From a virus, in IMG/VR virus record IMGVR_UViG_3300045988_170943, positions 64,001 to 128,000 of that record: a stretch of DNA of 64,000 nucleotides. The stretch is one strand, 5' to 3'. Below are positions 1 to 64,000 of the stretch, piece after piece; positions within the stretch are counted from its first letter, which is position 1, and each line of letters opens with the position of its first letter. The position numbers and the translations under genes were made by a program. The notes under the pieces were generated by a model. It was not told where the DNA came from. It saw nothing but the letters and a program-made list of their open reading frames with translations, and did no database searches.

Positions 1-256
1 ACGACTTCTCTATCCCCAGTAAGCCGTACTCGCCGGACCCCTCAGTGTGAACTCCCTATAGGTGTCGCATACCCTTACACCCCTTGATGCATCCGTGCTC
101 CCCTGTAGCGTGTGATCTGTTTCACCAGATCGCGTGTTGCAGGGGAGCATGCTTGCAGGCTATACTGACACCACAAGCCAGAATCTCGTGTTCACCCGGA
201 TCACAGTGGACTGAGACACCACAAACACACAGCAGACACTAGAGAGGTGCAATAAC

Positions 257-853
257 ATGACTGACCACTCCGCATCGTACTGGGTGATTCTCAAAAACCG
301 CCACGGCGAGTACATGCCTACACAAATGCATGTAGATGAGAGTACTCCAGGGAATCTGAGGAGCATGATCAAGTTCATGCTCCACGACACCGACACCTTC
401 CAGCAATTCTTTCTGGACATGTGCAAGGAAATTACACGCATCAAAGGGGCCGACGTCTTAGACAAGGACGAGTTCACGTCCATAGGATTCTTCATTTCCA
501 AGAACTCACTACTCCAGTCACATGATGATGAACCGTTCGTGCTGTACCTGGAAGCCTTGGAGGATCGAGTTGGTGAGGACAGGTTTCCTCCTCGATTCAC
601 CACCAAAGAGGAAGCCATTAAGCATGCCACTTCACACAAGAGTAATGGGATCAGTATCCTCCTTGACCCCTACTCAGGTAAGGGCAGCATGGGCACCTAC
701 TGGTTCTGGTCAACCAAAACCAAGTTCCCCCTCTCCTACTACATTGACAGCGACACACACGACACGCCTAAGGTCAGTGTCACTGTCTCTCCTGGCGAAA
801 TCATGCGGGTGGACGGCTACATGATGAGTGCCGATGAGAAGGAGATTGCCTGA
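257..853 (+). CDS. hypothetical protein (198 aa)
   Basis: Long ORF with an ATG start; the upstream 'agagaggtg' is SD-like. No recognisable motifs. Confidence 0.5.
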   Translation: MTDHSASYWVILKNRHGEYMPTQMHVDESTPGNLRSMIKFMLHDTDTFQQFFLDMCKEITRIKGADVLDKDEFTSIGFFISKNSLLQSHDDEPFVLYLEALEDRVGEDRFPPRFTTKEEAIKHATSHKSNGISILLDPYSGKGSMGTYWFWSTKTKFPLSYYIDSDTHDTPKVSVTVSPGEIMRVDGYMMSADEKEIA

Positions 854-964
854 CACTCAGGGCTATCCACAGACCCCGGACGCTTTCACCTTTAAGCGTC
901 CGGGGCTGCTCTGTCGGGGCGACTTTCCATCTAAGCACGGAGTCAACAAGCATCTAGCGTATTA

Positions 965-1759
965 TCAAGAATCTATGTCGTCTATACTAGGTATTTGCAT
1001 GTCTGGGATACCCCATGTTACCCAGTTCGACTTGATACTATATCCTAGTTCCTTGTTGACACGTGCTGCCACCCTTTCAGCGATGTTGTCAGCAGAACTC
1101 TTGATCTTGAAAAGCGACTCGTCCGACAGCATGCGATAAGTCAACCTGATGAAGTTCAGGATAGGAACTACATTTGCCTGAATACAATCACACTCGTTCC
1201 TCAGGATCATGTTTCCGTCATCACCCTCCTGTAGGCAGGGATGAATCATGGAGTAAGCAGTATCCTCAAGACAACGCTTCAGCACTGACACATCCTCATC
1301 AGAGAGATCACGAGGAAAGCCTGTGTACTCAGCATTGAACTTGAAAAGAGTCATGTCAGGAACATAAGCATCTACCTTAACACGGGCATGAAACCCTATG
1401 CTGACCAAACCATCCTTATCGAGCAGGTGAATTGCAATCTGGTCAGGTGATTCGTAGTCATCACTCACTCTCGCCTCAGCGACATAGAATGGGGGATTGA
1501 TGTTATTGACCTTGCACACATCCTCAAGATCAAGAACATTGGTAGGTAGAGTCACCTCAACATGATCCTCGTCCAACACATTGTCCTTGGCCCTGATGAC
1601 AGCATTCTGGATATTGTCTCCATCGCTGACTGAACTGGTGACTGATCCATCTGGCAGAGTAAACTCGATTGACAGAACCTCTCTTCCGTTCAAAGGAGTA
1701 AGGACACTGTTGAGGTACCCAGCGATCTCATTCATCTTTGTCTTTCCATTCTCAGTCAT
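965..1759 (-). CDS. hypothetical protein, paralog family C (with 52194..52955)
   Basis: ORF with a GAGAGAGG SD upstream. Shares motifs with the 52194 ORF: 'PL.GREV', 'LPT.VL', 'IHP', and a C-terminal 'GY..K/E..S.W'. Confidence 0.55.
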   Translation of the reverse strand: MTENGKTKMNEIAGYLNSVLTPLNGREVLSIEFTLPDGSVTSSVSDGDNIQNAVIRAKDNVLDEDHVEVTLPTNVLDLEDVCKVNNINPPFYVAEARVSDDYESPDQIAIHLLDKDGLVSIGFHARVKVDAYVPDMTLFKFNAEYTGFPRDLSDEDVSVLKRCLEDTAYSMIHPCLQEGDDGNMILRNECDCIQANVVPILNFIRLTYRMLSDESLFKIKSSADNIAERVAARVNKELGYSIKSNWVTWGIPDMQIPSIDDIDS

Positions 1760-1810
1760 ACTAAAACCTCTCTCTGGTGTTTTTGTAACCCGTCACTTCA
1801 GGACGCACAA

Positions 1811-2209
1811 TCAGGACGTCTCACTCTGTAGTCCACGAATAGCGCTGGTAAGTAAATGGGTTTCTATCTCACGGATACGCTCTACGCTTACTCCTTTCAC
1901 AACGAACGCCCTTCCACCTTTAGATACAACATTGCTGATATAGGCCCGTGTACGCACTTCAAGGTCACTCAGTGAAGATGCCTCAACTCGCACTATATAC
2001 CTACCTAAAACATGTCCACGAAAAACATCATCTGCACATAGGTGTCTAATATAGGTTCGCTTTCCATTGCTTTTGACTTCAATGTGGTAACTATAATGTT
2101 CGATATACGTTTCCGCATCTTTCTCTCTCTGTTGGTTTGTTCGTCTTTTAAAGAAATCTGCCACATTCCTATTGAGATTCTTAATCATTCTTGATGGCGT
2201 AACATTCAT
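1811..2209 (-). CDS. hypothetical basic protein
   Basis: ORF. The internal ATG at 2209 is preceded by the SD 'gagggtg'; the listed GTG at 2218 lacks an SD. Confidence 0.45.
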   Translation of the reverse strand: MNVTPSRMIKNLNRNVADFFKRRTNQQREKDAETYIEHYSYHIEVKSNGKRTYIRHLCADDVFRGHVLGRYIVRVEASSLSDLEVRTRAYISNVVSKGGRAFVVKGVSVERIREIETHLLTSAIRGLQSETS

Positions 2210-2268
2210 TGAGATCACCCTCGTTATCTATCGGTCTATTCTGGACGCTCTCTTATTTAGAATAAGTT

Positions 2269-2547
2269 TTACCCCATACTCATAACTGAATTAGCAAAAG
2301 CAGCGGAAAGAAACACGACAGCAAGCGAGACGACCAGTCCTGTAGCAATCGACGCGATCATCGCAGCAGCCATCACCCAGAGCCAGGATGCTGAGATGAC
2401 ACCAAGCACTTTCAGCAGTGATGTTGCGGCAAAGCATGTAACGACCACAACCGCTGCGATGACGGCACCCCACCTGAATAGGGTCCTCTTGTCACTATCC
2501 TGTGCGTTAAAGGCGCCATCTGTGATGCTGTTAAAATCTGCGCTCAT
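2269..2547 (-). CDS. small membrane protein
   Basis: 92 aa with two predicted hydrophobic TM segments. In tandem with the 2552..2857 ORF. Confidence 0.45.
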   Translation of the reverse strand: MSADFNSITDGAFNAQDSDKRTLFRWGAVIAAVVVVTCFAATSLLKVLGVISASWLWVMAAAMIASIATGLVVSLAVVFLSAAFANSVMSMG

Positions 2548-2551
2548 GATT

Positions 2552-2857
2552 TCAGTTCTTCCTCCTGTTCTTACTGTCCAGGCGCTTAGTTCCAGCGTCC
2601 AGAATCGTGTTACCGAACGACTCCACTGCTGACATGAAGGCGATGACTAGGGCCAGTCCAAGCAGGATTGCAGGGACAACGAGCCACCAGGGGATTGTGA
2701 TAATGTCAGCAACCCTGAGCACGATGGTTCCAGAGACAGCGCCAATACACAGAACAAAACGAGTGAACGAGGTCATCAGCAGGAAGATCTTGCGGATCCT
2801 GGCTATGTGAGCAATCCTGTTGGTAAGTAGTACGCTCTTGCCTTGTTGTGCTGTCAT
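2552..2857 (-). CDS. small membrane protein
   Basis: 101 aa and hydrophobic. SD 'gaaagg' lies upstream. Confidence 0.45.
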   Translation of the reverse strand: MTAQQGKSVLLTNRIAHIARIRKIFLLMTSFTRFVLCIGAVSGTIVLRVADIITIPWWLVVPAILLGLALVIAFMSAVESFGNTILDAGTKRLDSKNRRKN

Positions 2858-3092
2858 TGTCTGCTGGGCCTTTCTGATGGTTCTGTGTGTTGCCTGCTTT
2901 TTGCTGACACACCTTCAATCTGATCAGCATCATCTCATACTTCCAGGCGAAAGTCCAGTTAAAGGTGTGTGATGTGGGTGTCAATCTTGCTGCAACAATT
3001 TGTGTGTCAAGTATCACATGTATACACAGTGCACTTGGGCGTAGAATGGCTTACAATCGCGTGTATATACCTGCACACAGAAAGGATAGTTC

Positions 3093-3647
3093 ATGACACT
3101 GGTCAGCAGCACTAATGTCAGTGCAAACAGAGGGTTTATTCTGCTTGAGGTTGTCCTCTTTCTGGCGATTGTTGGTTGCCTGTTTCTGGCGAGCATGTTC
3201 TGGCAGAGTTCACCCGACATATTTCTTAGTCGCATGCAGCGGAACGCACGGAGAGAGGCGTCTGAGATCTTGGCAAGCGTCGTCGGTGTGCTTGTGATTT
3301 TTGTTATGCTTACTGTGCTTCCGGGATTCGCTAACGGGCTCATCGGCTACACCAGTCAGGTCTACCAGGTTCAGGGCATTGTCAAGGACGCTGCCGAGAC
3401 CAACTGCTCGACAGAGGGTGAGGACTGTGCCCCAGATTTTCTTGGCAAGGTGTACATGGATGGCATCACCTTCAGCCATGATGGCGAGCAGCCAGGACCG
3501 TCTGGGGAGAGGCTTCGTCCCACTGATGTGATTGAAAAGAAGGTCACCGCTCAGTTCAGGTGCAAGAACATCAGCGGCCGCATCTTGAGCGCTCAGGAGG
3601 TCCTGGACACCTGTGACAAGGCACGCATCACTGCTATCGAGGGATGA
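3093..3647 (+). CDS. type IV pilin-like / pseudopilin protein (prepilin N-terminal domain)
   Basis: The N-terminus 'MTLVSSTNVSANRG|FILLEVVLFLAIVG' is a classic class III signal: a basic leader ending in Gly, Phe at +1, Glu at +5 and a hydrophobic stretch. It resembles ComGC/pseudopilins. Confidence 0.6.
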   Translation: MTLVSSTNVSANRGFILLEVVLFLAIVGCLFLASMFWQSSPDIFLSRMQRNARREASEILASVVGVLVIFVMLTVLPGFANGLIGYTSQVYQVQGIVKDAAETNCSTEGEDCAPDFLGKVYMDGITFSHDGEQPGPSGERLRPTDVIEKKVTAQFRCKNISGRILSAQEVLDTCDKARITAIEG

Positions 3648-3774
3648 GCGTACCTGGATTAGGCGTCCTATCCGTCCATAAAGAGACAACCCGGAGGCCA
3701 TATGTTTTAGCACTCCGGTTTGTTCATTTGTGCTCTGGTTAAACACAAATGCTATGACAAGTTATCACCACTTG

Positions 3775-3869
3775 CGCGCCTTCTTCTTGTCGTCATCGTT
3801 AGAGTAGTCGCCCCAGCCTCGCTTAATCTTCTCCCAGGGGTCGGGGTTTGGGTCAAATGGATCAGCCAT
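3775..3869 (-). CDS. putative small peptide (31 aa, MADPFDPNPDPWEKIKRGWGDYSNDDDKKKARKW)
   Basis: Not in the ORF track. The ATG is preceded by the SD 'ggagaag'. Very short. Confidence 0.25.
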
Positions 3870-3989
3870 ATTCTTCTCCTCAATGTGTACGGCTTTTGCT
3901 TACTGGACTGAACCATGTCCTCACCGATTCTGGTTCTGGCAACCTTAAGACCACGAGAGGTGAACCACTGGTGCTTGTTCACCTCTGGA

Positions 3990-4679
3990 TTACTTAGTCA
4001 GGATAGTAGGCACACAGAAGAAAATGGGTGAGATGTCGTGTTCCTCCTCATATGAGATAGGATCGTTTGGGAAGATGTCGTAGTAGTCGAAGATGTTGCC
4101 GTCCTGAGGGTGCTCAGGCTCTCCACAGGTCTCTGCTCGAAGGTCACGGATGACCTTTCTCAAGGACTCCTCCATCTTACGAGCATCCTTGTCGAGGAGG
4201 TTGTTCCTGCTGCCCTTGCGAGTAACGGAGACAAGTGCTCGGTACTTCTCTGACGACCACTTGGTGGCGCTGAACTCCACCTTAAAGTCGTCAGAGGGCA
4301 TCTCAACACCTCGTGCAAGAAGGTTGAGATAGACCCATTCCGCCACCTTCTGAGCGCGTCCAGCATGGTTCTTGATCATGGGGAACTCAAGATTCCATTT
4401 GGGCTGACGCGGACTCCTGAATGTACCTGTGTACAACTTCTCGCACCCGAAAGCGACAACACTTCCGTTCTTGAAGGACCTCTGAGCGAGTACTTCACCA
4501 CCCTTCTCAGTCCAGTCGTAGTGGAAAAACCTGTACGCCTTGACCCGCCACAAGAGACCGCTCTCATCAGTGTGAAGCCACTTCTCCTGACCAAGAAGAA
4601 TCTTCGGCTCAACACCGAAAGCCTGCTGAATGTGGTGCTTTGCAAAGAGAATGGTGTTGTCTCTGAGGTCGTTTCCCAT
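3990..4679 (-). CDS. hypothetical protein (229 aa)
   Basis: The internal ATG at 4679 (MGNDLRD...) is preceded by the strong SD 'aaaaaggagaggg'. The longer listed ORF upstream lacks an SD. Confidence 0.5.
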   Translation of the reverse strand: MGNDLRDNTILFAKHHIQQAFGVEPKILLGQEKWLHTDESGLLWRVKAYRFFHYDWTEKGGEVLAQRSFKNGSVVAFGCEKLYTGTFRSPRQPKWNLEFPMIKNHAGRAQKVAEWVYLNLLARGVEMPSDDFKVEFSATKWSSEKYRALVSVTRKGSRNNLLDKDARKMEESLRKVIRDLRAETCGEPEHPQDGNIFDYYDIFPNDPISYEEEHDISPIFFCVPTILTK

Positions 4680-4925
4680 GGTCCCTCTCCTTTTTGTTCC
4701 TGCTGTGGACCTTCGAACCTTCTGTCTTGACTGATGAGTCAATGCTAGGCCGACCAGGGGTCCCAGGCAACCCCAAAACAAGTGAACCAGATCACTTGAA
4801 TACCAAAGAGGATTTTGATGTGACTGCCTTGCTGCTGCCTGTGTCGCATACATCACAACATTTTTTGATCGACCAAGCAAAAAAGAGGCGACCTCAGTCG
4901 GTTAGAACCAAGGCCGCCTCACACC

Positions 4926-5623
4926 TCAGCGGCGCTTACCACGTCCGCGACGGCGACGGCTCTGGGAGGGCTTGGGGCGCTCATCCATCTCAGGGAAGAA
5001 GTCCTTGCAGCGTACCTTGAAGCGCGGCTCAATCAGGTTTCCGTTCTCGTCGGCGACCCAGAACACGATCCCCTCAATGTTTCGGGCACGGAAGTCAGCG
5101 AAGATGGGCTCCAGCATCGCAAAGGGGTCATCACTGGCAAGGATCTCCTGAATGGCAGGGAACTCGGTGGCTCGCTCACAGCCATGGATCCGCAACTCAT
5201 CAGCAGCAACCTTCTCAGGGTTACCGTTGATCTTAGGTCCCAACAGTTCGAAGGTGGTGTCCTTAGGCGGCTCGGCCCCGTTGTCCTCAATGAATCGAGC
5301 GATAGCCCGGTTGAGGAACTTCTTCATGGAGGAAGAATCCTTGGGCTCCCACCCGAAAGTGATGCCAGTGTTAGGGTCTGTCTCCAGGGGAATGAACCCC
5401 TCAGGTGCCTCCTTGCCAGGACGCACAGCCCGGCGAGTAAACCACTCCCCATCAGCGTCACAGAACACGGCTGTCCCGTCGCGCTTGAACGTGGGAACGA
5501 TTCGCTTCCCCTCGGCCAGGGTGTTGGAAATGAGGTCACGGATGTCTCCACGAATAGTGTGGAGTACCGTGCGGTCGCCCTCCTCGTTGAAGTGGAGGTT
5601 AAAAATGACGGGCATCTTCTTCA
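4926..5623 (-). CDS. ATP-dependent ligase-like nucleotidyltransferase (minimal RNA/DNA ligase fold)
   Basis: Motif I 'KRDG' (KxDG with the lysine nucleophile) and a motif IV-like 'EGIVFW', followed by a basic C-terminal tail. The ATG at 5623 (MKKMPV) is preceded by the SD 'ggagaaagggg'. Confidence 0.5.
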
Positions 5624-5796
5624 TTGCTACTGCCCCTTTCTCCTGGTCATCGGTGCCAGGGTTGGTATCTTGCCTGTTTGTGGCACCACTATAGGCAGGT
5701 CGCCCAGACAGTCGCAAGCCCTGAATCAGTGAAGCGGGTCACAAACGCGAGGCACTGGCTCTATCAACATGTGCCCCATGTCACCAATGTTTCCGC

Positions 5797-5825
5797 TTGC
5801 CTCTAGGTGCTTGCTGGTGTAGAGT
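5797..5825 (+). promoter_or_regulatory. sigma70-like promoter TTGCCT-N17-TAGAGT
   Basis: Hexamers and spacing are read directly from the sequence. It lies in the divergent region between the ligase-like gene and the + strand block starting at 5899. Confidence 0.4.
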
Positions 5826-5898
5826 GTGGGACGGTGCCAGGCGTATGATGCTGAAGTTGTAACATCCTGGAAAGTCCTATCGTGAAAGAGAAGCAAGC

Positions 5899-6546
5899 AT
5901 GTCTGACAATACTGACGGCATTGTTCAGAGTACTCGTGAGGCGATGGCCCGTATCAGGGAGGTAAGGTCGGGTAATGACCTGGCTTGTGCTTTAGATGAC
6001 CTCCCCTTGGAGGCTGCTATGAAGTGGGGTCTGGAGTGCCCGGCTGTTGACAAGGTGTTCACTGCCTGGATGCGTGAAGCATGTAGGGACGCAGTGTTTG
6101 TTGTGGATGAGTACGCGGCCAACAATGACTTTGAACTCACCATCGTCTACTACGACTACGATGATGGCTACTGGTACGTCTCTGGGTGGGTAGTGGGTGA
6201 CGAGAATGTTCACTACAAGGACATGGAGGCGGCCCGAGAAGCCTACCTGTACCTCAGCAAGGACCGGCACCCTTGCGAGACTGCCCAGGAGTATGGGACA
6301 ACTGAGGAGTATCTTGCTGACATCCGCCAGAAGGCCATCAAGATCAGCGGGATCGTTGGTGTACGTCGAGCGTGCGAACTGATGACTGATGCCGCTGAAC
6401 GTGCCGGGTACGTGGTTGAGGATCTGGGTGAGACGTCCGAGGAGAACTACTACATTGGTGTCATCACCATGGTCGGGAAGGACGGGACAGAGTACGAGGT
6501 TGGTCATGGCCGACCCAAGATCTGCCTGAGCGACATCAAGAAGTAA
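5899..6546 (+). CDS. hypothetical protein
   Basis: 215-aa ORF with an ATG start. Confidence 0.55.
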   Translation: MSDNTDGIVQSTREAMARIREVRSGNDLACALDDLPLEAAMKWGLECPAVDKVFTAWMREACRDAVFVVDEYAANNDFELTIVYYDYDDGYWYVSGWVVGDENVHYKDMEAAREAYLYLSKDRHPCETAQEYGTTEEYLADIRQKAIKISGIVGVRRACELMTDAAERAGYVVEDLGETSEENYYIGVITMVGKDGTEYEVGHGRPKICLSDIKK

Positions 6547-6564
6547 GTAGCAGGAGGACAGGCC

Positions 6565-6966
6565 ATGTGGTTGAATACTGTTAGCGGCGAAATTGACCTC
6601 AAAATCAGTAGGGATGAGGTGGAATCCTTCACCAGCAGACTCAAAAGCGCAATCGGGGAGGATGGAGACCTCAACGTGGCTGCTAGAGACTCTTGGAGGA
6701 AAGGGCATCTCAGTGTCTCCTTCACCTACAGCACCAGCAAGGATATTCACGAGTTCTCAACCATGAGGGCTATCCAGGAGGTAGCGGACCAAAACGGCCG
6801 CAACCACTATGTCAGCGTGACATTCGTTGACATGAGAAACTTCGCTGACGCCAGATCTCCACGAATGACTGTATATGACCTTAGAATGTCAGAGATGCCA
6901 GTGATTGAGATGGAGGATAATTCTTTCACGGCGGACATTGAGTCGATGACCCCTTGGATGCTGTGA
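6565..6966 (+). CDS. hypothetical protein
   Basis: The SD 'gcaggagga' lies 7 nt upstream of the ATG. Confidence 0.55.
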   Translation: MWLNTVSGEIDLKISRDEVESFTSRLKSAIGEDGDLNVAARDSWRKGHLSVSFTYSTSKDIHEFSTMRAIQEVADQNGRNHYVSVTFVDMRNFADARSPRMTVYDLRMSEMPVIEMEDNSFTADIESMTPWML

Positions 6967-7045
6967 CCCTATCGCCTTAAGTTGAGGGGAGCGTCAGAGT
7001 CATAGCATGCGCGGTGGTCGCACCCTCAGTGTCATTGTGTGAGCC

Positions 7046-7093
7046 AGTTCACTCGCCCCAGTGTTGCATTCACCGTTACCCCATGTGTACGCT
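7046..7093 (+). promoter_or_regulatory. composite promoter motif AGTTCACTC-N8-GTTGCA-N18-TACGCT
   Basis: One instance of a motif that recurs at least 10 times in this window. Confidence 0.4.
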
Positions 7094-7146
7094 GTAGCCA
7101 GAAGCCGGGAGGAAGAGCCTGACCGGCAAGAGTAACAGGAATTAAG

Positions 7147-7527
7147 ATGGCTGACTTCTTCGATAGCGATGTTGTTGCCTCCGGCGTGGAGCAGTATGTC
7201 CTCTTTGGTATCCCCACGCGGGCGGTAGCCACCACTTTCAATGGAGAATACGACCTCGTTTCGCCTTATGGTTCCACTGGTGACGAGGATGAGGGGATCG
7301 AGATCTGGCTCTCCGGCGAGGAGGGTGAGGATGAGGACGGGATCTTCATCCGTGGCACCATTGAGCGCGGTGTTCCGGGCGACCTGATTGCCCGGGAGAT
7401 CGACACTGTTGATGCCTGGCAGGATGAGGATGGGACTCCCCATGTCCTTATCGCTGCTGGAGGCTACGAGGTTGTTCTCACTGGCGATCCTGATGCTCTG
7501 GGGTGGGTGGCTTCTCTGGGGGTTTGA
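7147..7527 (+). CDS. hypothetical highly acidic protein
   Basis: 126 aa with about 30 Asp/Glu and few basic residues. Confidence 0.55.
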   Translation: MADFFDSDVVASGVEQYVLFGIPTRAVATTFNGEYDLVSPYGSTGDEDEGIEIWLSGEEGEDEDGIFIRGTIERGVPGDLIAREIDTVDAWQDEDGTPHVLIAAGGYEVVLTGDPDALGWVASLGV

Positions 7528-7750
7528 CAGCAAGCGCAAGACAAGAAGAGCGCGTGAGGGGCCTCTGTCGTTCGGTAGCAGGCAGAGTCCCCTTACGACC
7601 TTCTGCCCAACTACCTACAGGGACACATGTTGTGTGCCACAGGCCCAGATGTTGCCTTTAGGGTGCCTTGTCGTGTATAGTCAGCAAGAGAGAGCATCAG
7701 ATCATCTAGAGTGCTCTGTGATGTTTGCATGAAATGGGAGGGACCCCGTA

Positions 7751-8161
7751 ATGAACAAGACGTTTAGTGCGTACATCGAGTACCATGGCAAGTACACTGC
7801 CGCCCTGAGACTGTTTGAGCGATTCAAGGGGAAGTTCGACAGTCTCCAGGGCGAGGGAGGGTTCAGTTTTGTCGCTAAGATCGATGAGGATGACAGCGAC
7901 TACACGCCCATGATCTGGGTACGAGCCCATGGGACACCTGAATCGGATTCCATCTTTGAGGACCTTCTTAAGTACGTGACCAACAAAATGATCCATACCC
8001 CACACGAAGGGATTGGGAAAGTGTACGCCAAGACTGTCGTCATTGACCCAGTTGATGACGAGTTCTTTATCCCCGAGATCTATGTGACGAAGTACGAGAC
8101 CGACCAAGACGGTATTGTTCAGAGCAGTGTCGAGACGTACATCAGTGACGAGATTGTATGA
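7751..8161 (+). CDS. hypothetical protein
   Basis: The SD 'gggaggg' precedes the ATG. Confidence 0.55.
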   Translation: MNKTFSAYIEYHGKYTAALRLFERFKGKFDSLQGEGGFSFVAKIDEDDSDYTPMIWVRAHGTPESDSIFEDLLKYVTNKMIHTPHEGIGKVYAKTVVIDPVDDEFFIPEIYVTKYETDQDGIVQSSVETYISDEIV

Positions 8162-8206
8162 CCTGACTAGCCCTGTTGGTTCAGAGACGATGAGAGCGGA
8201 GATTCG

Positions 8207-8692
8207 ATGACCCCACTGTTATTGACTGCTGGCATTTCTGGCGGTGAAGCGTCAACGACAAAATCTGACGACATCTATCTTCTCTCCGCTATGGTTGTGA
8301 TTATGGGTTTTTTCGCAATTGCTTTCCTTTTGGGCGATAAAGCCGGCAAGGTCTTGTTGTTTTACGCTACTGTGGTTGTTACCCTCCTTTTCTGGAAGCC
8401 GCACCTTTTCGTCTACGAGAAGACAGTAACCGAACATGCCCCTTACACGATCACTGGGACGGTACTCAAAATCGATAAGAACGACCTTGCGGAGTACAAC
8501 CCCACGGTCACTCTGAACAGCGGAGAGAAAGTCAAGGTCACGGAGGATGCGAAGGACCTGTACCAGTTCATCGGCTCACAAGTGACTCTCAAGTGTGACT
8601 ATGATGAGATGCCAGACAAAAAGATCACTAGCAGCACTTCCTGTGACTTTCAGGGTGCTGGCTCTACCCCAGCCCCTAGCGTATCCAACTAG
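8207..8692 (+). CDS. membrane-anchored hypothetical protein
   Basis: An N-terminal hydrophobic segment is followed by a soluble domain. Confidence 0.5.
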   Translation: MTPLLLTAGISGGEASTTKSDDIYLLSAMVVIMGFFAIAFLLGDKAGKVLLFYATVVVTLLFWKPHLFVYEKTVTEHAPYTITGTVLKIDKNDLAEYNPTVTLNSGEKVKVTEDAKDLYQFIGSQVTLKCDYDEMPDKKITSSTSCDFQGAGSTPAPSVSN

Positions 8693-8760
8693 GGACACCA
8701 CCACTGCAACCATGATCCGTGCACGTGCTTGAAAAGTAGAACCTGAGGAGGAATAGGAGT

Positions 8761-9774
8761 ATGAGCGACACGCGAGAGGTTACAGAGTCCATGGCCCCGA
8801 ATGAGGTCGTGGCATTCCTAAACGATGGAACCCAATCAGGTTCTATCCCTGCCGCACTGGATGACATTCTTGACGACATCCGTGACGAGCAACTATCCTT
8901 GCATGGTTTTGATGAGGGCGAGACACGTGTGGTGAACGCCGTCAATGACTGGTTCGATGACGACAAGATCGCGTGCCTGGTGTGCGAAACAAAGAATGAG
9001 CAAGTCGTCTACACGCTCTCTGAGGTTCAGGACGTCTCAGGGTCCTTTCTGGTGTGGTGGTGGAAGAAGTATGACGCCAGCGCCTACACTGAGTTGATGG
9101 GCGCAATCAAACAGGGGCGAAAGTTCCAGTTCCTCCTACATGAGGGGCAAGGCAACAGATTCCTCATCAATGAAACGATCCAGGAGGTCTGGGAAGTTGC
9201 AAGAAACATCCCCAGAAAGCACTCACTGAAGTTCTTCAAGAGGGTCGTGAAAGAGGAGGCATACTTCTCTAACTCATGGGAGACTGTTGACGACTACCAT
9301 TCCCGGCACTGGCGGCAGTGGCTCTCCAGGGGCGGTTTCGTCAGGTTCAAACCCAAGGGCATTGACATGTTTGTTTGCGTCAGTGACGACCGCAACAAGG
9401 GAGCGCTTTCTTTCTGGCAGGAACTCATCGAAGATGGGGACACGCTGGGAGTGCTCAGAGATGTGGATAAGAGTGGGGTCATGTCCTCCCCCAGCAAGTT
9501 CCCATACCGTGACCTGTGCAGCAAGGTCAAGGGGTACCGTGAAGACCTCTCGGACGTCAAAATTGCCAATAACGACCCCAACCTCTCTGAGAACGGGCGA
9601 GTGAACATTGTTTACATGTTCGTCACCGTGAACAGGTACAATGAGCCATCCGTGTACATGCTGTCAGACCACTTCAAATCTTATGACTGGAGGGTATTTG
9701 ACGACATCGAAGTCATCTCCCCATACCTGCACAAGGTGGGGTGGACTAACAACACCCAAAACAACGAAGAGTGA
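8761..9774 (+). CDS. paralog family A protein
   Basis: The SD 'gaggaggaa' precedes the ATG. Shares 'VYTLSEVQ.VSGS.LVWWWK' and the C-terminal 'SGVMSSPS.FPYRDL.SK..GYREDLSD' with the 9800 ORF. Confidence 0.6.
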   Translation: MSDTREVTESMAPNEVVAFLNDGTQSGSIPAALDDILDDIRDEQLSLHGFDEGETRVVNAVNDWFDDDKIACLVCETKNEQVVYTLSEVQDVSGSFLVWWWKKYDASAYTELMGAIKQGRKFQFLLHEGQGNRFLINETIQEVWEVARNIPRKHSLKFFKRVVKEEAYFSNSWETVDDYHSRHWRQWLSRGGFVRFKPKGIDMFVCVSDDRNKGALSFWQELIEDGDTLGVLRDVDKSGVMSSPSKFPYRDLCSKVKGYREDLSDVKIANNDPNLSENGRVNIVYMFVTVNRYNEPSVYMLSDHFKSYDWRVFDDIEVISPYLHKVGWTNNTQNNEE

Positions 9775-9799
9775 AATAAAGGACAGATTAGGATCTAGC

Positions 9800-10849
9800 A
9801 TGAATAACGCAAAAGAGATTACCGACGACAGCACCCCGAACGAGGTCGTAGCATACCTGAACAACAAGATACAATCAGGCGAGTCACCTTTCACAACGCA
9901 TGATGCTCTTACGGACATTCAAGATGGAGAACTGACCCTGCCAAGATTTAATACTTCGGCTACCATGATTGCCAACATAGTGAACAACTGGCTTGACGGC
10001 AGTGGGGTTGCGCATATTGTGTGTGACGGGTTGACTAAAAACCTAATCGTCTACACTCTTTCAGAGGTTCAGGAAGTATCCGGCTCCTCTTTGGTGTGGT
10101 GGTGGAAGGAGATTGACTCTACCGCCTATATCCGCCTTATATCACCTATTAGAAAAGGGTACGAACTCCAGTTCCTCCTGCATGAGGCGCGCGACAACCA
10201 CTTCATGCTCACTGAGACCGTCCAGAAGGTTTGGGACGCCGCCAGAAGCCTCCCTATAGAGCACTCATTGAGGTTCTGCAAGAAGATTCTCGGAGAACAC
10301 CTGAGAGTGTGGGACACTGCACTTGGCACTAAGCCTGGCTCATGGGAGAACGTTCACGAGTCGCGTTCTCCATCGTGGGAAAGGTGGATTGCAAATGGAG
10401 GAAAAATTGAGTTTGTCACCAACTATGATGTTACAGTTGTTCAAGTAACACCAGAGCAGAACGAGGGACTGATCAAGTACTGGCAGAACCTCATAGAAAA
10501 CGAGAACGACCCAACCAAGGTACTGGATGTGCTTCAGGATGTGGATTATAGTGGAGTCATGTCATCCCCCAGCAGGTTCCCATACCGTGACCTGTACAGC
10601 AAGATCAATGGGTATCGTGAAGACCTCTCAAACATCCAGTATGCCCGCACCGACCCGAACCTATCTGACTACGGGTGGTTGAACATTGTAGACGTGTTCG
10701 TGACAGTAGACGAAAACAGCAAGCCGTTCGTGTACATGCTTTCAAACAACCCAGCCGACTACGGGTGGACACTCTGGGAGAACATCTCATTCATATCCCC
10801 ATACCTGCACAAGGCGGGTTGGAAGATAGACGACAAGCCACAACAGTAG
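9800..10849 (+). CDS. paralog family A protein
   Basis: The start is set by alignment to the 8761 paralog (MNNAKEITDDSTPNEVVAYLNN). The same conserved motifs are present. Confidence 0.55.
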   Translation: MNNAKEITDDSTPNEVVAYLNNKIQSGESPFTTHDALTDIQDGELTLPRFNTSATMIANIVNNWLDGSGVAHIVCDGLTKNLIVYTLSEVQEVSGSSLVWWWKEIDSTAYIRLISPIRKGYELQFLLHEARDNHFMLTETVQKVWDAARSLPIEHSLRFCKKILGEHLRVWDTALGTKPGSWENVHESRSPSWERWIANGGKIEFVTNYDVTVVQVTPEQNEGLIKYWQNLIENENDPTKVLDVLQDVDYSGVMSSPSRFPYRDLYSKINGYREDLSNIQYARTDPNLSDYGWLNIVDVFVTVDENSKPFVYMLSNNPADYGWTLWENISFISPYLHKAGWKIDDKPQQ

Positions 10850-10859
10850 AAAGTGACTC

Positions 10860-10907
10860 AGTTCACACCTGGTGGTGTTGACGGCCAACAACCCGGCCAC
10901 ATATGCT
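10860..10907 (+). promoter_or_regulatory. composite promoter motif AGTTCACAC-N8-GTTGAC-N18-TATGCT
   Basis: Motif instance. The downstream leader 'TATGCTTACCTCATCAAGCCAG' is shared with the 14297 and 14962 instances. Confidence 0.4.
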
Positions 10908-10960
10908 TACCTCATCAAGCCAGCAGGCAAGAAGCCACCAGGCGCAAGGCAAGGAGAACA

Positions 10961-11305
10961 ACAATGACCATCAACCCCACCAATGCCCCTACTGACGTCA
11001 TCAAGTTCCACGAGTCCGCCAAGAAGGCGTTCATTGGCAAGTCAGTGTGGACCGTGGACACGCTGCAACAGCGCACCACCGAGGGCATCATCCACCGCAC
11101 CCGAATCGTGATCTGCGATGAGGAAGGATTTGGTGGAGGCACACTTCAGAACGGCGGCGAGATCCGCAACGTCGGGGCCTTTGTTGGAGCCTTTGGAAGC
11201 ACTATTGATGACGTTCGTTTTGAGAAGTGGGACGAGGGGGTGTACCGCTTCTGGCTATGGAACAATGTCACCCACGATGTGGCAGAGTTCTACTACCACT
11301 GCTAA
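10961..11305 (+). CDS. hypothetical protein
   Basis: The SD 'aaggagaacaaca' precedes the ATG. Confidence 0.5.
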   Translation, partial: TMTINPTNAPTDVIKFHESAKKAFIGKSVWTVDTLQQRTTEGIIHRTRIVICDEEGFGGGTLQNGGEIRNVGAFVGAFGSTIDDVRFEKWDEGVYRFWLWNNVTHDVAEFYYHC

Positions 11306-11343
11306 CAGCCCACACAAGTCACCACAACAGGTGGCAAGAGTGC

Positions 11344-11390
11344 CGCTACCCACCCTGACCTATTCGGTGCGGGTAGCGGTTTTCTTTCGT
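11344..11390 (+). terminator. intrinsic terminator (9-bp GC stem + TTTTCTTTCG)
   Basis: A 'ccgctaccc...gggtagcgg' stem followed by a T-run. Confidence 0.55.
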
Positions 11391-11489
11391 CCATCATGGT
11401 CGCAATAAGCCCCTAGAGCAGAGGACACAAGACGGCTTATTAGCCCGTCGCCTCAACCAGCAATGTGTCCCACTTCATTTCTTCTCATG

Positions 11490-11519
11490 TTGACAACAGT
11501 CGCCCTGTGTGCATATATT
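11490..11519 (+). promoter_or_regulatory. sigma70-like promoter TTGACA-N17/18-ATATAT/TATATT
   Basis: Consensus hexamers read directly from the sequence, upstream of the 11574 gene. Confidence 0.5.
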
Positions 11520-11573
11520 TGAAGTACGTTTAAGGGAGCACCGGCTACATTGAAAGACCCCAAGGAGAAGAAG

Positions 11574-11987
11574 ATGGCTAATGGTTCCGTACTGATTTCG
11601 GGGTATGTGCGTGCTCGCATCAGCATGGAGGACGCTGAAAAGAGGGCGGAGAAGTTCAAGAAGGCCACCACGAAGCGATCCGAGAGCGCGACCGTTGAGG
11701 TTGATATCGAGGATATTCGTGAGATTAGCAAGAAGATTAAGTTCCTTGTTGCAGGAGATTCTGAGAGCCTGACCAACGACATCGACGACTTGGTTGAGTC
11801 CACGCTGTCGAAGGGCCTCAACTACAAAGATCACGCTGTTTGGGGAAAATTTGCGGTAACTGATCTGCGTCAGGTTAAGCCGGGTTGCACCCCAGCAATG
11901 TCAGTCTTCTCGCTCGACTTCGACGGCCACCCTAGAGAAAACGTCGAGGTCAGTAACACTGGTAAGGTCTATAGGCGCTGGATCTAA
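11574..11987 (+). CDS. hypothetical protein
   Basis: The SD 'aaggagaagaag' precedes the ATG. Confidence 0.55.
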   Translation: MANGSVLISGYVRARISMEDAEKRAEKFKKATTKRSESATVEVDIEDIREISKKIKFLVAGDSESLTNDIDDLVESTLSKGLNYKDHAVWGKFAVTDLRQVKPGCTPAMSVFSLDFDGHPRENVEVSNTGKVYRRWI

Positions 11988-11988
11988 G

Positions 11989-12024
11989 TACCCCACGATC
12001 GTTATCATCTTGCTCGTGGGGTAC
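11989..12024 (+). terminator. hairpin terminator (11-bp stem gtaccccacga/tcgtggggtac)
   Basis: Sits immediately after the stop codon at 11985; no strong T-run. Confidence 0.35.
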
Positions 12025-12057
12025 TTGCTCGTATCCCTAACACAGTAGACGTGACCT

Positions 12058-12105
12058 GGTTCACACTGTAGCGTGTTGACTACCTCTCCTCCTATCATGT
12101 AGGGT
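12058..12105 (+). promoter_or_regulatory. composite promoter motif GGTTCACAC-N8-GTTGAC-N18-TAGGGT
   Basis: Motif instance. Confidence 0.4.
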
Positions 12106-12161
12106 GGAGACACAAGCCAGGAACAACAGGGTTGCTGGCGAATACGCACAAGGAGTCGGAA

Positions 12162-12749
12162 ATGACCGCTTACACGTTCTCGAAGTTCGCCAACCCTACC
12201 TCGGATGTCGTACCTCAGCCGGTTGTCGATCTGGCTTTGGAGTTCACGCCTACTGCTACCATTTCTGCCAACGAAGGCGTTTTCGTCTGGGACAACTTCA
12301 AGGCGAACGGTGTGCGTGCCTTCTGGTACGACAATGATGTTGTGCTGGTGCATGTCACCAAGGTGGTTTTCGGGAAGCCGTTCACTTTCACTACTAAGTG
12401 GAACCTTGACTTTGAGGATGAGTGGCCCACTGGTACTCATCTCATTTGGGCTGCGCGTGAGGGGCTGGCTCAGGCTAACGCTCTGGTGTACCTCATTAAC
12501 TATCTGGAGGTCAACGGTCTCGGAGTAGCCGGGAAGATTGACCCTGAGGAAACTGTCATCACTCTGGATAGTGGACGCAAGGTCATGCTCCGTGTGGACT
12601 ATGACAATGAGACCGAGAGCGTGGTGTTCTCCTGGGATGCGGATGGTGCTCTTGATGACATCCTTTCTGCCTTCCAGACTCTTGATGAGATTGAGTACGA
12701 GGCCCCTGGGGGAAAGCGCATCGCCTTCAGCGCCTCCCTGTTCGCCTGA
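12162..12749 (+). CDS. hypothetical protein
   Basis: The SD 'caaggagtcgg' precedes the ATG. Confidence 0.55.
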   Translation: MTAYTFSKFANPTSDVVPQPVVDLALEFTPTATISANEGVFVWDNFKANGVRAFWYDNDVVLVHVTKVVFGKPFTFTTKWNLDFEDEWPTGTHLIWAAREGLAQANALVYLINYLEVNGLGVAGKIDPEETVITLDSGRKVMLRVDYDNETESVVFSWDADGALDDILSAFQTLDEIEYEAPGGKRIAFSASLFA

Positions 12750-12862
12750 GAGGCCACGTAAACTACTCACCCCAGGATCCTCTAGGCACAGGAGAGGATC
12801 CTGGGGTGGGCTTTGTCCGTGAAGAAGGCTGCGGGCGCTCTACCATCAGGGTAGTGTGTCGC

Positions 12863-12909
12863 AGTTCACTCGACTGGAAGTTGCCCCTAGCGCTGGGAGC
12901 ATGTAGTAT
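12863..12909 (+). promoter_or_regulatory. composite promoter motif AGTTCACTC-N8-GTTGCC-N17-TAGTAT
   Basis: Motif instance. Confidence 0.4.
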
Positions 12910-12964
12910 GATGTTCAGAAGTCAGGGGACAAAAGGTCTCATGACAAAACGCGAAGGAGACAAC

Positions 12965-13372
12965 ATGAGCAAGACTGTCACTGAGATTGTTAAGGCCGTC
13001 GCTGAGAATGGACTGGATGCCACTTTCGGCACTACTAACGCCGCTATCGATAATGGCTGGTATGACTGGTTTTGTCAGGACCGCTCACTGAAGAACAGGT
13101 CAAAGAAGTTCATGACCATTCTCAATCGGCTTACTAATGGCGGCAAGGTCAGCCTGGATGGTGAGGTTACCTTCCTGAACAAGTACGCAGAGCATCTGTT
13201 CGATGTCATGATTCTAGAGTCCACTGAGGGCACCATTTTTGTCGAGAATGACCCTCAGGAACATGGGGCGCGTTGGGCTGTTAAGGTGAACGGAAACCAC
13301 CCCACTGAGGGGTTCCTGAAGTTCGACAGTGTTCATGGCCTTGTTGCGTGGCTGAACGAGCCCTGGGGCTAA
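12965..13372 (+). CDS. hypothetical protein
   Basis: The SD 'gaaggagacaac' precedes the ATG. Confidence 0.55.
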   Translation: MSKTVTEIVKAVAENGLDATFGTTNAAIDNGWYDWFCQDRSLKNRSKKFMTILNRLTNGGKVSLDGEVTFLNKYAEHLFDVMILESTEGTIFVENDPQEHGARWAVKVNGNHPTEGFLKFDSVHGLVAWLNEPWG

Positions 13373-13432
13373 CTCGCTCTTACGGAGAGGTAAGAGCGCA
13401 GTATCTCACCCCTTCCTTGCAGGGAAGCGTAT

Positions 13433-13477
13433 GCAGTGCCGTACAGTTGACTATATGAGTTGACTGTACGGCACTGC
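13433..13477. repeat. perfect 15-bp inverted repeat (gcagtgccgtacagt / actgtacggcactgc) with a 15-nt spacer
   Basis: Read directly from the sequence. It sits after the 12965 gene and has no T-run, so it could be a terminator or an operator. Confidence 0.5.
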
Positions 13478-13645
13478 TGTCGCTGATGTTGAGTTTCCCT
13501 GCTAGATTTGACGCATCGGAGGGCGGTGGGTACGAGTGTGGCCTATTTCACTAGAGTCAACATTGATCATGTCTCACGGGTGGTGCTATGCTCATACCAG
13601 ATGCCAAGAACAAGAGGTTGTTGGCCAATATTTGAAGGAGTCACA

Positions 13646-14155
13646 ATGTCCGCCACTATCAAGCCCGCCACCAAGTACATTACCTCCAATGAGGCAATCT
13701 GTGAGGAAAACGTGGTAGAGAAGGGTGACTGGGCTGACTTCCTTGAATCATCCATTAAGGGAATGCACGTGACCGATGTGTACGTGACTACCCGTAAGGC
13801 CGCCCACAATAAGTGCCCTCAGGGAATTGACTGTGATGACTCGAACGAGGGTGACTCTGCGGTAGTCATTGAGGGTCCCGTGAACCGTGTTGTTCTGCTT
13901 GGTCACTCTGCCCCCGATTTTGACAACGATGTCAAGTTGAATGTGCTCAGTTACGACAACTCCGACAAGAGGGTGAACAGTGTGTCCATTGAGGGCATCA
14001 ACACCTACTGGTTCACACAGGGCACTGAGGGCGGAGAGTACTACACCGTCAAGATCGGCCGCCACAATTCGCCTATTATCATTGAGGTCCTGACCTACTC
14101 CGACTCCCTCGGTGATGTGGGCGTGCCATACATTGTGGTCCAGGACGCCCGCTGA
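13646..14155 (+). CDS. hypothetical protein
   Basis: The SD 'gaaggagtcaca' precedes the ATG. Confidence 0.55.
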   Translation: MSATIKPATKYITSNEAICEENVVEKGDWADFLESSIKGMHVTDVYVTTRKAAHNKCPQGIDCDDSNEGDSAVVIEGPVNRVVLLGHSAPDFDNDVKLNVLSYDNSDKRVNSVSIEGINTYWFTQGTEGGEYYTVKIGRHNSPIIIEVLTYSDSLGDVGVPYIVVQDAR

Positions 14156-14170
14156 TAAGCCACTAACTGT

Positions 14171-14218
14171 CGCCCTGGCATGAGGTTCTACCGTTCATGC
14201 CAGGGCGGCTTTATTTAC
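14171..14218 (+). terminator. intrinsic terminator (13-bp stem + CTTTATTTACC)
   Basis: A 'cgccctggcatga...tcatgccagggcg' stem followed by a T-rich tail. Confidence 0.55.
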
Positions 14219-14254
14219 CGCTGTCAGAGTTCACGCAAAACATGACTGTGGCCC

Positions 14255-14302
14255 AGTTCACATGTTTACCAGTTGCGCATGTTCAAGGTCATGCCGTATG
14301 CT
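14255..14302 (+). promoter_or_regulatory. composite promoter motif AGTTCACAT-N8-GTTGCG-N18-TATGCT (plus an extra AGTTCAC half-site at 14228)
   Basis: Motif instance, with the downstream leader 'TATGCTTACACCATCAAAGG'. Confidence 0.4.
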
Positions 14303-14340
14303 TACACCATCAAAGGAAACAAACACAAAGGAGGATAGCC

Positions 14341-14751
14341 GTGAGCGCGCCCCTGGATCTCACCACCTACTTCACCAGCCCGAACACGGACAGTGGTGAG
14401 AAGTTCACTTATGAGAGTGAGATCGCTCTTGGATTAACTAGGGCCGCTGGGAAGTTCTCTTCCATCAGCGGTGAGGTTCTGACTGCTATCAAGCGTCTGG
14501 CTCACGAGGCTGGCAGTCACGTGACCATCCTCAACCCTCCGTCGTCTTTGCTTTCACGTGAGCACCCGCTCATTGTTGCTATTGGGTTCGAGGTGGTAGA
14601 GATTCACCTGGATTACGGACGCATCCAGGTGAACGTGCTCGAAGGCTGGCAGGACGTTCACGCCAACCTCGCTGGGTACACGACGTATGTCCAGTCCGAG
14701 GCGTGGAAGAGCCTGGGTGAGCACATGGCCCATATGGTCCACTGGCAGTAG
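14341..14751 (+). CDS. hypothetical protein
   Basis: The SD 'aaaggaggatagcc' precedes a GTG start. Confidence 0.5.
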   Translation: MSAPLDLTTYFTSPNTDSGEKFTYESEIALGLTRAAGKFSSISGEVLTAIKRLAHEAGSHVTILNPPSSLLSREHPLIVAIGFEVVEIHLDYGRIQVNVLEGWQDVHANLAGYTTYVQSEAWKSLGEHMAHMVHWQ

Positions 14752-14920
14752 CCATCACGGATGATACGACTGGGGTGGGCGCGTTTGGTATGAAGAACGT
14801 GCCCACCCCGGTTCTCCTTGTCTTCTTGCCACGCTCGCACTATCGTCAACACGCCTCTTAGTCTGATCAACCAGCAGCAGCACCCCATGAAGCACGCTAT
14901 CTGCCTGTAGAGTGAGACTC

Positions 14921-14967
14921 AGTTCACACATAGCGGGGTTGCAGTCTGCCGCGGCAACCTGTACGCT
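14921..14967 (+). promoter_or_regulatory. composite promoter motif AGTTCACAC-N8-GTTGCA-N17-TACGCT
   Basis: Motif instance. Confidence 0.4.
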
Positions 14968-15017
14968 TAAACCATCAGGAACACGACGGCGATTACCGCC
15001 AGAACGGAGACAGACAG

Positions 15018-15506
15018 ATGAGCATCAATCTTGTTGCCAACATGGTTATTGGCAAACGCGAGACTGTCAACATTCTCAACCCCGACGAGAATGAGAGTTG
15101 GGTTTCTTTCCGCCGCGCCGAGTTCAATTTCGACTCCGTGAGCGACTTTATTACCGTGGTTAAGAGGTTGTTCCTCATGGATCACCCTCACTCCGATCTT
15201 CTGATGAACGAGCGTGACAGGGAGGCGGTTCGTATCCCTACTTTCCTCCAGGTCGCTGAGGATCTTGGTGCGGAGGTTGAAGATGTTGAGCGACCTGGTG
15301 ACAGGGATTGTCTGTCTGGTGGGTTCGGGGACGATGCCGCGATCCTGTTTGGTGGAACCGTCTTCCCTGACGAGGACAACACCTACCTGGCTCTTTTCGG
15401 CAGTTCAGCATCCGGGGACCGGAAGTGGCCAGGCCACAAAGACGTGGTAGATGCTGTTAGGGGAGGCTTCGTCGCCCAGGAGGCCAAGAACCTGGGAATC
15501 AAGTAG
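15018..15506 (+). CDS. hypothetical acidic protein
   Basis: The SD 'acggagacagacag' precedes the ATG. Confidence 0.55.
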   Translation: MSINLVANMVIGKRETVNILNPDENESWVSFRRAEFNFDSVSDFITVVKRLFLMDHPHSDLLMNERDREAVRIPTFLQVAEDLGAEVEDVERPGDRDCLSGGFGDDAAILFGGTVFPDEDNTYLALFGSSASGDRKWPGHKDVVDAVRGGFVAQEAKNLGIK

Positions 15507-15531
15507 AAGTACGTTAACCCTAGGGTGGTGT

Positions 15532-15580
15532 ACTTCACATGACCTTGGGTTGCTTCACCTGGTAGGGGTGACATATACTA
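15532..15580 (+). promoter_or_regulatory. composite promoter motif ACTTCACAT-N8-GTTGCT-N19-TATACT followed by AGAGTCATGACAG
   Basis: Motif instance. It shares the downstream 'TATACTrGAGTCATsACAG' with the 19530 instance. Confidence 0.4.
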
Positions 15581-15633
15581 GAGTCATGACAGGGAGCAAT
15601 AAGAGCGCTCTGACTAGATAGAAAGGCTCAGTT

Positions 15634-16014
15634 ATGTCAGGCTTCTTCCGTAAGGCCCAGGCAGAGTCGGAGATTGATACGGTTATGCGTAACGTCTGTG
15701 ACGCCTTCCGTGATGAGTTCAATGTGGAGCCATCCATCTCTGACGATAGTGCACCCTTCTCCTTCCGTGCGTACCACTTTGACGCGCGTTGCAAACACCT
15801 TGTTATCGCCCGTCGAGTCATTGATCACTGGGTGATTGATGTTGCTCTTCAGATCCCTCGCAAGGATGAGATTCTTAAGGGACAGTCAACCACTACTGAT
15901 GTATCCTATGGTGGGGTCAAGGCGGCCATCTCGAACGCTCTCTACCATGGGGTCGTTGTGGATCGTATCAGCGGTGAGGTTATTCGTCGTCTCGGACACA
16001 GGCGCTCCGCCTGA
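15634..16014 (+). CDS. hypothetical protein
   Basis: The SD 'gaaaggctcag' precedes the ATG. Confidence 0.5.
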   Translation: MSGFFRKAQAESEIDTVMRNVCDAFRDEFNVEPSISDDSAPFSFRAYHFDARCKHLVIARRVIDHWVIDVALQIPRKDEILKGQSTTTDVSYGGVKAAISNALYHGVVVDRISGEVIRRLGHRRSA

Positions 16015-16226
16015 CAGTTTCTACACATAAACAACAGGTGTATGTGACGTGGATCGTTCGGTTTCATGCAGGCCGCCCACCAATACCGTCGCTCGCAGTG
16101 GGGTGCTGTTGTTGCACACATCACTACCACCTAAGTTGAATGACCTCTTGTGGTCGTGTACACTGAAAGCACCTAAGGGCAGAAGGCGGGCAGGGCCGAC
16201 TGCAAGACGAACAGGAAGAGAAGACC

Positions 16227-16706
16227 ATGATGGACGCGAAGGGCTTCATCAACAAGATCGAGCAGGCCATGAAGAACGGTGAGACCTTTACTCACGCTGT
16301 TGGCAGTTACGGCAGTTTTGAAGTCACTGTTTCCCCTGATGGTAGTGCAGTGTGCAAGTTGGAGGACGAAGAGCACAGTACTCTTCCTGCCGGTAGCAGC
16401 CCGGAAGAGATCCTTAACTACTACTCAACAAGTATCCGCCAGTCGTCCTACTCTTACGACACTGAGGGTGGAGGGTCCGTGACCTTTGTGAAGGACCTCC
16501 AGGTCGGCGACGTCATTCTCTACAGCCTGCATGGCGACGGGAACGCTAAGGTTGTCTCTGTAGACACGACTGACAGTGAGATCGTTGTGACTTTCGTTGT
16601 CCATTCTCCTGGCAGGACGTGGAAGCAGGTTGATACCTACCCTGCCGGGTCTATGATGGAGTTCGATCTCCTTTGGGGGGCTGACTGGGTTCCTGAGGAG
16701 AAGTAG
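16227..16706 (+). CDS. hypothetical protein
   Basis: The SD 'caggaagagaag' precedes the ATG. Confidence 0.55.
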   Translation: MMDAKGFINKIEQAMKNGETFTHAVGSYGSFEVTVSPDGSAVCKLEDEEHSTLPAGSSPEEILNYYSTSIRQSSYSYDTEGGGSVTFVKDLQVGDVILYSLHGDGNAKVVSVDTTDSEIVVTFVVHSPGRTWKQVDTYPAGSMMEFDLLWGADWVPEEK

Positions 16707-16719
16707 TATCCGGTTGAGG

Positions 16720-16768
16720 TCTTGTACTTGTGGGGGCAAGAAGATCCCGTTACCACAAGCACAAGACG
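16720..16768 (+). terminator. hairpin (about 14-bp stem with 1 mismatch), possible terminator
   Basis: Stem 'gtcttgtacttgtgg...ccacaagcacaagac'; no T-run. Confidence 0.3.
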
Positions 16769-16882
16769 CCCCAGTTCTCCTATCGATTTCAAGTGGCATG
16801 AAGTGAACGCGGCTCTCATTAGTGCCCCATTGTGAAACATTTTCCGCATTCTCACTAAAAAATAGGACAGGAGAAGATAGTT

Positions 16883-17359
16883 ATGGCTGAGATCTTCGTC
16901 AAGGATATGTACGCATTCGCTAAGGGCGTCACCTTCAACAGGGACACCAACGGGTTGCACTATCGTCCAACCCTGGCGCTACAGAGGTATCTGAGTGGCC
17001 CCAGTAGCCCGATCCTTATTAGTCCTGACAATTACAGGATTGTTTTCGGGAAGAAGATGTTCTCCATCACGGACGTCTCTGGTATGGCTGGCGCCGGAAT
17101 CAACCATGGTGACACTTTTGACATCGTGTTCCAGATTGATCCCGTATCGCACTACAACAACATCTCTGATGGTGCTTTTGAGGCCGTCAAGAGGGACCTC
17201 TGGTACTTGGCCCGCTGGTTTGAGATGAGCCCGGATGAGGCCAAGAAGATCGATGCAGAGATCGCCAAGGATAATGAGATGAGTCTAGATGGCCTCAACT
17301 CTGTTCTTCAGGCCTGGGGTTTGGCGCCTGTCCCTCAGTCCAAGACATTCAACCTGTGA
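16883..17359 (+). CDS. hypothetical protein
   Basis: The SD 'ggacaggagaag' precedes the ATG. Confidence 0.55.
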   Translation: MAEIFVKDMYAFAKGVTFNRDTNGLHYRPTLALQRYLSGPSSPILISPDNYRIVFGKKMFSITDVSGMAGAGINHGDTFDIVFQIDPVSHYNNISDGAFEAVKRDLWYLARWFEMSPDEAKKIDAEIAKDNEMSLDGLNSVLQAWGLAPVPQSKTFNL

Positions 17360-17515
17360 GTTCGCAAACACTATCCTTGATCAGACACCCCTTTTCTGTC
17401 GCTATGTGACCGGTTACACATCATAGAAAGACATGCATTAGGTGGAAGTGCTCTACAATGATCACGTGAGCAGTCACTCATACTTGTCATTCAAGACCAC
17501 TCACACTCAACGCAA

Positions 17516-18199
17516 ATGAAGGAGAACAGGATCGTGCCCCCAGAAGGACTCACGCCCCTATCTATCAGCGAGTTCGCAGCCAAGTACGGCCCCATCATGG
17601 AGATTGTTGGGATGAGCCGTCAAGGAGTGAAAGACATCCTTGCTATGGCATATGGTGTGTTTCCGTCTCCAGGGAATGGGTACAACGTTACCAGTACTGG
17701 AATTGTTGCGTCCGCTTTCCAGGAGTCTTCTCTGCCTCTTTTGCACCGTCGTCGTCAGGTGTCTGCCACTACGATTTTCAATGCCACTGTTGGGGCATCG
17801 GGTAGGCAGGGTCAGTGGGGTTTCACTATGCAGCAGCACGGCCGCAGAATCATGGCGGCTATCTCTAACCGTGATGGCTGGTTCAAGGTCATGGATGATG
17901 GCCCTGGCTTCAAGTACTATCATGCAGTTAGTGGGGTGAAGTGGGCCGACACCCCGATTCACTACAATAGTGGCGTCAGATCTTCCCGCAATGAGCCTGT
18001 TTTCCTTGATGGCATTCGAGAGATGATTGAGGAGTTGCAGCACATTGTCGCATTAAGGCCTACCATCCCTGAAACCGGGCGAAAGGCGAGACTGTTCTCC
18101 AAGTCCCCAAACGGTTCCCTACTGGACATGCGTGTGCTCAACAACCCCAACATCTGGCAGGAGACACAGAGCAAGGGAGAGGCCGATCAGCAGGAGTAG
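17516..18199 (+). CDS. hypothetical protein (an in-frame GTG at 17534 with SD AAGGAG is the likelier start)
   Basis: The ATG at 17516 lacks an SD. 'aaggag' lies 10 nt upstream of the in-frame GTG at 17534. Confidence 0.5.
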   Translation: MKENRIVPPEGLTPLSISEFAAKYGPIMEIVGMSRQGVKDILAMAYGVFPSPGNGYNVTSTGIVASAFQESSLPLLHRRRQVSATTIFNATVGASGRQGQWGFTMQQHGRRIMAAISNRDGWFKVMDDGPGFKYYHAVSGVKWADTPIHYNSGVRSSRNEPVFLDGIREMIEELQHIVALRPTIPETGRKARLFSKSPNGSLLDMRVLNNPNIWQETQSKGEADQQE

Positions 18200-18322
18200 G
18201 GCATTCTTCTAGCGTGTGACTAGCATTACTGGGTTCCAGGTTGAAGATGCTGCTGTTGTGTCATAGCCTGGTGACAGGTTGACCAAAGAGCGGAAGACAC
18301 TAACACGGAAAGAGAAGCCACG

Positions 18323-19423
18323 ATGACAGTCAAGATTAATGACGCCAAGTATAAGGTGCTCGGCATGCTGGCCGAGATCTCCGATGACGAGTTCACCAGG
18401 TGGAGTGAGAAGCAACTTCATGCCGTCCAGCGCAGCATCATTGAGCGAGTGTCTTCTGGCCCTGAGAAGATCAAGGGCTTCAACAAGAGGATCACCGATC
18501 TCTTCAACAAGGCATCCTATGTCAACAATAACGTGGTTTGCTACGTTGCTGTTGACGACGAGGAAGAGATCATCCTCTACTCTCTCGCCAAGACTTCAGC
18601 AAATAGTTTTGACCGCCACGAGTACGACACGTTCGGCTGGGACTTGGACACACTGAGCCATGACGATGACAGGATTGAGAACGTTGAAGTTCTTGCCGAT
18701 GTTATTGACAAGGCTAATGACCTTCGACGCAATTTCTTGCAGGCGACCGGCAGTCGTTTCGAGACCTGGAACGCATGTCAGGACCTTTGGGTCACCTGCT
18801 ACATAGCGAACGAGCAAATTTCTATGGCTGCCCAGCAGATGCATGACTTCATCGACCAGATCATGAGTTTCGTTCTTGGTGAGACGGGCTCTTTCAAGCC
18901 TAAGAAGGATCCCATCGGTGAGATTGAGTACTGGTTCTATGACGGGGGAACCATCTCTATCAAGAACGGGTACTACACTGAAACCTACAAGGTAGGCCCC
19001 CAGTACTTTGACGGTATCAAGACCTCCTGGATTTATCGGGCTAATGCCGTGGGACTCTCTGGGGATGCGGCTGATCTGATGAACGACATCCTTAAGAGCG
19101 GTGTCATGGCCTCCACAGAGAAGTTCGACTACTCGGAAGTGTACTCCCAATTCCCCGGGTACAGTAAGGAACTGACTGATCTGAGCAAGATGCAGGACGA
19201 CAAGACCTTCAACTATGGTGGAGACACTGACATCATTGACGGTTTCGTTATCGCCGACGAGGTGAAGAACGTTGACGACTCCTGGGCCCACGCTAGCGGC
19301 TACTACTCCGTAGCGGTCCTGTCTCGAAGCATCGACGAGGACACCTACTCCTGGAAGGAAATCTACGACTGGGGTGAGGTGTATGATTATCTCGTTCGGG
19401 CAGGCATGAAGGTCGAAGAGTGA
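18323..19423 (+). CDS. paralog family A protein
   Basis: C-terminal 'ILKSGVMASTEKFDYSEVYSQFPGYSKELTDLS...IIDGFVIADE' matches the family A motif. Confidence 0.55.
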   Translation: MTVKINDAKYKVLGMLAEISDDEFTRWSEKQLHAVQRSIIERVSSGPEKIKGFNKRITDLFNKASYVNNNVVCYVAVDDEEEIILYSLAKTSANSFDRHEYDTFGWDLDTLSHDDDRIENVEVLADVIDKANDLRRNFLQATGSRFETWNACQDLWVTCYIANEQISMAAQQMHDFIDQIMSFVLGETGSFKPKKDPIGEIEYWFYDGGTISIKNGYYTETYKVGPQYFDGIKTSWIYRANAVGLSGDAADLMNDILKSGVMASTEKFDYSEVYSQFPGYSKELTDLSKMQDDKTFNYGGDTDIIDGFVIADEVKNVDDSWAHASGYYSVAVLSRSIDEDTYSWKEIYDWGEVYDYLVRAGMKVEE

Positions 19424-19529
19424 GAACGCTAGCGCGATGTAAGGGCCACTTGTATCTGCGTGTCAGGCAGATCTCAAAGAAGTAAGAGGTCACCTGAACG
19501 GCAGCAGGCGACGAAGGACTTTGTGACTC

Positions 19530-19577
19530 ACTTCACTAGCCTCATGGTTGATCGGCCGTGAAGGTTGTGTCTATACT
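19530..19577 (+). promoter_or_regulatory. composite promoter motif ACTTCACTA-N10-GTTGAT-N18-TATACT followed by GGAGTCATCACAG
   Basis: Motif instance. Confidence 0.4.
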
Positions 19578-19616
19578 GGAGTCATCACAGCGCAAGAACA
19601 CTTGAAGGAGTGATCA

Positions 19617-19927
19617 TGTTCTCTACATTCCCTGCCGTTATGCTCTCGCTGCCCACCCTCTTCGGCGGCGACAAGGCGACACCAGCCCCTTCGCACAACT
19701 CCCGTTTCAAGCACTGGGAGGGTAAGCGCGTCTGGGAGCCGCCCATTGGTGAAGAATCTGAGGGTAGTGTCGATTATGACTACTACGAGATGGCGCCTGA
19801 TGGGACGATTCGAGGTCACAAGCACGTCATGCACAAGCATGTCTGTGTGGCGCCTGATAACTGCCCGTTCGGTGGGGTTGATGAGTACTGCTTGGAGTGC
19901 CACTACGGGCTCCCCAAGCACGTGTGA
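19617..19927 (+). CDS. hypothetical protein with C-terminal Cys-rich (zinc-ribbon-like) region
   Basis: The SD 'gaaggagtgatc' precedes the ATG. The C-terminus reads 'CVAPDNCPFGG...CLECHYG'. Confidence 0.5.
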
Positions 19928-20033
19928 CCCACTCCACCACTAAGATTGTTGCCTGAACCTTGATAAAGCATGTACGCTAGTGCCATCAAGGCTCAGGCAA
20001 CAAGGCATCTGAACCGTTTAGGAAGAAACACCC

Positions 20034-20210
20034 ATGAGCACCAACAGTGCCAAGACTCTCGTTCATATTTCTTACGCTCTGTTCGCCATGGCTACAGTGT
20101 TTGGGGTTGCCGCCATCGTTGGCGGTCACTCCAACGCTTTTATGACTGGGTTGCTGGGGCTGGGTGGGGCTCTGTTTTACGCCAAGGCCGAGAAGACCGC
20201 CAACGAGTAG
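20034..20210 (+). CDS. small membrane protein (58 aa)
   Basis: Not in the ORF track (under 60 aa). The sequence MSTNSAKTLVHISYALFAMATVFGVAAIVGG... is hydrophobic. It lies immediately upstream of the tnpB1 element. Confidence 0.4.
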   Translation: MSTNSAKTLVHISYALFAMATVFGVAAIVGGHSNAFMTGLLGLGGALFYAKAEKTANE

Positions 20211-20214
20211 TGTC

Positions 20215-21795
20215 TATTTATACCGTCAACCAGTCAAGTTCTTGAGAGGAGGCTCAACAGAAGTGCCTAGAACCATTGTGTCGCGCACGTATCCTCGTAC
20301 ACCGTATGCTGCGTTCAGCAAGACTGGTGAGCCCTTAGATCTTGATGTGGTACTGGCTGGTATCAGGAAGGATGCTGAACTGGTTGTCCACTATGCCCTA
20401 CAAGAGATGACTGAGCATAATCTCGCTCTGGTGACCTATTTTGACAGGTTCAAGCCTGCTGAGGCAGGGCGGAGAATGGGTCTGTTTCTCCCTAGCGAGG
20501 TGAAGAAGCGGTTCAAAAGTGGGGCCTCACGACTGGAGAAGATGTTCCAGGAGCAGGCCGTGACTGCCTTACGTTCCTGGGCCACCAGATCTGGGGTTGT
20601 CTCTGGGAACTACACTGGCTACGTCTCCGCTGGCTGGAAGAGAACAGTCGGGGACTCCAGGTCAAGGGCCCTACAGCCTCGGCTCGCCCTGTCTGCTACA
20701 GATAAGCAGTACAGGCGTATGAGTGTTACACCAGAACGTATTTCTCTTGACATGGTTGTTCAGGGCCAGTGGGTGACACTGCATTTTCCTGTTCCTCCAC
20801 AACTTTTAGAGCAGGGCTGTGAGCCAGGTGTTCCAGACATCTGGGTTGACAGTCAAGGTCGAGTGATGTTTGGTCTCCATGGCATGACAGATCCTGGCAG
20901 ACCGGAGTTCTCACCCAGGTACGTCATTGGCGTGGATGTGGGGGTCACTAACCCGGCCGCCTATGTTGTCTGGGACACTGAGAAGAGGGAAATTGTCGAG
21001 AAGTCTCTGCTTGATCAGAGGGCGCGGTCTCTGCATAACAAAATCAAACGCGGGGTTAGGCAAGTGTCCTCTCTACAGAGGAAGAACCGCCCCGAGGAGG
21101 CCGTGCCCCATAGGGCGCATCTATCGAATCGGCGTAAGGAACTGAGTATCCTTGTGGCTCAGGAGGTCGCGGACGCTGCCTGGAGGTATGGTAACGCCCT
21201 GGTGGTGTTTGAGGATCTGAGCCATATCAGGAACACCATGAGGTTTGGACGTTGGTTCCGTGGCGAGGTGCATAGAAGAACACGGGACATGGTTGAGGCT
21301 GACGGTGGACGAGTGATGAAGGTGAACGCGGCGTACACCTCGAAGAGGTGTCATGTCTGTCAGTCTGATCTGGACATGAGCGACTACAGTAGCCCTGTGT
21401 GTCACTCATGCAACATCACTCATCACCGGGACGTCAACGCGGCGGCGAATATTGCCCAGCGGGCCAACGTCAAGAAGGCTTGTCAGACCAGGATGCGGCA
21501 CACCACGAAGACGAAGCGTGTCCGCCGCTCCAAGTGCCGGATAAAACCACTGAAATATCCTGGTACGAAGAACAAACCAACACCCAAGGCGCCCCAGAAC
21601 CGACCTAAGACTCATGCTCACTCGTCTCTTCCAAAGATGGAGGTGAGTAAGGGGATGTGCCCCGCAGAGTCTAGGGTTTCTGCGGTGGACCACAGGGAGT
21701 GGTTTCAGACAACCAGCGGCACGACAGTTCTAAAGGAGAACCTATCTATTGGGAATACAATAGATGTGGTTTATCCTAAGGAATAGTCATACTCT
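20215..21795 (+). mobile_element. IS200/IS605-family tnpB-only (IS1341-like) element, copy 1 (about 1.58 kb)
   Basis: The boundaries come from the limits of nucleotide similarity to copy 2. The left end begins near 'ACCGT' about 40 nt upstream of the GTG start. The right end closes with 'CTAAGGAATAGTCATAC' 9 nt past the stop codon. There is no tnpA. Confidence 0.5.
20263..21786 (+). CDS. tnpB: TnpB-like RNA-guided endonuclease (RuvC-like + zinc finger), copy 1
   Basis: RuvC-I 'IGVDVGVTNPAAY', RuvC-II 'VVFEDLSHI', a zinc finger 'CHVCQ...CHSC' and RuvC-III 'HHRDVNAAANIAQRA'. The GTG start, with SD GAGAGGAGG, is identical in position and context to copy 2; the longer listed N-terminal extension was rejected. 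Confidence 0.8.
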   Translation: MPRTIVSRTYPRTPYAAFSKTGEPLDLDVVLAGIRKDAELVVHYALQEMTEHNLALVTYFDRFKPAEAGRRMGLFLPSEVKKRFKSGASRLEKMFQEQAVTALRSWATRSGVVSGNYTGYVSAGWKRTVGDSRSRALQPRLALSATDKQYRRMSVTPERISLDMVVQGQWVTLHFPVPPQLLEQGCEPGVPDIWVDSQGRVMFGLHGMTDPGRPEFSPRYVIGVDVGVTNPAAYVVWDTEKREIVEKSLLDQRARSLHNKIKRGVRQVSSLQRKNRPEEAVPHRAHLSNRRKELSILVAQEVADAAWRYGNALVVFEDLSHIRNTMRFGRWFRGEVHRRTRDMVEADGGRVMKVNAAYTSKRCHVCQSDLDMSDYSSPVCHSCNITHHRDVNAAANIAQRANVKKACQTRMRHTTKTKRVRRSKCRIKPLKYPGTKNKPTPKAPQNRPKTHAHSSLPKMEVSKGMCPAESRVSAVDHREWFQTTSGTTVLKENLSIGNTIDVVYPKE

Positions 21796-21815
21796 GCTTA
21801 CTACTCTAATCGGCC
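21632..21815 (+). ncRNA. putative ωRNA (TnpB guide RNA) scaffold overlapping the tnpB1 3' end, plus a variable 3' segment (candidate guide, about 21796..21815)
   Basis: A roughly 95-nt block is about 93% identical to copy 2, whereas the rest of the gene is about 75% identical. Hairpins 'ccgcaga...tctgcgg' and 'accac-aggga-gtggt' (copy 2: 'accaca-atg-tgtggt') are preserved by changes that maintain pairing. Similarity stops abruptly after 'GTCATAC'. Confidence 0.5.
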
Positions 21816-21978
21816 GCTTGTCCGTGTTTGTGTCAGCCGCTACGGGCAGGATTGGTACAGTGTTGACACTGCGGACGGAGGCGTTGCGGGCATCAAAAAG
21901 GCTTTCAAGGATGCGATGGAGATCGAAGAGTACATCCACACTGGAGGCAACAACTAGAACTCCCGCACTGGCGGCAAA

Positions 21979-22014
21979 GTGGGTCACACCTCATACTCGA
22001 CAGGTGTGACCCAC
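21979..22014 (+). terminator. perfect 13-bp hairpin (gtgggtcacacct/aggtgtgacccac) followed by a TTCAGTATTTC tail
   Basis: Read directly from the sequence. It lies about 190 nt downstream of the tnpB1 stop. Confidence 0.4.
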
Positions 22015-22220
22015 TTCAGTATTTCTGATGTGCGGATTGACCAACCCTAGCTCTTGCAATCTTGTCTGGTGACAGTGGTCAAGACGTACTTAACTGCTGT
22101 CACTTCTCCACTTCGGTTATCATGGGAATTCATGCTGGTGCTTGACGTGACTCCTATGGTAGTGTATTATTGTGTGTGGCAGTGATCCTGCTATCAAGAG
22201 TAGTTGTAGAAGAGGATGCA

Positions 22221-22532
22221 ATGAGCGACAGCCTTGGTGATAACAAGTTTTTCAAGTTTGCCAATTGTGCAGTTAATGTCATGCTTGTTATTGTGGGCAT
22301 TCTGCTTTTTCTAGCGGTTTTTCATCTAATCAACATGCGTTCTACTGCTGTTTCAGTAATCTTGTGCGTTCTTATGTTGATGACATCTGTTGCTGTAGGG
22401 TGCGCCATTGTTGCCGACATTCAGATGAAACGCAAGAAAAACATTGGTAACGGTTTAAGTGAGAATGGCGACGCGGCAAGCAGTCGTGATGGTGAAAGCG
22501 TCGCCATTCTCAGCCCGACGAACGCCACATAA
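22221..22532 (+). CDS. small membrane protein
   Basis: The SD 'gaagagga' precedes the ATG (MSDSLGDNKFF...). Two hydrophobic segments. Confidence 0.5.
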   Translation: MSDSLGDNKFFKFANCAVNVMLVIVGILLFLAVFHLINMRSTAVSVILCVLMLMTSVAVGCAIVADIQMKRKKNIGNGLSENGDAASSRDGESVAILSPTNAT

Positions 22533-22756
22533 GCCCCATCTACCATTTTGCTTGATTATTGTTTGACTCATGTGTCCATTTGATGGCTGCGTGGAAGAAA
22601 TCTAGCGTGTGTGCTTGCTTGACCGGTGCTTGACTGGAGCAGAGTAGAATGAGTACAACATAGCATACTGGCAGTTGAGCAGATCCCATGAAGCACCCAC
22701 CTATGAGGACGCCATCGGAGAAATCCGAAATAACCGAACACGTAAGGGGAGAAAAC

Positions 22757-23854
22757 ATGACGTCTCAGGACTCACAGCACCACCAGAACCTTGCTGTCCT
22801 TAGAGAGATAGTCGAGGATGAACTTGTAAGACATGGCAGTAGCGTCACTGACCTGGAAATGCTTGATGCTGTGCGACCCAGGTACGACCAGCATCCTGAT
22901 TCAACTGGAGATTTGATCAGGGTTCACCTGAATCCTATGTGGCTCATTTCTGATCATGTTGCCACGTTTATTGTGCGCAACCCTGACGGAACGTTCACTG
23001 CCTTTACCCTGTCGGAGGTAGTTATTGATGATCTTCCAGGAGGTTGCGTAAAGGTCTGGGGGTTCCAAGTTCTTTGGGACGACGATTACGAGAAGACGAT
23101 CAAGGTATGGGACTTGTGCAGCAACCTTGATAACCTTCGCCGCAAACGACTCAACCTTCCACGCGAATCAGACAAGTGGGACCTATACCAGTTAGCCCAG
23201 CAGGTTTGGTCCATTTGCCACCAGATTGCCGAGATTCTTGAGGTGGATGAGTACACGCTTGAAGAAGATGTCCCCAGTATCATCAATCGGATACTTCAGT
23301 GCGTGCTCCTTGTCCACATTGGTGAGGCCAAGGTTGAGAGGGAACGTCTCGTGGTCGCTGACCGTGAGAGCAGTGGGCTGGAACTGACTGACCGGAATGT
23401 TCCGCGAGTCATGCACGCAACAGGTCTCTGGCTGCAAAAGGGTGGCATTCTAGGGTTCGGTCACTCTTCCTTCTTCAGGCTCCCCAGTTACGCCTACCAA
23501 GGGTTCCATGTCGGCCCTGAGTATGCTGGTGGGATCATGGAGAAGTGGATCGATGACGCCAAGAAGGTTCGCAACGAGAAGAAGGTGCTAGAACTTCTGA
23601 ACGACATTGCCAACAGTGGGGTGTCATACTCAGACAGCATTGATTTTGATTGGCGAGACATCTACTCGTATATCCCTGGTTTCTGTGACGACCTGAGCGA
23701 CATTGAATCTGTCCGTGTGGTTGTTGAAGAGAACACCCATGAGTATGCTGTAGCCGGGTTCGTCATGAAGGATAATCCTAACGGAAAGGCCACCTATTTA
23801 TACCTGATTGACGACGGCCAACTTTTCTGGACGTCATGGAGCACCAAGCGATGA
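22757..23854 (+). CDS. paralog family A protein
   Basis: The SD 'aaggggagaaaac' precedes the ATG. C-terminal 'LLNDIANSGVSYSDSIDFDWRDIYSYIPGFCDDLSD' matches the family A motif. Confidence 0.55.
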   Translation: MTSQDSQHHQNLAVLREIVEDELVRHGSSVTDLEMLDAVRPRYDQHPDSTGDLIRVHLNPMWLISDHVATFIVRNPDGTFTAFTLSEVVIDDLPGGCVKVWGFQVLWDDDYEKTIKVWDLCSNLDNLRRKRLNLPRESDKWDLYQLAQQVWSICHQIAEILEVDEYTLEEDVPSIINRILQCVLLVHIGEAKVERERLVVADRESSGLELTDRNVPRVMHATGLWLQKGGILGFGHSSFFRLPSYAYQGFHVGPEYAGGIMEKWIDDAKKVRNEKKVLELLNDIANSGVSYSDSIDFDWRDIYSYIPGFCDDLSDIESVRVVVEENTHEYAVAGFVMKDNPNGKATYLYLIDDGQLFWTSWSTKR

Positions 23855-23975
23855 GAACATTGAGAAGCCTTTCAGGGGTGCGATGGACATTGAGGCTGAC
23901 AACTGTGCTCCCACTGAATACGGCAGACAGGGCACCCCGTTTTAGTGGCGTGTGACGCTGATTGGTGCTTAGATA

Positions 23976-24020
23976 GTAAGGGTGCGTGCATAGAGTTTTC
24001 TACTCTGCACGCACCCTTAC
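23976..24020. terminator. bidirectional terminator hairpin (perfect 15-bp stem)
   Basis: Stem 'gtaagggtgcgtgca...tgcacgcacccttac', between the convergent genes 22757..23854 (+) and 24058..24555 (-). Confidence 0.55.
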
Positions 24021-24057
24021 TGCCTCTCTTGATCGAATCTTGACTTATCTATCAAAG

Positions 24058-24555
24058 TCAGCGGTATGTGAACTTAGTGGGTATTTTTGCTGGCTTGTAG
24101 TCAGAGAAAGTCACTACTCCTTCAGCAACCATGACGTGAGGATCGCTGCTGGACACGGAGTACTTGGAGACGTCCAGATTGTCTTCTCCTAGCAGAGTGA
24201 ACTCAAGAGAGAAGGTAATGCCATGATCGTCCATGAACTTCTTGAACGTCTGAAGTTCTGATGCCAGTTCATATGCCTTCCCATCTTCGTATGAGACCTC
24301 GTAATCAAGCCCCTTGATATAGTCGCCAGTAAAGGTCAGTTCAGGACGGAACTCAATAACATACGTCAGGAATGAATCTTTTAGTCGATTCTCAATCAGT
24401 TCATTCCAGTCCTTCAGTGAGATCAGCCGACCACTGAAATCAGAAGTGAATGAGACGTCATCAATGCTGGAATAGTACCCCATATCGCACCACGCTTTCT
24501 GTGAGACTGTTGGATGCAGGTTGCTCTTTACCCTATCACATGCTTCGTCCGTCAA
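24058..24555 (-). CDS. hypothetical protein
   Basis: 165-aa ORF; the only minus-strand gene inside the + block. Confidence 0.45.
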   Translation of the reverse strand: MTDEACDRVKSNLHPTVSQKAWCDMGYYSSIDDVSFTSDFSGRLISLKDWNELIENRLKDSFLTYVIEFRPELTFTGDYIKGLDYEVSYEDGKAYELASELQTFKKFMDDHGITFSLEFTLLGEDNLDVSKYSVSSSDPHVMVAEGVVTFSDYKPAKIPTKFTYR

Positions 24556-24837
24556 TCCAGCCTAAGCATGTGACCTATAACACAAGAGGTGTCAGTAGAG
24601 GGGTAAAACATTATCATCTGTGAGAGCGTTATCGTGGGGGATCTTGTAGTGATACTTGCCCCGGCAACCGCAACTAGGGGCGACCCTCAGAGGTGGGAAG
24701 TCCATGCTGTACCTCACTAGCATGGGCTGTATGATCAGTGTCACTACTTTCTAAGGTTGAGCCGCCACTCGCAACTGGTGTAACCTGGATGCAAGTCAAC
24801 CAACAAGTAGACAGCAACAGGCGAAAGGGTACGCACC

Positions 24838-25881
24838 ATGGCGGCGAAGAACCGTAACGACCGGAAGAACAACGCGATCTCTGAGGGAGATAGTGTCTAT
24901 GAGGCGCTTGCTATCCTTTCTAGGATCTCCGATTCTGTGATCCGAGAGAACACCCCAGGCCGGAACTTCGTCAAGGAAATTGTGTCTAAGGCAGCATGCG
25001 TCCCAAACTTTGACGCCGAGTCCACTAAGTTAGCGAACCAGGCTGCCTCCCTCAGTGGCGTTGTTTGCTCAGTTGTCACGGAGGAGAACAGTAAGTGTAT
25101 CCTCTACACACTCACTAAGGCGAGCACTCCTGTCCTCATGGAGGAGGTGTACAGTTGGAGCGTCAGCACCATGAGCGGTGACGACTACCACCTGATGGAG
25201 GCGTTCGCTTGTGCCGTTGATGCCGCGATCTCGATTAAGCGGAACATCGCCCTGAAGAAGGGCAACAAGTACCTGACCCATAACGAGATCCAGGCCCTCT
25301 GGGCTCTTCTCAACTCGGTCGATACGAAGGTCCCCAACGTGTACGGGACGGCCAAGATCATCACCCAGATTGCCCGCCACGTGCTCGGGAATGAGGCGTT
25401 CATCGGAACCGAACATGACTTCAACATCAACCACAACTCCTACAACGTCTCGTGGGAGTGGGTCTCTAACGGTGGCATTGTCGAGTTCAACGACATCGTT
25501 TACGAGGTCGGCCCAAAGTTCATGGACGGGCTTGAGAGTTACTGGGGCGACTGGGCGACTGAGGCTGCACCTTGGGACATGGTTGAACTCCTGAATGAGG
25601 TGAAGGATAGTGGCGTCATGACTGCTGGGCCAGCGTTCTTCGACTACTCCACCCTGTACTCCAAGGCGCCTGGCTTCTGTGAGGGGCCTAGTGACCCGAC
25701 ACTGATGCAGATCAACAACCCCTACAATGTTGACGTTGACATCGCGGATGGGTTTGTGATGGAGTTTGAGGGCGACAAGTACGCCATCGTGCTCTCCAAC
25801 TCCCACGACGACGCGGACAAGTACGAGTGGAAGATGATCACGAGTGACCGCTTCCTCCGGGGTATTGGTGCCCTGACCTGA
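24838..25881 (+). CDS. paralog family A protein
   Basis: C-terminal 'LLNEVKDSGVMTAGPAFFDYSTLYSKAPGFCEGPSDP...DIADGFVMEFEGDKYAIVL' matches the family A motif. Confidence 0.55.
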   Translation: MAAKNRNDRKNNAISEGDSVYEALAILSRISDSVIRENTPGRNFVKEIVSKAACVPNFDAESTKLANQAASLSGVVCSVVTEENSKCILYTLTKASTPVLMEEVYSWSVSTMSGDDYHLMEAFACAVDAAISIKRNIALKKGNKYLTHNEIQALWALLNSVDTKVPNVYGTAKIITQIARHVLGNEAFIGTEHDFNINHNSYNVSWEWVSNGGIVEFNDIVYEVGPKFMDGLESYWGDWATEAAPWDMVELLNEVKDSGVMTAGPAFFDYSTLYSKAPGFCEGPSDPTLMQINNPYNVDVDIADGFVMEFEGDKYAIVLSNSHDDADKYEWKMITSDRFLRGIGALT

Positions 25882-26019
25882 TAGGACACAACTCCCCCAC
25901 TCAACCCAGCAGGCAGGTGTGGCGTATGTCACCAGCACTGCTGCACTCGCGTGGGCTCTAGTTGTGTATAGTTAGAGACGGCGAAAGCAACCAAAACGAT
26001 CCTGAAGGAGAACCAAAAC

Positions 26020-26616
26020 ATGGGTATGCGCTCTGTCTTCGCAGCCATCAGCATCAACGACAACGGGGAGAAGGTACTGGACTATGCGACAGTTCAGTGG
26101 GCTTCCTACATCCCCCGTACTCTCGCCTATGGGTTCAGCCGTCTGGACGATGAGGGCAAGAACTCGCTGATCGATGTGTTCGTTAGGGGGTGCCAGCAGT
26201 TTGACCATATGTCTTGTATCGAACGATATGTTGTCTATGGCTGGTGCTGGAAGTACGTCCACATTATGGATGGATTCAGCGTCAAGATTGGCAAAAATAA
26301 AGGCCGCGATGTTATTGTGGGCGTTGACTCGGGAATTCGAGACGATACTCCTCCGCAGCAGCACAAGGTGGACAGCCTGGATGCGGCGAAAGAGTTCATT
26401 GCGGATCGCGGCCACAATCAGGACGGTGTTTCTGCCCTCTACGATCCTGAGAAGCAGACGTTCCACTTCATCTCCAATGACACCTGCCACCTCTATAAGG
26501 CTATATACAACGAGGACAGCAAGGTTGTCATGAGGGTTCCTAAGGGTGAGTGGGTGTCGTACTCTGTAGAGGAACTGGCCAGTCTTGGTGAGGACTTCGA
26601 CATGAGCGACGACTGA
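26020..26616 (+). CDS. hypothetical protein
   Basis: The SD 'gaaggagaacc' precedes the ATG. Confidence 0.55.
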   Translation: MGMRSVFAAISINDNGEKVLDYATVQWASYIPRTLAYGFSRLDDEGKNSLIDVFVRGCQQFDHMSCIERYVVYGWCWKYVHIMDGFSVKIGKNKGRDVIVGVDSGIRDDTPPQQHKVDSLDAAKEFIADRGHNQDGVSALYDPEKQTFHFISNDTCHLYKAIYNEDSKVVMRVPKGEWVSYSVEELASLGEDFDMSDD

Positions 26617-26638
26617 ACCTCTCCGAGCACTTTTACTT

Positions 26639-26690
26639 GCGCTGCCACCACCCGCCCTATTCCAGAGGCGAGCAGTGGCAGCGCTTCATT
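26639..26690 (+). terminator. hairpin terminator (10-bp stem gcgctgccac/gtggcagcgc)
   Basis: Sits after the 26020..26616 stop codon. Confidence 0.4.
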
Positions 26691-27025
26691 CCACCCTGCT
26701 CTGACAGTAGCGGAGTAGGACTTGCTGCATGACCAGTTGGCGGATCCAACAATGTTCAGGATAAAGGTAGAACAGCCTTGTAACGTACAGCAAGCGTGTG
26801 TCTTCTGTTGACTTCAGCGGTTGGGTGTAGTATGATTGGGAGTTGACCAACCAATAGGATACAGGGAGCAGGAGTGAGGCATGGTTGCACTGATTCTAGA
26901 TGAGTTCTGGGTAGCGGCAAAATCAAAACAGGGGGAGGCAGAAATGTCGAGCCTGCAAGAGTATCTGGACTCTTGCAGACCCACAATTAAACTGAAGCAC
27001 ACCACCAAGAGGGAGGGTAATAGGA

Positions 27026-27535
27026 ATGGCTGAGAGCAGCGAGAGTGAAGTTAACCATGAGCCCGCAGAACCGGAGTTGAAGGATCCTCTGTATAGTAGT
27101 GCGGACGTGTGGCTTGGCGCGTTGAGCAATGCGTCACTTATGTGCTTTGTTGCCTTTATTGTATCCATCATCTTCAATGATCCTATGTTGCTTCTAGGGG
27201 CCGCTTCGGGTGCTATAGCAGGTGGTATTGCTTCTGTGTTCCTGGCTCCTGAAGGCTGTAGGCGTACAGGAGTACGTGTCAGGAGATTACTTTGTAGAGA
27301 TAGGCAGGCGGTCGCTCTTGTACGCACGAAGGATCAACTAGACGCGCCCGTTGACAGGTCTGACGTCCAGGATTCTTCTACTACTTCATCTCATGGCGAT
27401 CCTGACAGTGTTGATGATGTCATTGTGGAACGGCCCGACCTGGATTTGTTTGAGTTTTACGGCCTGAGTGGCGAGCACACTCAAGATACAAGCACTGGTA
27501 ATGAGAACGTCAAACTTGTGAGAGAAGCGCACTAG
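27026..27535 (+). CDS. membrane protein
   Basis: The SD 'gagggagggtaatagga' precedes the ATG. Hydrophobic N-terminal half. Confidence 0.55.
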   Translation: MAESSESEVNHEPAEPELKDPLYSSADVWLGALSNASLMCFVAFIVSIIFNDPMLLLGAASGAIAGGIASVFLAPEGCRRTGVRVRRLLCRDRQAVALVRTKDQLDAPVDRSDVQDSSTTSSHGDPDSVDDVIVERPDLDLFEFYGLSGEHTQDTSTGNENVKLVREAH

Positions 27536-27548
27536 GAGAGGTAATAGA

Positions 27549-28058
27549 ATGAAGGCTTGTGATTATGGTGTAGAACCGGATTTCATTGTTCGCACTCAGG
27601 AGGAGTGGAGCAACCTCAGCAATAGCATTGCACTGACACGCCGACGGAGGCGCCCTATTGTCGTTATTGACTCACCTGCCATTTATAACATCATCATCGA
27701 CGGGAAGTCGTCCCTGTATGAGGTACACGTGGTCGGTGAGACCCGCCTATGCAGTGCCCTGAACTTCACGATCCACACAGTGAAGGATGATGCGATCATT
27801 GAACTGGCAGATGTGGGCAGAATTGGGAAAATGTGTGGCAGATCCAGGGTCTTCGAGATGAGATACACCACTGTCATGGCGATGACCGGTGAGGCGAAGG
27901 TGAATGATGCTTTCCGGTCTGAGGTTCTGGTCGCCGACTATGATCTCATCCTCAATGGTGGTCCGAGCGAGTTGTTTTCTAGGACCATGAACACCAACTT
28001 CTTCAAGGAGATAGCATCCTACTTGGGTGGCGAAGGAGAGAACCAGGTCGGCTTCTGA
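27549..28058 (+). CDS. hypothetical protein
   Basis: The SD 'ggagaggtaataga' precedes the ATG. Confidence 0.55.
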   Translation: MKACDYGVEPDFIVRTQEEWSNLSNSIALTRRRRRPIVVIDSPAIYNIIIDGKSSLYEVHVVGETRLCSALNFTIHTVKDDAIIELADVGRIGKMCGRSRVFEMRYTTVMAMTGEAKVNDAFRSEVLVADYDLILNGGPSELFSRTMNTNFFKEIASYLGGEGENQVGF

Positions 28059-28412
28059 TCGCGTAGAAGAGAGTGGAGCGGGGAATTTATTTCTCTCTCT
28101 TCTCTTATCCCCTCAAGTCACACCCCACCGGTATTGACTCCTACCCTCACCTTAGTGCGCCATCATTGACGGGGCTCTGACTACCCCCAGTGCGCAGTAA
28201 TCTGCTTGCTTTAGTAGGGACACTGTTCCAAGTGTCAGCAACGAGCGCCTGTACTGTCGCTCGCAGTCACCTACATCAAGGGTGCTCTTGCTCGCACTGG
28301 TGATGTTGTGTTCGGGCTCACACCGGATGACACACGCAAGGTCACACCCCTTGTAGTAGAATGAGCCCTAAAGTAAGAACCGAATCTGATCACACAGGCA
28401 GGAGTAGGGTAA

Positions 28413-29108
28413 GTGGACATGAATCCGCGTAAGATCGGTGCCATCATTCTTGTTGTGCTCGCGCTCGCGTTCTCGTGCGTGCGGATCGCGGGAGACAACA
28501 AGCCCACAGGAGAGACCACTAAGGATGCAGCCGACTCACAGGCAGTAGTCGAGACCATCAACAACGCCAAGGAGATCCGGGCAACCAAGTCCTGGTTCAC
28601 CTGGGGCGACGAGTGGACAGTCTACGCCGACGACAAAGAGGTGGGGAAAGTCAGGGGTAAGACCTGGCCTGTCCTAGGGGACACCTACTCCCTCTACACG
28701 ACCAATGGGAACCTTGTGGGGTCAGAGTCGGAGAACCCACAGATCATCTCCCACAAGGCCGGAATCTACGACTGGAACAACCAGGAGACTGGACACCTGG
28801 ATGCGGAGATTCTGACATTCCTGGCAAAGGTCCAAGTCTACCACGGTGACACCAAGGTAGGGGTGTCTCAGCAGAAGTTCGGCCTCACCTTCAACACTGA
28901 CATCAAGGATAACAATGATGTTACCGGATGGAAGATGAGTCGCGCGTTCTTCTCCTTCACATCCGACCTCACCATTACGAAGAAGACCGACACCGAGGTC
29001 ACTGGCATGGACGCACTGTGGGTGTCACTCATGATGAGTGAAATCCATGACGCAAAGTCCAGCAGCGACAGCGGGAGCAGCAGCCGAAACCGCTCATCAC
29101 GCCACTAA
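28413..29108 (+). CDS. secreted / membrane-anchored protein with Ser-rich C-terminus
   Basis: An N-terminal signal or TM segment reads 'KIGAIILVVLALAFSCV'. Confidence 0.5.
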   Translation: MDMNPRKIGAIILVVLALAFSCVRIAGDNKPTGETTKDAADSQAVVETINNAKEIRATKSWFTWGDEWTVYADDKEVGKVRGKTWPVLGDTYSLYTTNGNLVGSESENPQIISHKAGIYDWNNQETGHLDAEILTFLAKVQVYHGDTKVGVSQQKFGLTFNTDIKDNNDVTGWKMSRAFFSFTSDLTITKKTDTEVTGMDALWVSLMMSEIHDAKSSSDSGSSSRNRSSRH

Positions 29109-29131
29109 CCCTACAGCAATGGAGAATCAGC

Positions 29132-29416
29132 ATGAACCAGTATATTCAGCAGATAGATGATTTCAATAAGTGGTGGACTAGGGCAGAGTTACAAGTTACG
29201 GCTCTATCTGCCCTGTCCGCTCACAATGATGCAACAGCCATTCAGGACCAGATGAGCCAGGTTGTTGACCTGCTGAAGCAGATTGCTGAGTCGCAAAAAG
29301 TGCAGACCGCGATCCTTGAAGGCATCGCAAAAGACAAGGGCATTAAGAACACCTGGGATGCGCACAGGGAGACAGATCACACGTTAAATGCTGCCACAGA
29401 ACGTAGCATTGAGTGA
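29132..29416 (+). CDS. hypothetical small protein
   Basis: The SD 'ggagaatcagc' precedes the ATG. Confidence 0.5.
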   Translation: MNQYIQQIDDFNKWWTRAELQVTALSALSAHNDATAIQDQMSQVVDLLKQIAESQKVQTAILEGIAKDKGIKNTWDAHRETDHTLNAATERSIE

Positions 29417-29442
29417 GTGACGAGTAACTGGAAAGGTCACTA

Positions 29443-30093
29443 ATGACACGTGTAAACGTCCACAACACTACCGACTGGGATCGTGTTGACTGGAGTAACC
29501 CAGATCTGACTGAAGTGGTTGTTGACATTGATGACCCATATACGGTTATCGATGGCACCGGTAGATGTGACACGAACATTGGTATCGCGGTTGTTGTTGA
29601 TTCCAGGATTGGGGTGGTGAAGAACGTGGGCCATCTTGTTGTCAAACCGCACCCCATTGTCAGATTTCATAAAGATAATCTACGCATTAAAAACTGTACT
29701 GCCGTAAACGTTAATGATGGGGTGATTGTCACTAAAGTTACTGGTTCGAATCTTTTCATGGATGGCTCATCCCTGGTGCTTGTCGCAGAGAATTGCGATG
29801 TCATGTCCATGTCCGGTGATTCTCAAATCAACAAGGCCATTGATTCTGTGATTGACTCCATGATCGATAAGTCAACTATCTGTTTCGCAGATAAGAACAC
29901 CTGTATCAAGTTGATGGAAGATATGTCACAGGTGGATCGTCTTGAAGGGCACATCCTCATGCTTGACGGGTGCGCTTGTGTCGAGAAGATGACGAATGCA
30001 GCAATTGTTGAGACAGCCAGGTGCCGTACCATCGTTCGTAACGTAGAAGACGGTTCCAAGGTGGAGGTAGCGTATGACTATTCCTTAGAATGA
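29443..30093 (+). CDS. paralog family B protein (repetitive, beta-solenoid-like)
   Basis: Shares an N-terminal W..V.W motif, degenerate ~17-residue 'V.G.A.V..V' repeats and a C-terminal 'KVEVA' with the 32970 and 49163 ORFs. Its last 16 nt overlap the tnpB2 stop region. Confidence 0.5.
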   Translation: MTRVNVHNTTDWDRVDWSNPDLTEVVVDIDDPYTVIDGTGRCDTNIGIAVVVDSRIGVVKNVGHLVVKPHPIVRFHKDNLRIKNCTAVNVNDGVIVTKVTGSNLFMDGSSLVLVAENCDVMSMSGDSQINKAIDSVIDSMIDKSTICFADKNTCIKLMEDMSQVDRLEGHILMLDGCACVEKMTNAAIVETARCRTIVRNVEDGSKVEVAYDYSLE

Positions 30094-30222
30094 ACCCCAC
30101 CCACAGTATTAGCGGATAGGTTCGCCTTTGGAATTGTCGTGCCGCTGGTTGTCTGAAACCACACATTGTGGTCCACCGCAGAAACCCTAGTGTCTGCGGG
30201 GCACATCCCCTTACTCACCTCC
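30050..30222 (-). ncRNA. putative ωRNA scaffold of tnpB2, plus a candidate guide (about 30052..30071) lying inside the 3' end of the convergent 29443..30093 CDS
   Basis: This is the same hyperconserved block as at tnpB1 (reverse complement of 30072..30222). The sequence 3' of 'GTCATAC' is unrelated to copy 1. Confidence 0.45.
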
Positions 30223-31645
30223 CTAGAAGGTGTAACAGAGGGGTGAATCTTTGGCCTGTTCTGTGGGGCCTTAGGTGTTGGTTTGTTCTTCGTACCAGGA
30301 TGCTTGAGCGGCTTTGCATGGCACTTGGATCTTCTGATGCGCTTCGTCTTCGTGGCGTGCCGTCTCCTGGTCTGGCAGGCCTTGGCATGGTTGGCTCGCT
30401 GAGCAATATTCGCCGCAGCATTCAGGTCACGGTGATGGGTGATGTCGCATGAATGGCATACGGGATTACTGTAGTCGCTCATGTCCAGGGTAGCCTGACA
30501 CACATGACACCTTTTCGAGGTGAATGCCGCGTTCACTCTGAGGACCCTACCTCCGTCGGACTCAACCATGTCCCGAGTACGCCTGTGGACCTCGCCACGA
30601 AACCAGCGGCCGAACTTCATGGTGTTCTTGATGTGAGACAAGTCCTCAAAGGAGACGATGGCATTGTCATAACGCCAGGCTGCGTCCGCGATCTCCTGAG
30701 CAATGAGGATACTCAGTTCCTTACGACGATTCGACAAGTGAGCCCTGTGAGAAACCGCTTCCTCATCCTTGCCTTTTCTCTTCAAGGATGTTACTTGTAC
30801 CTGCCCGCGCTTGATCTTGTTGCTCAGTGATCTTGCTCTTTGATCGAGTAGAGATTGCTCAACAATCTCCTTATTCTTGGTGTCCCATACCACATAGGCG
30901 GCAGGGTTGGTAACTCCAACATCTACACCAATGATATAGCGCTCAGAGAACTTTGGTCGGCCAGGATCGGTTTTCCCATGAAAACCAAACATCACACGGT
31001 TGTTCTTGTCAACCCAGATGTCTGGGACACCAGGTTCACAACCATCCTCCAACAACTGCGGAGGCACCGGAAAATACAGTACCACCCACTGACCTTGAAC
31101 AATCACCTTCAACTCAATACGATCCGACTTAACAGTCATCTCTCTATATTGCCTATCGGCAGCAGAAAGAGATAATCTAGGTTGCAGAGATGATGGTTTT
31201 GAGTCCCTAACTGTCCTTTTCCAGCCGGTAGAGACATAACCACTATAGTTTTGGTTAACGGCCCCTGCTCTGGTAGCCCAGGACCTTAGATTGGTGACTA
31301 CTTGCTCTCTGAACATACGTTCAAATCTGGAACTACCGCTCCTGAACCGCTCCTTCACCTCAACTGGAAGTTTCAGGCCCATCATATATCCTGCACCTGA
31401 TGGTTTAAGTCTGTCGAAGTAGGTCACCAGCGCAAGGTTCTGCTCGGTCATCTCCCGCAAAGCATAGTGGGCGACCAGTTCAGCATCCGCTCTGATGCCG
31501 TCCAGGACTTCCTTGAGGTTTAGAGGATCGCCACTCTTGCTGAACGCAGCATACGGTGTGCGAGGGTACGTGCGAGACACAGCGCCTCTAGGCACTTCTG
31601 GTGAACCTCCCCTCAAGGACTTGACCGGCTAACGGTGTGTGTGAT
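30072..31645 (-). mobile_element. IS200/IS605-family tnpB-only element, copy 2
   Basis: About 75% nucleotide identity to copy 1 across the ORF and about 93% in the 3' RNA module. Left-end similarity runs up to about 31636. The flanks differ completely. The right end abuts and overlaps the family B gene. Confidence 0.5.
30078..31595 (-). CDS. tnpB: TnpB-like RNA-guided endonuclease, copy 2
   Basis: The same RuvC-I/II/III and zinc-finger motifs as copy 1. The GTG start is preceded by the SD GAGGGGAGG. Confidence 0.8.
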   Translation of the reverse strand: MPRGAVSRTYPRTPYAAFSKSGDPLNLKEVLDGIRADAELVAHYALREMTEQNLALVTYFDRLKPSGAGYMMGLKLPVEVKERFRSGSSRFERMFREQVVTNLRSWATRAGAVNQNYSGYVSTGWKRTVRDSKPSSLQPRLSLSAADRQYREMTVKSDRIELKVIVQGQWVVLYFPVPPQLLEDGCEPGVPDIWVDKNNRVMFGFHGKTDPGRPKFSERYIIGVDVGVTNPAAYVVWDTKNKEIVEQSLLDQRARSLSNKIKRGQVQVTSLKRKGKDEEAVSHRAHLSNRRKELSILIAQEIADAAWRYDNAIVSFEDLSHIKNTMKFGRWFRGEVHRRTRDMVESDGGRVLRVNAAFTSKRCHVCQATLDMSDYSNPVCHSCDITHHRDLNAAANIAQRANHAKACQTRRRHATKTKRIRRSKCHAKPLKHPGTKNKPTPKAPQNRPKIHPSVTPSREVSKGMCPADTRVSAVDHNVWFQTTSGTTIPKANLSANTVGGVHSKE

Positions 31646-32007
31646 AAAAAAGGATTAGTGGAGAGCACCAGCACGAGCAGGATAACGTAACAATACTGGG
31701 CCACAGTGGAATAGACACTGACGGGTTCTGGGTGGGAGAGGTTCTTGTTGAAGACCTAGACGGCAAGAACAATGGTGACACCTTGGGTGGGGAAAGCAAC
31801 CTGTTGACAGTGTATCCACCATATGCTGTCAACCACAGCAGCAAGACGGTTCCCTACAGTTTTAACAAGGAGGATCTGTTGAGTATTGGGTTCTCAGATG
31901 TTGTCGTAAAACGTAGCAGCAAGTGAGTGATGCCACTTGAATCGCATTAGCGACTTCAGAGAGTGTGCCACCTAATCACAATACCAGCAGTGAGGTTAGG
32001 GTAAGAA

Positions 32008-32772
32008 ATGGTTCTATATAGAATGTTTATGTCGCCACATAAGATTGTCTCTGTGCGTGACGAGGCGTACTCTAGGGGCAGTATTCACCAGCAAAACAGG
32101 TTTCTACTGCTTCTCCTGATCTTTGGTTTGGCGTGTTGGCCTTTTAGTGCGAAGGTCGCATGTTTCTTGTCGATAGTTTCTGTCGCTTTCCTTGGCATTA
32201 ACTTCATTTCATGCTTCATGGATGACGAGGATGATTTTGCTTTCAACGCGAATGGTTTAGGGTCTAAGTACATCTTCAAGAGCGACATTATTGAAGTGCC
32301 AAGGCTCGACTTTTCAGTGTGCGATGTTCTTCATCAACTTGATCGTCTCGCATGGCAGGACATTCGCAAGGTTGATGATGCCACTGAGAAAGTTAACAAG
32401 TCAATCAATCAGGCTTTAAAGCGCATCCAGTGGGGAGACCTTCGAGACAAGGTAATGTGGGCACAGGGTGAGCAGAAGCATCTAAGTTTGCACACGGATG
32501 ATTTCGTTTACTACCTGAGTCGCAGTTCATGCCCAGGTCTTAGTGGACCTTGTAACATCATCAGGACGACCCTCAGGAACTATGCCGACAGTCTCACCAA
32601 GATGGCTGACGACATTGACAAAATAGTGGAGAATCGCATGTATGGTGTTCGTAAGTCGTTAGGTGTGTGTCACTGCTATTCCGACGTAGAGGGTGACATT
32701 GAAGACACCATGGGCGAGAGTGCCACTTCTGGTGCAGACACGGACACCCTCTGGGATGAAACCTCCTTCTGA
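32008..32772 (+). CDS. membrane protein
   Basis: Two N-terminal TM segments. The start is uncertain because the SD is weak. Confidence 0.45.
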   Translation: MVLYRMFMSPHKIVSVRDEAYSRGSIHQQNRFLLLLLIFGLACWPFSAKVACFLSIVSVAFLGINFISCFMDDEDDFAFNANGLGSKYIFKSDIIEVPRLDFSVCDVLHQLDRLAWQDIRKVDDATEKVNKSINQALKRIQWGDLRDKVMWAQGEQKHLSLHTDDFVYYLSRSSCPGLSGPCNIIRTTLRNYADSLTKMADDIDKIVENRMYGVRKSLGVCHCYSDVEGDIEDTMGESATSGADTDTLWDETSF

Positions 32773-32969
32773 CACAAGGTTGGCACTGGAGACGACCGGC
32801 AGGCGGGCTGACATCTAGAACTTATTCTGGGTGCAGGATTACTCCTCCCCGTCTTAGTGACAGCCTGAAGCAAAAGAACGTGTCTCTCATTGTAAGACAT
32901 GCTTGTCGTTTAGGGATATTCTCTACATGTATCCCACAATGAGAGCATGACGCAGAGAGGCACTGAACC

Positions 32970-33998
32970 ATGGCGACGAAGACGGTCAAGATCTGGTCTG
33001 ACGGGGACTGGCAGCACGTCATCAACAATCCCTCCAGCCACGACGGAGATACCGTTGTCGTACTGGGGGAGGTTCACACAATCGAACCGCCAGAAGGCGC
33101 TCACCTCAACATAGTTCTCAACATCTCTGGGAACGCCAAGGTGCGCAAGATCTATGGTGTGGACATCCAGTCCATCGACGGCAACGCCAGGGTTGATACC
33201 GTCTTAAGCGACTGCTGCATCAAGGACATCAAAGGCGATGCAGTAGTAGGTGAGATCGCCTATGATTGCGAAGTGAAGAACATCAGTGAGAACGCTGTTA
33301 TCGGGATGTTGACGAACTTCCGTGGACATGTTGGGCGCATAGAGGGGTACGTTAAGGTTGGTCAAGGGTCAGATGTTCTCATTGCAGATATGTGTGAACA
33401 TGCCAGTATCCATTCTGTGCACAACAGTAGGGTTCTGTCAGTCGCGGATGAAGCGAAAATCAACCACGTTTTAGGCAGGTCATCCATCACATACTATGGT
33501 GGGTGCTCTCCAGACACTTCAGGTAGCAGCAGTGTCGCCTATTTGAGTGACGGAATCGCATGGGACCGGGGCTGCAATGATGCCGTAACCATCCCTATCA
33601 GAAACCCCAAACAGAGCAATATTTTTGAGGCGTTAGACCATTTAGGGTATGTCGTCTCTGACAGCAAGGTCACTTGCTACATAGTGGCCGATCAGGACGG
33701 CATGATGCTCACATATCGAGGCGAGAAGGCTGAAGCCCGTATTGGAGAATCCATCACCCCAGGTTACGGGGACGCTGTAAAGGCGAAGAGCACTCCCAGG
33801 GGGATCCTCTCTCTTCAAATCCCCCACCTTGCTAAATACCCTGACGGTCGCCTGAATCCAGTCAGGTTCTTTGAGTGCAAGGCCCATATAAAAAACTGCT
33901 ACATCAACTACTCAACCCTGTCAGCATCCCTGTTCGCCAACAGGGTGCAGGTGGTACGTGAAGTAGACGAGAACACACTACCAGTCACCAACAAGTAG
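32970..33998 (+). CDS. paralog family B protein (beta-solenoid-like)
   Basis: Shares repeats with the 29443 and 49163 ORFs. Confidence 0.5.
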   Translation: MATKTVKIWSDGDWQHVINNPSSHDGDTVVVLGEVHTIEPPEGAHLNIVLNISGNAKVRKIYGVDIQSIDGNARVDTVLSDCCIKDIKGDAVVGEIAYDCEVKNISENAVIGMLTNFRGHVGRIEGYVKVGQGSDVLIADMCEHASIHSVHNSRVLSVADEAKINHVLGRSSITYYGGCSPDTSGSSSVAYLSDGIAWDRGCNDAVTIPIRNPKQSNIFEALDHLGYVVSDSKVTCYIVADQDGMMLTYRGEKAEARIGESITPGYGDAVKAKSTPRGILSLQIPHLAKYPDGRLNPVRFFECKAHIKNCYINYSTLSASLFANRVQVVREVDENTLPVTNK

Positions 33999-34018
33999 AA
34001 CCCGCCCCTCACCTAGTA

Positions 34019-34063
34019 GGGGTTGCGCGACACCCGCCATCCTGCTACAATGAGCGCAACCCC
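34019..34063. terminator. hairpin (10-bp stem ggggttgcgc/gcgcaacccc)
   Basis: Between the convergent genes 32970..33998 (+) and 34159..34632 (-). Confidence 0.4.
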
Positions 34064-34094
34064 GCTGGGACAACCTACTCTTGACAACACGCAA

Positions 34095-34139
34095 CGAGGC
34101 CCCTGTGAACGTTCTGGAATGGCGCTCACAGGGGCCTCG
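34095..34139. terminator. bidirectional terminator hairpin (perfect 14-bp stem cgaggcccctgtga/tcacaggggcctcg)
   Basis: Read directly from the sequence. Confidence 0.5.
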
Positions 34140-34158
34140 CTCTAGCGTAGTTGAGTTG

Positions 34159-34632
34159 TCACCCTACTTCGCTCATCGCCTTCTCCAGTAGGTAGCCCCA
34201 CTCGTTCGGCTTATCATGGAGAGGGTCGCTGTCCGGCGGAGTAGAGAGAACCCTGTCGCCAGAGCCCTTCTCCTTGAAGACAGTCCTGATGGACACCTGC
34301 CCAACTGGCTCCACCTCTGGGGCGTCCTGGGGATCCTGATAGTCGCACTCCTGCATCTCAGTAGCCCCTTCCTCCCAGTAAATCTCATAGTACTTACCGT
34401 CGTCATGCATCTTGACGATACCAGTGTAGTACACTGACCACCTTCCGCGATCAGTCACCTCAGATTGAACGATGTTCCCCTCCTTACTGAATCCGCTGGA
34501 CAGACTCTCGATCTGTTCGCTTGTAAAGTGTCGCATGAATATGCTCCTTTGTTTACTCTCTGTGCGTGTGTTCTTCTTGACTCTACCCGACAAGTATTGT
34601 GGCTGTCTACACCAAGGCCCTAGTTCGCGCAT
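34159..34632 (-). CDS. hypothetical protein
   Basis: 157-aa ORF. Confidence 0.45.
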   Translation of the reverse strand: MRELGPWCRQPQYLSGRVKKNTRTESKQRSIFMRHFTSEQIESLSSGFSKEGNIVQSEVTDRGRWSVYYTGIVKMHDDGKYYEIYWEEGATEMQECDYQDPQDAPEVEPVGQVSIRTVFKEKGSGDRVLSTPPDSDPLHDKPNEWGYLLEKAMSEVG

Positions 34633-34781
34633 GTGTTCGCTACTTGAAGTGTGCTTCTTGATCGACGTTCAACCTTATCGACCATCCCCCAGGCCCGTTG
34701 GCACAGGGTGTTGTCCTTGCCACACAGGGAGCGCTCTCTAACCCGCCGGACATCTTCTACTGTTGTGCCGTCTTTCAAGAA

Positions 34782-35555
34782 CTACTGACCTTCAATGGAA
34801 GCGTACTTGTTGTCAGTTTCATTATTCTTCCAAATAGGGAAGTCCTCTATGGCTGAGGGGCTTTCAAAGGTCACCTGGTCTGCTTCGCAACTACTGGGGA
34901 AAATCATGTCGATCATATGGGCTGCTTCACTGGTCATGTGATCTTCATAATCACGGCGTCCCTTTTTGGTAACCTGTTCGATAAACTCGGCCGCATCATA
35001 GATCTTAGACACAACAGAGTTCACTATCTCGCTCCGACCGGGAGTGTCTTCGTCAAGTAACAGCACTGCAATGACGTGCTCGTCACGCAGTATGGTCTCT
35101 ACCTCCGAGACCTTCTCAATAACCAGTTGGAAAGCATCTGAGTCAGACCACTGCGTATCATATACAGTGGTAACATACTGATTCAGCGATTCTCTGAGCA
35201 AAGACAGGGCTGCATCAAACTCAGACAGGTAACCGTAACCTTTGTTCTTGAATAGTTTCTCTGGAATGTACAGAGAGATGAGCTGAGTACCCACTCGCTC
35301 CCTATAGACAGGCGTCATGCCGTGGATAGTATCAATGTCCATGATGTTACATACGGTAAGTAATGTAAAGATTAGTGACATCAACCCGCAAAAACCTACA
35401 GCCAAGACATTAGGTTCAACCTTGAAGGACAGGCCCCAGAAAAACCAGGTAACAAACATTGATTGTGCAATATTGAAGAAATAATAAGCGTTAAACCTAG
35501 CGCGCCACCTGGAAGAAGACCATAGAGTGGACTTCTTTTGATCTTTTCTACTCAC
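34782..35555 (-). CDS. membrane protein
   Basis: Three predicted N-terminal TM segments. Confidence 0.5.
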   Translation of the reverse strand: MSRKDQKKSTLWSSSRWRARFNAYYFFNIAQSMFVTWFFWGLSFKVEPNVLAVGFCGLMSLIFTLLTVCNIMDIDTIHGMTPVYRERVGTQLISLYIPEKLFKNKGYGYLSEFDAALSLLRESLNQYVTTVYDTQWSDSDAFQLVIEKVSEVETILRDEHVIAVLLLDEDTPGRSEIVNSVVSKIYDAAEFIEQVTKKGRRDYEDHMTSEAAHMIDMIFPSSCEADQVTFESPSAIEDFPIWKNNETDNKYASIEGQ

Positions 35556-35681
35556 AGAACTCTCCCGTCTCCACTATCTAAGTAAACCTCTGTGCCACTC
35601 ATTAACAATACATATAGTGTTTTACCCCACAGACTCATCCCTATTGTCCGTGTCCTTCGAAGATCACAAAAGGTCGCCAGG

Positions 35682-36057
35682 TCATGTGACATTGTCAACA
35701 GGGTAGAGGATCACCCTCATGATGGGTGTGTGCCTGCCACAAAAGTCAATCATGATGAAACTTTCCCCCATGGTCCACGTGACGTCACTGATGACCTGCC
35801 CAGTTGAGCCATAGTCGTAAACCTCCCTAACTGAGAACGGCTCCGCATCGAAGGAGGGGAGATGGCTCAGCATGATGCGGTGACCGCCATCGAACTCAAT
35901 GACTACTCCACGCTCCCCTGTTGTCTTTGAGCGAACCCGGTACGCTTGGGATACCGTTCGCCCAATCGACTTGACCTTGATCTCCTCCAGTTCCCGTACC
36001 GCACTGTCGGAGTGGCTGCGCCACAAGAATCGCCAGTAGTCCCACCTTGAAGCCATG
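35682..36057 (-). CDS. hypothetical protein
   Basis: The internal ATG at 36057 (MASRWDYW...) is preceded by the SD 'aggaggg'. Confidence 0.45.
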
Positions 36058-36112
36058 AGATTCCCTCCTGATCCTGTTGTTTCTTCTCGACCAGTTTTGG
36101 GCTGGCTGCTCT

Positions 36113-36466
36113 TCAGGGAAGAATCGGCTTGTTGTCTGCGTCCCAACGGCTGTCGATCCGCAGCATCCCGTATGCCCATGCTGCGTCCATGAGGTCCGTG
36201 CGGAAATTGTGTGCAGGATCTATGTCCCCACTGCGGTCAGGGAAGATGGGCTGGTTCATCTCGTGTAGGTCAACAACCTGCAAAGCATTTTTAAGGGCAT
36301 CTAGGGCGTCTCGCACCCCAGACTCAGTGAGAGTGAGGTCATCCTGGTCCAGTTCCTTGACCCCATTAGGGAAGTACGCGATTCGGTTACATGAGTCGAT
36401 CGCTGCTGATGCCGCAAGCCTGATCTTGCGGCTAATCCACTTCAGTCGCTTAGCCGTAGCATCCAT
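36113..36466 (-). CDS. hypothetical protein
   Basis: The ATG at 36466 (MDATAKRLKW...) is preceded by the SD 'aggaga'. Confidence 0.4.
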   Translation of the reverse strand: MDATAKRLKWISRKIRLAASAAIDSCNRIAYFPNGVKELDQDDLTLTESGVRDALDALKNALQVVDLHEMNQPIFPDRSGDIDPAHNFRTDLMDAAWAYGMLRIDSRWDADNKPILP

Positions 36467-36846
36467 GACTTCTCCTGTTGTTTGTGCTGTCATGTTTCTT
36501 CTGGTGCTAACTCTACACCACCATACAGTCAGACATCTACCCTGAAAGCATGTGACATGGGACACAGGCGCACCGACCAGGATGGCAGTATAAGGTTGAC
36601 GACTCAAGGCGCCCCTGGCGAGGCAATCTAGTGTGCCTTGTTGCGCGTTCTGCGCCACACGAAACGCGGTCACCCGCCGCCACCAGCCAACGACATGGAG
36701 GGCCGCTGGAGCACCCCACGGAAGGCACTGAAGTTACGAAAGAACCCAAGAGTAATGGTGTAGAGCACGTTTGACAACCCCTCTCTGGCGGTTAGATACT
36801 ATTCCAGGAACAGAGAACCCGTCACCCCACCCCCAAGGAGCCACCT

Positions 36847-37815
36847 ATGTGGATGCACTGGAGCGAGAAGAAGAAAAGTATGATGCCCTGTGCTGGGCCA
36901 GGCCGCTGCCAGTTCGGTGACGCCCCGCACGCGAGCACACAGGCAGAGTGTGACGCCATTGTCGCCAAGATGATGGGTAAAGAGGTGGGCGACCTTGGGG
37001 GAACCAGGAGACCCAGGAAAGACGCGGGTCTGAAGTTTGATACCACTACCCTGGAGGGGCAGCAGGCTCACGACGTCGCCGCCATGAAAGAGTACGTGGC
37101 CGCCAACAAGGCCCTGGATCGTGAAGAGTACTACCGGGGCCACGCGGGCTGGTTCTATGAAAGGGGCCTGATCCCTGGAGGTCAGAGAAATTGGCGGAAG
37201 ATGCCCACAAAGAAGATGGTCAGTGACCTCAGGGCTCTGCATGAGCAAGTGATCGCTGAAAGGGGTTATGACCGTAACGGATACGGTGATATGGCTGACA
37301 AGATGGAGGCCGCGCGGGTTGCTGTTGATGAGCACTACGAGCGGTACCGGAAACTTGACAGCCAGTATGCGGGGTGGTCGAGGTTCTTCCTCACCAACAA
37401 CACTAACGGTCACATTCATTCATCCATGGAGTGCTCTACCTGCAACCGCAATGGTAAGAGGACCCAGTTCGAGTGGCTACCTGAACTGAGCGGGCTGAAC
37501 GAGAAGCAAGCCATCCAGAAGCATGGGCCACGCCTATGCACCACGTGCTTCCCGGACGCGCCACTGGACTGGACCAACGGTGGTGAGGCAGAACCTAAGG
37601 GTAGGAAGAGGCAGGTCCCTGAGGGTGTGTGCCCAGGTTCCGGCAGCAGCGAGTACGACGAGATGACAATGAACGAGTATGAGGGGTACAGGTCGGTTCC
37701 TGGCGGCACAATGAAGGTAACGGACAGGTACGTTGACTGCCCTGAGTGCGGCAAGCAGTTCAAACTTACCGCTAAGGGTGTCATCCGTAAGCACAAGATC
37801 CCAAAGAAGAAATAA
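36847..37815 (+). CDS. Cys-rich (multiple zinc-finger-like) protein
   Basis: The SD 'caaggagccacct' precedes the ATG. Contains CxxC pairs: 'CSTCNRNG', 'CTTCFPD' and 'CPECGKQ'. The overlapping minus-strand ORF 36799..37419 was rejected. Confidence 0.55.
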   Translation: MWMHWSEKKKSMMPCAGPGRCQFGDAPHASTQAECDAIVAKMMGKEVGDLGGTRRPRKDAGLKFDTTTLEGQQAHDVAAMKEYVAANKALDREEYYRGHAGWFYERGLIPGGQRNWRKMPTKKMVSDLRALHEQVIAERGYDRNGYGDMADKMEAARVAVDEHYERYRKLDSQYAGWSRFFLTNNTNGHIHSSMECSTCNRNGKRTQFEWLPELSGLNEKQAIQKHGPRLCTTCFPDAPLDWTNGGEAEPKGRKRQVPEGVCPGSGSSEYDEMTMNEYEGYRSVPGGTMKVTDRYVDCPECGKQFKLTAKGVIRKHKIPKKK

Positions 37816-37873
37816 GCACACTGTCCGCCTGTCTTTCCATAAAACTGGATTGCGGGATGGTAGACAGGGCAAG

Positions 37874-37920
37874 TCGTCGCACCTACTCTATTCGTGTGAG
37901 TAGGTGCGACGACTTTTCTT
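37874..37920 (+). terminator. strong intrinsic terminator (perfect 16-bp stem + TTTTCTT)
   Basis: Stem 'gtcgtcgcacctactc...gagtaggtgcgacgac', followed by a T-run. Confidence 0.65.
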
Positions 37921-37997
37921 GCCGCATACTCGCGTTGAACAGGCGATAAGGCAGGCAGGGAAGATGACTTTTCTGCTGACACCAAGGTGATGTGCTG

Positions 37998-38045
37998 GGG
38001 TTCACACTCGCTCATGTTGACTGGAACGCCACCTTGGTGGGACAA
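37998..38045 (+). promoter_or_regulatory. composite promoter motif GGTTCACAC-N8-GTTGAC (weak -10)
   Basis: Motif instance upstream of the 38138 gene. Confidence 0.3.
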
Positions 38046-38137
38046 TCTGCTCAGACCAGGCCATGCTCATGGTTCTGGGAAGAAACCATCCGAACCTGTA
38101 TCCCAGTGAATGCAGGCTACAAACAAGGAGCAGAGAC

Positions 38138-38452
38138 ATGTCCTACAAGAACGTGACCCGCAACTACCGCATCGGAGGAGAGGACTTCTCCCTCGTCTGC
38201 ACCCAGTCTTCAGGTAAGGGTAAGAAGTCCTACAATGTGGTCAACTCCCGCAGCCGTGTGGTTGGTCGAGTTGTGTCTATTCGTGGCTACCGTGACTGGT
38301 GGCAGAAGGGACGCAAGACGTCGTACCTGGTGTCTGTGCCTGGGGATCGTTCGGTGCTTCAGGGTGGTGCTCTCCGTTACCAGACGCTCACTTCTGCTGT
38401 TGAGGCTGTTGCGAAGGCTTCACTGATTAAGGTGAGTGTTCTTAGTGTCTGA
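38138..38452 (+). CDS. hypothetical basic protein
   Basis: The SD 'caaggagcagagac' precedes the ATG. Confidence 0.5.
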   Translation: MSYKNVTRNYRIGGEDFSLVCTQSSGKGKKSYNVVNSRSRVVGRVVSIRGYRDWWQKGRKTSYLVSVPGDRSVLQGGALRYQTLTSAVEAVAKASLIKVSVLSV

Positions 38453-38495
38453 GCCCGCGCTAGACCCGAGAGACTGAAATGCTAGGGGAGTTTCA

Positions 38496-39158
38496 ATGGT
38501 GATCGGTAATCATGATGCTATCCGTGACCAGTTGATGCACCTTATTGAGAGCACGTCTCTTGAGGATGCTGCAATGATGCCACATAAGGTGGATGATGCC
38601 ACTGCGGCTCAACTGGCCCGGGAGGCACCTGGGTGCGAGTACCTGACCTCCTATGGTATTGACCCTTTCTGGCGTCACAATGCGTTCTCTGATGAGCGGC
38701 GAGAAATGTGGGAGGATCAGAGGCGGCGGTTCGGTTTTGATGAGCGTCAGACTTGGAGCCTGGATCTGACACTTCTTGGGCTCATCTTTGAGCGCATGGT
38801 CATGTTCCTCCCCTTGCAAGAGGACGTTCTGGATGTTGACGCCATCAAGAATGGGGAGCCACGAAACACGATCACCATTCACGGCGTCACCAAACCGGTG
38901 TCACTCTGGACGCACATGCTGAGTGAACTGATCCGGGCACGCTTGACAGAAACGATCCTCCTAGACAACCTGAAAGCAAAGGTTGACAAGGCAGAGGACG
39001 ACATGATGCTACAACTCCACACCGGCCCCACAGGCGACAACATTTTTGAGGTAACAGTTGACAGCAGTGCACTCACATTACAGGAAGCCTACTATGACGT
39101 ACTGGACGGGATCATTTTCGACATCCTCCGGGCCGTCTTCCCCCACCTGTGGTGGTAA
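38496..39158 (+). CDS. hypothetical protein
   Basis: The SD 'ggggag' precedes the ATG. Confidence 0.55.
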   Translation: MVIGNHDAIRDQLMHLIESTSLEDAAMMPHKVDDATAAQLAREAPGCEYLTSYGIDPFWRHNAFSDERREMWEDQRRRFGFDERQTWSLDLTLLGLIFERMVMFLPLQEDVLDVDAIKNGEPRNTITIHGVTKPVSLWTHMLSELIRARLTETILLDNLKAKVDKAEDDMMLQLHTGPTGDNIFEVTVDSSALTLQEAYYDVLDGIIFDILRAVFPHLWW

Positions 39159-39183
39159 ACAACAACGAAGGTACTATAAGATT

Positions 39184-39816
39184 ATGAGCAATTCAAAACA
39201 GAATGTCACCTCAACAAGAAGTGGACGTAAAGAGGTCTCTACCGCCACAGCGATGGCTGCTGTTGCTCTTGGAGGGGTGATTGGTCTCATGCTAAACATC
39301 GTCATTTATGGGCATAGCAAGCAACCTGACACTCCTACAAAGATAGACTACTACAGTCACTCAGCACCTTCACATTCAAGCGCCACCAATGAGGGGTACA
39401 ACCCGCAATTCATCAAGTCAGATGAGTACATGTATGAGGCAGTCAGTGCTTGCAGTGAGATTGAGCGAGTCGCTAAAGCCTTCAATAGCATTGACCCTGA
39501 CTCGTCAATGGGGTGCCACGATGGGGTACTGCAAGCCAAGAAGAACGGCGAAGGTATCGAGATCTACAACACTGACGAATCTCGACACTTCAACGAGGGC
39601 AAGCGGCCGTCCAGGATTGCTCTCGCATACTGCTCTGGTCGCTGCACGCTGGAGACGATGGTTGAGGTCACTGGCGGGAAGATCATCAAGAACCCTAACG
39701 GCAAGGGGTACCTCATCAGTCTGAGTTCTGGGAACTATAACTTTGAGGTTGTCAACCTAGGTAGTACTCCTAACTGGAAAACCACCCTTCAGCGTGTTGG
39801 AGATCCAGTTAAGTAG
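39184..39816 (+). CDS. membrane-anchored protein
   Basis: An N-terminal TM segment reads 'AMAAVALGGVIGLMLNIVIYG'. Confidence 0.5.
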   Translation: MSNSKQNVTSTRSGRKEVSTATAMAAVALGGVIGLMLNIVIYGHSKQPDTPTKIDYYSHSAPSHSSATNEGYNPQFIKSDEYMYEAVSACSEIERVAKAFNSIDPDSSMGCHDGVLQAKKNGEGIEIYNTDESRHFNEGKRPSRIALAYCSGRCTLETMVEVTGGKIIKNPNGKGYLISLSSGNYNFEVVNLGSTPNWKTTLQRVGDPVK

Positions 39817-40188
39817 ATCTGGCGGGAACAGTGACTTGCGAATGCAGATGCTTCCTCTCGATCTATTACCTAAGTACCACCTTGCTGCACACGCGAAAAG
39901 CGTCAACACGTGTTGAGCACCATTCTTAACGAACCTAAGGGTGCTGCCCCAAACCATTTGCGCAAGGGTGAAGAAAAACTGCTACACTTGCGCTTGGTTT
40001 TTAGACTCTCATTATCCTAGTGAAGGCATCTAACGCTGTAGTGTCACCGACTGGTTCACCATAGTCTAGGCAATGATCACAGGAGTCATCAACAAGTACG
40101 TTCGCAGTCCTAGCATCAATCCTGCTCTTGTCGCAATGTCACCATTCGCAACAAAACACCATGCCTGTATACCAGAAAGAACAACGCC

Positions 40189-40707
40189 ATGATTATCACC
40201 GAAGTAATCAAGTCAAACATCAAGGAAGCAACTGAAAACCTAAATCTCAACGGCGGGTTCGCTGACAGTGACACTAGAATCATCTACTGGAACTGTGAGG
40301 ATCTAACGTTGACGGCATACCCGGGTTTCTCTGAAGCGTCCGTGAACTTCGAGTTGGATGATACACAAGTGTGTGTGTCATCTAAACTGAATAGTGCATC
40401 AACTGTTGGTATCAAATGGGTTCTTGCAGACGCCATCAGAAGAATGGAGATCATGATCCTTTCTTGTGACGCTCTTACTTCTGAAGGCTGGGAACTAAGT
40501 AACACCTTCATAAAAGACAACCACATGACAGTGACAAGAGGCGAAAACGACTGGGTGTCATTCACTGTTCTTGATGATAAGATAAAGTTTTACGGCAAAC
40601 ACATCGAAGACGTCACGAAAGCCCTAGTGAAGCATTCTATTATCAAAGATGAGCGCAATGGGGCATCCAGTTACTTAATCAAAAACAACAGGTTATCACT
40701 TGGTTGA
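40189..40707 (+). CDS. hypothetical protein
   Basis: 172-aa ORF. Confidence 0.5.
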   Translation: MIITEVIKSNIKEATENLNLNGGFADSDTRIIYWNCEDLTLTAYPGFSEASVNFELDDTQVCVSSKLNSASTVGIKWVLADAIRRMEIMILSCDALTSEGWELSNTFIKDNHMTVTRGENDWVSFTVLDDKIKFYGKHIEDVTKALVKHSIIKDERNGASSYLIKNNRLSLG

Positions 40708-40792
40708 TAGCACCGCTGAGTGCAGAGTAACTTTCACGGCAACAAATTCCACAGGGCATGATGTGCATGTGGCGTACATCACTCTCGCCAGA

Positions 40793-40822
40793 GTTGCACG
40801 CCTTGAGTTTCCTCCTGTACAC
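40793..40822 (+). promoter_or_regulatory. sigma70-like promoter TTGCAC-N18-TACACT
   Basis: Read directly from the sequence, upstream of the 40859 gene. Confidence 0.4.
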
Positions 40823-40858
40823 TGAACGCGCAGTCACCAAACAGAGGAAGGAAGTAAA

Positions 40859-41380
40859 GTGTCTGAGATGGCGGAGATCATCAAGAACATCAACGAGGCA
40901 TCCGAGATTCTCGGTACGCCTCTTGCTTCGAGCAAGCGTGAGACTCACCAGGACAGTGAGCCCTCGGTCTGGTTTAAGGATGAGAGCAACCAGGTTAAGG
41001 GAGTCGTCTACTCTGACCTGTGCGTCGTGACCGCACCTCTTGTTGTGGACGGTCGGGAGATCGCTGAACTGAGAGTCGCAAAGGAGGCTTCCGATCCCGC
41101 AACAATTGTTGACAGCATTCAGGAGGCGACGAGGATGCGTGACACCATGTTCGCATGCCTCGACGTTCTCACTGACGACAAGATGAAGGTTGGGGTTCTC
41201 GGAAACCTTGTTACTGTTCCGGGTCGCTTGTATCGCACTGTCGTCCGTATCCAGAAGGATGATCTCTACATCAGTGGCCGAGACAAGGACGAGATTGTTC
41301 AGGTTCTTCATGATGCTGGAGTTATTGGTTCAACGGAACCTGTTGACGACTATGGGATCCGGTACCCGCTCGCCAAGTAG
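40859..41380 (+). CDS. hypothetical protein
   Basis: The SD 'ggaagg' precedes a GTG/ATG start. Confidence 0.5.
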   Translation: MSEMAEIIKNINEASEILGTPLASSKRETHQDSEPSVWFKDESNQVKGVVYSDLCVVTAPLVVDGREIAELRVAKEASDPATIVDSIQEATRMRDTMFACLDVLTDDKMKVGVLGNLVTVPGRLYRTVVRIQKDDLYISGRDKDEIVQVLHDAGVIGSTEPVDDYGIRYPLAK

Positions 41381-41422
41381 TCACTCCCATTAGTAGGAGT
41401 GCTTCATACAAAGTAGCGTAAA

Positions 41423-41467
41423 CACAAGCGGAAACAGGATCGTATTTCTATCCTGTTTCCGCTTGTG
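41423..41467. terminator. bidirectional terminator hairpin (perfect 18-bp stem)
   Basis: Stem 'cacaagcggaaacaggat...atcctgtttccgcttgtg', between convergent genes. Confidence 0.6.
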
Positions 41468-41529
41468 CTATCATCTAATATAAAGAGGGCGCACTTCACT
41501 ACAGAAGGAGAGCCCCTGTTGCTACTTGT

Positions 41530-41781
41530 TCAGTGAGGGGCCTTTGAAATCAAGTCCAGGAAGCAATCAAGAACGCGACTGTCGTCATGGTTCGCGTAAG
41601 CGACAGCGCTCACAGCGGCGACAGTGTTATCACTGTTCCCGCCCGTGTAGAACTCCCCGTCCGCGTCATAGCGAACCTGGGGGATGTCCTCAACGGGGAT
41701 GTTCTGTAGCCGCTCAACAATCGTGGACGAAGGTGCCCCGCCCACGTAGTCATTGTAGATGTCAACCATGGTATCTGCCAT
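41530..41781 (-). CDS. hypothetical small protein
   Basis: 83-aa ORF. Confidence 0.4.
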   Translation of the reverse strand: MADTMVDIYNDYVGGAPSSTIVERLQNIPVEDIPQVRYDADGEFYTGGNSDNTVAAVSAVAYANHDDSRVLDCFLDLISKAPH

Positions 41782-41929
41782 GATTCCCCCTATTCATCTC
41801 CTAGGTGATTTATGACTGAGGCCGCACTTTTGCCCCCTGCAATCTTTCCTATGGTGCAAGGTTCGTGCTGGTTGGCCCCAGTTCTCTGTCGTGGCCAAAT
41901 TAGCATGCCTGATAGGTGCCGGACAACTG

Positions 41930-43132
41930 TCATTGTCTATGATACTGGTCACTTATTTCCAGTCGCCCAATGAAGTCGCTGTATGGCACTGGTCTTGGTG
42001 CGTCACCGTCGTTGTTGAACACAACCGGTTCTGTCTCGATAGTGCCGTCGGCGTGCATGCTTGCCAGGTTCTCTGCGCTGCGTGACCTGAACCGTGTCGT
42101 GTCCTCTGGTGTGTTGCTCTGGTTGACTGATGCAGGGAGAATACGGCCACCGTTCCCCTCCCCAGATACCGTGTACTTGTCCATGCCTCTCCTGTACCTG
42201 GAGGTGGCTCTTTTAGTGGATGTTTCTGGTGTGATGTCAACGAACACTGCCCTCAGGCTGTAGCCGCCCTTCTTGAGCCTACCAACCCTGGAGTCCATGG
42301 AGGAGCGTTTCGACATTGTGCCGTCCAGGATGATGTTTTTCTTCTCCCTGATAGCCCGGTCCATGATGATGCTTGAGATATGTGAGGCTTCATCGTGGGC
42401 AAGTGTGGAGCACTCCATAGGGGTGAGCCCACGCAAGGTCGGGATCATGCCCCTCTCGGCCATGATCTCTTTGATGTCGTCAGGGTTGACAGTGATGTAC
42501 TTATCGGTGTCGATGTTGAGGTACCTGGTCAGGACAGTGGTCTTGCCCGCACCACCCATACCACCTGATATGATCGCTCTCCCTTCACAGGGCGTGTCTT
42601 CGTGCTGCTTGAATACGTCATCTATGATCTGCTGCTGTAGTTTGCGGCGTTCTGGCGTGTAGACGGGCCCAGCGGATATCTTCGTGGAGTACGTGTCACT
42701 GGTCTTCAGTCCGTCACGTATCGCCTGAGAGAGGGCTCTTTCTGCGTACTGATGCCTCAGGGACATATCTAGCCCAGAGATGGCCTGGTGGCTGTCGCAT
42801 GCTTCCTGGAGTACTCGCTCGCACTCACGTCCTTGTTCCACCAAGGACATGCTCTCCCACTGCTTCCCTCGCTCTGGGCTGTTGTCTCCGGCCCCAACAG
42901 GTTTCTGTGTCGCTTTCCTCCCCTTGGAGGAGGCTGAAGCGAAGAGATCCTTACCCATGTACTCTGCCTTGATGGTGTCGATCTTCTGTTGCGCCTCCTG
43001 TGGGGTGGATGCGTACACATGGGGCTCACCATCTTTGGTCCTTGGGCACTGACGGAATTCAGCATTACACTCAACGGCTACCCCATCACTACTGCGAGCA
43101 TGCCATTTCTTCTTATTTCTGTGTCCAGTCAC
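41930..43132 (-). CDS. P-loop kinase (zeta-toxin / polynucleotide-kinase-like)
   Basis: Walker A 'GGMGGAGKTT' followed by 'NIILDGTMSKR', a zeta-toxin/AAA_33-like arrangement. The N-terminal region is basic. Confidence 0.5.
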   Translation of the reverse strand: MTGHRNKKKWHARSSDGVAVECNAEFRQCPRTKDGEPHVYASTPQEAQQKIDTIKAEYMGKDLFASASSKGRKATQKPVGAGDNSPERGKQWESMSLVEQGRECERVLQEACDSHQAISGLDMSLRHQYAERALSQAIRDGLKTSDTYSTKISAGPVYTPERRKLQQQIIDDVFKQHEDTPCEGRAIISGGMGGAGKTTVLTRYLNIDTDKYITVNPDDIKEIMAERGMIPTLRGLTPMECSTLAHDEASHISSIIMDRAIREKKNIILDGTMSKRSSMDSRVGRLKKGGYSLRAVFVDITPETSTKRATSRYRRGMDKYTVSGEGNGGRILPASVNQSNTPEDTTRFRSRSAENLASMHADGTIETEPVVFNNDGDAPRPVPYSDFIGRLEISDQYHRQ

Positions 43133-43484
43133 AGGTCCTCTCCTGCCCTCGCATCTAGGTTCAAGGCGGTTCTCATGGGTAGTATCTATACGACGTTTGT
43201 TGAAGAGTTAGCAGAGATGCGGCCCTTACCTTCTGATGGATTCCTGGCTGCGGCCTGATGTAATCATAGGCGCTCACACCCGGTTGCCCTGGGATGCGGA
43301 GGGGTGGGAAGTGTTTTGTGACTAGTAACACATCTAGAATGGCTTGGATCGTACTACATGCGCAGACTATGCTGGATAACAGCAACAGCAGGAAAGACAG
43401 GCGGGCAGTAATGAACCTAACTATCGCCACAGTGGCGATCCGGCCAGTTAGCAGCCCGAACACAATGGAGATGGAGAAAGTAGC

Positions 43485-44183
43485 ATGACACTGCGTGGAG
43501 ACATGTTTGTCTACGCCGACAGGTGTAGTACGAACATTCACTCGCCACAGTTCTATGGAACTCTTAGTGGCTTCATTGCCTCAGGGAAAGACCAGTACTT
43601 CAAGATCATAGATGAGTACAAGGCGAACTTTCCTGTACGTCACTATTTCATGAAGACGTTCAGGAAGAGTTACGATCTTGAACGTATGATTCGTGACCTG
43701 AGTGGTGTCATGAGCGAGGATGTGTTCTTCTCTTACCTGGGTCCTGTGCGCCCTATCTTCCCTGAAGCCACTAGGGATGAGATGGAGAAGTTGGCGGCAG
43801 TCATGTTCACGACCACGAAGGACGCCCTAGCCGTCCTCCTAAAGGCCGTGGTTGAAGGCGGCGACAAGTACGGGTCCCTGGCTGACGATGTTATGGTTGT
43901 TCGTGACGATACCCAGTACCATAAGATCACACGCACGGGCCGCATCTTCATTGACGCCCGAGCCTCTGGTAGGGCTGAGTTGAAAGCGTACTGGACAACA
44001 GGTGTAGACGAATCGACCATTGTCACTTATAATGACCAGTATGGCGAGGCTGGTTGGGTCACCTGGTATGAACGAGTAATGGGCGACCTGAACCTGAAGA
44101 GTGAACGACCATGGGAGCGGGTCGTTGATGACTGGATTGACAGGAAGGCCGAGGACGCTCGTGCAACAGAAGAGCCAAACTGA
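43485..44183 (+). CDS. hypothetical protein
   Basis: The SD 'ggagaaagtagc' precedes the ATG. Confidence 0.55.
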   Translation: MTLRGDMFVYADRCSTNIHSPQFYGTLSGFIASGKDQYFKIIDEYKANFPVRHYFMKTFRKSYDLERMIRDLSGVMSEDVFFSYLGPVRPIFPEATRDEMEKLAAVMFTTTKDALAVLLKAVVEGGDKYGSLADDVMVVRDDTQYHKITRTGRIFIDARASGRAELKAYWTTGVDESTIVTYNDQYGEAGWVTWYERVMGDLNLKSERPWERVVDDWIDRKAEDARATEEPN

Positions 44184-44503
44184 TTCGCATCCGTAGCACG
44201 AAATATGGGGCCGCTACACCCTAAGCCCTTCTCCCCTACTACACGTATGTGACTCGATCAGCACAGGTGACTCAGCATATGTCATGAGGCAAGAGCGTGA
44301 GGCCCTTCGGCGATCTAGGTGACGCGATCACCACTACCGCACCCCGCCTGCCGTCATCCCTGTTGTCGAATCTGGGACACCTCGGCCCGCGCACCCGCCC
44401 TCCTGCCGTAAAGCGCACTCGCCTGGCGACTACCACTACAACAGTACACGCCCGCCTTTATCCAGAGGATTTGTCTCTGCCGCAAGCCCCTCTGGTGTGA
44501 CCT

Positions 44504-44551
44504 GTTTCACCTATGCTGGGGTTGCTACCTTCCCTCCTGTGGTGCTAGAGT
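44504..44551 (+). promoter_or_regulatory. composite promoter motif GTTTCACC-N8-GGTTGCT-N18-TAGAGT followed by GAAGTCATCACG
   Basis: Motif instance heading the NAD operon. Confidence 0.4.
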
Positions 44552-44606
44552 GAAGTCATCACGCCGAGGGTAGAAGGGTCTGAGGCGCAAAGCGAAAGGA
44601 AGACAA

Positions 44607-44972
44607 ATGGACACTGAGGCTAAGGTTCGCTCGATCACGAAGGCCATCGAGTCTGCTCTTGTGGGCCAGACGATTGACACATTTTCTGTTGGAGAGCAGG
44701 TCGTGGAGGATGGTAGTGTCCACTCCTCTGGTGTTATCTCCTTTGGCGAGGATGCTCATATCATCCAGGTTTCTGGGGCTCGTCTTGATGTCAAGGCCAC
44801 CCCTCTGGCTGGGGCTACCGTGACCAAGGTGGATTACGTTACGATGCCCATGGACGGGTACCTGGGCTGGAGCATCAAGGGCTACCAGGGGGATGGTCGA
44901 GCCACCGATATGGTGTTCGAGATTTGGAACGCTGGTGGCGAGGATGTTCAGTATGCTGTGTCGATGATCTGA
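44607..44972 (+). CDS. hypothetical protein
   Basis: The SD 'gaaaggaagacaa' precedes the ATG. Confidence 0.55.
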   Translation: MDTEAKVRSITKAIESALVGQTIDTFSVGEQVVEDGSVHSSGVISFGEDAHIIQVSGARLDVKATPLAGATVTKVDYVTMPMDGYLGWSIKGYQGDGRATDMVFEIWNAGGEDVQYAVSMI

Positions 44973-45016
44973 CTCCTCCTCTTGAGAGTGTAGACTCCTG
45001 GAATGCACCAGGGGTC

Positions 45017-45060
45017 TACACTTCTTTGTTGGGGGTTTCGCGGCCTCTTTTTGTGTGGTA
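45017..45060 (+). terminator. hairpin + T-rich tract (possible attenuator/terminator)
   Basis: Stem 'gtgtagactcctgg...ccaggggtctacac' (2 mismatches), followed by 'ttctttgttgggggtttcgcggcctcttttt'. Confidence 0.35.
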
Positions 45061-45085
45061 GAATAGGACAATAGTAAAGGTCAAA

Positions 45086-46090
45086 GTGACTTTTACTGTG
45101 GGTCACCTTACCGTCCAAGAACACCAAGGAAGAAGCAGCGTGAAGTACTCCATACTCAGTGTAGTTACGGGAACCAGCAAGTGCACTGTCCCCTTCAAGC
45201 CATCTGACGCCACTAAGCACATCCCGCAAGGGTGTCAGTTCTGTGTCTCTGGGCAGTACGCGAACGACAGTAACCGTGTAGCACCAGAAGTGAACTGGAG
45301 GAACCTGAGGAAAGCGATCCAGTTGGCTCGCAATGGTGGGGTTGACACTGTGGTTCTTACTGGTAGGGGTGAGCCAACCTACTTCCCTGACCAGATCACT
45401 GACTACCTGAAGGTGCTTGGTCCTGAGTTTCCGCTCATCGAGTTGCAGACCAACGGGGTTCTGCTGGCCGGGGCGAGAAATGAAGACTACCTGAAGGAGT
45501 GGTACGACCTGGGTCTTACTACCATCCTCATCAGCGTAGTCAGTAACGACCCGGAAATCCTCAGGCAGAACTATATGCCGCTTTCCAGGTCATACTACGA
45601 CCTGCCAGCGCTCATCGCTAAACTCAGGGGTATCGGGTACACGGTTAGGCTGGCTTGTGTCTGCACCAAGGCGTGGATGTCCACCAGAGAGCAGGTGGCT
45701 GACTTCCTGAAGTTCGCCAAGGACAACAAGGTCGGCCAGGTCACCTTACGTCCACTGAACGACGAGTACCGGAGGGAGACCGCCCACACCTGGATCCAGA
45801 AGCACAAGATGACTGACAAGGACAAGGATAGTATCAGGGACTACCTGGATGAGGTGGGTCATAAGTTGCGGGACCTTCCAGCAATCGGGTCCATGTACGA
45901 TGTTGACGGGGTGGGTGTCCTCATGTCTCTGCCATTGACGAAGTACACGCACCATAACACTGAGGACACGGCCAGGAATCTCATCTTCTTCCCCGACGGA
46001 ACAACACGGTACGACTGGGAGTGGGAAGGGTCGGTACTTCTCCAGGGGGACAATCGTCCACTCACCTTGCAGGACGGATCCTACTGGTGA
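45086..46090 (+). CDS. radical SAM-like protein with a non-canonical Cys motif
   Basis: Carries 'GRGEP' and 'ELQTNGVLL' (the radical SAM GGEP/TNG signatures). It has 'GCQFC' (Cx2C); the first Cys of CX3CX2C is replaced by Ile, but there is a Cys 19 residues upstream. It is paralogous to the 63756 ORF (CPIGCEFC). An alternative start is the GTG at 45140 with SD 'aaggaag'. Confidence 0.45.
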   Translation: MTFTVGHLTVQEHQGRSSVKYSILSVVTGTSKCTVPFKPSDATKHIPQGCQFCVSGQYANDSNRVAPEVNWRNLRKAIQLARNGGVDTVVLTGRGEPTYFPDQITDYLKVLGPEFPLIELQTNGVLLAGARNEDYLKEWYDLGLTTILISVVSNDPEILRQNYMPLSRSYYDLPALIAKLRGIGYTVRLACVCTKAWMSTREQVADFLKFAKDNKVGQVTLRPLNDEYRRETAHTWIQKHKMTDKDKDSIRDYLDEVGHKLRDLPAIGSMYDVDGVGVLMSLPLTKYTHHNTEDTARNLIFFPDGTTRYDWEWEGSVLLQGDNRPLTLQDGSYW

Positions 46091-46197
46091 GGTAATGGGC
46101 GGCACATTCTGAGAGGTGTCCACGGAACGATAGGATTCGGCCGCCTTGCACTGAGCATAAAGAAGAACGACAAGAATACATTGTGAAGGAATAGAGC

Positions 46198-47172
46198 ATG
46201 AGAATTGACTTGAAAGATGTGCTAGACCTGGATGAAGACAGCAGGGCCAAACTAGAGGAGTACAGGAGGAAGCGTGCGTTCGCCCCTGCCGCCTATGTTG
46301 AGGCTAAGACGGCAGCACTTGGCGACTATTGCAAGAACAATGACATTGACTCGCTTACCGTCCTGATCTCTGGTGGTATTGACAGTGCTGTCGTGGCTGG
46401 GATCGCCAAGGAAGTCTCCAACAGGTACGGTACTGGGGTTCACATGGTCACCATCCCTGCAACCAACAGCCGGGGGGTGACCAGGCAGGATGAGACCGTG
46501 GTACTGGCTCAAGAACTGGCTGACAACCTTGGTGAGACCCTTGATGTTCTTCCCTTTGATGGGGTTGTTGATGAGGCTGTTAGCCTGTGTGACCTGGAGG
46601 ATAGCCAGTGGGGGACGGGTCAGGCCGTCTCCTACCTGAGGACAGCGGTGGCTTACACCTATGTGACCAAGTGCTGGAGCGTGGGCGACAAGACCCTCTT
46701 GGTGGGGACAACCAACATGGATGAGGGGGCATACATTGGTTTCTTCGGCAAGGCCAGCGACGGCATGGTTGACATCCAGCCCATCAGCGACCTGCACAAG
46801 AGCGAAGTGTACCAGGTCGCCAACTACCTAGAGATCCCCGCATCTATCATCCAGGCTACACCTCAGGGGGACATGTACCATGGTGGTAAGGATGAGCAGA
46901 TTTTCGGGTGCACCTATGACTGTGTTGAGTTGTTCTACGCGACCCATATTGGCAGGTACGTGGATTCTCCTGTGAGTGAGCAGTGGAAACGAGTTGTGGA
47001 CAACATTGAGGATCTTCACCAGTACAACACACACAAGTACCTTGGTGGTTCACCTGCCGTCCACATGGACGTGATGCCATATGCGGGCACTTTTGGGTCG
47101 TGGTCCTACCAGAACATTGTAGAGTCTAGGAACATTCTTTCGTCTCACCTGACAAGCAAACAGGCACTATGA
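46198..47172 (+). CDS. nadE: NAD+ synthetase (NadE-like PP-loop amidotransferase)
   Basis: PP-loop 'ISGGIDS'. NadE signature 'GTTNMDEGAYIGFFGKASDGMVDIQPISDLHKSEVYQVANYLEIP', compared with 'GTDN.SE...GYFTKYGDG..D..PI.DL.K..V' in known NadE enzymes. Confidence 0.6.
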   Translation: MRIDLKDVLDLDEDSRAKLEEYRRKRAFAPAAYVEAKTAALGDYCKNNDIDSLTVLISGGIDSAVVAGIAKEVSNRYGTGVHMVTIPATNSRGVTRQDETVVLAQELADNLGETLDVLPFDGVVDEAVSLCDLEDSQWGTGQAVSYLRTAVAYTYVTKCWSVGDKTLLVGTTNMDEGAYIGFFGKASDGMVDIQPISDLHKSEVYQVANYLEIPASIIQATPQGDMYHGGKDEQIFGCTYDCVELFYATHIGRYVDSPVSEQWKRVVDNIEDLHQYNTHKYLGGSPAVHMDVMPYAGTFGSWSYQNIVESRNILSSHLTSKQAL

Positions 47173-48569
47173 CAACGGGAGAGAAGGACTCACTGGGAGT
47201 ACCTGTTGCTCTGAGTGACCCAATGTTTCAGGCGTTCGCGGATACTCACCCGAGCAAGGATCTGGTTCGTTATGGGTACTACGATGACGGTGTGACCTCA
47301 CCGGACTGGGGACCTGCTACTACCCCCATCCCTGTGGGTGCTGTGTGGGCTTGTGGGGTCTCTGAGCGGCCTGCTGTGCTGGTGATGACTGGTGCCATGG
47401 ATCCGATGCACGACGGCCACGCTGAGGCCCTGGAGATAGCCAGGAGAAGGTTGGAGGGGCTGGGGGTCCAGATTGTTCACACTCACGTCATACCAGATAG
47501 TCATGTGTACGCGAGAATGAAGCGGCCTATGGGGGCTGGGAGCGATGAGGAGCGGGCCGCCAGTGTCAGGTCTTTGGGTTACGTGTGCGATGAGGACTGC
47601 ATGAGGTACCCTGGGAGACCGAACTACACGAGCATCCTCCTGCATGTCCAGCACAAGTGGCAGCAGCACGGTGTGCACCCAGTCGTATTCAACGTGGTTG
47701 GTTCAGACAACGCCCTGTTCGCTGAAGTGGCAGCAGCATACGATCCGGCCGGTTTCGGTACCGTTGTTGTGGAGACAGGCCACCAAGAAAAACCCCCCGT
47801 ACAGGAGGACGCTGGCCGGAACATCCTAGTATGCGACAGAGAAGGGCGAAAGTATGCGTCCTTGTCGTCAACCACTGTGAGAAGCGGTAACCACAGTAGT
47901 GATTTGCCTGTCATGTATATTAAAGACGACCTCGACTACTACACCACCAACAGGAAGTGCCATGACGAACTCATTAACGCACTAGAGGGCATGTTCACCT
48001 CATACGGGTACCAGGTGAAGGTCGGCCACTACCGGACACAAGTCAAAAAACTGGTCAAACAGACAGCATCCAAGCACTCCCAGGAAATAGAGAATGGTGC
48101 GATCACAGTATCCTTAGATCGACACATCCCAGCACAGGTCAGGTTCCCCATACACCGACTATTCCAGTCAGACACCCTACAGAAAATGGGGTACCTCCCA
48201 GACAGGCACCTTCAAGTACATCCAGGACAGAAGTTCATCCTGCTGGACGACGACATGGACACTGGCAACGGGATGAGATTCGTGAAACACATCATCAACA
48301 CCCAAGGTGGAGAAACCATCGGTGTTGAAACCATCTACCAGGACCCAGGGCGCGAGTTCGACGTTCTGGACGCTAGCGACGTCACCACTATTGACGGCAC
48401 AGGGCTCGTAGTCCAGTCATCTGACCTCACCATGAGCAGGATCCCCTACCTGCACACGTTCCTTGACCTGCAACGATTCTCCAGCGTGCCAGACCGTCAG
48501 AAAGAAGCGTTCACTCACCAGGTCACAAGCATTCTGAAGAGGCACAAGATCGGCACATATGAGAGGTAG
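47169..48569 (+). CDS. bifunctional nucleotidyltransferase (NMNAT-like HxGH) + type I phosphoribosyltransferase / PRPP-synthetase-like domain
   Basis: N-terminal 'VMTGAMDPMHDGH' matches the (T/H)xGH cytidylyltransferase/NMNAT motif. C-terminal 'KFILLDDDMDTGNGM' matches the PRPP-binding motif of type I PRTases/PRS. The start overlaps the nadE stop (ATGA), indicating translational coupling. Confidence 0.5.
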   Translation: MTTGEKDSLGVPVALSDPMFQAFADTHPSKDLVRYGYYDDGVTSPDWGPATTPIPVGAVWACGVSERPAVLVMTGAMDPMHDGHAEALEIARRRLEGLGVQIVHTHVIPDSHVYARMKRPMGAGSDEERAASVRSLGYVCDEDCMRYPGRPNYTSILLHVQHKWQQHGVHPVVFNVVGSDNALFAEVAAAYDPAGFGTVVVETGHQEKPPVQEDAGRNILVCDREGRKYASLSSTTVRSGNHSSDLPVMYIKDDLDYYTTNRKCHDELINALEGMFTSYGYQVKVGHYRTQVKKLVKQTASKHSQEIENGAITVSLDRHIPAQVRFPIHRLFQSDTLQKMGYLPDRHLQVHPGQKFILLDDDMDTGNGMRFVKHIINTQGGETIGVETIYQDPGREFDVLDASDVTTIDGTGLVVQSSDLTMSRIPYLHTFLDLQRFSSVPDRQKEAFTHQVTSILKRHKIGTYER

Positions 48570-48583
48570 AGGAGACAGAGAAA

Positions 48584-48627
48584 CTGGGTGGTGGGCCCAT
48601 CATTTCAGATTGAGTCCACCACCCAGT
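48584..48627. terminator. bidirectional terminator hairpin (11-bp stem ctgggtggtgg/ccaccacccag)
   Basis: Marks the end of the NAD operon and sits at a convergent junction with the 48641..48982 (-) gene. Confidence 0.5.
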
Positions 48628-48640
48628 TCATATCATCTAG

Positions 48641-48982
48641 TCACCACCCGTAGTCGATATGACCAGCGTCCTCCCGCGACACGCCGAACCGGGCCGTGAG
48701 ACGGTCCTCGGTGTTCTGGTAGATCGCCTCCTCGCTCGGATCCCCGTCATCTGGAGTGAAGGACGCGCTGTCCAGCCCCACCAGGTTCGGGTAGATGTCG
48801 CTCAGGGCGGCCACCTCTCCATCCTCGTCCTCCACCATGATGGTGCACTCCCACGTCGCTCCCTCTCCACAGTTTCCGTCCTGAGGGGTGTCGGTGAATG
48901 CGGGGCCTGACCACTTCAGGTAGAACGGCACCTCCTTCAACGAGAAGTTGCCTGTCATGGTCTGGAAGATGCTTGACATCAT
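48641..48982 (-). CDS. hypothetical acidic protein
   Basis: 113 aa, rich in Asp/Glu. Confidence 0.45.
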   Translation of the reverse strand: MMSSIFQTMTGNFSLKEVPFYLKWSGPAFTDTPQDGNCGEGATWECTIMVEDEDGEVAALSDIYPNLVGLDSASFTPDDGDPSEEAIYQNTEDRLTARFGVSREDAGHIDYGW

Positions 48983-49162
48983 TACTCTTTCTGCTAGCAG
49001 GTGGGGAACATCCTCATTCCCTCAACTTGACAACTCAACCATACGACCTGCCACCTTGCGGAGTCAAATCCAAGTAGTGTGAACTGCCTCATTGCATCAG
49101 GGGAGCGTCCGCTTACCTGAGGTATTGAAGGTGAAGCGTGTTCTTGTTATCGCCCGCAATTT

Positions 49163-50332
49163 TCACCTGTCCTTTTTGAGGATATACAGGTTAGGCCATT
49201 CACCTTCCCTGTTCTCACACTGAACATATGAGTGGTTTTGCAGGTCAATGGTCTTATCAGGAAGAGTAAGTTGTTGTGCGGAGAACTTTTTCACACGAAC
49301 ATAGAACTCATCTACCCTCACTACATCCTCACCCGAAAAGAGACATGTTAGGTGACTCGCAGCAGGATGGTGGTACATTGATTTTCTGAAAGGTCTTTGA
49401 GTATAGAGAGGAACACCTTCCATGATGGACGAGTTTGTGGAGATGAAATTGTCTCCATCTTCCTCAGATTTCACGTTATGCAGCGGAAAGTGACCAACCC
49501 ATCTACCATCTTCACCTTTTCTGAATCCTGCAAACATCAGATCCATCTCAATGCTTGCGTGTTCCACATCAGGGGCCAAGGTGCCGCCATGCGCGACGAA
49601 CCTGCCCGGACTGACGTCACGCCCCTTCACGCGAACAACCACAGACGAGGTGAGCATGTCAGCAGGCTCACCAGTCGGCATGTATGTGATGTCTGTTCTG
49701 TCCTTCGCAACCTCCACCTTAGCCCCGTCTGACACCTCCTTGATAGCCACATCACCTTTGACGGACCCAACGACAGCATTATTGCCTACCATGCGAGTAA
49801 CACGGGAGTTTCCTGACATGAAGTCCACATGGCATCTTAGTTCATTGATGGAAGAGTCCCCAACAACCTCCACGATAGTACTATGCTCGTCCGTGAGGCA
49901 TATCTCCCCGCCGTTAATCTTCAAAACCTCTGTGCCACAAAGGATAAGAGCACATGAGTCCACCATCTCAATGATACAACTATTGGAGATTTCCCCAACT
50001 TCAACCCCGTCAAAAAGGCTCACCATCGAGTCGGTGATTTTGTGGACCCTTACTCTCCCCTCTGCCCCAAGGTATCGACAGTTCTCTACAGAGAAGAACT
50101 CAATAGGCGTCGCTTTACTTTCAGAGAAAATGTTGGCGTGATCCATGTTAGTGAGAGTGTCAACACTCGCCTTAATGATCACCTTAGCGTTTGAGCCCGA
50201 TTCTCGTCTTGCAGCCCCGTCAAGCGTCCCAATGATGCTACTGGTGACGACAACCTTCTCTAAGTCAAGGGCATCCCAGTTGATGGCTTCCCACTCTTGA
50301 ACGCTTGCAACATTCACTGTCGAGGCGGACAT
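49163..50332 (-). CDS. paralog family B protein (beta-solenoid-like)
   Basis: The SD 'gagaagggg' precedes the ATG. Shares repeats with the 29443 and 32970 ORFs. Confidence 0.5.
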   Translation of the reverse strand: MSASTVNVASVQEWEAINWDALDLEKVVVTSSIIGTLDGAARRESGSNAKVIIKASVDTLTNMDHANIFSESKATPIEFFSVENCRYLGAEGRVRVHKITDSMVSLFDGVEVGEISNSCIIEMVDSCALILCGTEVLKINGGEICLTDEHSTIVEVVGDSSINELRCHVDFMSGNSRVTRMVGNNAVVGSVKGDVAIKEVSDGAKVEVAKDRTDITYMPTGEPADMLTSSVVVRVKGRDVSPGRFVAHGGTLAPDVEHASIEMDLMFAGFRKGEDGRWVGHFPLHNVKSEEDGDNFISTNSSIMEGVPLYTQRPFRKSMYHHPAASHLTCLFSGEDVVRVDEFYVRVKKFSAQQLTLPDKTIDLQNHSYVQCENREGEWPNLYILKKDR

Positions 50333-50442
50333 GACGGTACCCCTTCTCTCACATGCAGTAACATCCCATACTTGTTGTTATCCTACCTCCAGAGAAAGGG
50401 GTACACCATCAAAACAAGTTGCACACCTAAACCCTAGATCTC

Positions 50443-50601
50443 TTACTCCGAGTCGTCACACGTCAGGTCGCCCTGGGTGAACTCGATGTGCTTCCCAAAC
50501 GGGGACGGCCTGGAGAACAGTCGCTCAAGCCGCCTCGTGTCCGCAAGCGGCTCATCCAGAATCCTTGTGATCTCATCAAACTGGTCACTGGTGACAATCA
50601 T
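50443..50601 (-). CDS. small protein (52 aa, MIVTSDQFDEITRILDEPLADTRRLERLFS...)
   Basis: Not in the ORF track. The strong SD 'aaggagaagg' lies 6 nt upstream of the ATG. Confidence 0.45.
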   Translation of the reverse strand: MIVTSDQFDEITRILDEPLADTRRLERLFSRPSPFGKHIEFTQGDLTCDDSE

Positions 50602-50632
50602 GTCCTTCTCCTTCTAGAGGCTGGTTGTGGAT

Positions 50633-50923
50633 TCAATTACTGCGGACGCTAGATGTGTCCTGGTGGGCATCTATGCTGGCGGCCATCTGACTGATAAACT
50701 GCCCTTCAAGATAGGAGATGGCGACATTAAAGTCCCTCCGAGACAGCATGGCAGTGATCTCACAAGTGTCATCCGAGAGGATGTGACTACTAACGTGACA
50801 GTGGAACAGGTCATACATTCCTGCACGCGCCCACTCTGTGTAGGTGCTAATAGGGCGGCGAGACAGGTACTCCTGCTTCCATGTCACTGTGAAGACACTA
50901 GGGTACGTCTTAGGGGATGCCAT
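50633..50923 (-). CDS. hypothetical protein
   Basis: The SD 'aaggaaagagag' precedes the ATG. Confidence 0.5.
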   Translation of the reverse strand: MASPKTYPSVFTVTWKQEYLSRRPISTYTEWARAGMYDLFHCHVSSHILSDDTCEITAMLSRRDFNVAISYLEGQFISQMAASIDAHQDTSSVRSN

Positions 50924-51108
50924 GTTCCACTCTCTTTCCTTGAATCGCCTGACGACTGTATGTACTCAGTGTAGTGCGTGATGGGACCGGCCTGCAACCT
51001 GATACCTTGTGATGTTGTTCACTTGGTGGTGGCTTGCGCCCGCTAGTGTGCCCTGCTAGTATTGTCATTGAACACGGAAGCCACTGAGCAGTGAAAGGGA
51101 TGTTCAAA

Positions 51109-51411
51109 ATGGCACAAGAGATGACCCTCAACGAGGCGATTGAGCACCTTGTTTCCGATCTTATCGATGAGATGAACACTATCGCCGAGTACAATCCTCA
51201 GTCGCACACCCTGGACATGGGGGATACCGTTGTTCGTTTCGATGAAGGCGGTAACAACTTCATCATTGACGTTGAAGATAAGGTTACTGGTCGATGGACT
51301 GAGGTGTGGCCTTCTGTCCGTGGGCGTGACGCATTCCCATGCGAGGATCTTGACGACAAGGAGATCAAGCACATCGCTAAGCAGATTGTTGCCTTCATTG
51401 ACGGCGAGTAA
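51109..51411 (+). CDS. hypothetical acidic protein
   Basis: The SD 'aaaggg' precedes the ATG (MAQEMTLNE...). The start may be 51091 or 51100. Confidence 0.45.
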   Translation: MAQEMTLNEAIEHLVSDLIDEMNTIAEYNPQSHTLDMGDTVVRFDEGGNNFIIDVEDKVTGRWTEVWPSVRGRDAFPCEDLDDKEIKHIAKQIVAFIDGE

Positions 51412-51469
51412 CGAAGTCAACAATTCGCAAACTGACTGGGAAAATATGACACAGGGAGAAGGAGGCGTT

Positions 51470-51688
51470 ATGGGGACAGAGAGCACTCAAAACAGCAAGG
51501 TCAGTCCAGGTCTCATCATGACTGTCGCAGTGCTGCTGATTATTGAGGCCGCTGTCGGCTTACTCATCGGGTACGCAATGCAAGCGTCTGGGGTCAGTAC
51601 CCCCATGATGGCTGCTGTATGTGCTGCAATGATCGTGTCTTTCATTGCAGCAGGATTGGTCATCTGTCGTAAGTGGAACAACGACTAA
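51470..51688 (+). CDS. small membrane protein (72 aa)
   Basis: The SD 'ggagaaggaggcgtt' precedes the ATG. Two TM segments. Confidence 0.5.
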   Translation: MGTESTQNSKVSPGLIMTVAVLLIIEAAVGLLIGYAMQASGVSTPMMAAVCAAMIVSFIAAGLVICRKWNND

Positions 51689-51741
51689 AGCAAACCGCCT
51701 CATCTCACAATCCACGAAACCAAGAGCACAGGAGAAACAAC

Positions 51742-52125
51742 ATGGACACCCAGATGCCCCATTCCGTTAAAGTCACCATGGACATTGAGGACGGTCGAGA
51801 GGTTCACACCGCCTCCCTCCTTAACGAGGACGGGGAGACCCTTATGGATGCAGACATGGTTCGCAGTCCTGCACTGTACAAGTTCCTTGTTATCGCCTGC
51901 CTTAGCGCCGAGGGCCATAAGATGGAATCCTTTGAGAATGGATCCAATGTGATGACGGCTGTGTTCCCTGCTGACTCTGAGGATAAGAACTGGAGAGAGG
52001 CTTGCTATGCTTATGCTTTCTCCCTTAACCTGATTGAAGTTGTTAGGGGGTCTGATGTGATGGGAGGGTTCCATGGCTTCCATGATGAAGATGGAAACTT
52101 CGAGCGAATCTCGTTCACTAAGTGA
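51742..52125 (+). CDS. hypothetical protein
   Basis: The SD 'caggagaaacaac' precedes the ATG. Confidence 0.55.
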   Translation: MDTQMPHSVKVTMDIEDGREVHTASLLNEDGETLMDADMVRSPALYKFLVIACLSAEGHKMESFENGSNVMTAVFPADSEDKNWREACYAYAFSLNLIEVVRGSDVMGGFHGFHDEDGNFERISFTK

Positions 52126-52193
52126 ATATATGATTGGCGTTCTGTCCTGTTCTCATGAAGGTATTGACACCGCAAAGATTGAGGGTGCTTTGA

Positions 52194-52955
52194 ATGGCTA
52201 GCACATCCACAAGCAACCTTATTCAGTACGTTAAGTGCATCCTTTCCCCACTTGTAGGGCGGGAAGTGTTCAACTTCGTTAAGGTTATCACCGACAAGGT
52301 TGTGATCAATAACGTGGGGTCGGCAATCAAGAAGGATCTTGTCCTATACGCGAAAGCACATGGTGAAGCCCAGCCAACTAAGGTGGCTCTTCCAACTGAG
52401 GTACTGAACATCTCCTCAATTGACACCAAGGGCTTCCCTTTCGTCCTTGACTCCATCAGTATGACGTACAAGGTTGGTTTGGAAGATCATGTCACTATTG
52501 ACCTCCTTGATTCTAGTGGTGAAGTGAAGGTTCAGGTTGTTGCTGTCCTGAAGTCTCCTGGGGCGGGCAATGTGCTCGAACTCGCTATGCATGATTATGA
52601 GGTCTCTGCGGGCCTGAAGTTCCCTGAACTGGAATACGAAGGGGCAACAAATGTTGATGCCTTGAAACGGGCCGCGAACGACGTGAAAGAAGTAGCCAAC
52701 CACCTCATTCACCCTTACCAGAGTTTCAGCAAGAGCAGCACTATGCTTCCAGTTGGTGGAGACGACGGCTGCGGGTGCCTTGAAGTCAGGGTAGTCGAGA
52801 GTCACCCTATGGTTCGCCTCTCGTTCCTTATCACCTCGTTCAGACCCTCGCACGCGGGATGGCTCGCTGACGACATCACTACCAGGGTGATTGGGGCACT
52901 GACTGAGAAGGGATACATGGTTGAGGCAGGATCCAAGAGCATGAGTTTCTGGTAG
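52194..52955 (+). CDS. paralog family C protein (with 965..1759)
   Basis: Shares motifs with the 965 ORF. Confidence 0.55.
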   Translation: MASTSTSNLIQYVKCILSPLVGREVFNFVKVITDKVVINNVGSAIKKDLVLYAKAHGEAQPTKVALPTEVLNISSIDTKGFPFVLDSISMTYKVGLEDHVTIDLLDSSGEVKVQVVAVLKSPGAGNVLELAMHDYEVSAGLKFPELEYEGATNVDALKRAANDVKEVANHLIHPYQSFSKSSTMLPVGGDDGCGCLEVRVVESHPMVRLSFLITSFRPSHAGWLADDITTRVIGALTEKGYMVEAGSKSMSFW

Positions 52956-52976
52956 GCAACAACTAGAACACTCCGA

Positions 52977-53034
52977 AAGATTGCCCCTAGAAGGAGTGCC
53001 TGTACCTTGAGTTATCCTTCTAGGGGCAATCTTG
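52977..53034. terminator. bidirectional terminator hairpin (perfect 19-bp stem)
   Basis: Stem 'aagattgcccctagaagga...tccttctaggggcaatctt'. Confidence 0.6.
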
Positions 53035-53086
53035 TTGACATCCTTTCAGTATTCCATTCCTAGTAAGAGAATGGCATCACTGCGAG

Positions 53087-53875
53087 TCACAGTCTCCCTG
53101 TCGTCACGAATACTTCAGGTCGCTCATCCTCATAGGTGTCAACCATGAGAGTGACCTCCAGAACAGGTTTACCAGTATCGTCAACCGCCTCAATAACCAC
53201 AGTAGCCATCATATGATCACTGGATACTGGATTGGACTTCTGGCTCAGAATCCTGACGTCATGAATCTTGGCTTTTTGGAAGAACTTGTAGTTACAAACC
53301 CACGTATCATCCCTGTAGTCACATGACGACTTATTGTCAATAATAGTGACTGTCTCAGCACCACCATCAAGAACGATCTTGACGCTATCCTCCGTGTGCT
53401 CCATTCTGGCGGCTTTATGACCGCTCAGAGAATCAATAATCTTCTTGATGTCAGAATCTTGGGTTGAGAACAGCAGATTACTAGTGCACTCAGGCCGGTA
53501 TGTTTTTACGTCATCAATCTCTGACTCACCAGCATAGAAGACAAGATCGAATGCGTCTTTGAAACCGTGAACATGGATCCTCACAATGTCTCGTTCCGCT
53601 TCACTGACCTTAGTGACGGACGAGGCAACCGCACCTTCAGCCCTGTCAATGTTAGGAGAGATGGTGAACCATGCACCGTCAACAAGCACCGACAGCCCAT
53701 CATACGTCTTGATAAGCAAGTGTGAGTAGCAGTCAGTTTCCCTCTTCTCGACCATTTCAATACGGCGCCCAACCATCTCACTGAGAGCATCCTGCACATT
53801 ATCGCATATGAAAGCACACATTAGGTCTCCCTTTACTTGTTCTCCGACTTCAACCAGTAGCATAAGCCGAAACAC
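53087..53875 (-). CDS. paralog family D protein (tandem duplicate with 53972..54745)
   Basis: Shares 'VGRR', 'I.EAVDD.G.PV...L' and 'I.HDV.I.Q' motifs with its neighbour. Confidence 0.5.
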   Translation of the reverse strand: MFRLMLLVEVGEQVKGDLMCAFICDNVQDALSEMVGRRIEMVEKRETDCYSHLLIKTYDGLSVLVDGAWFTISPNIDRAEGAVASSVTKVSEAERDIVRIHVHGFKDAFDLVFYAGESEIDDVKTYRPECTSNLLFSTQDSDIKKIIDSLSGHKAARMEHTEDSVKIVLDGGAETVTIIDNKSSCDYRDDTWVCNYKFFQKAKIHDVRILSQKSNPVSSDHMMATVVIEAVDDTGKPVLEVTLMVDTYEDERPEVFVTTGRL

Positions 53876-53971
53876 AGGTGAAGGTCAACCCTTAGTGAGA
53901 GTGAGATAGGTAACTCACGTCACACTTGAGGGTCAACCTTCATGTCCGTCTTGGATGATCGGAGGTGACGG

Positions 53972-54745
53972 CTAGTTCGCCTGCATCACAATCAGAGGCA
54001 TACGCTCCTTGCCTTCCGCAGTCGTAGCCAGGTAGATATCCATAACAGGATCTCCGCAGTCGTCAACGGCCTCCAGAATGGAGGTTCCCTGATTCTCCCC
54101 AGTTGAAGACACCCAGGATCCCTGCTGCGCGATACTCACGTCATGGATGATGATCCGCTCCTGGTATAACTTGTGGTAGCGAACCCAGGTGACAGGCTCA
54201 TGACCGTTGTTGGCGTCCTTAATAGTCAAGATACCATTCTCGCCACTGTTATCAACGAAGTGGATGCTGATCTCGTCCTCACCATCCCTGTCCACCTTGT
54301 CAACGCTGACACCAATGAGCGACTTAGCGATGGAGGACACATCACTGTCGTAGTGGGAGAACATTCGAGGGGCTGAGTAAGTCGCACAAACCCACTCGGC
54401 AGCAACACTGTTCTCATCCTGAAACTCAACATGGAGCAGGATTCTACCTTCGCTCTGCCTCAGTGACAGACGTCGCATCAAAGGATTCCAGTACACTTCT
54501 TCGACCACATGCCCTTCAAGGAGATCACTGAAGTGCTTGGTCAGAGTGATTCCCTTTGCGGAAATCTTCAGGTAACTTCCGACTGGGGTTTTGATACGAA
54601 GCAGGTCGTTACCATGCTCTTGAGTTAAAGTAACACTTTGGACTCGCCTACCGACAAGAAGTCGAGCCTCATCGTAGACAGCATCCTCTTGCTTGCCTTC
54701 TGCCATTACACTACCCTTCCTACCTGGGTGCTCAATCATTGACAC
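53972..54745 (-). CDS. paralog family D protein
   Basis: See the 53087 ORF. Confidence 0.5.
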   Translation of the reverse strand: MSMIEHPGRKGSVMAEGKQEDAVYDEARLLVGRRVQSVTLTQEHGNDLLRIKTPVGSYLKISAKGITLTKHFSDLLEGHVVEEVYWNPLMRRLSLRQSEGRILLHVEFQDENSVAAEWVCATYSAPRMFSHYDSDVSSIAKSLIGVSVDKVDRDGEDEISIHFVDNSGENGILTIKDANNGHEPVTWVRYHKLYQERIIIHDVSIAQQGSWVSSTGENQGTSILEAVDDCGDPVMDIYLATTAEGKERMPLIVMQAN

Positions 54746-54750
54746 CCGGG

Positions 54751-55020
54751 CTACTCAACCCGCTCATAGGTCTCAAAGAAGATGTCACGGCGGCAGCAAT
54801 AGTGCTCACCTCGCACACCCTCAATGACGTACCCACCAAAGGCCCCATGCATTGGACCCTCCAGTGTCGGAATCGTGATACCGCCATCCACGACCTCGCC
54901 ACCAACCCAATCAGCGACCTCCTGGGCGTTACCCTCAGTCAGTTCAACCGCTTTGATCCTCGTTGGACGCTTCTGCCAGCACTCAATCTTCATACTCTGT
55001 ACTCTTCCCCTAGATTTCAT
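54751..55020 (-). CDS. hypothetical small protein
   Basis: 89-aa ORF. Confidence 0.45.
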   Translation of the reverse strand: MKSRGRVQSMKIECWQKRPTRIKAVELTEGNAQEVADWVGGEVVDGGITIPTLEGPMHGAFGGYVIEGVRGEHYCCRRDIFFETYERVE

Positions 55021-55109
55021 TCAGGTTGCTTCTAGTTGTCAACTCAAACACATGCCTCATTTGTCTAAGTCACCTGCATCTACGTCACACAAATGGTTCT
55101 GTGATCGCT

Positions 55110-55718
55110 TTAGAGATTACCATCGATCTCGCTAATGGCTGCATTAATGTACGCTCGCACGTTGCTGATGACGTCCTCTTCGTCATCATCGAGAGGGAGT
55201 TCTCCTTCTGGGCTGACAACAACGTGTGTGCTACTGATGTCATGATCATCGAACTCGATATACCCGATGATCCTGGAGATTCCGAAAATCTCAACCTTCA
55301 TACCTTCTTCGACCTGACAAACAACAGATCGGCCTGAAATTAGACTCTTTCGGATGAAAGATTCGTCAATGTAGGTGATAAAGTACTCCATCACCTTGAC
55401 GCGAAATACATCTCGACTAATCAGCATGATAATGTCGTCAACAGGATGGATTGACGAGATGGTTCGCACACCATAGATCCCGTCTATTGTCACCTCATCA
55501 TATTTGTCAGTGATGCTGTAACTGAGTAGCGTGTCATCGTTCTCGATAGAGAAGCACCCGTACCAGTTTCCGCCAGATACCTCGATGTCACCAAAACTAT
55601 TCTCTTGAATCATGAAGGCGTCTGACACCCTAAAAATCGCATCCACCAAAGCGCTCTTGATAGGGGTGAGTCCTTCTCGGTTCTTCTTAGAGAACCTGTA
55701 GTAAGTATTGTTGCCCAT
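55110..55718 (-). CDS. hypothetical acidic protein
   Basis: 202-aa ORF. Confidence 0.5.
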   Translation of the reverse strand: MGNNTYYRFSKKNREGLTPIKSALVDAIFRVSDAFMIQENSFGDIEVSGGNWYGCFSIENDDTLLSYSITDKYDEVTIDGIYGVRTISSIHPVDDIIMLISRDVFRVKVMEYFITYIDESFIRKSLISGRSVVCQVEEGMKVEIFGISRIIGYIEFDDHDISSTHVVVSPEGELPLDDDEEDVISNVRAYINAAISEIDGNL

Positions 55719-55770
55719 GGTTTATTTTCGATCTATTCTTTCGTGTGCTGATGTTTCAGTTTCTCGGGCG

Positions 55771-56028
55771 CTACTGTTCAGGGTCGTCCCACTCGAACCA
55801 GATCCCGAGGTCATCTGTCAGGTTCCCGTCCTCGTTGAATACGTTAGAGATCCGGAAAGATGATGGAGTATCAGGGCGCTCCACAACGTCAGTGCTGTCC
55901 AGGATGCGCCGCAGTGTGTCCGTACCACCAACGAATACGTATGGGGCGTCAGACCATTCGTGTGTCATGTACGAGATGTCCCGAATCAGCACAATGCTAG
56001 TCATGCGCAGAGGAACAAAAACGCGCAC
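55771..56028 (-). CDS. hypothetical small protein
   Basis: The GTG start is preceded by the SD 'taaggag' at a 7-nt spacing. Confidence 0.4.
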   Translation of the reverse strand: MRVFVPLRMTSIVLIRDISYMTHEWSDAPYVFVGGTDTLRRILDSTDVVERPDTPSSFRISNVFNEDGNLTDDLGIWFEWDDPEQ

Positions 56029-56124
56029 AGCAACTCCTTACTACTAGCAGGTCATGTTCAGGTCAGTGCCACCATAGTACATCATCAAGAGCAACACTAT
56101 CAACCCGATTAAGCATGACACAGA

Positions 56125-56577
56125 TCACATCACATCAGGATTTCTGTAGAAGGCAATGTTTCCCTCTTCGGTCACCTGCAACTGCGGTGAGAGACCGCCC
56201 GCGTCACCGACCTGGAATACCTCAACCCGTGGACCTTGCGCACCAACACCAATCATTGACATGTGAGCAACAACAACATTACCGAAACACGAACCTACAC
56301 CTTGTAGGATTGCCTCTTTGAGCAGGGTCTTGTTCTGGAACACATCTCTCACCACGGATAGGCAGGATAAGTCAGAAACATCCACCACGCAAAACTTGAG
56401 GACAGACGAGTTGCCAGCCGAATCCTCTTCGACCTCTGTCACAACTGAAGCACTATCTTCGTTTCGAATGTTTTCGACGCGGCAGCGGATTTCGTTAGCC
56501 ACGATCTGGGCGGCCTCCATGTTTCCATTGAAGAGGACGATACCACTAATTGACGCAACATTTTCTGGCACTAGCAT
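56125..56577 (-). CDS. hypothetical protein
   Basis: 150-aa ORF. Confidence 0.45.
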   Translation of the reverse strand: MLVPENVASISGIVLFNGNMEAAQIVANEIRCRVENIRNEDSASVVTEVEEDSAGNSSVLKFCVVDVSDLSCLSVVRDVFQNKTLLKEAILQGVGSCFGNVVVAHMSMIGVGAQGPRVEVFQVGDAGGLSPQLQVTEEGNIAFYRNPDVM

Positions 56578-56583
56578 CGTCTA

Positions 56584-57246
56584 TCACAGATCCTTATCTA
56601 CTCTCATTGTGTACATGTCTCCTGAGGAGTGAATGACTCGCATTTCTCCAATGAAGTGACCTCCAGTGCCCTCCCCAAAGTCAAGGAGCGTGAACCCGTT
56701 ATCGTTCAGGCAATGCTCCACTAGGATGGATGCGTGCTCAGCGTCAGACACCCTGGCAATAGTTACTCCAGCCCGATACACCTTGCCCAGAAAGTCTTCA
56801 ATCGAGTTGGACTCTTCAAGGAAGATGCGGGCACTCCCCTGACTGTCGTGATCTGAAGCCAGCGAGATGAGTGCTATCATGGCTGCCGCAATGTCGGGCG
56901 CCGCCTCTGGGGCGAGAGGGGTATCGTCAACGGCCCATCCTTCTTCGTTCCACTCAGATGCACCCTCCCAGTAGACCAGCCACAGGTCATCCTCCTTGTC
57001 GCTGGAGTCACCGAAGATGAAGAGGTTCTGGTTCTGTCGAATAAACCTTAAAGCCCTAGTAACCGCCTGATCCACCTTGGGCGACAGGAGCCCCAGCATT
57101 GACGCTCTACCTCCGCACTCTTCAATGTCGTTGAGGTGTTTGACGAACTCGGCGGGAGTATCAGCCTGTTTCAAAGACTTCACATACCCTGAAACCTCAT
57201 TGATGTTCGAAATCACTCCTGTGCCTCCTTGTGGCGCTTCTTCCAT
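56584..57246 (-). CDS. hypothetical acidic protein
   Basis: 220-aa ORF. Confidence 0.45.
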   Translation of the reverse strand: MEEAPQGGTGVISNINEVSGYVKSLKQADTPAEFVKHLNDIEECGGRASMLGLLSPKVDQAVTRALRFIRQNQNLFIFGDSSDKEDDLWLVYWEGASEWNEEGWAVDDTPLAPEAAPDIAAAMIALISLASDHDSQGSARIFLEESNSIEDFLGKVYRAGVTIARVSDAEHASILVEHCLNDNGFTLLDFGEGTGGHFIGEMRVIHSSGDMYTMRVDKDL

Positions 57247-57249
57247 CCT

Positions 57250-57700
57250 GGCTCAGTACTTCAGGCCGAAGATGCGTTTTCGGTCATCCTTACGGAACAT
57301 CTTAGGCCGATGGAACCCGAACTTGTAAACCTCAGCACCAGTGTCGTTGGTGGCTGTGATAACACCGTCAGACAGGATGTTGTATGCTCGCTCCGCCCCA
57401 GTGAGACCCGAGATGTTGACACTCGCTGACTAGGTTGGAGATCCCCTAGAATCTAGGGTTTCTCTCACCATCATCAGCGTCGCCTCGGTTTTTATTTCCG
57501 AGGTACCGGTGTGCCCCTGGATTCTACTCAGGGCAGTGACCGGTTTCGACTGCCGCGTAACAGCCGAACTTCGCATTTCCTTTCTCTGACGAAGCAGAGA
57601 ACGCATTCTCTCTCGTGTTCGAGATGAAGGAGATGCCGCACGCAGAGCAATCTCTCTGGATGCTGAGACATCCCGGTTCAACTCAAAACCACAGGTAGTG
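57250..57700 (-). ncRNA. candidate ωRNA region of TnpB3 (structured; overlaps the low-complexity C-terminal read-through of the ORF)
   Basis: The ORF tail after RuvC-III is S/R/T-rich low complexity. Palindromes 'ccctagaatctaggg' and 'cctcgg-tttttattt-ccgagg' lie in the 180-nt gap before the next gene. Confidence 0.25.
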
Positions 57701-58962
57701 CAGGTGCCAACTCGGGTAGATGTGTTGTTTCTGGTTCTATCTCCGCAGCGAGAACAGGTTCTAGAGGTGTCTTTAGCACTCACCTTGGTTACTTTAAGGC
57801 CGTAGCGCTTAGCCGTATTCTCAATGCGACTCTGAATCTCCGCATGAGGCCAACGACCTCCCTGAGCATCCAGCCAGGACAGGTTCTCTAAAGAAACGTG
57901 AGCGTCGTTCCGATCTGCGATCTCTACTACCTGGCTGGCGATGCACTGACTGATCTCGCGCTTGATACGAGTGGCCTTAGCACTGACTCGCCTGGCTTCT
58001 TCTCTGAGAACTTGGGCGTGCTGATCTCGATTGTGCTTCTCGCAGAGGTTCGCTCGCTCGTACAGATGAGCGGCTAGATCGCGGCGTTTCTGTTCCTTCT
58101 TAACTAAGGCTCCGAGTCGTCTCTTATAGTTGGCGTGATATGGGGCAGACCTGTGCTTACTCTTAGGATCGATGACTGTAGCGACGAACGGCTCGACCTT
58201 ACCCAGATCAACACCCGTGATTATCTTGGTCTGGCTGGCATCTATTTCGTGCTCAATAGTGATGTCGAAGACGACCTGTCCCTTGTTGTTCAGGCGGATA
58301 GTTGGACGACAGATCTTACCTTCACTGAATCTCTCGCTGTTCTCTGGTAGCCTGAGATAGAGTCTGGTGAGACCATAAGTAGGCGTCTTAACCTGAACAG
58401 TGACACTTAGAGGATCGTTGTCATCTCTTGATGCTTTGGGCGCGAAGTGAGTGTCACAGACCGCCAGGTTCAGTTTAGCGCTCACGCCTGGTAGAGACGC
58501 TTTCCTTTCGCCCTTGATGTGATAACGTCTCAGGTGAGAGCAGACCATGCCACTGGTTGGTTGCGGGGCATCAGGATAGGTGTTCTTGTAATGAGATAGT
58601 ATCTGGTCCGGTTTTGTCGTGCTCGGGTGAGTACTCATTACTTGGAACAGGCCAACACTCATGGCGTACAGTTCCAGAGCACTCACTACGTTTGAGACCA
58701 GCATCTCGTTCATATTGTGCTTCTGAAACGAGAAGCCGTAGCGACTCAGCCTCTTCCTGCCCCAGGAGTTCAGAGAACCAGTCGGCCTGTCACCTTGCAG
58801 AGCCTTGATCGCTAAATCATGAAACTCACGGCTGGCAAGCACCTCTCGTTCTGACTCGGCCATCCAGGCGACCATCTGAGCCAGATCGCGTTCAACCTGC
58901 TCCACGTCAACCCCGCCGTCAGTGGTGAACCTGTGCCTGGTTACTGCGTCGTAGTACTTCAC
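57430..58962 (-). CDS. tnpB: TnpB-like RuvC/zinc-finger nuclease, distinct family (copy 3)
   Basis: RuvC-I 'ITGVDLGKVEPFVATV', RuvC-II 'VSLENLSWL', a zinc finger 'CSRCG...CTTCG' and RuvC-III 'NRDVSASREIALRA'. The GTG start is preceded by the SD AAGGAGG. The functional C-terminus probably ends before the listed stop. Confidence 0.7.
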   Translation of the reverse strand: MKYYDAVTRHRFTTDGGVDVEQVERDLAQMVAWMAESEREVLASREFHDLAIKALQGDRPTGSLNSWGRKRLSRYGFSFQKHNMNEMLVSNVVSALELYAMSVGLFQVMSTHPSTTKPDQILSHYKNTYPDAPQPTSGMVCSHLRRYHIKGERKASLPGVSAKLNLAVCDTHFAPKASRDDNDPLSVTVQVKTPTYGLTRLYLRLPENSERFSEGKICRPTIRLNNKGQVVFDITIEHEIDASQTKIITGVDLGKVEPFVATVIDPKSKHRSAPYHANYKRRLGALVKKEQKRRDLAAHLYERANLCEKHNRDQHAQVLREEARRVSAKATRIKREISQCIASQVVEIADRNDAHVSLENLSWLDAQGGRWPHAEIQSRIENTAKRYGLKVTKVSAKDTSRTCSRCGDRTRNNTSTRVGTCTTCGFELNRDVSASREIALRAASPSSRTRERMRSLLRQRKEMRSSAVTRQSKPVTALSRIQGHTGTSEIKTEATLMMVRETLDSRGSPT

Positions 58963-59264
58963 AGGCTCACCTCCTTCTTGACGAGTTGATTAGCATAGAT
59001 GTGTGTATTGTAACACAGAGTGAGTGATGCTACAAGTCAAGGAATTGTAAAGGACTAGTGTGACTGCGGGCAACAGTGTTGCGGTACGCCTAATCAAAGA
59101 AGCCCTCAACGTATGGTATCCGCGATTCATCAGTAAGTACCTTTTCGTCATACTTCCTTCTCCTTCGGATTGGTCTCTTGGTTGGCTCTGCTAGTTGTTC
59201 TCTCCAACAATAGTGGAGGTTCCCGCCCTTGTTCAGAGGTAGTGGTCTTCCCCGTTTCCCCTTG

Positions 59265-60041
59265 TTACTGCCTGCCACCCTTAGTTGCATGTGACTCCAT
59301 CCTGTCGAGCGCAGCAATGTGTGACTCTGATGTGAGTAGCATTGAGTCCCACCACAAGGTGATGCGCCCATAGTTCACGTCGAACAGATGGTCTGGGCGA
59401 CCCTGGTTCGTGTCCCTGGTGACGCCGATCCCACGGAAGGCGCCTGTTATCGCCCTCCACAAATCTAGGTAGAAGGTGTTGTCGGTGGTCTCAAAGTCAA
59501 TGAAACTCCCGTCAGGGCCAGTCACTCCCACCTCGACATGGTTGATGTCATACTTGGAGTCATTACCAACGATCTTAACCCATGCCACACCCCCACCCCA
59601 CCCTTTAACAAGGGTCCCACCAACTTTATACAGAGATAAGTAAAAACCAGGATTGCCGGATAGGTACGAGATGAGATACTGAGACACTTGAGCCTCTGCC
59701 CTCATGCCCTTGAAAACCGCCTTCAACTCCTCATCGTCACCATCAATCGCTCGCCTACTAGAGAAGTAGGTGCGTCCGTCAAAAAGTTTCGCTGGCACCT
59801 TGAATACCCAACTGTCACCAAATGTGTGAATCGAGAACTCAGGCGTGTCAATAGCGAGATCATATTTGTTAGTAGAACCTTCAAGGCTTGTTGCTACCTG
59901 AACTATGTTACATCCGGCATCAAATGCCATCTCTACAGCGAGACGAATCCTAGGGTTGTCAATTTCATCTAGATCGCTGGAAAACCGGTAGTAGTTCTTC
60001 TCTGGGAAGTACCTTGTCATGGAAATCTTAGAACCGTCCAT
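59265..60041 (-). CDS. hypothetical protein
   Basis: 258-aa ORF. Confidence 0.45.
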   Translation of the reverse strand: MDGSKISMTRYFPEKNYYRFSSDLDEIDNPRIRLAVEMAFDAGCNIVQVATSLEGSTNKYDLAIDTPEFSIHTFGDSWVFKVPAKLFDGRTYFSSRRAIDGDDEELKAVFKGMRAEAQVSQYLISYLSGNPGFYLSLYKVGGTLVKGWGGGVAWVKIVGNDSKYDINHVEVGVTGPDGSFIDFETTDNTFYLDLWRAITGAFRGIGVTRDTNQGRPDHLFDVNYGRITLWWDSMLLTSESHIAALDRMESHATKGGRQ

Positions 60042-60181
60042 CTTGATTATTCTCTCGTCTTTCTTTTTTAGTGGCTCTATCTGAATTACTATAGCACACC
60101 AGCGCCAGTTCTCGGAAGTAGCATCGTCTGTTACTCACATCACAGCGTAGAAGAGAGCACAAACATGAGGTGCCTTAACAT

Positions 60182-60613
60182 CTAGGTAGCATCGCCCGCC
60201 TGGGAGAGCAGTTCCTCTGGATGCATCTTCTGCAACGTGCTCAACATGCCTCCCCGGTTGAGTGCAACCCCTTGATCGTCCATATTCAGGACGAACTCGA
60301 TGAACACCTTACCTGGGACGCGATCTCGGACCTCAGTCACCACAAAAATAGGGCACCTTTGGGAAGTGTACGACTCCCAGAGAAACAGGAACGGCTCGTC
60401 GTCTTCAACAACGCCGGTCATGTCTCCATCACAGAGGTCTTCGAGCAGTGACCGGAACCCGCATCCATCCTTACCGTCAAAGTCGCCACGATAGTCACAA
60501 AGACTACGCAATATGGACACGCACGTGCGTGGGTCTTTATCGACGCTGAAACCCAATATGACATTGTTGCTGTCATCTGTTTGGTGAGTCAGGAAAATAT
60601 GCACCTCAGCCAC
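60182..60613 (-). CDS. hypothetical acidic protein
   Basis: 143-aa ORF. Confidence 0.45.
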   Translation of the reverse strand: MAEVHIFLTHQTDDSNNVILGFSVDKDPRTCVSILRSLCDYRGDFDGKDGCGFRSLLEDLCDGDMTGVVEDDEPFLFLWESYTSQRCPIFVVTEVRDRVPGKVFIEFVLNMDDQGVALNRGGMLSTLQKMHPEELLSQAGDAT

Positions 60614-60622
60614 TTTCTGAAC

Positions 60623-61258
60623 CTACCTCTGACCTTCTGGCCGCCAATAGGTGATGCCCTCGCCCGCCATCTCCGCTAGAGTCTCACTCGCCTGGTAGCG
60701 GGCACTCGTGTCGTAAAGATCCCACTGGGCAGCAGACGCGCCCTGCTGAGAGCCCCTTTCGCGGACAGGCCGCCCCACAGCGAGTACGCCAGCGTGAAGG
60801 TCGATAAACACCCCAGGAAGGGTACTCTCACCCCACCCAATGGCAGGGGCGTCCACCGCAGTCAGCCCGCCCCTACCAGCGACACGCACACCCTCCAGCA
60901 GAACAGCAGGAAAAACAGGGGTGCCCTCATCATCATTAATGTTTTCAGGTTCCATCTCCCAGACCTTGGAGCACAGGCCGCCAATGAGATGATCCATAAG
61001 GTCTGTCGAGCCCCGAACCCCAGTCAGGACGTCCTGGTAGCGTTCAAACACTGACTCCACCAGTCCCCGCAGAAGGCGAATCATCTCAACCCTCTTCGTG
61101 CTGCACAGGTAAACCGTCTGGTACGTAATCTCAACCTCACCACCAACATTGCGTACCACGTTCGAGACGAAAGAGACCGCCACACTCTCCAAGGGCCTTG
61201 TGCTCACATCCTCCTTGAAGTCCACGCCAAGAAGTCGCCCAATTAGATGCCTCATCAT
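60623..61258 (-). CDS. hypothetical protein
   Basis: 211-aa ORF. Confidence 0.45.
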   Translation of the reverse strand: MMRHLIGRLLGVDFKEDVSTRPLESVAVSFVSNVVRNVGGEVEITYQTVYLCSTKRVEMIRLLRGLVESVFERYQDVLTGVRGSTDLMDHLIGGLCSKVWEMEPENINDDEGTPVFPAVLLEGVRVAGRGGLTAVDAPAIGWGESTLPGVFIDLHAGVLAVGRPVRERGSQQGASAAQWDLYDTSARYQASETLAEMAGEGITYWRPEGQR

Positions 61259-61389
61259 CCTCTACACCTCCCCAGGTAGGGCCACTTACAACTCAACCTA
61301 TACTTTACGACACGGAGGTGACATGTGTCAACAAGCATATTGTGCTCTATGTCACACATACGAATCTCGTCACCTCACCGCCCACTGGG

Positions 61390-61418
61390 TTGCCTCACAC
61401 TTCCGCCTAGTGTATGCT
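61390..61418 (+). promoter_or_regulatory. sigma70-like promoter TTGCCT-N17-TATGCT
   Basis: Read directly from the sequence, upstream of the 61474 gene. Confidence 0.4.
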
Positions 61419-61473
61419 GGACGGCAGGAAACAGGTCAACTACACCAACAAGCAACACGGACAGGAGTCATAG

Positions 61474-62598
61474 ATGAGTGGCCTTACTACCAAAGTACGA
61501 GACATCTTCAAGGCGCGTGTAGCCAAGAAGTCATCGTACACCCCTGAGGACAAGGGGATCACCTACCTGTCACGTCTTCCAAAGAGCATGGTTCAGGCGA
61601 TCCTGGGCACAGGGCTATGTCAAAGTTCAACAGTGGATCGCCAGTTTCTTCTGCCTCCCTTCTTCTGGTCTGTCTCGGGTGATGTCAACATTGAGCCTCT
61701 GGGGATGCTGTTCGGGATCTCTGACGGCAGGATCGTTGTGGACGCATTCAACATGCATGACAACAGCGATGAAGGCAACAACGTCACTTGCTATGCCAGC
61801 CGACACTTCTACCTTCCAGTGGGCAAGTATCTGGTGTATATGGCGGCTGAGAGCAGCCGGTTCGCGCCGCACCCAACTAGGGGTGATGTTGATGCTGTTG
61901 TCATGTCGTCGTTGTTCAAGTTGGCGGCGAAGGTGTACGCAATGTGGGCGGTCACTGCTGATGGCAGTCGTTGGCCTTACAGTTGGGATGCTAGTTGGTT
62001 CCCGCATGATGATGGGCGGACTGAACTTCTTCTTAAGCGTGTGAGTGGTCACGACCTGGTTTACGGATTCTCTGTTGACACCGACCTTGTAGAGGCCACT
62101 CAGGATAATGGTGACGTGAAAGACATCCTGTCGGTCTCACTGAAGAAGAGACACATCGATGCCGAATCTCCTAATGAGTTTCAGTACATTGTGGATCGCA
62201 TCGCTAACCCCTTGATTGAAGTGGGGTACGACGTCAACAGTCACATCACCTATGACGACGAGGTGGTCCAGGAAATCGTCGTCAACATTGATGTAACCAC
62301 CAGCACCACGGCATGGAATGGGGCTTCAAGTTGTAGGTTCTTCCAGGATCTTGAAACCATCCTCCGTGAGGTCACCCCCGCAAGACATAAGCCCTTGTTC
62401 ATCCTTGAAAGCGAGTCGAACCAAGAGCATTCTGCCCACCCTCAAGATCTTACCCTGTGCCCACTTGAAGCGATTGGCAGCAAGGATGATAGTGTCGCAC
62501 GATCCTACTATGATGATGCGATGAAACTGGCAGAAGAGACCATCCGATCCAGTGTCACCAGCAAAAATAGGTACCATAGTAGCGGCACCATCCAGTAA
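61474..62598 (+). CDS. hypothetical protein
   Basis: The SD 'caggagtcatag' precedes the ATG. Confidence 0.55.
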   Translation: MSGLTTKVRDIFKARVAKKSSYTPEDKGITYLSRLPKSMVQAILGTGLCQSSTVDRQFLLPPFFWSVSGDVNIEPLGMLFGISDGRIVVDAFNMHDNSDEGNNVTCYASRHFYLPVGKYLVYMAAESSRFAPHPTRGDVDAVVMSSLFKLAAKVYAMWAVTADGSRWPYSWDASWFPHDDGRTELLLKRVSGHDLVYGFSVDTDLVEATQDNGDVKDILSVSLKKRHIDAESPNEFQYIVDRIANPLIEVGYDVNSHITYDDEVVQEIVVNIDVTTSTTAWNGASSCRFFQDLETILREVTPARHKPLFILESESNQEHSAHPQDLTLCPLEAIGSKDDSVARSYYDDAMKLAEETIRSSVTSKNRYHSSGTIQ

Positions 62599-62610
62599 GA
62601 AAGGCCAACC

Positions 62611-63018
62611 ATGACACAGAAGAACACCAACCCCACCCACCCTGACCGCGGAGACTGGGAGATGCCAGTAATCCTAGGAATCCTCCTCCTAGCCATAGTG
62701 ATTGGAGCATTTTTCGGCCCCATGATAGGGAAGCCGACCTTCCATGACGGCACCATTCACGTGGACTCACAGGGAGCCATCTCGTTCACAACCGATGCTG
62801 GCACTTACTCCAAGATCCCTAAGGAGATTGTCACCTATGCTGGCGGCGACGACATCAAGGACGGCCAGATCGGGTGCCTGAAGACGCAGAAGAAGGATGA
62901 CGGAGAGAAGTACGCCAAGTTGTACGCTGGCGGCAATTGCAAGGAGTACAAGGAAAAGCAGGACAAGGAAAAAGACAGGAACACACCTGTTATCTACCCA
63001 GTGTGGGTAGTGCACTAA
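62611..63018 (+). CDS. membrane-anchored Lys-rich protein
   Basis: The SD 'gaaagg' precedes the ATG. TM segment 'VILGILLLAIVIGAFFGPMIG'. Confidence 0.5.
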   Translation: MTQKNTNPTHPDRGDWEMPVILGILLLAIVIGAFFGPMIGKPTFHDGTIHVDSQGAISFTTDAGTYSKIPKEIVTYAGGDDIKDGQIGCLKTQKKDDGEKYAKLYAGGNCKEYKEKQDKEKDRNTPVIYPVWVVH

Positions 63019-63120
63019 CCCGCATCCAGATGACTGGCGAGGTCGTTTCGTGCCGTTGTCGCCCTGACCGCCACCTACAGTGGGGTTGACACATACCAGA
63101 ACACATGAGACAATGGCTCC

Positions 63121-63759
63121 ATGAAGATCACAAGCATTATCAAGAACGTAACGTGGAGGTTCGTCAGGAAGCATCTGCTGGCGAACTACAGGCGCGGCTT
63201 TGCCACAAACTCCTCATCCTCACACTCCTTCGTCTACCTGAAGAGCACTCCCGAGGATGCCTATAGGGAAGAGTACTTCGACCCAGCCGGAGAGTACTAT
63301 GGCTGGGATGACTTCAAACTCTCTTCCATCATGGGCAAGTTGTTCTACGTCCTATCACAGAAGGTGCATGGATGGGAGTCCATGGACGAGGATGAGAAGC
63401 AGATGATTCGTGACGAGTTCCCTGAGGCCGATGACGGCATGATTCAAGCTGCCTCTGAGAGCGAGGTTGATCACGAGTCGTTCGGTGTCGTCACTCCAGA
63501 GATTGCTCGCAACCCGTACACCGTCGTGTTTGGCGGAAATGACAATGACGGCTATAGTTATGAGCGCGCCAAGGTTGTTTCCAGCGGCTTGGTTGACTGG
63601 ACCAAGACCGAGCCTGAGTGGGGGGATACAGAGAGGGTGGGTAGCGATCCGAAATCCCCTCTGGTGGCTGAGATGATCCAGGGTCTCAGGGAGCAGGGCT
63701 GGTCTGATGAGAGAATTGAGTACGAACTTCGCATCGATCTGAGCGAGGATGACCGATGA
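63121..63759 (+). CDS. hypothetical acidic protein
   Basis: 212-aa ORF. Its stop overlaps the start of the next gene. Confidence 0.5.
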   Translation: MKITSIIKNVTWRFVRKHLLANYRRGFATNSSSSHSFVYLKSTPEDAYREEYFDPAGEYYGWDDFKLSSIMGKLFYVLSQKVHGWESMDEDEKQMIRDEFPEADDGMIQAASESEVDHESFGVVTPEIARNPYTVVFGGNDNDGYSYERAKVVSSGLVDWTKTEPEWGDTERVGSDPKSPLVAEMIQGLREQGWSDERIEYELRIDLSEDDR

Positions 63760-64000
63760 GGCGTTACGGTGTTCGTTTCGATAGGAACGCTGTCTCGTTC
63801 TTTGACAGGGTTGATGGCACGAAGATCAGGTTCGCTGTCGGCAGGTATGAGAAGGCTGGCAAGCCCGAACTAGCCGACGTAAAAATTAGTGACTACTGCC
63901 CCATTGGGTGTGAATTTTGCTATATGGACTCTACTATTTTTGGTAAGCATGGGTCCGTAGAAAACATTGAGGCCATTGCTCGTGAGATGGGCAAGGCTAA
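63756..64000 (+). CDS. radical SAM enzyme (5' part; truncated by the window end)
   Basis: Canonical CX3CX2C 'CPIGCEFC' near the N-terminus. The start overlaps the upstream stop (ATGA). Confidence 0.5.
   Translation, partial: MRRYGVRFDRNAVSFFDRVDGTKIRFAVGRYEKAGKPELADVKISDYCPIGCEFCYMDSTIFGKHGSVENIEAIAREMGKA

Follow-up and report, generated by a model that had tools for sequence, protein, structure and literature searches.

Small genes in one ORFan-rich part of a large phage genome are preceded, again and again, by the same promoter-like string, which raises the question of what class of promoter this is and which protein reads its upstream element. The window, the whole stretch of DNA analysed, is 64,000 nucleotides of a viral sequence (IMGVR_UViG_3300045988_170943:64001-128000). 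A sequence-only reading had proposed at least 10 intergenic sites in which an AGTTCAC element precedes a -35/-10 core. The motif is confirmed as real and is more extensive than that: in the window, 22 strong composite sites were counted where fewer than 0.4 would be expected, along with about nine weaker or -35-less ones.

Each cassette carries a two-fold symmetric 16-bp dyad of CRP/FNR-type consensus, TGTGA-N6-TCACA, at a fixed distance from a core promoter. The AGTTCAC element exists, but is not a unit of its own, since it is the right, promoter-proximal half of this dyad, TGTGA-N6-TCAC(a/t). A -35-like GTTG (G-TTGmnn) lies exactly 10 nt past the TCAC, and TTGnnn is separated by 18 nt from the -10, TAnnnT; the gap after GTTGNN, previously put at 17-18 nt, measures 18-19 nt. 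Past the -10 come a G at -5 and then C-1/A+1 inside a conserved CAtCA, and in many sites TG directly adjoins the -10. The dyad spans -62 to -47, entirely upstream of the -35, and its centre near -54.5 agrees well enough with the factor site "near -50" described before. Some 1.5 helical turns separate its proximal half-site from the centre of the -35, putting the two on opposite faces, and the dyad's right half is better conserved than its left. The sites are listed below with dyad, -35, -10 and downstream gene where given; cassettes run from the dyad to the predicted start site, and a single position in brackets is that of the sequence-only reading.

111..173, + strand: cassette, TGTGATCTGTTTCACC, GTTGCA, TATACT; gene 257-853
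3003..3064, + strand: -35-less cassette, dyad TGTGTCAAGTATCACA, -10 TACAAT at the usual offset; gene 3093-3647
4735..4796, - strand: cassette, AGTGATCTGGTTCACT, GTTGCC, TAGCAT; gene 4679-3990
5681..5743, - strand: cassette, TGTGACCCGCTTCACT, CTTGCG, TATAGT; gene 5624-4926
5770..5832, + strand: weaker cassette, back to back with 5743(-), TGTGCCCCATGTCACC, CTTGCC, TAGAGT; gene ~5899-6546
7038..7100, + strand: cassette (7046), TGTGAGCCAGTTCACT, GTTGCA, TACGCT; gene 7147-7527
7627..7688, + strand: degenerate member, poor dyad, TTGCCT-18-TATAGT; gene 7751-8161
10852..10914, + strand: cassette (10860), beginning 2 nt past the upstream stop codon; gene 10964-11305
11464..11526, + strand: cassette, TGTGTCCCACTTCATT, GTTGAC, TATATT; gene end 11987
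12050..12112, + strand: cassette (12058); gene end 12749
12855..12916, + strand: cassette (12863); gene end 13372
13537..13599, + strand: cassette, TGTGGCCTATTTCACT, ATTGAT, TATGCT; gene 13646-14155
14220..14235, + strand: additional half-site with AGTTCAC at 14228; the 14247 dyad lies 27 bp downstream
14247..14309, + strand: cassette (14255); gene 14341-14751
14913..14974, + strand: cassette (14921); gene 15018-15506
15524..15586, + strand: cassette (15532); gene 15634-16014
16110..16171, + strand: cassette, TGTTGCACACATCACT, GTTGAA, TACACT; gene 16227-16706
17405..17466, + strand: -35-less cassette, TGTGACCGGTTACACA, -10 TACAAT; gene end 18199
18215..18276, + strand: cassette, TGTGACTAGCATTACT, GTTGAA, TAGCCT; gene 18323-19423
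19522..19584, + strand: cassette (19530), exact consensus; gene 19616-19927
19923..19985, + strand: cassette preceding a 58-aa ORF and TnpB-like gene 20263-21786
22005..22020, + strand: orphan dyad, TGTGACCCACTTCAGT, without -35 or -10
25918..25979, + strand: -35-less cassette, TGTGGCGTATGTCACC, -10 TATAGT; gene 26020-26616
36503..36566, - strand: -35-less cassette, TGTGTCCCATGTCACA, -10 TAGAGT; gene 36466-36113
37991..38053, + strand: cassette (37998), defective -10 GACAAT; gene 38138-38452
40768..40830, + strand: cassette, TGTGGCGTACATCACT, GTTGCA, TACACT; gene 40859-41380
43317..43380, + strand: cassette, -35 shifted and weak, TGTGACTAGTAACACA, -10 TATGCT; gene 43485-44183
44496..44558, + strand: cassette (44504), exact consensus; heads operon 44607-48569 (radical SAM, NAD synthase, PRTase-like)
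50961..51069, both strands: divergent pair on one dyad (51008-51023), -35s GTTGCA and CTTGCG, -10s TACACT and TAGTAT; + side drives gene 51109-51411
56067..56129, - strand: cassette, TGTGATCTGTGTCATG, GTTGAT, TACTAT; gene 56028-55771
60081..60144, - strand: -35-less cassette, TGTGATGTGAGTAACA, -10 TATAGT; ORF 60041-59265
61295..61356, - strand: cassette, -35 nearer by one base, TGTGACATAGAGCACA, TTGACA, TAAAGT; gene 61258-60623; the final one before the class ends

All ten sites named earlier are present at the coordinates given for them, with the caveat of the defective -10 at 37998. At least 12 strong ones had been overlooked, namely 111, 4796(-), 5743(-), 11464, 13537, 16110, 18215, 19923, 40768, 51008/51023(-), 56129(-) and 61356(-), together with about six that have a dyad and a -10 and no -35. 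The half-site at 14228 does hold half of a dyad; it is not a promoter, as its own -35 and -10 are absent.

The composite pattern TGTGA-N5-TTCAC-N10-GTTG-N20/21-TAnnnT has 4 exact matches against 0.00 expected, and AGTTCAC-N10-GTTG with up to two mismatches has 45 against 23.3; within 7-20 kb, every match with 0-1 mismatch lies on the + strand. A weight matrix with a required -10 returns 21-24 sites, where 200 Markov shuffles give 0.06-0.4. The matrix behind most counts was trained on the window sites, which is offset by the plain consensus searches and by a dyad matrix trained on other genomes only (47 matches, 11 expected). A generic promoter scan independently picked up the TTGnnn-18-TAnnnT core at 4 sites.

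Each window site precedes, and is directed at, a gene whose ribosome-binding site is strong, with the Shine-Dalgarno sequence and start codon following on the same strand 20-90 nt past the predicted start site. The intergenic location holds as well: by a crude gene call that makes the window about 80% coding, 17 of the 22 dyads are outside all called ORFs and the other 5 touch only short or opposite-strand ORFs. The genes served are small and mostly ORFans, with about 30 cassette copies in a ~70-kb segment of the ~420-kb phage genome.

The clade as a whole yields 108 distinct sites, which include orthologues and are not independent, confined to one ORFan-rich segment of ~70 kb per genome. Exact matches occur only at 350.8-381.9 and 13.4-24.8 kb in a 394-kb relative, at 74.6-118.9 kb of 398 kb in another and at 1-64 kb of 233 kb in a third. 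Five further cassettes stand in the 10 kb preceding the window, and none in the ~8.6 kb following it. Across the clade the dyad-to-(-35) offset is 25 (24 once, 26 once), and the -10 lies at offset 50 in 78 of the 108 sites, 49 in 28 and 51 in 2; cassettes without a -35 still place it at 49-51. At +7 after the -10 the base is A in 94/108 sites, the base before it is C in 86/108, and G occupies -5 in 76/108. In the 394-kb relative the blocks are kept 88-100% identical, whereas spacers, with flank and leader included, drift to 64-79%. Among 12 orthologous pairs, both members of which were chosen for carrying the motif, identity is 98% for TTCAC and GTTG, 88% for TGTGA and 97% for CAtCA, against 74-79% for the spacers and 64% for flank and leader, a pattern that points to purifying selection.

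The same geometry recurs in several actinophage-like contigs of 36-60 kb whose lineages share almost no genes. There, leaderless genes have their ATG 7-8 nt past the -10, which fixes the start-site geometry independently. Spacing, placement, conservation and this leaderless-gene geometry support, at the level of sequence, the proposed phage-specific class with a sigma70-type core and an upstream factor site. The suggested division into two temporal or regulatory subclasses finds no support, as the string after the -10 across the 108 sites is a single discriminator/start-site block, kGaGy-CAtCA: the rGAGTCATsAC form is the plain consensus, and the TA..CCATCA form is a minority variant (9/108) with the same CAtCA, whose three window members drive unrelated genes.

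The cassettes are probably early-type promoters for the main host RNA polymerase, aided by a CRP-like dimer; where they start, when they fire and whether they depend on any factor are predictions. The bacterial RNA polymerase holoenzyme, carrying the housekeeping sigma factor, would read the -35 and -10 and initiate at the conserved A. A dimeric helix-turn-helix (HTH) protein of CRP/FNR-like specificity would occupy the dyad, its footprint stopping where the -35 region starts, and would help recruit or retain polymerase, probably via the alpha C-terminal domain, which may fit the 10-bp gap. Such a contact would explain why -35-less cassettes keep the dyad-to-(-10) distance. A symmetric factor is indicated by the single dyad at 51008-51023 that serves two divergent promoters, an arrangement also present in loci L016 and L048. 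The leaders show more structure than shuffled sequences do (mean z -1.44, n=108), and the mRNAs would bear a stable 5′-proximal hairpin as well as a strong ribosome site, AAGGAG. The class is read as early (host-takeover) because it is limited to one ORFan-rich block.

CRP class I promoters (E. coli lac P1; actinobacterial CRP/GlxR, M. tuberculosis whiB1 CRP1) share the 16-bp dyad, its location upstream of a -35/-10 core and the possible use of one dyad by divergent promoters. The 7038 dyad, TGTGAGCCAGTTCACT, differs from the lac site TGTGAGTTAGCTCACT in the central spacer only. E. coli CRP is reportedly productive from centres at -41.5, -61.5 and -61.5 plus whole helical turns; -54.5 is not known to be a productive position and fits neither class I nor class II. 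The phage dyad is 10 bp from the -35 versus 17 in lac, its centre being 7 bp nearer than -61.5 and 4 bp nearer than the activating CRP site of mycobacterial whiB1 at -58.5 (PMC2844151). Whereas CRP dyads serve scattered host operons, the phage would use a CRP-type dyad as a fixed, repeated module at an unusual distance, in about 30 promoters of small genes per 70 kb.

The late promoters controlled by P2 Ogr, P4 delta and 186 B have a dyad centred near -55, from which the phage activator acts through the alpha subunit. They resemble the cassettes as host-polymerase phage promoters with a hyphenated dyad near -55 and a recognisable -10. Their consensus is TGT-N12-ACA (PMC3931495), against TGT-N10-ACA in the cassette, and P2 has four such promoters before late structural operons, against dozens of cassettes before small ORFans. 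Zinc-finger genes of the Ogr type were looked for in the window and related regions and not found.

As the dimer, a host CRP-family protein is tentatively favoured, on account of the exact CRP consensus, the geometry in unrelated lineages and the lack of a detected DNA-binding gene nearby. It is quite possible instead that a phage-encoded dimeric regulator, made from the first transcripts or delivered by the virion, binds the dyad in the same architecture; control of the class, whether middle-type or self-boosting early, would in that case lie with the phage, in the manner of P2 Ogr, phi29 p4 and Mu Mor/C. The position near -54.5 is unlike the CRP classes and like the P2/P4 late dyads. A search of 185,579 species genomes for the exact pattern turned up just 22 matches, about the chance level, so the geometry is not commonly used by bacteria, and the motif is absent from cultured relatives of two other cassette-bearing lineages, as expected if the factor travels with the phage. 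Most of the genes are ORFans and could conceal a new DNA-binding fold; however, the ORFs of the 64-kb window, and those of ~200 kb comprising related early regions and other lineages, show no HTH, zinc-finger activator or CRP-like domain, the site matches the CRP consensus base for base, and lineages sharing almost no genes would each require the same factor.

An operator role for the dyad is unlikely. Here a constitutive host-polymerase core would be silenced by a dimeric repressor that binds beside the -35 and shuts off the whole early block later or holds it silent in some state; in most cassettes the -35 and -10 are usable and could fire unaided, and recurrent operator-promoter units are known from actinophages (L5 stoperators, phiC31 CIRs). 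Coordinated shut-off of early genes is also common in large lytic phages (PMC2988021). The site nevertheless lies away from the usual repressor positions at the -35, -10 and start, the spacing is exact to the base pair, and the six -35-less cassettes that hold the dyad-to-(-10) distance look activator-dependent. It is more doubtful still that a phage-encoded sigma factor or polymerase reads the whole 60-bp unit, dyad included. The uniform 18-bp spacer, invariant G before TTG and G/C-rich -10 middle are slightly atypical for a housekeeping sigma, huge phages often encode sigma factors or polymerases, and the inspected part is ~84 kb of the ~420-kb genome; yet TTGnnn/TAnnnT with the +7 purine is the standard housekeeping pattern, sigma factors do not read two-fold symmetric elements, the unrelated small contigs share the layout, and no sigma or polymerase domain appears in the inspected ORFs. 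Disfavoured, and very improbable, is a palindrome acting as nucleic acid (terminator or stem-loop, cruciform or recombination signal) with an incidental promoter link, although cassettes sit between small genes as T4-type PeSLs do (PMC2839356, PMC4122927) and two synteny breaks fall inside them. Of 61 left-half deviations at dyad positions 1-5, only 2 have a compensating change in the right half (1 of 36 at position 5), and halves without covariation indicate a protein site rather than a hairpin. The stem would be just 5 bp without a T-run, terminator-like sites are not enriched (21 vs 14.3±3.9), the right half is the better conserved, and the distance to the -10 is constant within ±1 bp.

T4 early "uber" promoters, in which conservation reaches from about -60 to +1, are the means by which a large lytic phage seizes the host's polymerase to transcribe its many small early genes (PMC2988021). 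The cassettes are similar in length and likewise serve many small genes, but T4 uses A/T-rich UP elements and TGn, whereas the cassettes use a G/C-containing dyad and an 18-bp spacer, with TGn not in register.

PeSLs combine a terminator stem-loop with an early promoter, and insertions or replacements between close relatives end in them (PMC2839356, PMC4122927). They belong to another phage lineage, and differ from the cassettes, whose upstream element is a non-covarying, protein-type dyad without terminator enrichment; both are short conserved promoter cassettes repeated among small variable genes in plastic regions. Two points mark a loss of synteny with the relative: 19959, which separates the -35 from the -10 in the 19923..19985 cassette, and 22018, inside the orphan dyad 22005..22020. 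That dyad is probably a recombination remnant because the break lies within it. The repeated cassettes probably double as recombination points at which gene modules are exchanged.

The repeated unit of the window, here called the cassette, spans about 60 bp and comprises a 16-bp dyad (TGTGA-N6-TCACA), a -35-like GTTG, a TAnnnT -10 element, and a CAtCA start block. Analysis at the sequence level shows a fixed geometry under purifying selection ahead of about 30 genes, which upholds the core of the sequence-only reading, a phage promoter with a sigma70-type core and an upstream factor site. The cassette is accordingly read as a putative activator-type promoter of the sigma70 class. All sites listed in that reading are present in place. 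Its upstream element AGTTCAC is real but is the right half of the dyad, TGTGA-N6-TCAC(a/t), seen 12 bases further upstream. The spacer that it gave after GTTGNN was one base short, as a generic promoter scan yields TTGnnn-18-TAnnnT at four sites.

The full unit, TGTGA-N5-TTCAC-N10-GTTG-N20/21-TAnnnT, has four exact matches in the window and none in shuffles. A weight matrix combined with a -10 requirement gives 21-24 sites against 0.06-0.4 expected, and a dyad matrix trained solely on other genomes finds 47 dyads in the window against 11 expected. A generic scan of the window for near-consensus promoters or terminators found no enrichment. There are 25 window cassettes with dyad, -35, and -10 (three of them weak), and six more combine a dyad with a -10 at offset 49-51 but lack a -35. 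Wherever the -35/-10 pair is present, the -35 lies at offset 25 from the dyad, with one case each at 24 and 26. Downstream of every cassette, and on its strand, come a Shine-Dalgarno (SD) sequence and start codon, 20-90 nt past the predicted start, with a distance that reaches about 150 nt for a few of them. In a window that is about 80% coding by a crude gene call, 17 of 22 strong dyads fall outside every called ORF, and the remaining five touch only short or antisense ORFs. Placement is thus intergenic and co-oriented; the motif is neither equally frequent in coding regions nor wrongly oriented. Between 10.8 and 20 kb there is roughly one cassette per gene, and the genes there are ORFans.

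An exact-pattern scan of IMG/VR yielded 59 loci, and scanning these together with two loci of the relative described below produced 108 distinct sites from a clade of contigs of 117-398 kb and GC 0.46-0.58. Their consensus is TGTGaC.cagTTCACt-.gtt...gg-GTTGc-(N18 from TTG)-TAnncT-kGaGy-CAtCA. Within the dyad, G2, T3, and G4 are conserved at 95-97% and C13, A14, and C15 at 95-100%. The arrangement TTGnnn-18-TAnnnT occurs in the 25 window cassettes, and the spacer ranges from 17 to 19 across the clade. An A lies seven bases past the -10 at 94 of 108 sites and is preceded by C at 86, a pair that is the predicted C-1/A+1 start of the preferred type; G occupies the discriminator position two bases past the -10 at 76. 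With that A taken as +1, the dyad centre, 42-43 bp ahead of the first base of the -10, falls at -54.5 (±1, offsets 49/50/51), and no alternative dyad spacing was seen among the clade and window sites. Three other phage lineages with the same layout (loci L017, L035/L054, and L007) contain leaderless genes whose ATG lies 7-8 nt past the -10, which fixes the start-site geometry without any assumption. Sequence features of housekeeping-sigma (sigma70/sigmaA-type) promoters are found: TTGnnn and TAnnnT 16-19 bp apart, a purine 6-8 nt past the -10, and a co-oriented gene downstream.

Selection is visible when 12 promoters of the window are paired with their orthologues in a close IMG/VR relative (394,300 bp, protein identity 77-95%), both members of each pair having already passed the motif filter. 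TTCAC, GTTG, and CAtCA are 97-98% identical and TGTGA 88%, compared with 74-79% for the two spacers and 64% for the upstream flank and leader. One dyad (51008-51023) is common to a divergent promoter pair in which either side has a separate -35 and -10, and the GC-rich lineage L016/L048 repeatedly has divergent pairs around one dyad. Such sharing is what a symmetric dimer would permit.

TGTGA-N6-TCACA is the consensus of the CRP family in proteobacteria, actinobacteria, and others. The core of the 22-bp site used in class I activation, on the E. coli paradigm, is matched here (TGTGaC.cagTTCACt, 108 sites), but the position is not: class I sites are centred at -61.5 or whole helical turns further upstream, whereas the cassettes lie at -54.5±1, and lac has 17 bp between dyad and -35 hexamer where the cassettes have 10 bp. 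Nor does the class II arrangement of CRP/FNR fit, in which a site at -41.5 overlaps and replaces the -35; here the dyad stops 10 bp upstream of the hexamer. The dyads of the P2 Ogr and P4 delta late promoters are reportedly centred near -55, a location that would coincide with that of the cassettes. The P2/P4 late-promoter dyad is TGT-N12-ACA (PMC3931495), unlike the TGT-N10-ACA of the cassette. In M. tuberculosis, the CRP consensus is NGTGNNANNNNNCACA, and the activating CRP site of mycobacterial whiB1 lies at -58.5 (PMC2844151), 4 bp from the cassette dyad centre.

A conserved host CRP-family protein is a tentative candidate for the binder of the dyad, given the consensus match, and is slightly favoured over a phage-encoded factor. 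The latter is also possible, with somewhat lower probability, and its position has the P2/P4 precedent; Pfam searches found no HTH, CRP, or sigma domain in nearly all window ORFs, 132 non-redundant clade proteins, and 150 proteins of other lineages, and no small Cys4 zinc-finger activator of the P2 Ogr type in the window and related loci, about one fifth of the genome. Behind these stand, in falling order of likelihood, a repressor at the dyad, a phage sigma factor or polymerase, and a role at the nucleic-acid level. For the last, the two dyad halves do not covary (of 36 sites with a changed fifth base in the left half, only one shows compensation on the right), which argues for a pair of protein half-sites rather than a hairpin or terminator. 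Sigma54 (-24/-12), an ECF sigma, a LexA box (TGT-N8-ACA), and the direct repeats of Streptomyces PhoP (GTTCACC) are ruled out by spacing or symmetry.

With a host CRP-type dimer as the slightly preferred binder, the host housekeeping holoenzyme would read the -35 and -10, and the dimer, with a footprint of roughly -65 to -44, would contact polymerase. The simplest contact would be made by the alpha C-terminal domain in the weakly conserved, T-rich 10-bp gap (t.gtt...gg), and it could stand in for the -35 in the six cassettes without one. The question posed is whether a host CRP-type regulator has been borrowed at a position wrong for the textbook protein or the phage has its own look-alike; either answer informs how activators can touch RNA polymerase, and interest would be high if host CRP proves to be the factor. 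Three points are unusual: an exact CRP-type site lies at -54.5, a huge phage mass-produces it as a module, and it recurs in phages that are unrelated and apparently actinobacterial.

Identical geometry (dyad-N9-GTTG-N20-TAnnnT) occurs in further IMG/VR phage contigs, namely L017, L035/L054, and L007; L016/L048/L058; L049; and L062, at GC 0.39-0.68. These lineages have few genes in common, and the recurrence of the geometry among unrelated phages suggests a general solution and not a one-off. Those lineages that can be placed match actinophages best at the protein level, L054, L049, and L062 among them. The motif is absent from two cultured relatives of these lineages, Streptomyces phage Riptide (1-22 kb) and Actinoplanes phage phiAsp2 (1-50 kb), and a literature search on this motif in phages found nothing relevant. 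It is a rather unlikely proposition that the ~400-kb phage family and several actinophage-like lineages independently tied their whole early block to a host CRP-family global regulator through an undescribed geometry (-54.5, 10 bp from the -35), so that the start of infection would be gated by host cAMP or metabolic state.

In species-representative bacterial genomes, an exact-pattern scan gave 22 hits, about the number expected by chance and without enrichment. A few of these are kept in orthologous host promoters, whose perfect TGTGAC-N4-TTCACA dyad has the cassette spacing to TTGACA/-10:

L073, L074, L078, L082: Armatimonadota host promoters, ahead of a cold-shock-protein (cspA-like) gene with a long leader
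L070, L085: Solirubrobacterales host promoters
L075, L077, L080: Macrococcus/Macrococcoides host promoters

The genome to which the window belongs is phage-like, huge, and uncultured. Two metagenome contigs, ena:ERZ27262911:k119_16908 with 418,686 bp and ena:ERZ27262791:k119_142220 with 420,306 bp, contain a segment identical to it, and megablast with 13 kb against 50,697 deposited phage genomes returned no nucleotide match. Exact cassette matches are confined to 350.8-381.9 and 13.4-24.8 kb of the 394-kb relative, to 74.6-118.9 kb of a 398-kb contig, and to 1-64 kb of a 233-kb contig. Five more cassettes lie within 10 kb upstream of the window, and none was found in the ~8.6 kb downstream, where large surface-protein genes start. 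The class thus delimits a ~70-kb block that makes up about one sixth of the genome and consists of small ORFans with a few metabolic genes. Comparison with large lytic phages such as T4 (PMC2988021) suggests that it is an early, host-takeover class. Huge metagenomic phages are almost wholly uncharacterised, and how they time their genes is a gap addressed by the cassette, a precise promoter definition that marks about 70 kb and 100 genes as one transcription class; the 60-bp unit is also usable as a part for reporters.

The stretch directly past the window end is covered by L091 (contig ena:ERZ27262911:k119_16908), where the cassette class ends and large genes start. Its segment 12283-21125 encodes:

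a second radical-SAM protein
a 532-aa protein with Gram-positive pilin domains (GramPos_pilinD1, SpaA)
a 2622-aa LRR/SpaA/Ig-like surface protein

The SpaA-type pilin domains weakly hint at a Gram-positive host; they and the actinophage affinity of the other motif-bearing lineages are the only two hints to the host.

The sequence-only reading had also divided the leaders into two temporal or regulatory subclasses, a division for which the 108-site listing, with a single block after the -10, gives no basis. Subclass 1 (TA..CT-rGAGTCATsAC) is the clade consensus. Subclass 2 (TAYGCT-TAMMC-CATCA) departs from it in five discriminator bases only and is found at nine of 108 sites, several of them mutual orthologues; its three window members precede unrelated proteins, and the CAtCA start block is common to both. 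Over their first 45 nt the leaders are more stably folded than shuffles (mean z -1.44, n=108), and many have purine-rich loops and a stem that begins at about +5/+6 (GCCAG...CTGGC and variants). No single alignable structure emerged from RNAalifold on 28 leaders. The leader structure is a general 5'-hairpin feature rather than a defined RNA family, and it plausibly protects the mRNA 5' end. SD-like strings (AAGAGG, AACAGG, AAAGGG, AGGAG) abound in the loops and 3' arms at about +15 to +25 of most cassettes, as at 7100-7135 and 12112-12140. These are additional to the real ribosome site further down and may serve for stand-by ribosome binding or as a protein-binding motif.

Cassettes also appear to be seams of gene-module exchange, although as a lead and not a rule. 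In the alignment with the relative, a 1.6-kb TnpB-like module (20212-21805) is replaced by an unrelated 1.6-kb segment with two other cassettes. The breaks in homology lie at 19959, between -35 and -10 and directly past GTTGCCTGA of promoter 19923 (cassettes being named by dyad start), and at 22018, within orphan dyad 22005; this replacement is the only event with both ends in cassettes. In the PeSL cassettes of T4-type phages, exchange end-points between close relatives likewise fall in cassettes (PMC2839356, PMC4122927). The likeness extends to the promoter itself, early and sigma70-like, which recurs among the small genes of a plastic region. PeSL, however, has a terminator-type stem-loop directly upstream, whereas the element here is a protein-type dyad with no covariation and no T-run, and terminators are not enriched. 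Two further indels set the window apart from the 394-kb relative: a 1.1-kb window-specific segment with the -35-less cassette 3003 and a gene (window 2960-4044 versus 5066-5304 of locus L004), and a 0.5-kb segment specific to that relative (window 27022 versus 18834-19330 of locus L003).

Three TnpB-like ORFs with a Cas12f1-like TNB domain lie in the window:

20263-21786 (+): copy 1, missing from the close relative
30078-31595 (-): copy 2
57430-58962 (-): copy 3

DNA identity between the first two is 74% and is limited to a stretch that opens about 40 nt ahead of the start and closes about 9 nt past the stop (20222-21795 versus 31636-30069). As identity ends near the ORF limits, there is no shared long 3' flank of the kind expected of a guide RNA or IS end. 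Phage-side matches of the TnpB-like protein are limited to distant archaeal-virus and Alicyclobacillus-phage transposases, and no relative was found in 185,579 species genomes. A palindrome with perfect arms at 59002-59017, TGTGTATTGTAACACA, includes TACAAT, and the third TnpB-like gene has its GTG start 39 nt downstream. This location differs from the usual activating position of the dyad, and the palindrome may be an operator or belong to a transposon end.

Small ORFans make up nearly all of the ~95 window genes. Pfam hits are limited to the three TnpB-like proteins, one zeta-toxin/kinase-like, one radical-SAM, one NAD synthase, and one weak phosphoribosyltransferase, and a scan of the window found no tRNAs or Rfam families. 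Just one convincing intrinsic terminator, with a 15-bp stem, eight GC pairs, and a T6 tail, is present between 4 and 22 kb, at 4885-4920 (-) between convergent or neighbouring small genes; terminators are otherwise scarce, which makes read-through between cassettes likely. Spread over the promoter-rich block are five paralogous ORFan proteins of about 340-400 aa and 22-47% identity:

8761-9774
9641-10849
18323-19423
22757-23854
24838-25881

Cassette 44496 heads an operon (44607-48569) that encodes a 121-aa ORFan, the radical-SAM protein, the NAD synthase (NadE-like), and a 466-aa protein with the weak phosphoribosyltransferase match. The NAD synthase search gave weak, scattered matches, and tblastn with the 466-aa ORF gave none; the operon is a possible NAD-related auxiliary metabolic module. 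Upstream of it, at 41930-43132 (-), lies a gene for a 400-aa protein with a Zeta-toxin/AAA_33 kinase-like domain.

Follow-up and report, generated by a model that had tools for sequence, protein, structure and literature searches.

Two TnpB-like genes in a megaphage-like genome

The window, the 64,000-nt stretch analysed here of a roughly 420-kb phage-like genome, contains a TnpB-type RNA-guided nuclease gene in two copies that are old and diverged. Their full-length ORFs are paralogous (77% protein identity). Each lies in a TnpB-only, non-autonomous element of ~1.65 kb that belongs to a divergent TnpB lineage. The features of the two copies (W1 and W2), and a further TnpB-like locus, are as follows:

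20213..21795, plus strand: element copy 1 (W1), 1583 nt, running from the triplet TCT on the left to TCATAC + TCT on the right, placed by left-end alignment
20263..21786, plus strand: tnpB-like ORF of copy 1, 507 aa, GTG start
21639..21792, plus strand: omega-RNA-like scaffold of copy 1 (154 nt), which shares codons 459-507 and the stop with the ORF and ends in UAGUCAUAC
21793..21795, plus strand: junction triplet TCT of copy 1, with which the left end also begins (20213-20215)
21796..21815, plus strand: candidate guide of copy 1, GCTTACTACTCTAATCGGCC, of presumed length; also the start of a phage-gene remnant
21796..21957 (end approximate), plus strand: C-terminal remnant of a phage gene
29443..30093, plus strand: 5′ part of the phage gene that copy 2 splits; the right end of the element supplies its final 7 codons and its stop
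30049..30068, minus strand: candidate guide of copy 2, ACCTCCACCTTGGAACCGTC
30069..31715, minus strand: element copy 2 (W2), from the left-end TCT (31715-31713) to TCATAC (30077-30072) + GCT (30071-30069)
30072..30222, minus strand: omega-RNA-like scaffold of copy 2, 151 nt, MFE -52.7 kcal/mol, z -2.3
30078..31595, minus strand: tnpB-like ORF of copy 2, 505 aa, GTG start, catalytic residues intact
31596..31715, minus strand: left end of copy 2, TCT-ATTCCACTGTGGCC...CTCCACTAATCC, with a decayed -10 box (TTTTTTATCAC), a 5′UTR hairpin (GTCAAG..CTTGA) and the ribosome-binding site GGGGAGG
31714..31926, plus strand: 3′ part of the phage gene split by copy 2
57430..58962: second TnpB family, with the same layout as W1 and W2

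Homology between the window and a sister genome (M) ends at 20212 and restarts at 21796, on either side of W1. W2 is full length, with 1644 nt up to TCATAC (family range 1635-1674 nt). Copies at different sites share a median identity of 74% (maximum about 92%) and are therefore old, with recent transposition not seen. The lineage has so far been found only on very large phage-like contigs (200-400 kb in IMG/VR, up to 540 kb in ENA), and the 'phage-like genome' of the initial annotation can thus be sharpened to megaphage-like. GenBank phages gave no DNA match to the element, and a best protein match of 27% identity. Moreover, a pattern drawn from the 3′ module described below had 0 matches in GTDB (one genome per bacterial or archaeal species), and therefore provided no lead to a host or prophage.

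The encoded proteins retain a complete nuclease active site

Both proteins matched Pfam PF07282 (53.3 and 49.3 bits, cutoff 26.3). Scores against the NCBIfam guided_TnpB model NF040570 were 57.9 and 58.7 bits, below the cutoff of 100, with only the C-terminal half covered, and a search of 1.84 billion representatives returned 434 relatives at E<=1e-3; together these point to a divergent lineage. An AF2 model of W1 TnpB (pLDDT 84.6, pTM 0.74) was closest by Foldseek to AsCas12f (E 1e-15), with ISDra2 TnpB (8h1j, 3e-11), ISFba1 TnpB and Fanzor2 also found; alignments to Cas12f and the TnpB structures 8h1j, 8iaz and 8exa spanned ~420-460 columns. The predicted model thus has the overall WED-REC-RuvC fold of TnpB.

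The RuvC residues of W1 are D225, E317 and D390, and its zinc finger is C363-x2-C366...C380-x2-C383. Both copies have the D/E/D triad, and it does not vary among 58 homologues with identities as low as 21%, so that the loss on closer alignment which the initial annotation had allowed for did not materialise, and membership of the TldR group, defined by such a loss, was rejected. Three of the four zinc-finger cysteines are conserved in the 58 sequences, C363 and C380 invariantly and C366 in at least 90%. The ORF encodes a Cas12f/TnpB fold in which the RuvC triad and zinc finger are complete, and its dN/dS of about 0.09 indicates strong purifying selection. On this sequence evidence W1 and W2 TnpB are probably nuclease-competent and are predicted to cleave. 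Residues 453-507 of W1 are predicted to be disordered (pLDDT 32-47), and alignments to distant homologues end at about residue 445-470.

Conservation is concentrated at the 3′ end

Segment-by-segment alignment of W1 with the reverse complement of W2 confirmed that two diverged ORFs share a hyperconserved 3′ end. The ORF body (20263-21632) is 72.3% identical at the DNA level (990/1370) and a variable linker (21606-21638) 39% identical, against 93.3% (83/89) in the block at 21639-21727 and 100% in the 17-nt anchor CTAAGGAATAGTCATAC (21776-21792). Differences within the block lie in hairpin loops or preserve pairing, as first noted by eye and in agreement with the fold analysis. The abrupt stop after the anchor was likewise borne out: similarity ends after TCATAC plus three bases, and the flank (21796-21860) is 35% identical, i.e. 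at chance level. The window has exactly two occurrences each of the anchor and of a 30-mer from the block, against an expectation of 0-0.1.

Between the two copies, dN was 0.16 and dS 1.89 over codons 8-450, compared with a dN of 0.20 and a dS of 0.097 over codons 458-505, making dS 19-fold lower in the tail than in the ORF body. The excess conservation therefore sits at the nucleotide level and not at the protein level. Across 19 ORFs, pairs encoding the same amino acid used different codons at a frequency of ~0.45 along the ORF and of 0.02-0.05 in codons 458-476.

The 3′ module is conserved as a structured RNA

The 3′ 151-160 nt of 87 distinct copies, from related contigs of ~200-530 kb, share one conserved fold. 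In W1 (MFE -55.2 kcal/mol, z -3.7) it is predicted to form a three-way junction, in which GUGCC/GGCAC closes the hairpins CCGCAGA/UCUGCGG and GGACCAC/GUGGUUU, followed by a long bulged stem-loop. On the 87 sequences RNAalifold suggested, as a possible alternative, that the 5′ GGAGGUGAG pairs at long range with a downstream ACC/UCC. Paired cells make up 97.0% of the consensus, versus 37-44% in slid controls; 37 cells are compensatory, and 0/500 shuffles reached the observed covariation score. As most helices are invariant, this covariation support comes chiefly from the distal stem. The metagenome loci were retrieved with a pattern taken from the module itself, and the invariance of those columns is therefore partly by construction; the module was also present at 17/17 loci recovered through the protein alone.

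One-sided changes in the module are compatible with G-U pairing on the sense strand only, pairs 49:73 and 50:72 being G-U in 85/87 modules. Third codon positions are invariant within the module across the 87 copies, and conservation runs past the stop codon to TCATAC. Judged from comparative sequence, the constraint on the final ~150 nt of the transcript (GGAGGUGAG...UAGUCAUAC) acts on a sense-strand RNA structure and not on the protein, which upholds the earlier proposal of a structured sense-strand module with a sharp boundary overlapping the ORF 3′ end.

A covariance model scored the scaffolds of W1 and W2 at 172 and 179 bits, and with filters off found only these two in the window. The omega-RNA-like region matched no known RNA family: Rfam gave no match in the whole window at the gathering threshold, and none at E<=10 for 21500-21900. 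Comparative analysis nevertheless found both a structured 3′ scaffold and a flank-derived guide, and by analogy we read the locus as a TnpB with an omega-RNA that would be expressed, processed and guided by its flank.

In the window copies the left-end promoter is decayed or deleted

Alignment of 19 left ends placed the true left end ~150 nt upstream of the start codon, and showed that it carries a TGTGTTATAAT promoter box. The ~40-nt left end near ACCGT in the initial annotation is merely the 5′UTR part of this region. In W1 an internal deletion of ~70 nt took out the family promoter, the left end of W2 has no consensus sigma-70 site remaining, and neither window copy has a good promoter of its own. 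Both left flanks had been said to end in TTTAT, a candidate target-adjacent motif (TAM). The two occurrences are out of register, that of W2 lying 7 nt upstream of ACCGT, and TTTAT aligns with the TGTGTTATAAT box, which is decayed or deleted in both window copies. It was therefore discarded as a TAM: it is what remains of the -10 box of the element itself, and the base that is conserved in the flank is G. We also considered the TGTGTTAYAAT box as a general phage promoter and rejected this, its sole exact match in the window lying upstream of the other TnpB-like gene. A short palindrome, CTAC-T-GTAG, also lies in the left end; the right end forms part of the RNA module. Left and right ends share the motif TAGTC (CTGTAGTC and AATAGTCATAC, respectively).

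Junctions, guides and empty alleles

The junctions follow one signature: (A/T)G, then NCT-element-TCATAC-NCT, then the guide. This right-end boundary is common to 72 distinct sites, with NCT as the junction triplet in 70/72. As aligned, the sequence common to all copies stops at TCATAC + NCT; right flanks beyond it are unrelated and are simply the local DNA. On the left, position -1 was G in 25/25 filled sites and -2 was A or T, with nothing conserved further upstream. NCT is found on both sides of the element, and its two occurrences were concordant in 17/25 sites versus 10.5 expected. The copy-specific tail had earlier been taken for a guide drawn from the flank; the tail is indeed the flank, as in an omega-RNA layout, with the guide probably starting 3 nt later than was assumed (GCTTACTACTCT... 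and not TCTGCTTAC...).

Twenty nine independent pairs of occupied and empty alleles were recovered. Empty alleles read G-KYY-guide match, with G at -1 in 28/29, and KCC and GTT junction variants occur among them. On this basis (A/T)G-NCT, found beside guide matches in 28/29 empty alleles, is the candidate TAM. Clean insertions were seen in the locus pairs L128/L141 (CCT becomes CCT...CCT), L088/L083, L062/L023 and L001/L039, and occupied/empty polymorphism occurs with flanks that are 97-99% identical. For the window copies, the leading bases of the guides match M at 17/17 (W2) and 13/13 (W1) positions: the M allele at the W1 site, TTCAG-TCC-GCTTACTACTCTGATG, is part of a gene that is intact there (about 265 aa), and the empty M allele at the W2 site is CTGAG-GCC-ACCTCCACCTTGGAACCATC.

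In sister alleles lacking the element, a guide match thus comes after WG-KYY, a pattern consistent with homing or retention. The guides had been described as 'reprogrammed or homing'; only the second term holds, since none was found aimed elsewhere, and in the window, allowing up to 3 mismatches, each guide matches its own locus only. Mismatches were fewer at guide positions 4-28 than further out, and this pattern was discarded as evidence because the BLAST match had been required to start near the junction, a source of bias. The window also contains at least 5 empty sites and one footprint. Most copies at the same site have co-diverged with their flanks; at 4 site pairs the flanks are 90-100% identical and the elements 77-91%. 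Many empty alleles with a perfect WG-NCT and guide match persist.

Both window copies replace phage coding sequence. At the W2 site M has an uninterrupted ORF of ~340 aa, of which 188 nt (63 codons) are replaced by the element in the window, W2 lying antisense to the gene that it splits. The phage gene whose remnant follows W1 has lost its remaining part together with a paralogous neighbour (about 1.5 kb in M), and W1 occupies their place.

Relationship to known TnpB-bearing elements

The initial annotation's tnpB-only description stands, whilst its 'IS605-type' label does not. No Y1, serine-recombinase or DDE domain was found in the 83 other ORFs of the window (no PF01797, no resolvase domain). 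In 1.42 Mb of related sequence, each of the 43 left ends had a right end 1.6-1.7 kb on, and so no autonomous copy was seen there. Neither the Y1 TnpA of IS200/IS605 elements (83 window ORFs, 43 left ends in 1.42 Mb) nor their T/A-rich target motif without target duplication was present; instead there is G at -1 (25/25) and a 3-nt NCT repeat at both ends. The absence of a transposase and the NCT on both sides suggest a recombinase-type crossover or a short duplication rather than IS605 chemistry. IS607 elements insert at GG and have the TAMs AGGAG/GAGGG (PMC13565253); here there is no resolvase domain, the flank is WG and not GG, and there is no RAGATH-18 or other Rfam match. The 64 kb contain neither a CRISPR array nor any tandem or spaced repeats. 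An IStron is likewise not indicated, with no group I intron match in the window, W2 antisense to the gene it splits and 63 codons missing.

The closest parallels are ISDra2-type and TnpB-only IS1341-type elements, which share a protein of 400-500 aa with the WED/REC/RuvC/zinc-finger fold and D-E-D triad, guides matching the unoccupied site and no transposase inside the element. As in ISDra2-type elements, the catalytic E lies about 46 residues before the zinc finger, the scaffold is in the tnpB 3′ end and right end, and the guide is the first bases of the right flank. However, sequence similarity is ~15% (Foldseek), the NCBIfam score is sub-cutoff and the RNA is absent from Rfam. Moreover, the left flank is (A/T)G, whereas theirs is T-rich (TTAC/TTGAT-type), and the NCT triplet on both sides with no Y1 TnpA seen, the extended -10 promoter in the left end (a family feature) and a C-terminal tail of about 50 aa, existing only to encode RNA, set these elements apart. 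IS607 TnpB elements also have a left flank ending in G and a short sequence common to target and element terminus, suggestive of a recombinase crossover, and their TnpB-only derivatives are common, with relatives in viruses; in contrast, -2 is A or T here, the repeated unit is NCT, and neither a RAGATH-18 match nor a serine recombinase was found. Cas12f (type V-F) provides the best structural matches (AsCas12f E 1e-15, TM ~0.5-0.65) and is similar in size and domain order, but here no CRISPR array or repeat lies in the window and the guide is flank-derived and fused 3′ to a single scaffold. Lastly, the free-standing homing endonuclease genes of T4-like and jumbo phages are likewise scattered between and inside phage genes, polymorphic for presence among sister phages with the gene-less allele as target, and tied to mosaic boundaries, deletions and replacement of neighbouring DNA. 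They differ in that recognition would here be through an RNA guide and not a protein, and in that these elements have defined ends.

Discussion

The mechanism of known TnpB/omega-RNA systems has been described (PMC13565253). The best explanation of these loci, which we consider probable by analogy with such systems, is a TnpB-only element whose omega-RNA takes its guide from the flank and which homes to, or is retained at, unoccupied alleles. As in ISDra2 and other TnpBs, an omega-RNA would be processed from the 3′ portion of the tnpB mRNA, with about 16-20 nt of flank at its 3′ end acting as guide. The ribonucleoprotein would then cut a guide match adjoining (A/T)G-NCT, i.e. an unoccupied allele in a co-infecting sister phage or one left after excision, and recombinational repair from the occupied allele would copy or restore the element, on the model of free-standing homing endonuclease genes in T4-like phages. 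At an occupied locus the guide is preceded by ...CATAC-NCT and not ...WG-NCT, and the element could thus spare itself, although one base, that before NCT, is all that separates the putative TAM from the right-end terminus, and this offers little for telling self from non-self. Everything beyond a conserved RNA structure and a nuclease-competent protein is here argued by analogy.

A possible but doubtful alternative is that the copies are fixed phage genes whose transposition has ended, with guides that cut the allele of sister phages in interference competition or marker exclusion. It would account for the lack of a transposase in the 83 other window ORFs and of an autonomous copy (43/43 left ends in 1.42 Mb with a right end at 1.6-1.7 kb), for the strong purifying selection on the protein, for the co-divergence of most same-site pairs with their flanks and for W1 keeping its ORF and RNA module intact despite losing most of its left end. 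However, nearly all copies have conserved ends, NCT triplets included, for which a gene that does not move would have no need, and at least 72 different sites, clean presence/absence polymorphism and insertions that destroy phage genes speak for mobility. The idea is compatible with homing, the main difference being who benefits. Repurposing of a nuclease-dead TnpB as a TldR-like regulator, its guide binding a neighbouring phage gene, is very unlikely: guides do lie inside phage coding sequence and copies have long persisted at fixed sites, but neither copy has lost a residue of the RuvC triad, which is invariant across the family, and what the guide targets is the junction of its own element, with an adjacent motif unlike that of empty alleles.

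The 3′ block itself might primarily be a DNA signal, namely a right end for a transposase or recombinase such as the single-stranded hairpins of IS200/IS605, and not a guide-RNA scaffold. It adjoins the element boundary, TAGTC recurs in both ends (CTGTAGTC and AATAGTCATAC), and right end and omega-RNA overlap in known elements (PMC13565253). We regard this as improbable, given that ~150 nt with several helices are constrained where IS200/IS605 subterminal hairpins have just 20-30 nt, that many G-U positions pair on the tnpB sense strand only and that the left end has no comparable structure; a dual RNA and DNA role for the last 15-20 nt of the module is likely. Constraint on a C-terminal peptide (e.g. 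EVSKGMCPA..WFQTTSGTT) or on an overlapping ORF (e.g. from M465 behind GGAGG) is scarcely credible, even though the tail peptide is fairly conserved between close copies, GGAGGTGAG-N9-ATG resembles a ribosome-binding site with start codon and gene callers gave a 43-aa product (P0264). In the tail dN (0.20) exceeds dS (0.10; body dS 1.9), third codon positions are invariant in 87 copies, the peptide is predicted to be disordered (pLDDT 32-47) and is not conserved in more distant homologues, and conservation passes the stop codon to reach TCATAC.

TnpB/omega-RNA systems are the ancestors of Cas12 and are in use as compact genome editors. TnpB genes are common in phages, where their roles are largely untested. 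Returning to homing or retention by a guide taken from the flank, one might tentatively go further and see in the megaphage-restricted lineage, and the second lineage built alike, an RNA-guided system of gene drive or competition between co-infecting sister phages, which would use the non-canonical (A/T)G-NCT motif, leave NCT on both sides upon colonisation (fitting neither IS605 HUH chemistry nor the IS607 GG crossover) and, through dispersed copies, remodel the genome by gene replacement, deletions between two WG-KCC sites, inversions and swaps of element bodies at one site. W1 and W2 add a new branch to a known class of selfish elements; their end structure, with NCT on both sides and a G before it, fits neither transposase family known to partner TnpB. 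The locus supplies a divergent nuclease-RNA pair with a candidate recognition motif that is not T-rich, two co-resident TnpB lineages in one genome, and a well-sampled natural system of at least 72 insertion sites and 29 matched occupied/empty alleles in sister genomes of ~400 kb. With a defined RNA scaffold, explicit guide/target pairs and a candidate TAM, the idea that TnpB may home from phage to phage becomes directly testable.

Two tnpB-like genes with a conserved 3′ end

The window contains two paralogous elements, hereafter copy 1 and copy 2 (together family 1), whose ORF products are 77% identical.

20263..21786, + strand: tnpB-like ORF of copy 1, 507 aa, GTG start, GGAGG ribosome-binding site upstream
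30078..31595, - strand: tnpB-like ORF of copy 2, 505 aa, GTG start, GGAGG ribosome-binding site upstream

Segment identities in a DNA alignment of copy 1 with the reverse complement of copy 2
ORF body: 72.3%
21606-21638, short indel-rich linker: 39%
21639-21727, conserved block: 93.3%
21728-21775, segment between block and anchor: 69%
21776-21792 (30088-30072 in copy 2), anchor CTAAGGAATAGTCATAC: 100%
Past about 21795, flank: 35%, chance level

The anchor occurs exactly twice in 64 kb, where about zero occurrences are expected, and the same is true of one 30-mer of the block. Together with the segment identities this shows that the central observation of the initial annotation, a 3′ block and anchor far more conserved than the ORF (93.3% and 100% against 72.3%), was right.

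The 3′ module

A protein-based search of IMG/VR found 18 loci, the contigs ranging from about 97 to 398 kb, and the same module, ending GGAATAGTCATAC, was present in 17/17 of those that include the 3′ end. DNA-pattern scans brought the total to 87 distinct module sequences; because these further loci were picked via a pattern inside the module, the invariance of some columns is partly by construction. When two of 19 full ORFs share an amino acid, they encode it by different codons in a fraction of ~0.45 of cases along the gene, 0.02-0.05 at codons 458-476 and ~0.2 at codons 477-504. Between the two copies, dS in the tail (codons 458-505) was 0.097, against 1.89 in the body, and dN was 0.20, not below that of the body. 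The tail is disordered by prediction and has no alignment in distant homologues.

The consensus fold consists of a three-way junction, in which GUGCC/GGCAC closes the hairpins CCGCAGA/UCUGCGG and GGACCAC/GUGGUUU, and a long bulged stem (GAC/GUC, UCC/GGA, GAACC/GGUU) with a distal hairpin. Across the 87 sequences 97.0% of pairing cells were paired, compared with 37-44% in slid controls (partners shifted by 1-3 columns), and 37 cells were compensatory (e.g. one pair with UA:35, CG:29). The covariation score was matched by 0/500 shuffles, most helices being uninformative on covariation because they are invariant. One-sided changes in helices all leave a G-U pair possible, and they do so only on the sense strand of tnpB. 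Folded singly, copy 1 reached -55.2 kcal/mol (z -3.7) and copy 2 -52.7 kcal/mol (z -2.3), bearing out the stable, conserved 3′ structure first proposed. No Rfam family matched the module, and a covariance model trained on all 87 hit nothing in the window but these two copies. The module was absent from a set of one genome per bacterial or archaeal species and from GenBank phages. Taken together, the codon-level and fold results show that the module is conserved as RNA, not protein. The general reading of the initial annotation, a TnpB and omega-RNA layout with the flank as guide, stands on this fold, the suppressed dS of the tail and the sharp boundary.

The invariant start of the module (21639..21657 in copy 1, 30222..30204 in copy 2), GGAGGTGAG-N9-ATG, resembles a ribosome-binding site with an in-frame start (M465), from which gene callers elsewhere produce a 43-aa product. 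RNAalifold on the 87 sequences alternatively paired the 5′ segment of the module with downstream ACC/UCC.

The encoded protein

Pfam placed a Cas12f1-like TNB domain above threshold in the copies' proteins, and the NCBIfam guided_TnpB model matched the C-terminal half at 58 bits, under its cutoff of 100. Both copies have D225, E317, D390 and a CxxC...CxxC finger. Across 58 aligned homologues (down to 21% identity) neither the triad nor C363 and C380 vary, and C366 is nearly invariant. With the RuvC triad intact in both copies, a TldR-like dead variant, raised initially should D/E/D residues prove lost, was ruled out. An AlphaFold model on this alignment was confident (pLDDT 84.6, pTM 0.74) except for the disordered residues 453-507. 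Over ~420-460 aligned columns, Foldseek matched AsCas12f (E 1e-15) and ISDra2 TnpB (3e-11), with matches of similar span to ISFba1 TnpB and mimivirus Fanzor2; by sequence alone the best solved relatives reached only E about 3e-7. HMMER searches of 1.84 billion cluster representatives in full returned just 434 relatives at E<=1e-3. A body dN of 0.16 and dS of 1.89 between the copies, and a median dN/dS of 0.096 over 163 pairs, point to strong purifying selection on the ORF body. Sequence and model make the product a divergent TnpB/Cas12f superfamily protein that is nuclease-competent.

Element ends and the junction triplet

The abrupt loss of similarity past the anchor proved general, as at 72 distinct insertion sites the common sequence stops at ...TAGTCATAC, followed by NCT (TCT 44, GCT 21, CCT 6, others 1 each) and then by unrelated sequences. 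Alignment of 19 copies placed the true left end ~150 nt upstream of the start codon, in the order flank ...G, NCT-NYTCTACTGTAGTC-YRRCATTGTTAC, CTCCACyrATCC-TGTGTTATAAT-ACACACATACC (an extended -10 box), with a 5′UTR containing a GTCAAG..CTTGA hairpin and then the ribosome-binding site downstream. The ACCGT segment initially annotated as the left end is only 5′UTR, and TTTAT, its candidate TAM, is a relic of the -10 box in both copies, in a different register in each.

31715..31596, - strand: left end of copy 2, whole, but with the -10 box decayed to TTTTTTATCAC

Copy 1 has kept only TCTATT, followed by an internal deletion of ~70 nt. At the 25 sites with both ends recovered, elements span 1635-1674 nt, and the left flank invariably ends in G at -1 (25/25), preceded at -2 by A (15) or T (8). 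Left and right triplets are identical in 17/25, with 10.5 expected (107/20,000 permutations do as well). A recombinase-type crossover with a 3-nt core common to target and element junction would explain this concordance.

Occupied and empty alleles

A sister genome without either copy (M; IMG/VR UViG_3300008363_000089, 394 kb) is collinear with the window over 12.5-36.8 kb at 83-91% identity. The copy 2 site in M is a single unbroken ORF of ~340 aa, 188 nt (63 codons) of which are replaced by copy 2 in the window.

29443..30093, + strand: 5′ fragment of the split gene, ending within the element right end
31714..31926, + strand: 3′ fragment of the same gene

The junction reads CTGAG-GCC-ACCTCCACCTTGGAACCATC in M and TCATAC-GCT-ACCTCCACCTTGGAACCGTC in the window. 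For copy 1, the corresponding locus of M holds two paralogous genes (roughly 265-310 aa), of which the window retains, within 20213..21957, only a C-terminal remnant of the second; here TTCAG-TCC-GCTTACTACTCTGATG in M corresponds to TCATAC-TCT-GCTTACTACTCTAATC. The left and right junctions of each copy map to two separate WG-KCC positions in M, 188 nt (copy 2) and ~1.5 kb (copy 1) apart, and therefore each copy was accompanied by an adjacent deletion.

Among all fetched loci, 29 independent sites had both occupied and empty alleles. The empty allele reads ...G-KYY-guide match, with G at -1 in 28/29, and the match to the occupied-allele flank begins directly past the triplet. Four clean insertions with identical left flanks show CCT becoming CCT...CCT, GTT becoming GCT...GCT (twice) and GCG becoming GCT...ACT. 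Empty alleles frequently carry KCC or GTT in place of the NCT of occupied alleles, these being single transitions; speculatively, they could be escape variants. Five window sites are empty where related genomes carry a family-1 TnpB element (L numbers denote those loci), each site being preceded by G and a KYY-type triplet.

1120-1142, - strand: empty site, occupied in L121
24148-24167, - strand: empty site, occupied in L080
43973-43992, - strand: empty site, occupied in L096
44869-44888, + strand: empty site, occupied in L078
54809-54830, - strand: empty site, occupied in L091/L118
26765..26776, - strand: element footprint, AAG-GCTGTTCTA-CCT-TTATCC, the first 9 nt of the left end (GCT-GTTCTA) plus triplet

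The footprint position holds a full element in another genome (L112) and a plain empty site in M, and looks like the remnant of a lost element. Counting empty, footprint and occupied sites, at least eight population insertion sites are therefore sampled in 64 kb.

Copies at different sites are old (median 74% DNA identity, few pairs at 88-92%), and same-site copies across genomes mostly co-diverge with their flanks. In L109/L150, L004/L013, L068/L108 and L098/L130, 400-nt flanks are 90-100% identical and element bodies just 77-91%; moreover, L150 is a hybrid, its left flank and body being those of the L008 site and its right flank that of the L109 site. Dispersed copies may thus have undergone recombination or gene conversion with one another. 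Between L001 and L003, on two contigs of sample 3300045988, a ~1.9-kb segment adjoining the element is inverted, and L003 carries an inverted 20-nt right-end fragment (AGAGTATGACTATTCCTTAG) against its left end, leaving an outward-facing right end at either side. The diverged bodies at matching flanks, the hybrid site and the inversion indicate that dispersed copies also serve as substrates for recombination and genome remodelling.

A second family and the window context

A second TnpB-like family has the same layout.

57420..59090, - strand: family-2 TnpB-like element, ORF 57430..58962, 510 aa
57432..57420, - strand: family-2 right end TAGTCAGCGAGTG
59017..59005, - strand: family-2 promoter box TGTGTTACAATAC

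Its protein scores 59 bits against PF07282 and is 26% identical to family 1. The 3′ end again carries a conserved module, ~190 nt long and particular to this family, in which a hairpin covaries (variants CCUCGG../CCUCCAG../CCUCAAA..); the family-1 RNA model did not match it. The right end (...CCAACCTAGTCAGCGAGTG) is sharp, with unrelated flanks beyond, and the left end, TTGACT-17-TGTGTTATAAT, has its promoter box in common with family 1. The 18 family-2 loci lie on the same megaphage contigs as family 1, at most 4 per contig.

The window is part of a contig of about 419-420 kb. Of its 83 other ORFs 74 had no Pfam match; matches include NAD synthase, a radical SAM enzyme, RNA ligase and the two proteins below, and no tRNAs were found in the window. 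The set looks like the NAD-salvage and RNA-repair auxiliary genes of a huge phage.

47169..48569: phosphoribosyltransferase/cytidylyltransferase-like protein (Pfam)
41930..43132: zeta-toxin/AAA_33 kinase (Pfam)

Classification and proposed mechanism

No Y1 transposase was found among the 83 other ORFs, in agreement with the initially reported absence of tnpA. In 1.42 Mb of related DNA 43/43 left ends had a right end at 1.6-1.7 kb, leaving no autonomous copy. Unlike IS605, the elements lack a T-rich target motif and have a triplet on both sides; the initial IS605-type label therefore does not stand, and on sequence they are not demonstrably IS605 members. They differ from IS607 in lacking GG, a G-rich TAM, a RAGATH-18 RNA (Rfam) and a serine recombinase (83 window ORFs). 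Neither a CRISPR array nor a group I intron match was found in the 64-kb window.

TnpB omega-RNA is excised from the tnpB transcript, with the right flank supplying the guide, and the empty site is cleaved with the occupied copy as repair template (PMC13565253). What is observed here is a TnpB-fold protein that is nuclease-competent, an RNA structure conserved on the sense strand at the 3′ end of its gene, a sharp boundary past which the flank alone is copy-specific, and unoccupied sister alleles holding matching targets beside a conserved WG-NYY motif. RNA-guided homing between sister phage genomes would allow the elements to persist and spread; alternatively, the same activity may retain the element after excision. 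Either would resemble the behaviour of free-standing homing endonuclease genes in T4-like phages. The initial suggestion of reprogrammed guides falls. (A/T)G-NCT is the candidate TAM, which puts the guide start at 21796 (copy 1) and 30068 (copy 2); another option is a TAM ending at G, the triplet then belonging to the guide.

Phages have already been described as frequent carriers of TnpB genes (PMC12607003). The evidence assembled here argues for a genuine TnpB and omega-RNA arrangement in a megaphage. The lineage is new and divergent, its end and target signature is unusual, and it offers rich natural data on occupied and empty alleles.

Follow-up and report, generated by a model that had tools for sequence, protein, structure and literature searches.

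A radical-SAM, NadE-like and NMNAT/phosphoribosyltransferase gene module linked to NAD metabolism in a huge gut phage

Phage-encoded NAD+ reconstitution pathways include NARP1 (Adps and Namat), NARP2 (Nampt and Nmnat) and NARP3, the last consisting of a PnuC transporter and a NadR-like bifunctional enzyme (PMC13464706). Complete NAD pathways, including pncB-nadD-nadE (Preiss-Handler) clusters, have been published for gut jumbo phages (Li et al. 2024, Microbiome; PMC11662467). In Francisella tularensis, as summarised in PMC3376133, an NMN synthetase (NadE*) acts along with NadM and NaMN is amidated before adenylylation (Sorci et al. 2009). While phage NAD clusters are already known, the gene trio described here is an undescribed variant. 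It encodes a radical-SAM enzyme, a module-specific paralogue of the NadE family (hereafter NadE*) and a fusion of an NMNAT-like with a phosphoribosyltransferase (PRT)-like domain.

The trio is located in a huge gut phage of ~420 kb, within a stretch of 64,000 nucleotides that was analysed as a whole and is referred to as the window. The features of the locus are:

44986..45023, + strand: terminator-like hairpin ending a 121-aa ORF and forming the 5' boundary of the module (16-bp stem, T-rich tail)
45056..45064, + strand: possible but weak extended -10 element of the operon, TGGTAGAAT, read from the sequence
45140..46090, + strand: radical-SAM enzyme, 316 aa (alternative GTG start at 45086)
46198..47172, + strand: NadE*, predicted module-specific PP-loop amidating enzyme of the NAD synthetase family, 324 aa
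46369..46386, + strand: SGGIDS P-loop of NadE*
47169..48569, + strand: fusion protein, 466 aa, its start overlapping the NadE* stop (ATGA)
47364..47903, + strand: NadD/NMNAT-like HxGH nucleotidyltransferase domain, aa ~66-245 (motifs TGAMDPMHDGH and SSTTVR)
47910..48503, + strand: type-I PRT-like domain, aa ~248-445 (PRPP loop ILLDDDMDTGNG)
about 48582..48628, no strand assigned: hairpin between convergent genes, likely a bidirectional terminator, from its free energy

The operon proper spans ~45056 to 48628. An initial annotation had drawn a promoter-to-terminator operon at 44504-48627; its genes, motifs and 3' hairpin stand, while its 5' boundary had to be moved, as the 121-aa ORF (44607-44972) is followed by a hairpin of its own, and a sigma-70-like site was sought and not found at 44504, where the promoter had been placed. 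The segment 44504-45085 is occupied by this unrelated ORF, for which profile searches gave no family match and which adjoins the trio neither in an 87%-identical relative nor in more distant ones; it lies outside the operon. Its hairpin (44986-45023) has a folding energy of -40.3 kcal/mol (z = -4.7). The extended -10-like TGGTAGAAT sits just 3' of it and is not enriched, the window holding 2 matches where chance would give 3.3. The hairpin at 48582-48628 reaches -32.3 kcal/mol (z = -5.3), and none of 200 shuffles folded equally well. For the radical-SAM gene, which ends at 46090, GTG at 45140 is the most likely start, since public gene calls use it and homologues align from this position. PADLOC v2 returned no defence-system match for any of the eight proteins encoded by the operon and its surroundings, and neither PncA nor any further NAD gene was found within the 64-kb window.

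From motifs, the initial annotation had read the products as a radical-SAM-like protein, an NadE-like PP-loop enzyme and an HxGH, NMNAT/NadD-like domain fused to a PRPP-binding domain. The peptides on which it relied (SGGIDS, GFFGKASDGMVDIQPISDLHKSEV, GAMDPMHDGH and ILLDDDMDTGNGM) are all present in the translations, and the coordinates confirm the 4-nt ATGA overlap between the NadE-like and fusion genes. Profile and fold searches bear out these calls, save that the PRPP-binding domain, type-I as proposed, affiliates with the APRT/OPRT type and not with PRPP synthetases, whose loops had been named together with those of PRTases as the closest.

NadE* carries the SGGxDS PP-loop and belongs to the NAD synthetase family (PF02540, E = 4.9e-29; TIGR00552, 101.7 bits, cutoff 63.65). 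It consists of a single domain without a glutaminase domain and stays below the equivalog cutoffs for the canonical NH3-dependent NadE (PRK13980, 111 vs 255 bits; PRK00768, 59.9 vs 250). Its identity to the NadE* proteins of related modules, of both the radical-SAM and the 2-oxoglutarate (2OG) oxygenase type described below, is 36-40% (e-57 to e-71), as against e-9 to e-18 only for canonical NadE; on these sequence comparisons, NadE* constitutes a separate, module-specific subfamily. The other PP-loop families that had been named as alternatives fell far below their cutoffs: QueC (E = 0.035; 14-15 bits vs a cutoff of 22 and, at 15.1 bits, one of 150.3) and GMP synthase (guaA_Cterm, 18.8 bits vs 338.75). 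The condition that the initial annotation had set for its own refutation was therefore not borne out. LarE was likewise rejected (18.4 bits vs 150). The closest PDB match is 3fiu, the Francisella NadE (E = 1.3e-20).

The fusion protein was modelled with AlphaFold2 (pLDDT 81.7), and Foldseek recognised an NMNAT-like and an APRT-like fold. For the HxGH domain the top 13 PDB matches are NMNAT, NaMNAT or NadD structures, each with probability 1.0 (best: 9rpm, 1nup and 1kku), and it is not a PPAT or FAD synthetase, as considered earlier, the fold matching NMNAT and not PPAT/FMNAT. Since its score against Pfam CTP_transf_like is 17.8, below the gathering threshold of 21, its NMNAT membership rests on the fold and on the motifs DPMHDGH and SSTTVR. 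The PRT domain, also below its Pfam threshold (21.6 vs 26.3), was placed by profile among APRT (5zgo, E = 2.3e-5), OPRT and HPRT, and by Foldseek with APRT 4trb (probability 0.99), and it carries a PRPP loop; these profile and PDB matches speak against an Adps-like PRPP synthetase. The family is large, with 875 representative clusters at E <= 1e-3. Among 141 diverse members, the motifs GxxxPxHxGH, SSTxxR and DDDxxTGxT are conserved at 89-100%; G75, P79, H81, G83, H84, S233, S234 and R238 are conserved at 90-100% and the PRT-loop residues D360, D361, D362 and G366, like the stretch DDDxxTG as a whole, at 91-100%. The last threonine of the loop, at position 368, is present in 89% of the family and is a glycine in the window protein.

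The radical-SAM protein has the three-cysteine [4Fe-4S] motif and scores 40.6 bits against PF04055 (cutoff 29.5). The cluster cysteines C15, C32 and C35 are invariant in 20 aligned sequences, and no conserved second cysteine triad, as for a C-terminal [4Fe-4S] cluster, was seen in this alignment. The Cx16CxxC spacing results from a 13-aa insertion specific to the phage clade; bacterial orthologues have the canonical CxxxCxxC. By profile and fold searches (AlphaFold2 model, pLDDT 83) it is an enzyme of the MoaA/viperin type, with MoaA, viperin and BlsE as nearest folds. MoaA itself (GTP 3',8-cyclase) was rejected, with 30.7 bits against the TIGR02666 equivalog cutoff of 284. Whereas MoaA/viperin enzymes occur in a molybdopterin or antiviral-nucleotide context, the context here is NAD metabolism. 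The gene had been called unexpected in this operon; in fact no other part of the module is conserved as well.

With its gene order unchanged, the trio recurs in 11 IMG/VR phage contigs, representing at least three genomic contexts, and in 31 of 32 loci of gut Clostridia, Bacilli, Melainabacteria and Elusimicrobia. The third gene of the bacterial trio aligns over both domains of the window fusion protein, and a housekeeping NadE coexists with NadE* in the same bacterial loci. In Elusimicrobia the trio adjoins NAMPT, NadE and NrtR. More distant orthologues of the radical-SAM protein, from DPANN archaea, CPR bacteria and others, lie within 8 kb of NAD genes in 31 of 41 loci; these neighbours are NrtR (26), NAPRTase (24), NadE (24), PncA (23), NAD kinase (21), NMNAT (13) and NadA (11). 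On a 212-kb phage contig (L114), the radical-SAM gene is followed by NAPRTase, NadE, NMNAT and PncA; the two domains of the fusion have there given way to exactly PncB and NMNAT. Of the NAD+ module proposed in the initial annotation, the link to NAD metabolism is upheld by the conserved trio and by the presence of the radical-SAM family in NAD regulons, and it is now much stronger than the motif reading gave; the chemistry is a matter of proposal.

In aerobic versions of the module, a P4H/PhyH-like 2OG-Fe(II) oxygenase replaces the radical-SAM gene. Such a trio is found in the cultured Xanthomonas phages X1 and BUDD and Variovorax phage V45v66, and in split form in Acinetobacter phage ME3. The NadE* proteins are homologous (window vs X1: 34% identity, 6e-34), as are the nucleotidyltransferase/PRT-like proteins (family HMM 2e-21 and 1e-15; PRT half in ME3 3e-24), and the oxidase gene lies between or beside the genes for these two. 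The aerobic trio differs in its oxygenase and in its shorter fusion-like proteins (371-381 aa). Single proteins (P0294 and P0276) unite NadE*, 2OG oxygenase, nucleotidyltransferase and PRT domain, and a further locus, L115, encodes a NadE*-2OG fusion. The only labels that the aerobic trio bears in the database records are hypothetical protein, 2OG-Fe(II) oxygenase and NAD synthase. In Xanthomonas phage X1 the trio is located ~2 kb from an NMNAT and NAMPT pair.

Compared with NARP1-3, the trio is likewise phage-encoded and NAD+ is its expected end product; an NMNAT-type adenylyltransferase is common to the trio, NARP2 and NARP3. In contrast, the trio has no Adps, type-II Namat/Nampt, PnuC or NadR kinase domain, includes an oxidase and would proceed via a carboxylate that needs amidation. 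Neither Pribosyl_synth nor NAPRTase/NAMPT matched any protein of the operon, which sets it apart from NARP1; an NMNAT-like domain is present, but Nampt, as in NARP2, is absent from operon and window, the latter having been scanned without a match with an NAMPT HMM built locally; and local HMMs detected neither PnuC nor the NadR-like enzyme of NARP3 in the window. The Preiss-Handler clusters of jumbo phages (PMC11662467) are also similar: they too are found in gut jumbo or huge phages, group NAD+ genes, follow the deamidated route and end with an NadE-family enzyme, and L114 forms a direct bridge to them with its radical-SAM gene beside canonical PncB, NadE, NMNAT and PncA. The window has NadE-family and NadD-like proteins but no type-II PncB, in place of which a type-I PRT-like domain is fused to the adenylyltransferase; its NadE is a distinct paralogue, and a radical-SAM enzyme is obligatory. 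Neither radical SAM nor an NMNAT/PRT fusion is mentioned in PMC11662467. The trio would work like a Preiss-Handler cluster without being one by composition. The Francisella enzyme is the best solved-structure match of NadE*, at modest identity, and the same order of steps is possible; the Francisella route as summarised in PMC3376133 has neither a fused PRT nor an oxidase partner.

On balance, we regard the operon as a self-contained NAD+ synthesis module of non-canonical parts, using the deamidated route plus one oxidative step, a reading that we favour by a small measure. Domain identities, conservation of catalytic motifs, gene order, association with NAD clusters and the exchange of radical-SAM for 2OG enzymes are observed; all substrates, the end product and a role in counter-defence are inferred. 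In the fusion, the C-terminal part, a type-I PRT-like domain that stands in for the type-II PncB, would join a carboxylated base, most likely nicotinate, to PRPP, giving a pyridine mononucleotide. The N-terminal NadD/NMNAT-like domain would then add AMP from ATP, and NadE* would turn the carboxylate into the amide, using ATP. Adenylylation and amidation may occur in either order because the nearest solved relative of NadE* is the Francisella NMN synthetase. The radical-SAM enzyme would contribute an oxygen-independent C-H-activating or oxidative step tightly coupled to NadE*, its place being filled in aerobes by the P4H/PhyH-like 2OG-Fe(II) oxygenase. Several points sit uneasily with this proposal. 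The known nicotinate, nicotinamide and quinolinate PRTs are all type II, and a type-I nicotinate enzyme would be without precedent. A plain Preiss-Handler route needs no oxidase and does not explain the obligatory radical-SAM/2OG partner, and the presence of a distinct paralogue beside a housekeeping NadE may point to another substrate or another source of nitrogen. Cyanophage S-SSM7 encodes an NadE-family homologue within a sugar-nucleotide cluster, which counts against equating the family with NAD. Also counted against NAD+ synthesis were the sub-threshold Pfam scores of both fusion domains, the glycine at position 368 and the lack of PncA or another NAD gene in the window.

Alternatively, the product of the trio might be an NAD analogue, i.e. 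a pyridine dinucleotide in modified form, or some other carboxamide nucleotide; the oxidase and NadE* would then act either on the dinucleotide or on a base that is non-standard. Both NadE* and the fusion are divergent paralogues co-inherited with the oxidase, a housekeeping NadE is present in the same loci, the enzymes whose folds come nearest to the radical-SAM protein, MoaA, viperin and BlsE, modify nucleotides, and the operon of gut Firmicutes adds GNAT, kinase-like and second radical-SAM genes, resembling a biosynthetic cluster. Yet the radical-SAM orthologues pair with canonical PncA, PncB, NMNAT and NadE in L114 and in the NrtR-containing DPANN/CPR clusters, where unnatural intermediates would be out of place, and the phage operon is devoid of resistance or export genes; we consider an analogue unlikely. 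A further possibility, which refines NAD+ synthesis instead of contradicting it, is that amidation is carried out in an alternative way by the oxidase and NadE* acting as a couple. Either the oxidase would liberate ammonia from some amine to supply NadE*, or NadE* would attach an amino acid, from which subsequent cleavage by the oxidase would yield the amide. Direct NadE*-2OG fusions, the 4-nt overlap of the bacterial radical-SAM and NadE* genes, the single-domain NadE* without glutaminase, and PLP enzymes of decarboxylase or HisC/CobD type, encoded next to the radical-SAM gene (in 26 of 32 and in 15 of 41 loci, respectively), are consistent with it. Such a couple is purely inferential and would cost one SAM per amide; phage loci have no PLP enzyme, and in some DPANN clusters the partner of the radical-SAM gene is a two-domain NadE (560-680 aa, domains judged by length only) that would need no nitrogen supplier. 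This refinement appears distinctly improbable.

Recycling of ADP-ribose (ADPR), the task of NARP1, would have the oxidase and the PRT-like domain turn this NADase product into NaAD or NAD. ADP-ribosylglycohydrolase (ARH) genes occur in L116 and eight DPANN loci, an ARH-PhyH fusion in L118 and L119, and, in phage ME3, a macro-domain gene close to NadE; the ADPR-sensing NrtR regulators are common neighbours. We nevertheless give this route very little credence: neither a PRPP-synthetase fold like that of Adps nor any protein resembling Namat/NAMPT was found, the phage trio is without ARH, and there is no chemically obvious path by which oxidised ADPR could become a pyridine nucleotide. A pathway to deazaguanine (QueC/QueE) or to another cofactor (PPAT, FAD synthetase), the alternative named in the initial annotation, could be suspected from the PP-loop, from the Cx16CxxC spacing, which resembles that of some QueE enzymes, and from a weak FAD_syn match (1.5e-4) in one bacterial homologue. 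Profile, fold and neighbour evidence already contradicts it, and its probability is negligible: QueC scores 14-15 bits vs 101.7 for NadE, bacterial radical-SAM orthologues have the plain CxxxCxxC, the fold matches NMNAT and not PPAT/FMNAT, and the conserved neighbours are all NAD genes, with no FolE, QueD or TGT among them.

Returning to the synthesis of NAD+, the module may raise or restore NAD+ during infection, e.g. when host defences destroy it, and a counter-defence role of the trio is plausible. We tentatively suggest, as a possibility short of an even chance, that the trio represents an unrecognised and widespread pyridine-nucleotide pathway in which the oxidase, be it the radical-SAM enzyme of anaerobes or the 2OG-Fe(II) oxygenase of aerobes, performs a real step towards NAD+, its phage version being a fourth kind of NAD+ reconstitution. 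If so, the oxidase step could convert a precursor other than a vitamin into the pyridine carboxylate, or form the amide in a new manner, and the phage trio would serve NAD+ reconstitution against NAD+-depleting immunity.

The initial annotation had described a promoter-to-terminator operon at 44504-48627. The four plus-strand ORFs of this interval were located and every quoted peptide motif was found in them; a convergent gene lies downstream.

Genes of the operon and its flanks (window coordinates)
44607-44972, plus strand: 121-aa ORF, no family match in profile searches
45086 or 45140 to 46090, plus strand: radical-SAM gene
46198-47172, plus strand: NadE-like gene (NadE*)
47169-48569, plus strand: fusion gene, 466 aa
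48641-48982, opposite to the operon: convergent gene

As described, the NadE-like and fusion genes share an ATGA overlap, visible in the ORF coordinates, and the operon has a likely 3' terminator, a strong hairpin at about 48582-48628 (-32.3 kcal/mol, z = -5.3) situated between it and the convergent gene. The 5' boundary had to be moved. A sigma-70 promoter scan gave no sigma-70-like site at 44504, and the 121-aa ORF carries a hairpin of its own directly at its 3' side (44986-45023, 16-bp stem with T tail) and is not a neighbour of the trio in the relatives compared. The operon is therefore taken to span about 45056-48628, with 45140 as the most likely start of the radical-SAM gene. The sequence TGGTAGAAT at 45056-45064 is a weak candidate for an extended -10 of the operon; the motif TGNTAGART, common to the upstream regions of both genes, showed no enrichment within the window. 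Rfam scans of the sequences 5' of this operon and of eight of its bacterial counterparts yielded no riboswitch, just a tRNA.

The radical-SAM protein scored over the Pfam cutoff (40.6 versus 29.5 bits) and far under the MoaA equivalog cutoff. Its three cysteines are invariant, being spaced Cx16CxxC in the phage clade of the window by a 13-aa insertion into CxxxCxxC. The PP-loop protein NadE*, a module-specific paralogue, belongs to the NadE family as first annotated (PF02540, E = 4.9e-29; TIGR00552, 101.7 bits versus a cutoff of 63.65), and its scores with the QueC, GMP synthase, LarE and MnmA profiles were negligible. It is 36-40% identical (e-57 to e-71) to the NadE* proteins of radical-SAM-type modules and of modules with a 2OG-Fe(II) oxygenase, and matches canonical NadE at e-9 to e-18 only. 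The closest solved structure is 3fiu, a Francisella enzyme characterized as NMN synthetase (PMC3376133). In the AF2 model of the fusion protein (pLDDT 81.7), the top 13 PDB fold matches of the N-terminal domain were NMNAT, NaMNAT and NadD enzymes, which agrees with the proposed NMNAT/NadD-like HxGH domain. The PRPP-binding domain predicted at the C-terminus was recovered as a type-I PRT (APRT, 2.3e-5 by profile and probability 0.99 by fold), but its supposed likeness to PRPP synthetase was not, as no match to that enzyme was obtained; an Adps-like PRPP synthetase was ruled out by the domain profiles together with the profile-versus-PDB match to APRT. Both domains are probably active, since conservation across 141 diverse members of the fusion family is 89-100% in the nucleotidyltransferase motifs and in the PRPP loop.

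Only 27 close homologues of the fusion protein were found; by profile search the family comprises 875 representative clusters at 50% identity. A second profile search, of a 5.8-billion-protein set, brought nothing further. Homologues of the radical-SAM protein number more than 600. The same three genes occur in the same order on bacterial MAG contigs with ordinary chromosomal neighbours, where the third gene aligns across both domains of the window's fusion protein. The radical-SAM profile was used to retrieve 80 genome loci, of which 32 had at least 47% identity (gut Clostridia, Bacilli, Melainabacteria and Elusimicrobia); the order radical SAM, NadE*, fusion was present in 31 of these, the sole exception being truncated by a contig edge. 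The trio was also found in 11 IMG/VR contigs, in at least three contexts. In one phage group, a CHAP-domain peptidoglycan hydrolase similar to streptococcal PcsB (8.7e-42) is encoded directly 3' of the trio (L100, 11560-12432, plus strand; equivalents in loci L098-L105), and this PcsB/CHAP-type lysin points to Gram-positive hosts. A 263-kb relative (L092/L096) carries a 218-aa ORF without family match between the radical-SAM gene and NadE* (8405-9061, plus strand). In gut Clostridia and Bacilli (L003, L009, L011-L037), the trio is part of a longer conserved operon, which extends from about 1 kb 5' of the radical-SAM gene to 7 kb 3' of it. Its order is a Lys/Orn-decarboxylase-like PLP enzyme, radical SAM, NadE*, a nucleotidyltransferase/PRT often fused to a GNAT acetyltransferase, a second radical-SAM/SPASM protein, a protein of about 617 aa with a weak APH kinase match, and proteins of about 105 and 253 aa without matches. 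Its genes could together make up an entire anaerobic pathway that supplies the trio.

The gene neighbourhoods suggest that the radical-SAM gene belongs to NAD metabolism. In a more distant set of 41 loci (34-42% identity; DPANN archaea, CPR bacteria, Planctomycetota and others), NAD genes lie within 8 kb of it in 31. These are NrtR (26 loci), NAPRTase and NadE (24 each), PncA-type isochorismatase (23), NAD kinase (21), NMNAT (13), NadA (11), ADP-ribosylglycohydrolase (ARH; 8), and PnuC and NadR (4 each). In Elusimicrobia, the trio is located immediately 3' of NAMPT, NadE and NrtR. On a 212-kb viral contig (UViG 3300037067_015211, L114, 8001-12304), the radical-SAM gene, a 126-aa ORF, NAPRTase, NadE, NMNAT and a PncA-type nicotinamidase follow one another, a complete deamidated route from nicotinamide to NAD+ together with the radical-SAM gene. 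Loci lacking the fusion have PncB and NMNAT instead, and it is chiefly from this that the fusion is argued to take over both functions. The PLP enzyme of the cellular loci is Lys/Orn-decarboxylase-like in 26 of the 32 closer loci and HisC/CobD-like in 15 of the 41 distant ones; homologues of it, of the proteins c7, c10 and c13 and of ARH were sought in the phage loci, and none was detected. A caution comes from Synechococcus phage S-SSM7 (L094, 3450-4211). Its NadE-family gene has a methyltransferase gene on one side and UDP-glucose dehydrogenase/glycosyltransferase genes on the other, a setting suggestive of sugar-acid amidation instead of NAD synthesis: a phage 'NAD synthetase' need not be NAD-related.

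A second, aerobic version of the module carries a 2OG-Fe(II) oxygenase. Two long members of the fusion family (P0294, 1143 aa; P0276, 1191 aa) are single chains made up of NadE*, this oxygenase, the nucleotidyltransferase and the PRT-like domain, and in another locus (L115) a NadE*-2OG fusion adjoins a nucleotidyltransferase/PRT protein. In L116, NadE* and the fusion occur together with ARH and two 2OG oxygenases. In Xanthomonas phages X1 and BUDD, as in Variovorax phage V45v66, genes for NadE*, a 2OG oxygenase and a fusion-like protein are adjacent; in Acinetobacter phage ME3 the PRT half stands by itself next to NadE. The sole profile matches of the oxygenase were weak ones to prolyl-4-hydroxylases. 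With NadE* common to both module types, the oxygenase and the radical-SAM enzyme therefore fill the same slot of one module, an exchange that would follow the usual pattern of oxygen-independent and oxygen-dependent enzymes with the same job. Protein fusions and 4-nt overlaps link the oxidase most tightly to NadE*; in cellular loci it is further associated with the PLP enzyme.

In the reading we prefer, the PRT-like domain would convert nicotinate and PRPP to NaMN, the NadD-like domain would adenylylate, and NadE* would amidate at the mononucleotide or the dinucleotide stage, with NAD+ as end product. That the trio is a pyridine-nucleotide module in the broader sense appears quite likely; the specific version that we favour, with some reserve, is NAD+ synthesis along the deamidated route, extended by one oxidative step. 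To our knowledge, standard NAD biochemistry does not require the oxidase step, though it is always present in the module. A modified NAD analogue or another carboxamide nucleotide is a rather unlikely product. An alternative amidation couple, itself improbable, would refine the preferred model without contradicting it.

ADP-ribose recycling is slightly more doubtful still. Connection of ADP-ribose chemistry to the oxidase is hinted at by a separate ARH gene within the aerobic module of a phage-like contig (L116, 3460-4212, plus strand) and by a 605-aa fusion of ADP-ribosylglycohydrolase with a PhyH-type 2OG oxygenase near a four-domain protein (L118/L119, 13245-15062, plus strand). Very improbable is a deazaguanine or other cofactor pathway, the alternative that the initial annotation had named as refuting its reading: profile scores and fold matches ruled out QueC/QueE, and the fold matches ruled out PPAT or FAD synthetase for the HxGH domain. 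Overall, the finding is real, and comparative genomics gives the NAD reading good support.

A huge gut phage of about 420 kb is the best reading of the element. Identical proteins occur on metagenomic contigs of 385-420 kb, and a 394-kb IMG/VR viral contig is 87-94% identical over the operon; neither the operon nor the fusion protein had a match when deposited phage genomes were searched at the DNA and protein level. The window is packed with small ORFs of no known function and contains no tRNA genes. Local HMMs for NAPRT, PncA, NMNAT, NAMPT, NAD kinase, Nudix/NrtR, ARH, NadR, PnuC and NadA found nothing in it beyond the operon, and PADLOC returned zero matches for the operon-region proteins. 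Three ORFs of 510-540 aa (20164-21786, plus; 30078-31616, minus; 57430-58962, minus) resemble the transposon-associated nucleases TnpB/Cas12f (phrog_506; PF07282 on the public gene call). Located 2 kb upstream of the operon on the opposite strand, a 400-aa protein (41930-43132, minus) has a Zeta-toxin/AAA_33 kinase domain (E = 9e-18) and also resembles part of the phage 'minor head protein' family phrog_16619. Also encoded are an RNA-ligase-like protein (4926-5717, minus; phrog_14301, 8.5e-17) and a member of phage family phrog_2433 without assigned function (36847-37815, plus; 1.6e-37).

Depleting NAD+ is one of the main ways in which bacteria resist phages, and three pathways by which phages rebuild NAD+ are known. 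Their defining enzymes differ from those described here (NARP1, Adps and Namat; NARP2, Nampt and Nmnat; NARP3, PnuC and a NadR-like protein), and beyond the NMNAT-like domain of the fusion none is present in the window. Clusters of pncB-nadD-nadE in gut 'NAD-jumbo phages' are known from annotation (PMC11662467); the paper on them mentions neither a radical-SAM nor a 2OG partner, nor a fusion with a type-I PRT. Full-text literature searches retrieved no publication on this module. NAD+ synthesis by huge phages is, as a general idea, already published; new are the enzymes used and the conserved oxidase. The module would be another phage pathway for rebuilding NAD+ with different enzymes and a putative role in counter-defence, and a type-I phosphoribosyltransferase acting on a pyridine base would be unprecedented. 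The aerobic versions in cultured Xanthomonas, Variovorax and Acinetobacter phages make the question approachable without anaerobic enzymology. Given its wide distribution among gut Firmicutes, Elusimicrobia, DPANN archaea, CPR bacteria and several phage lineages, the module may involve a missing step in the NAD metabolism of uncultured anaerobes.
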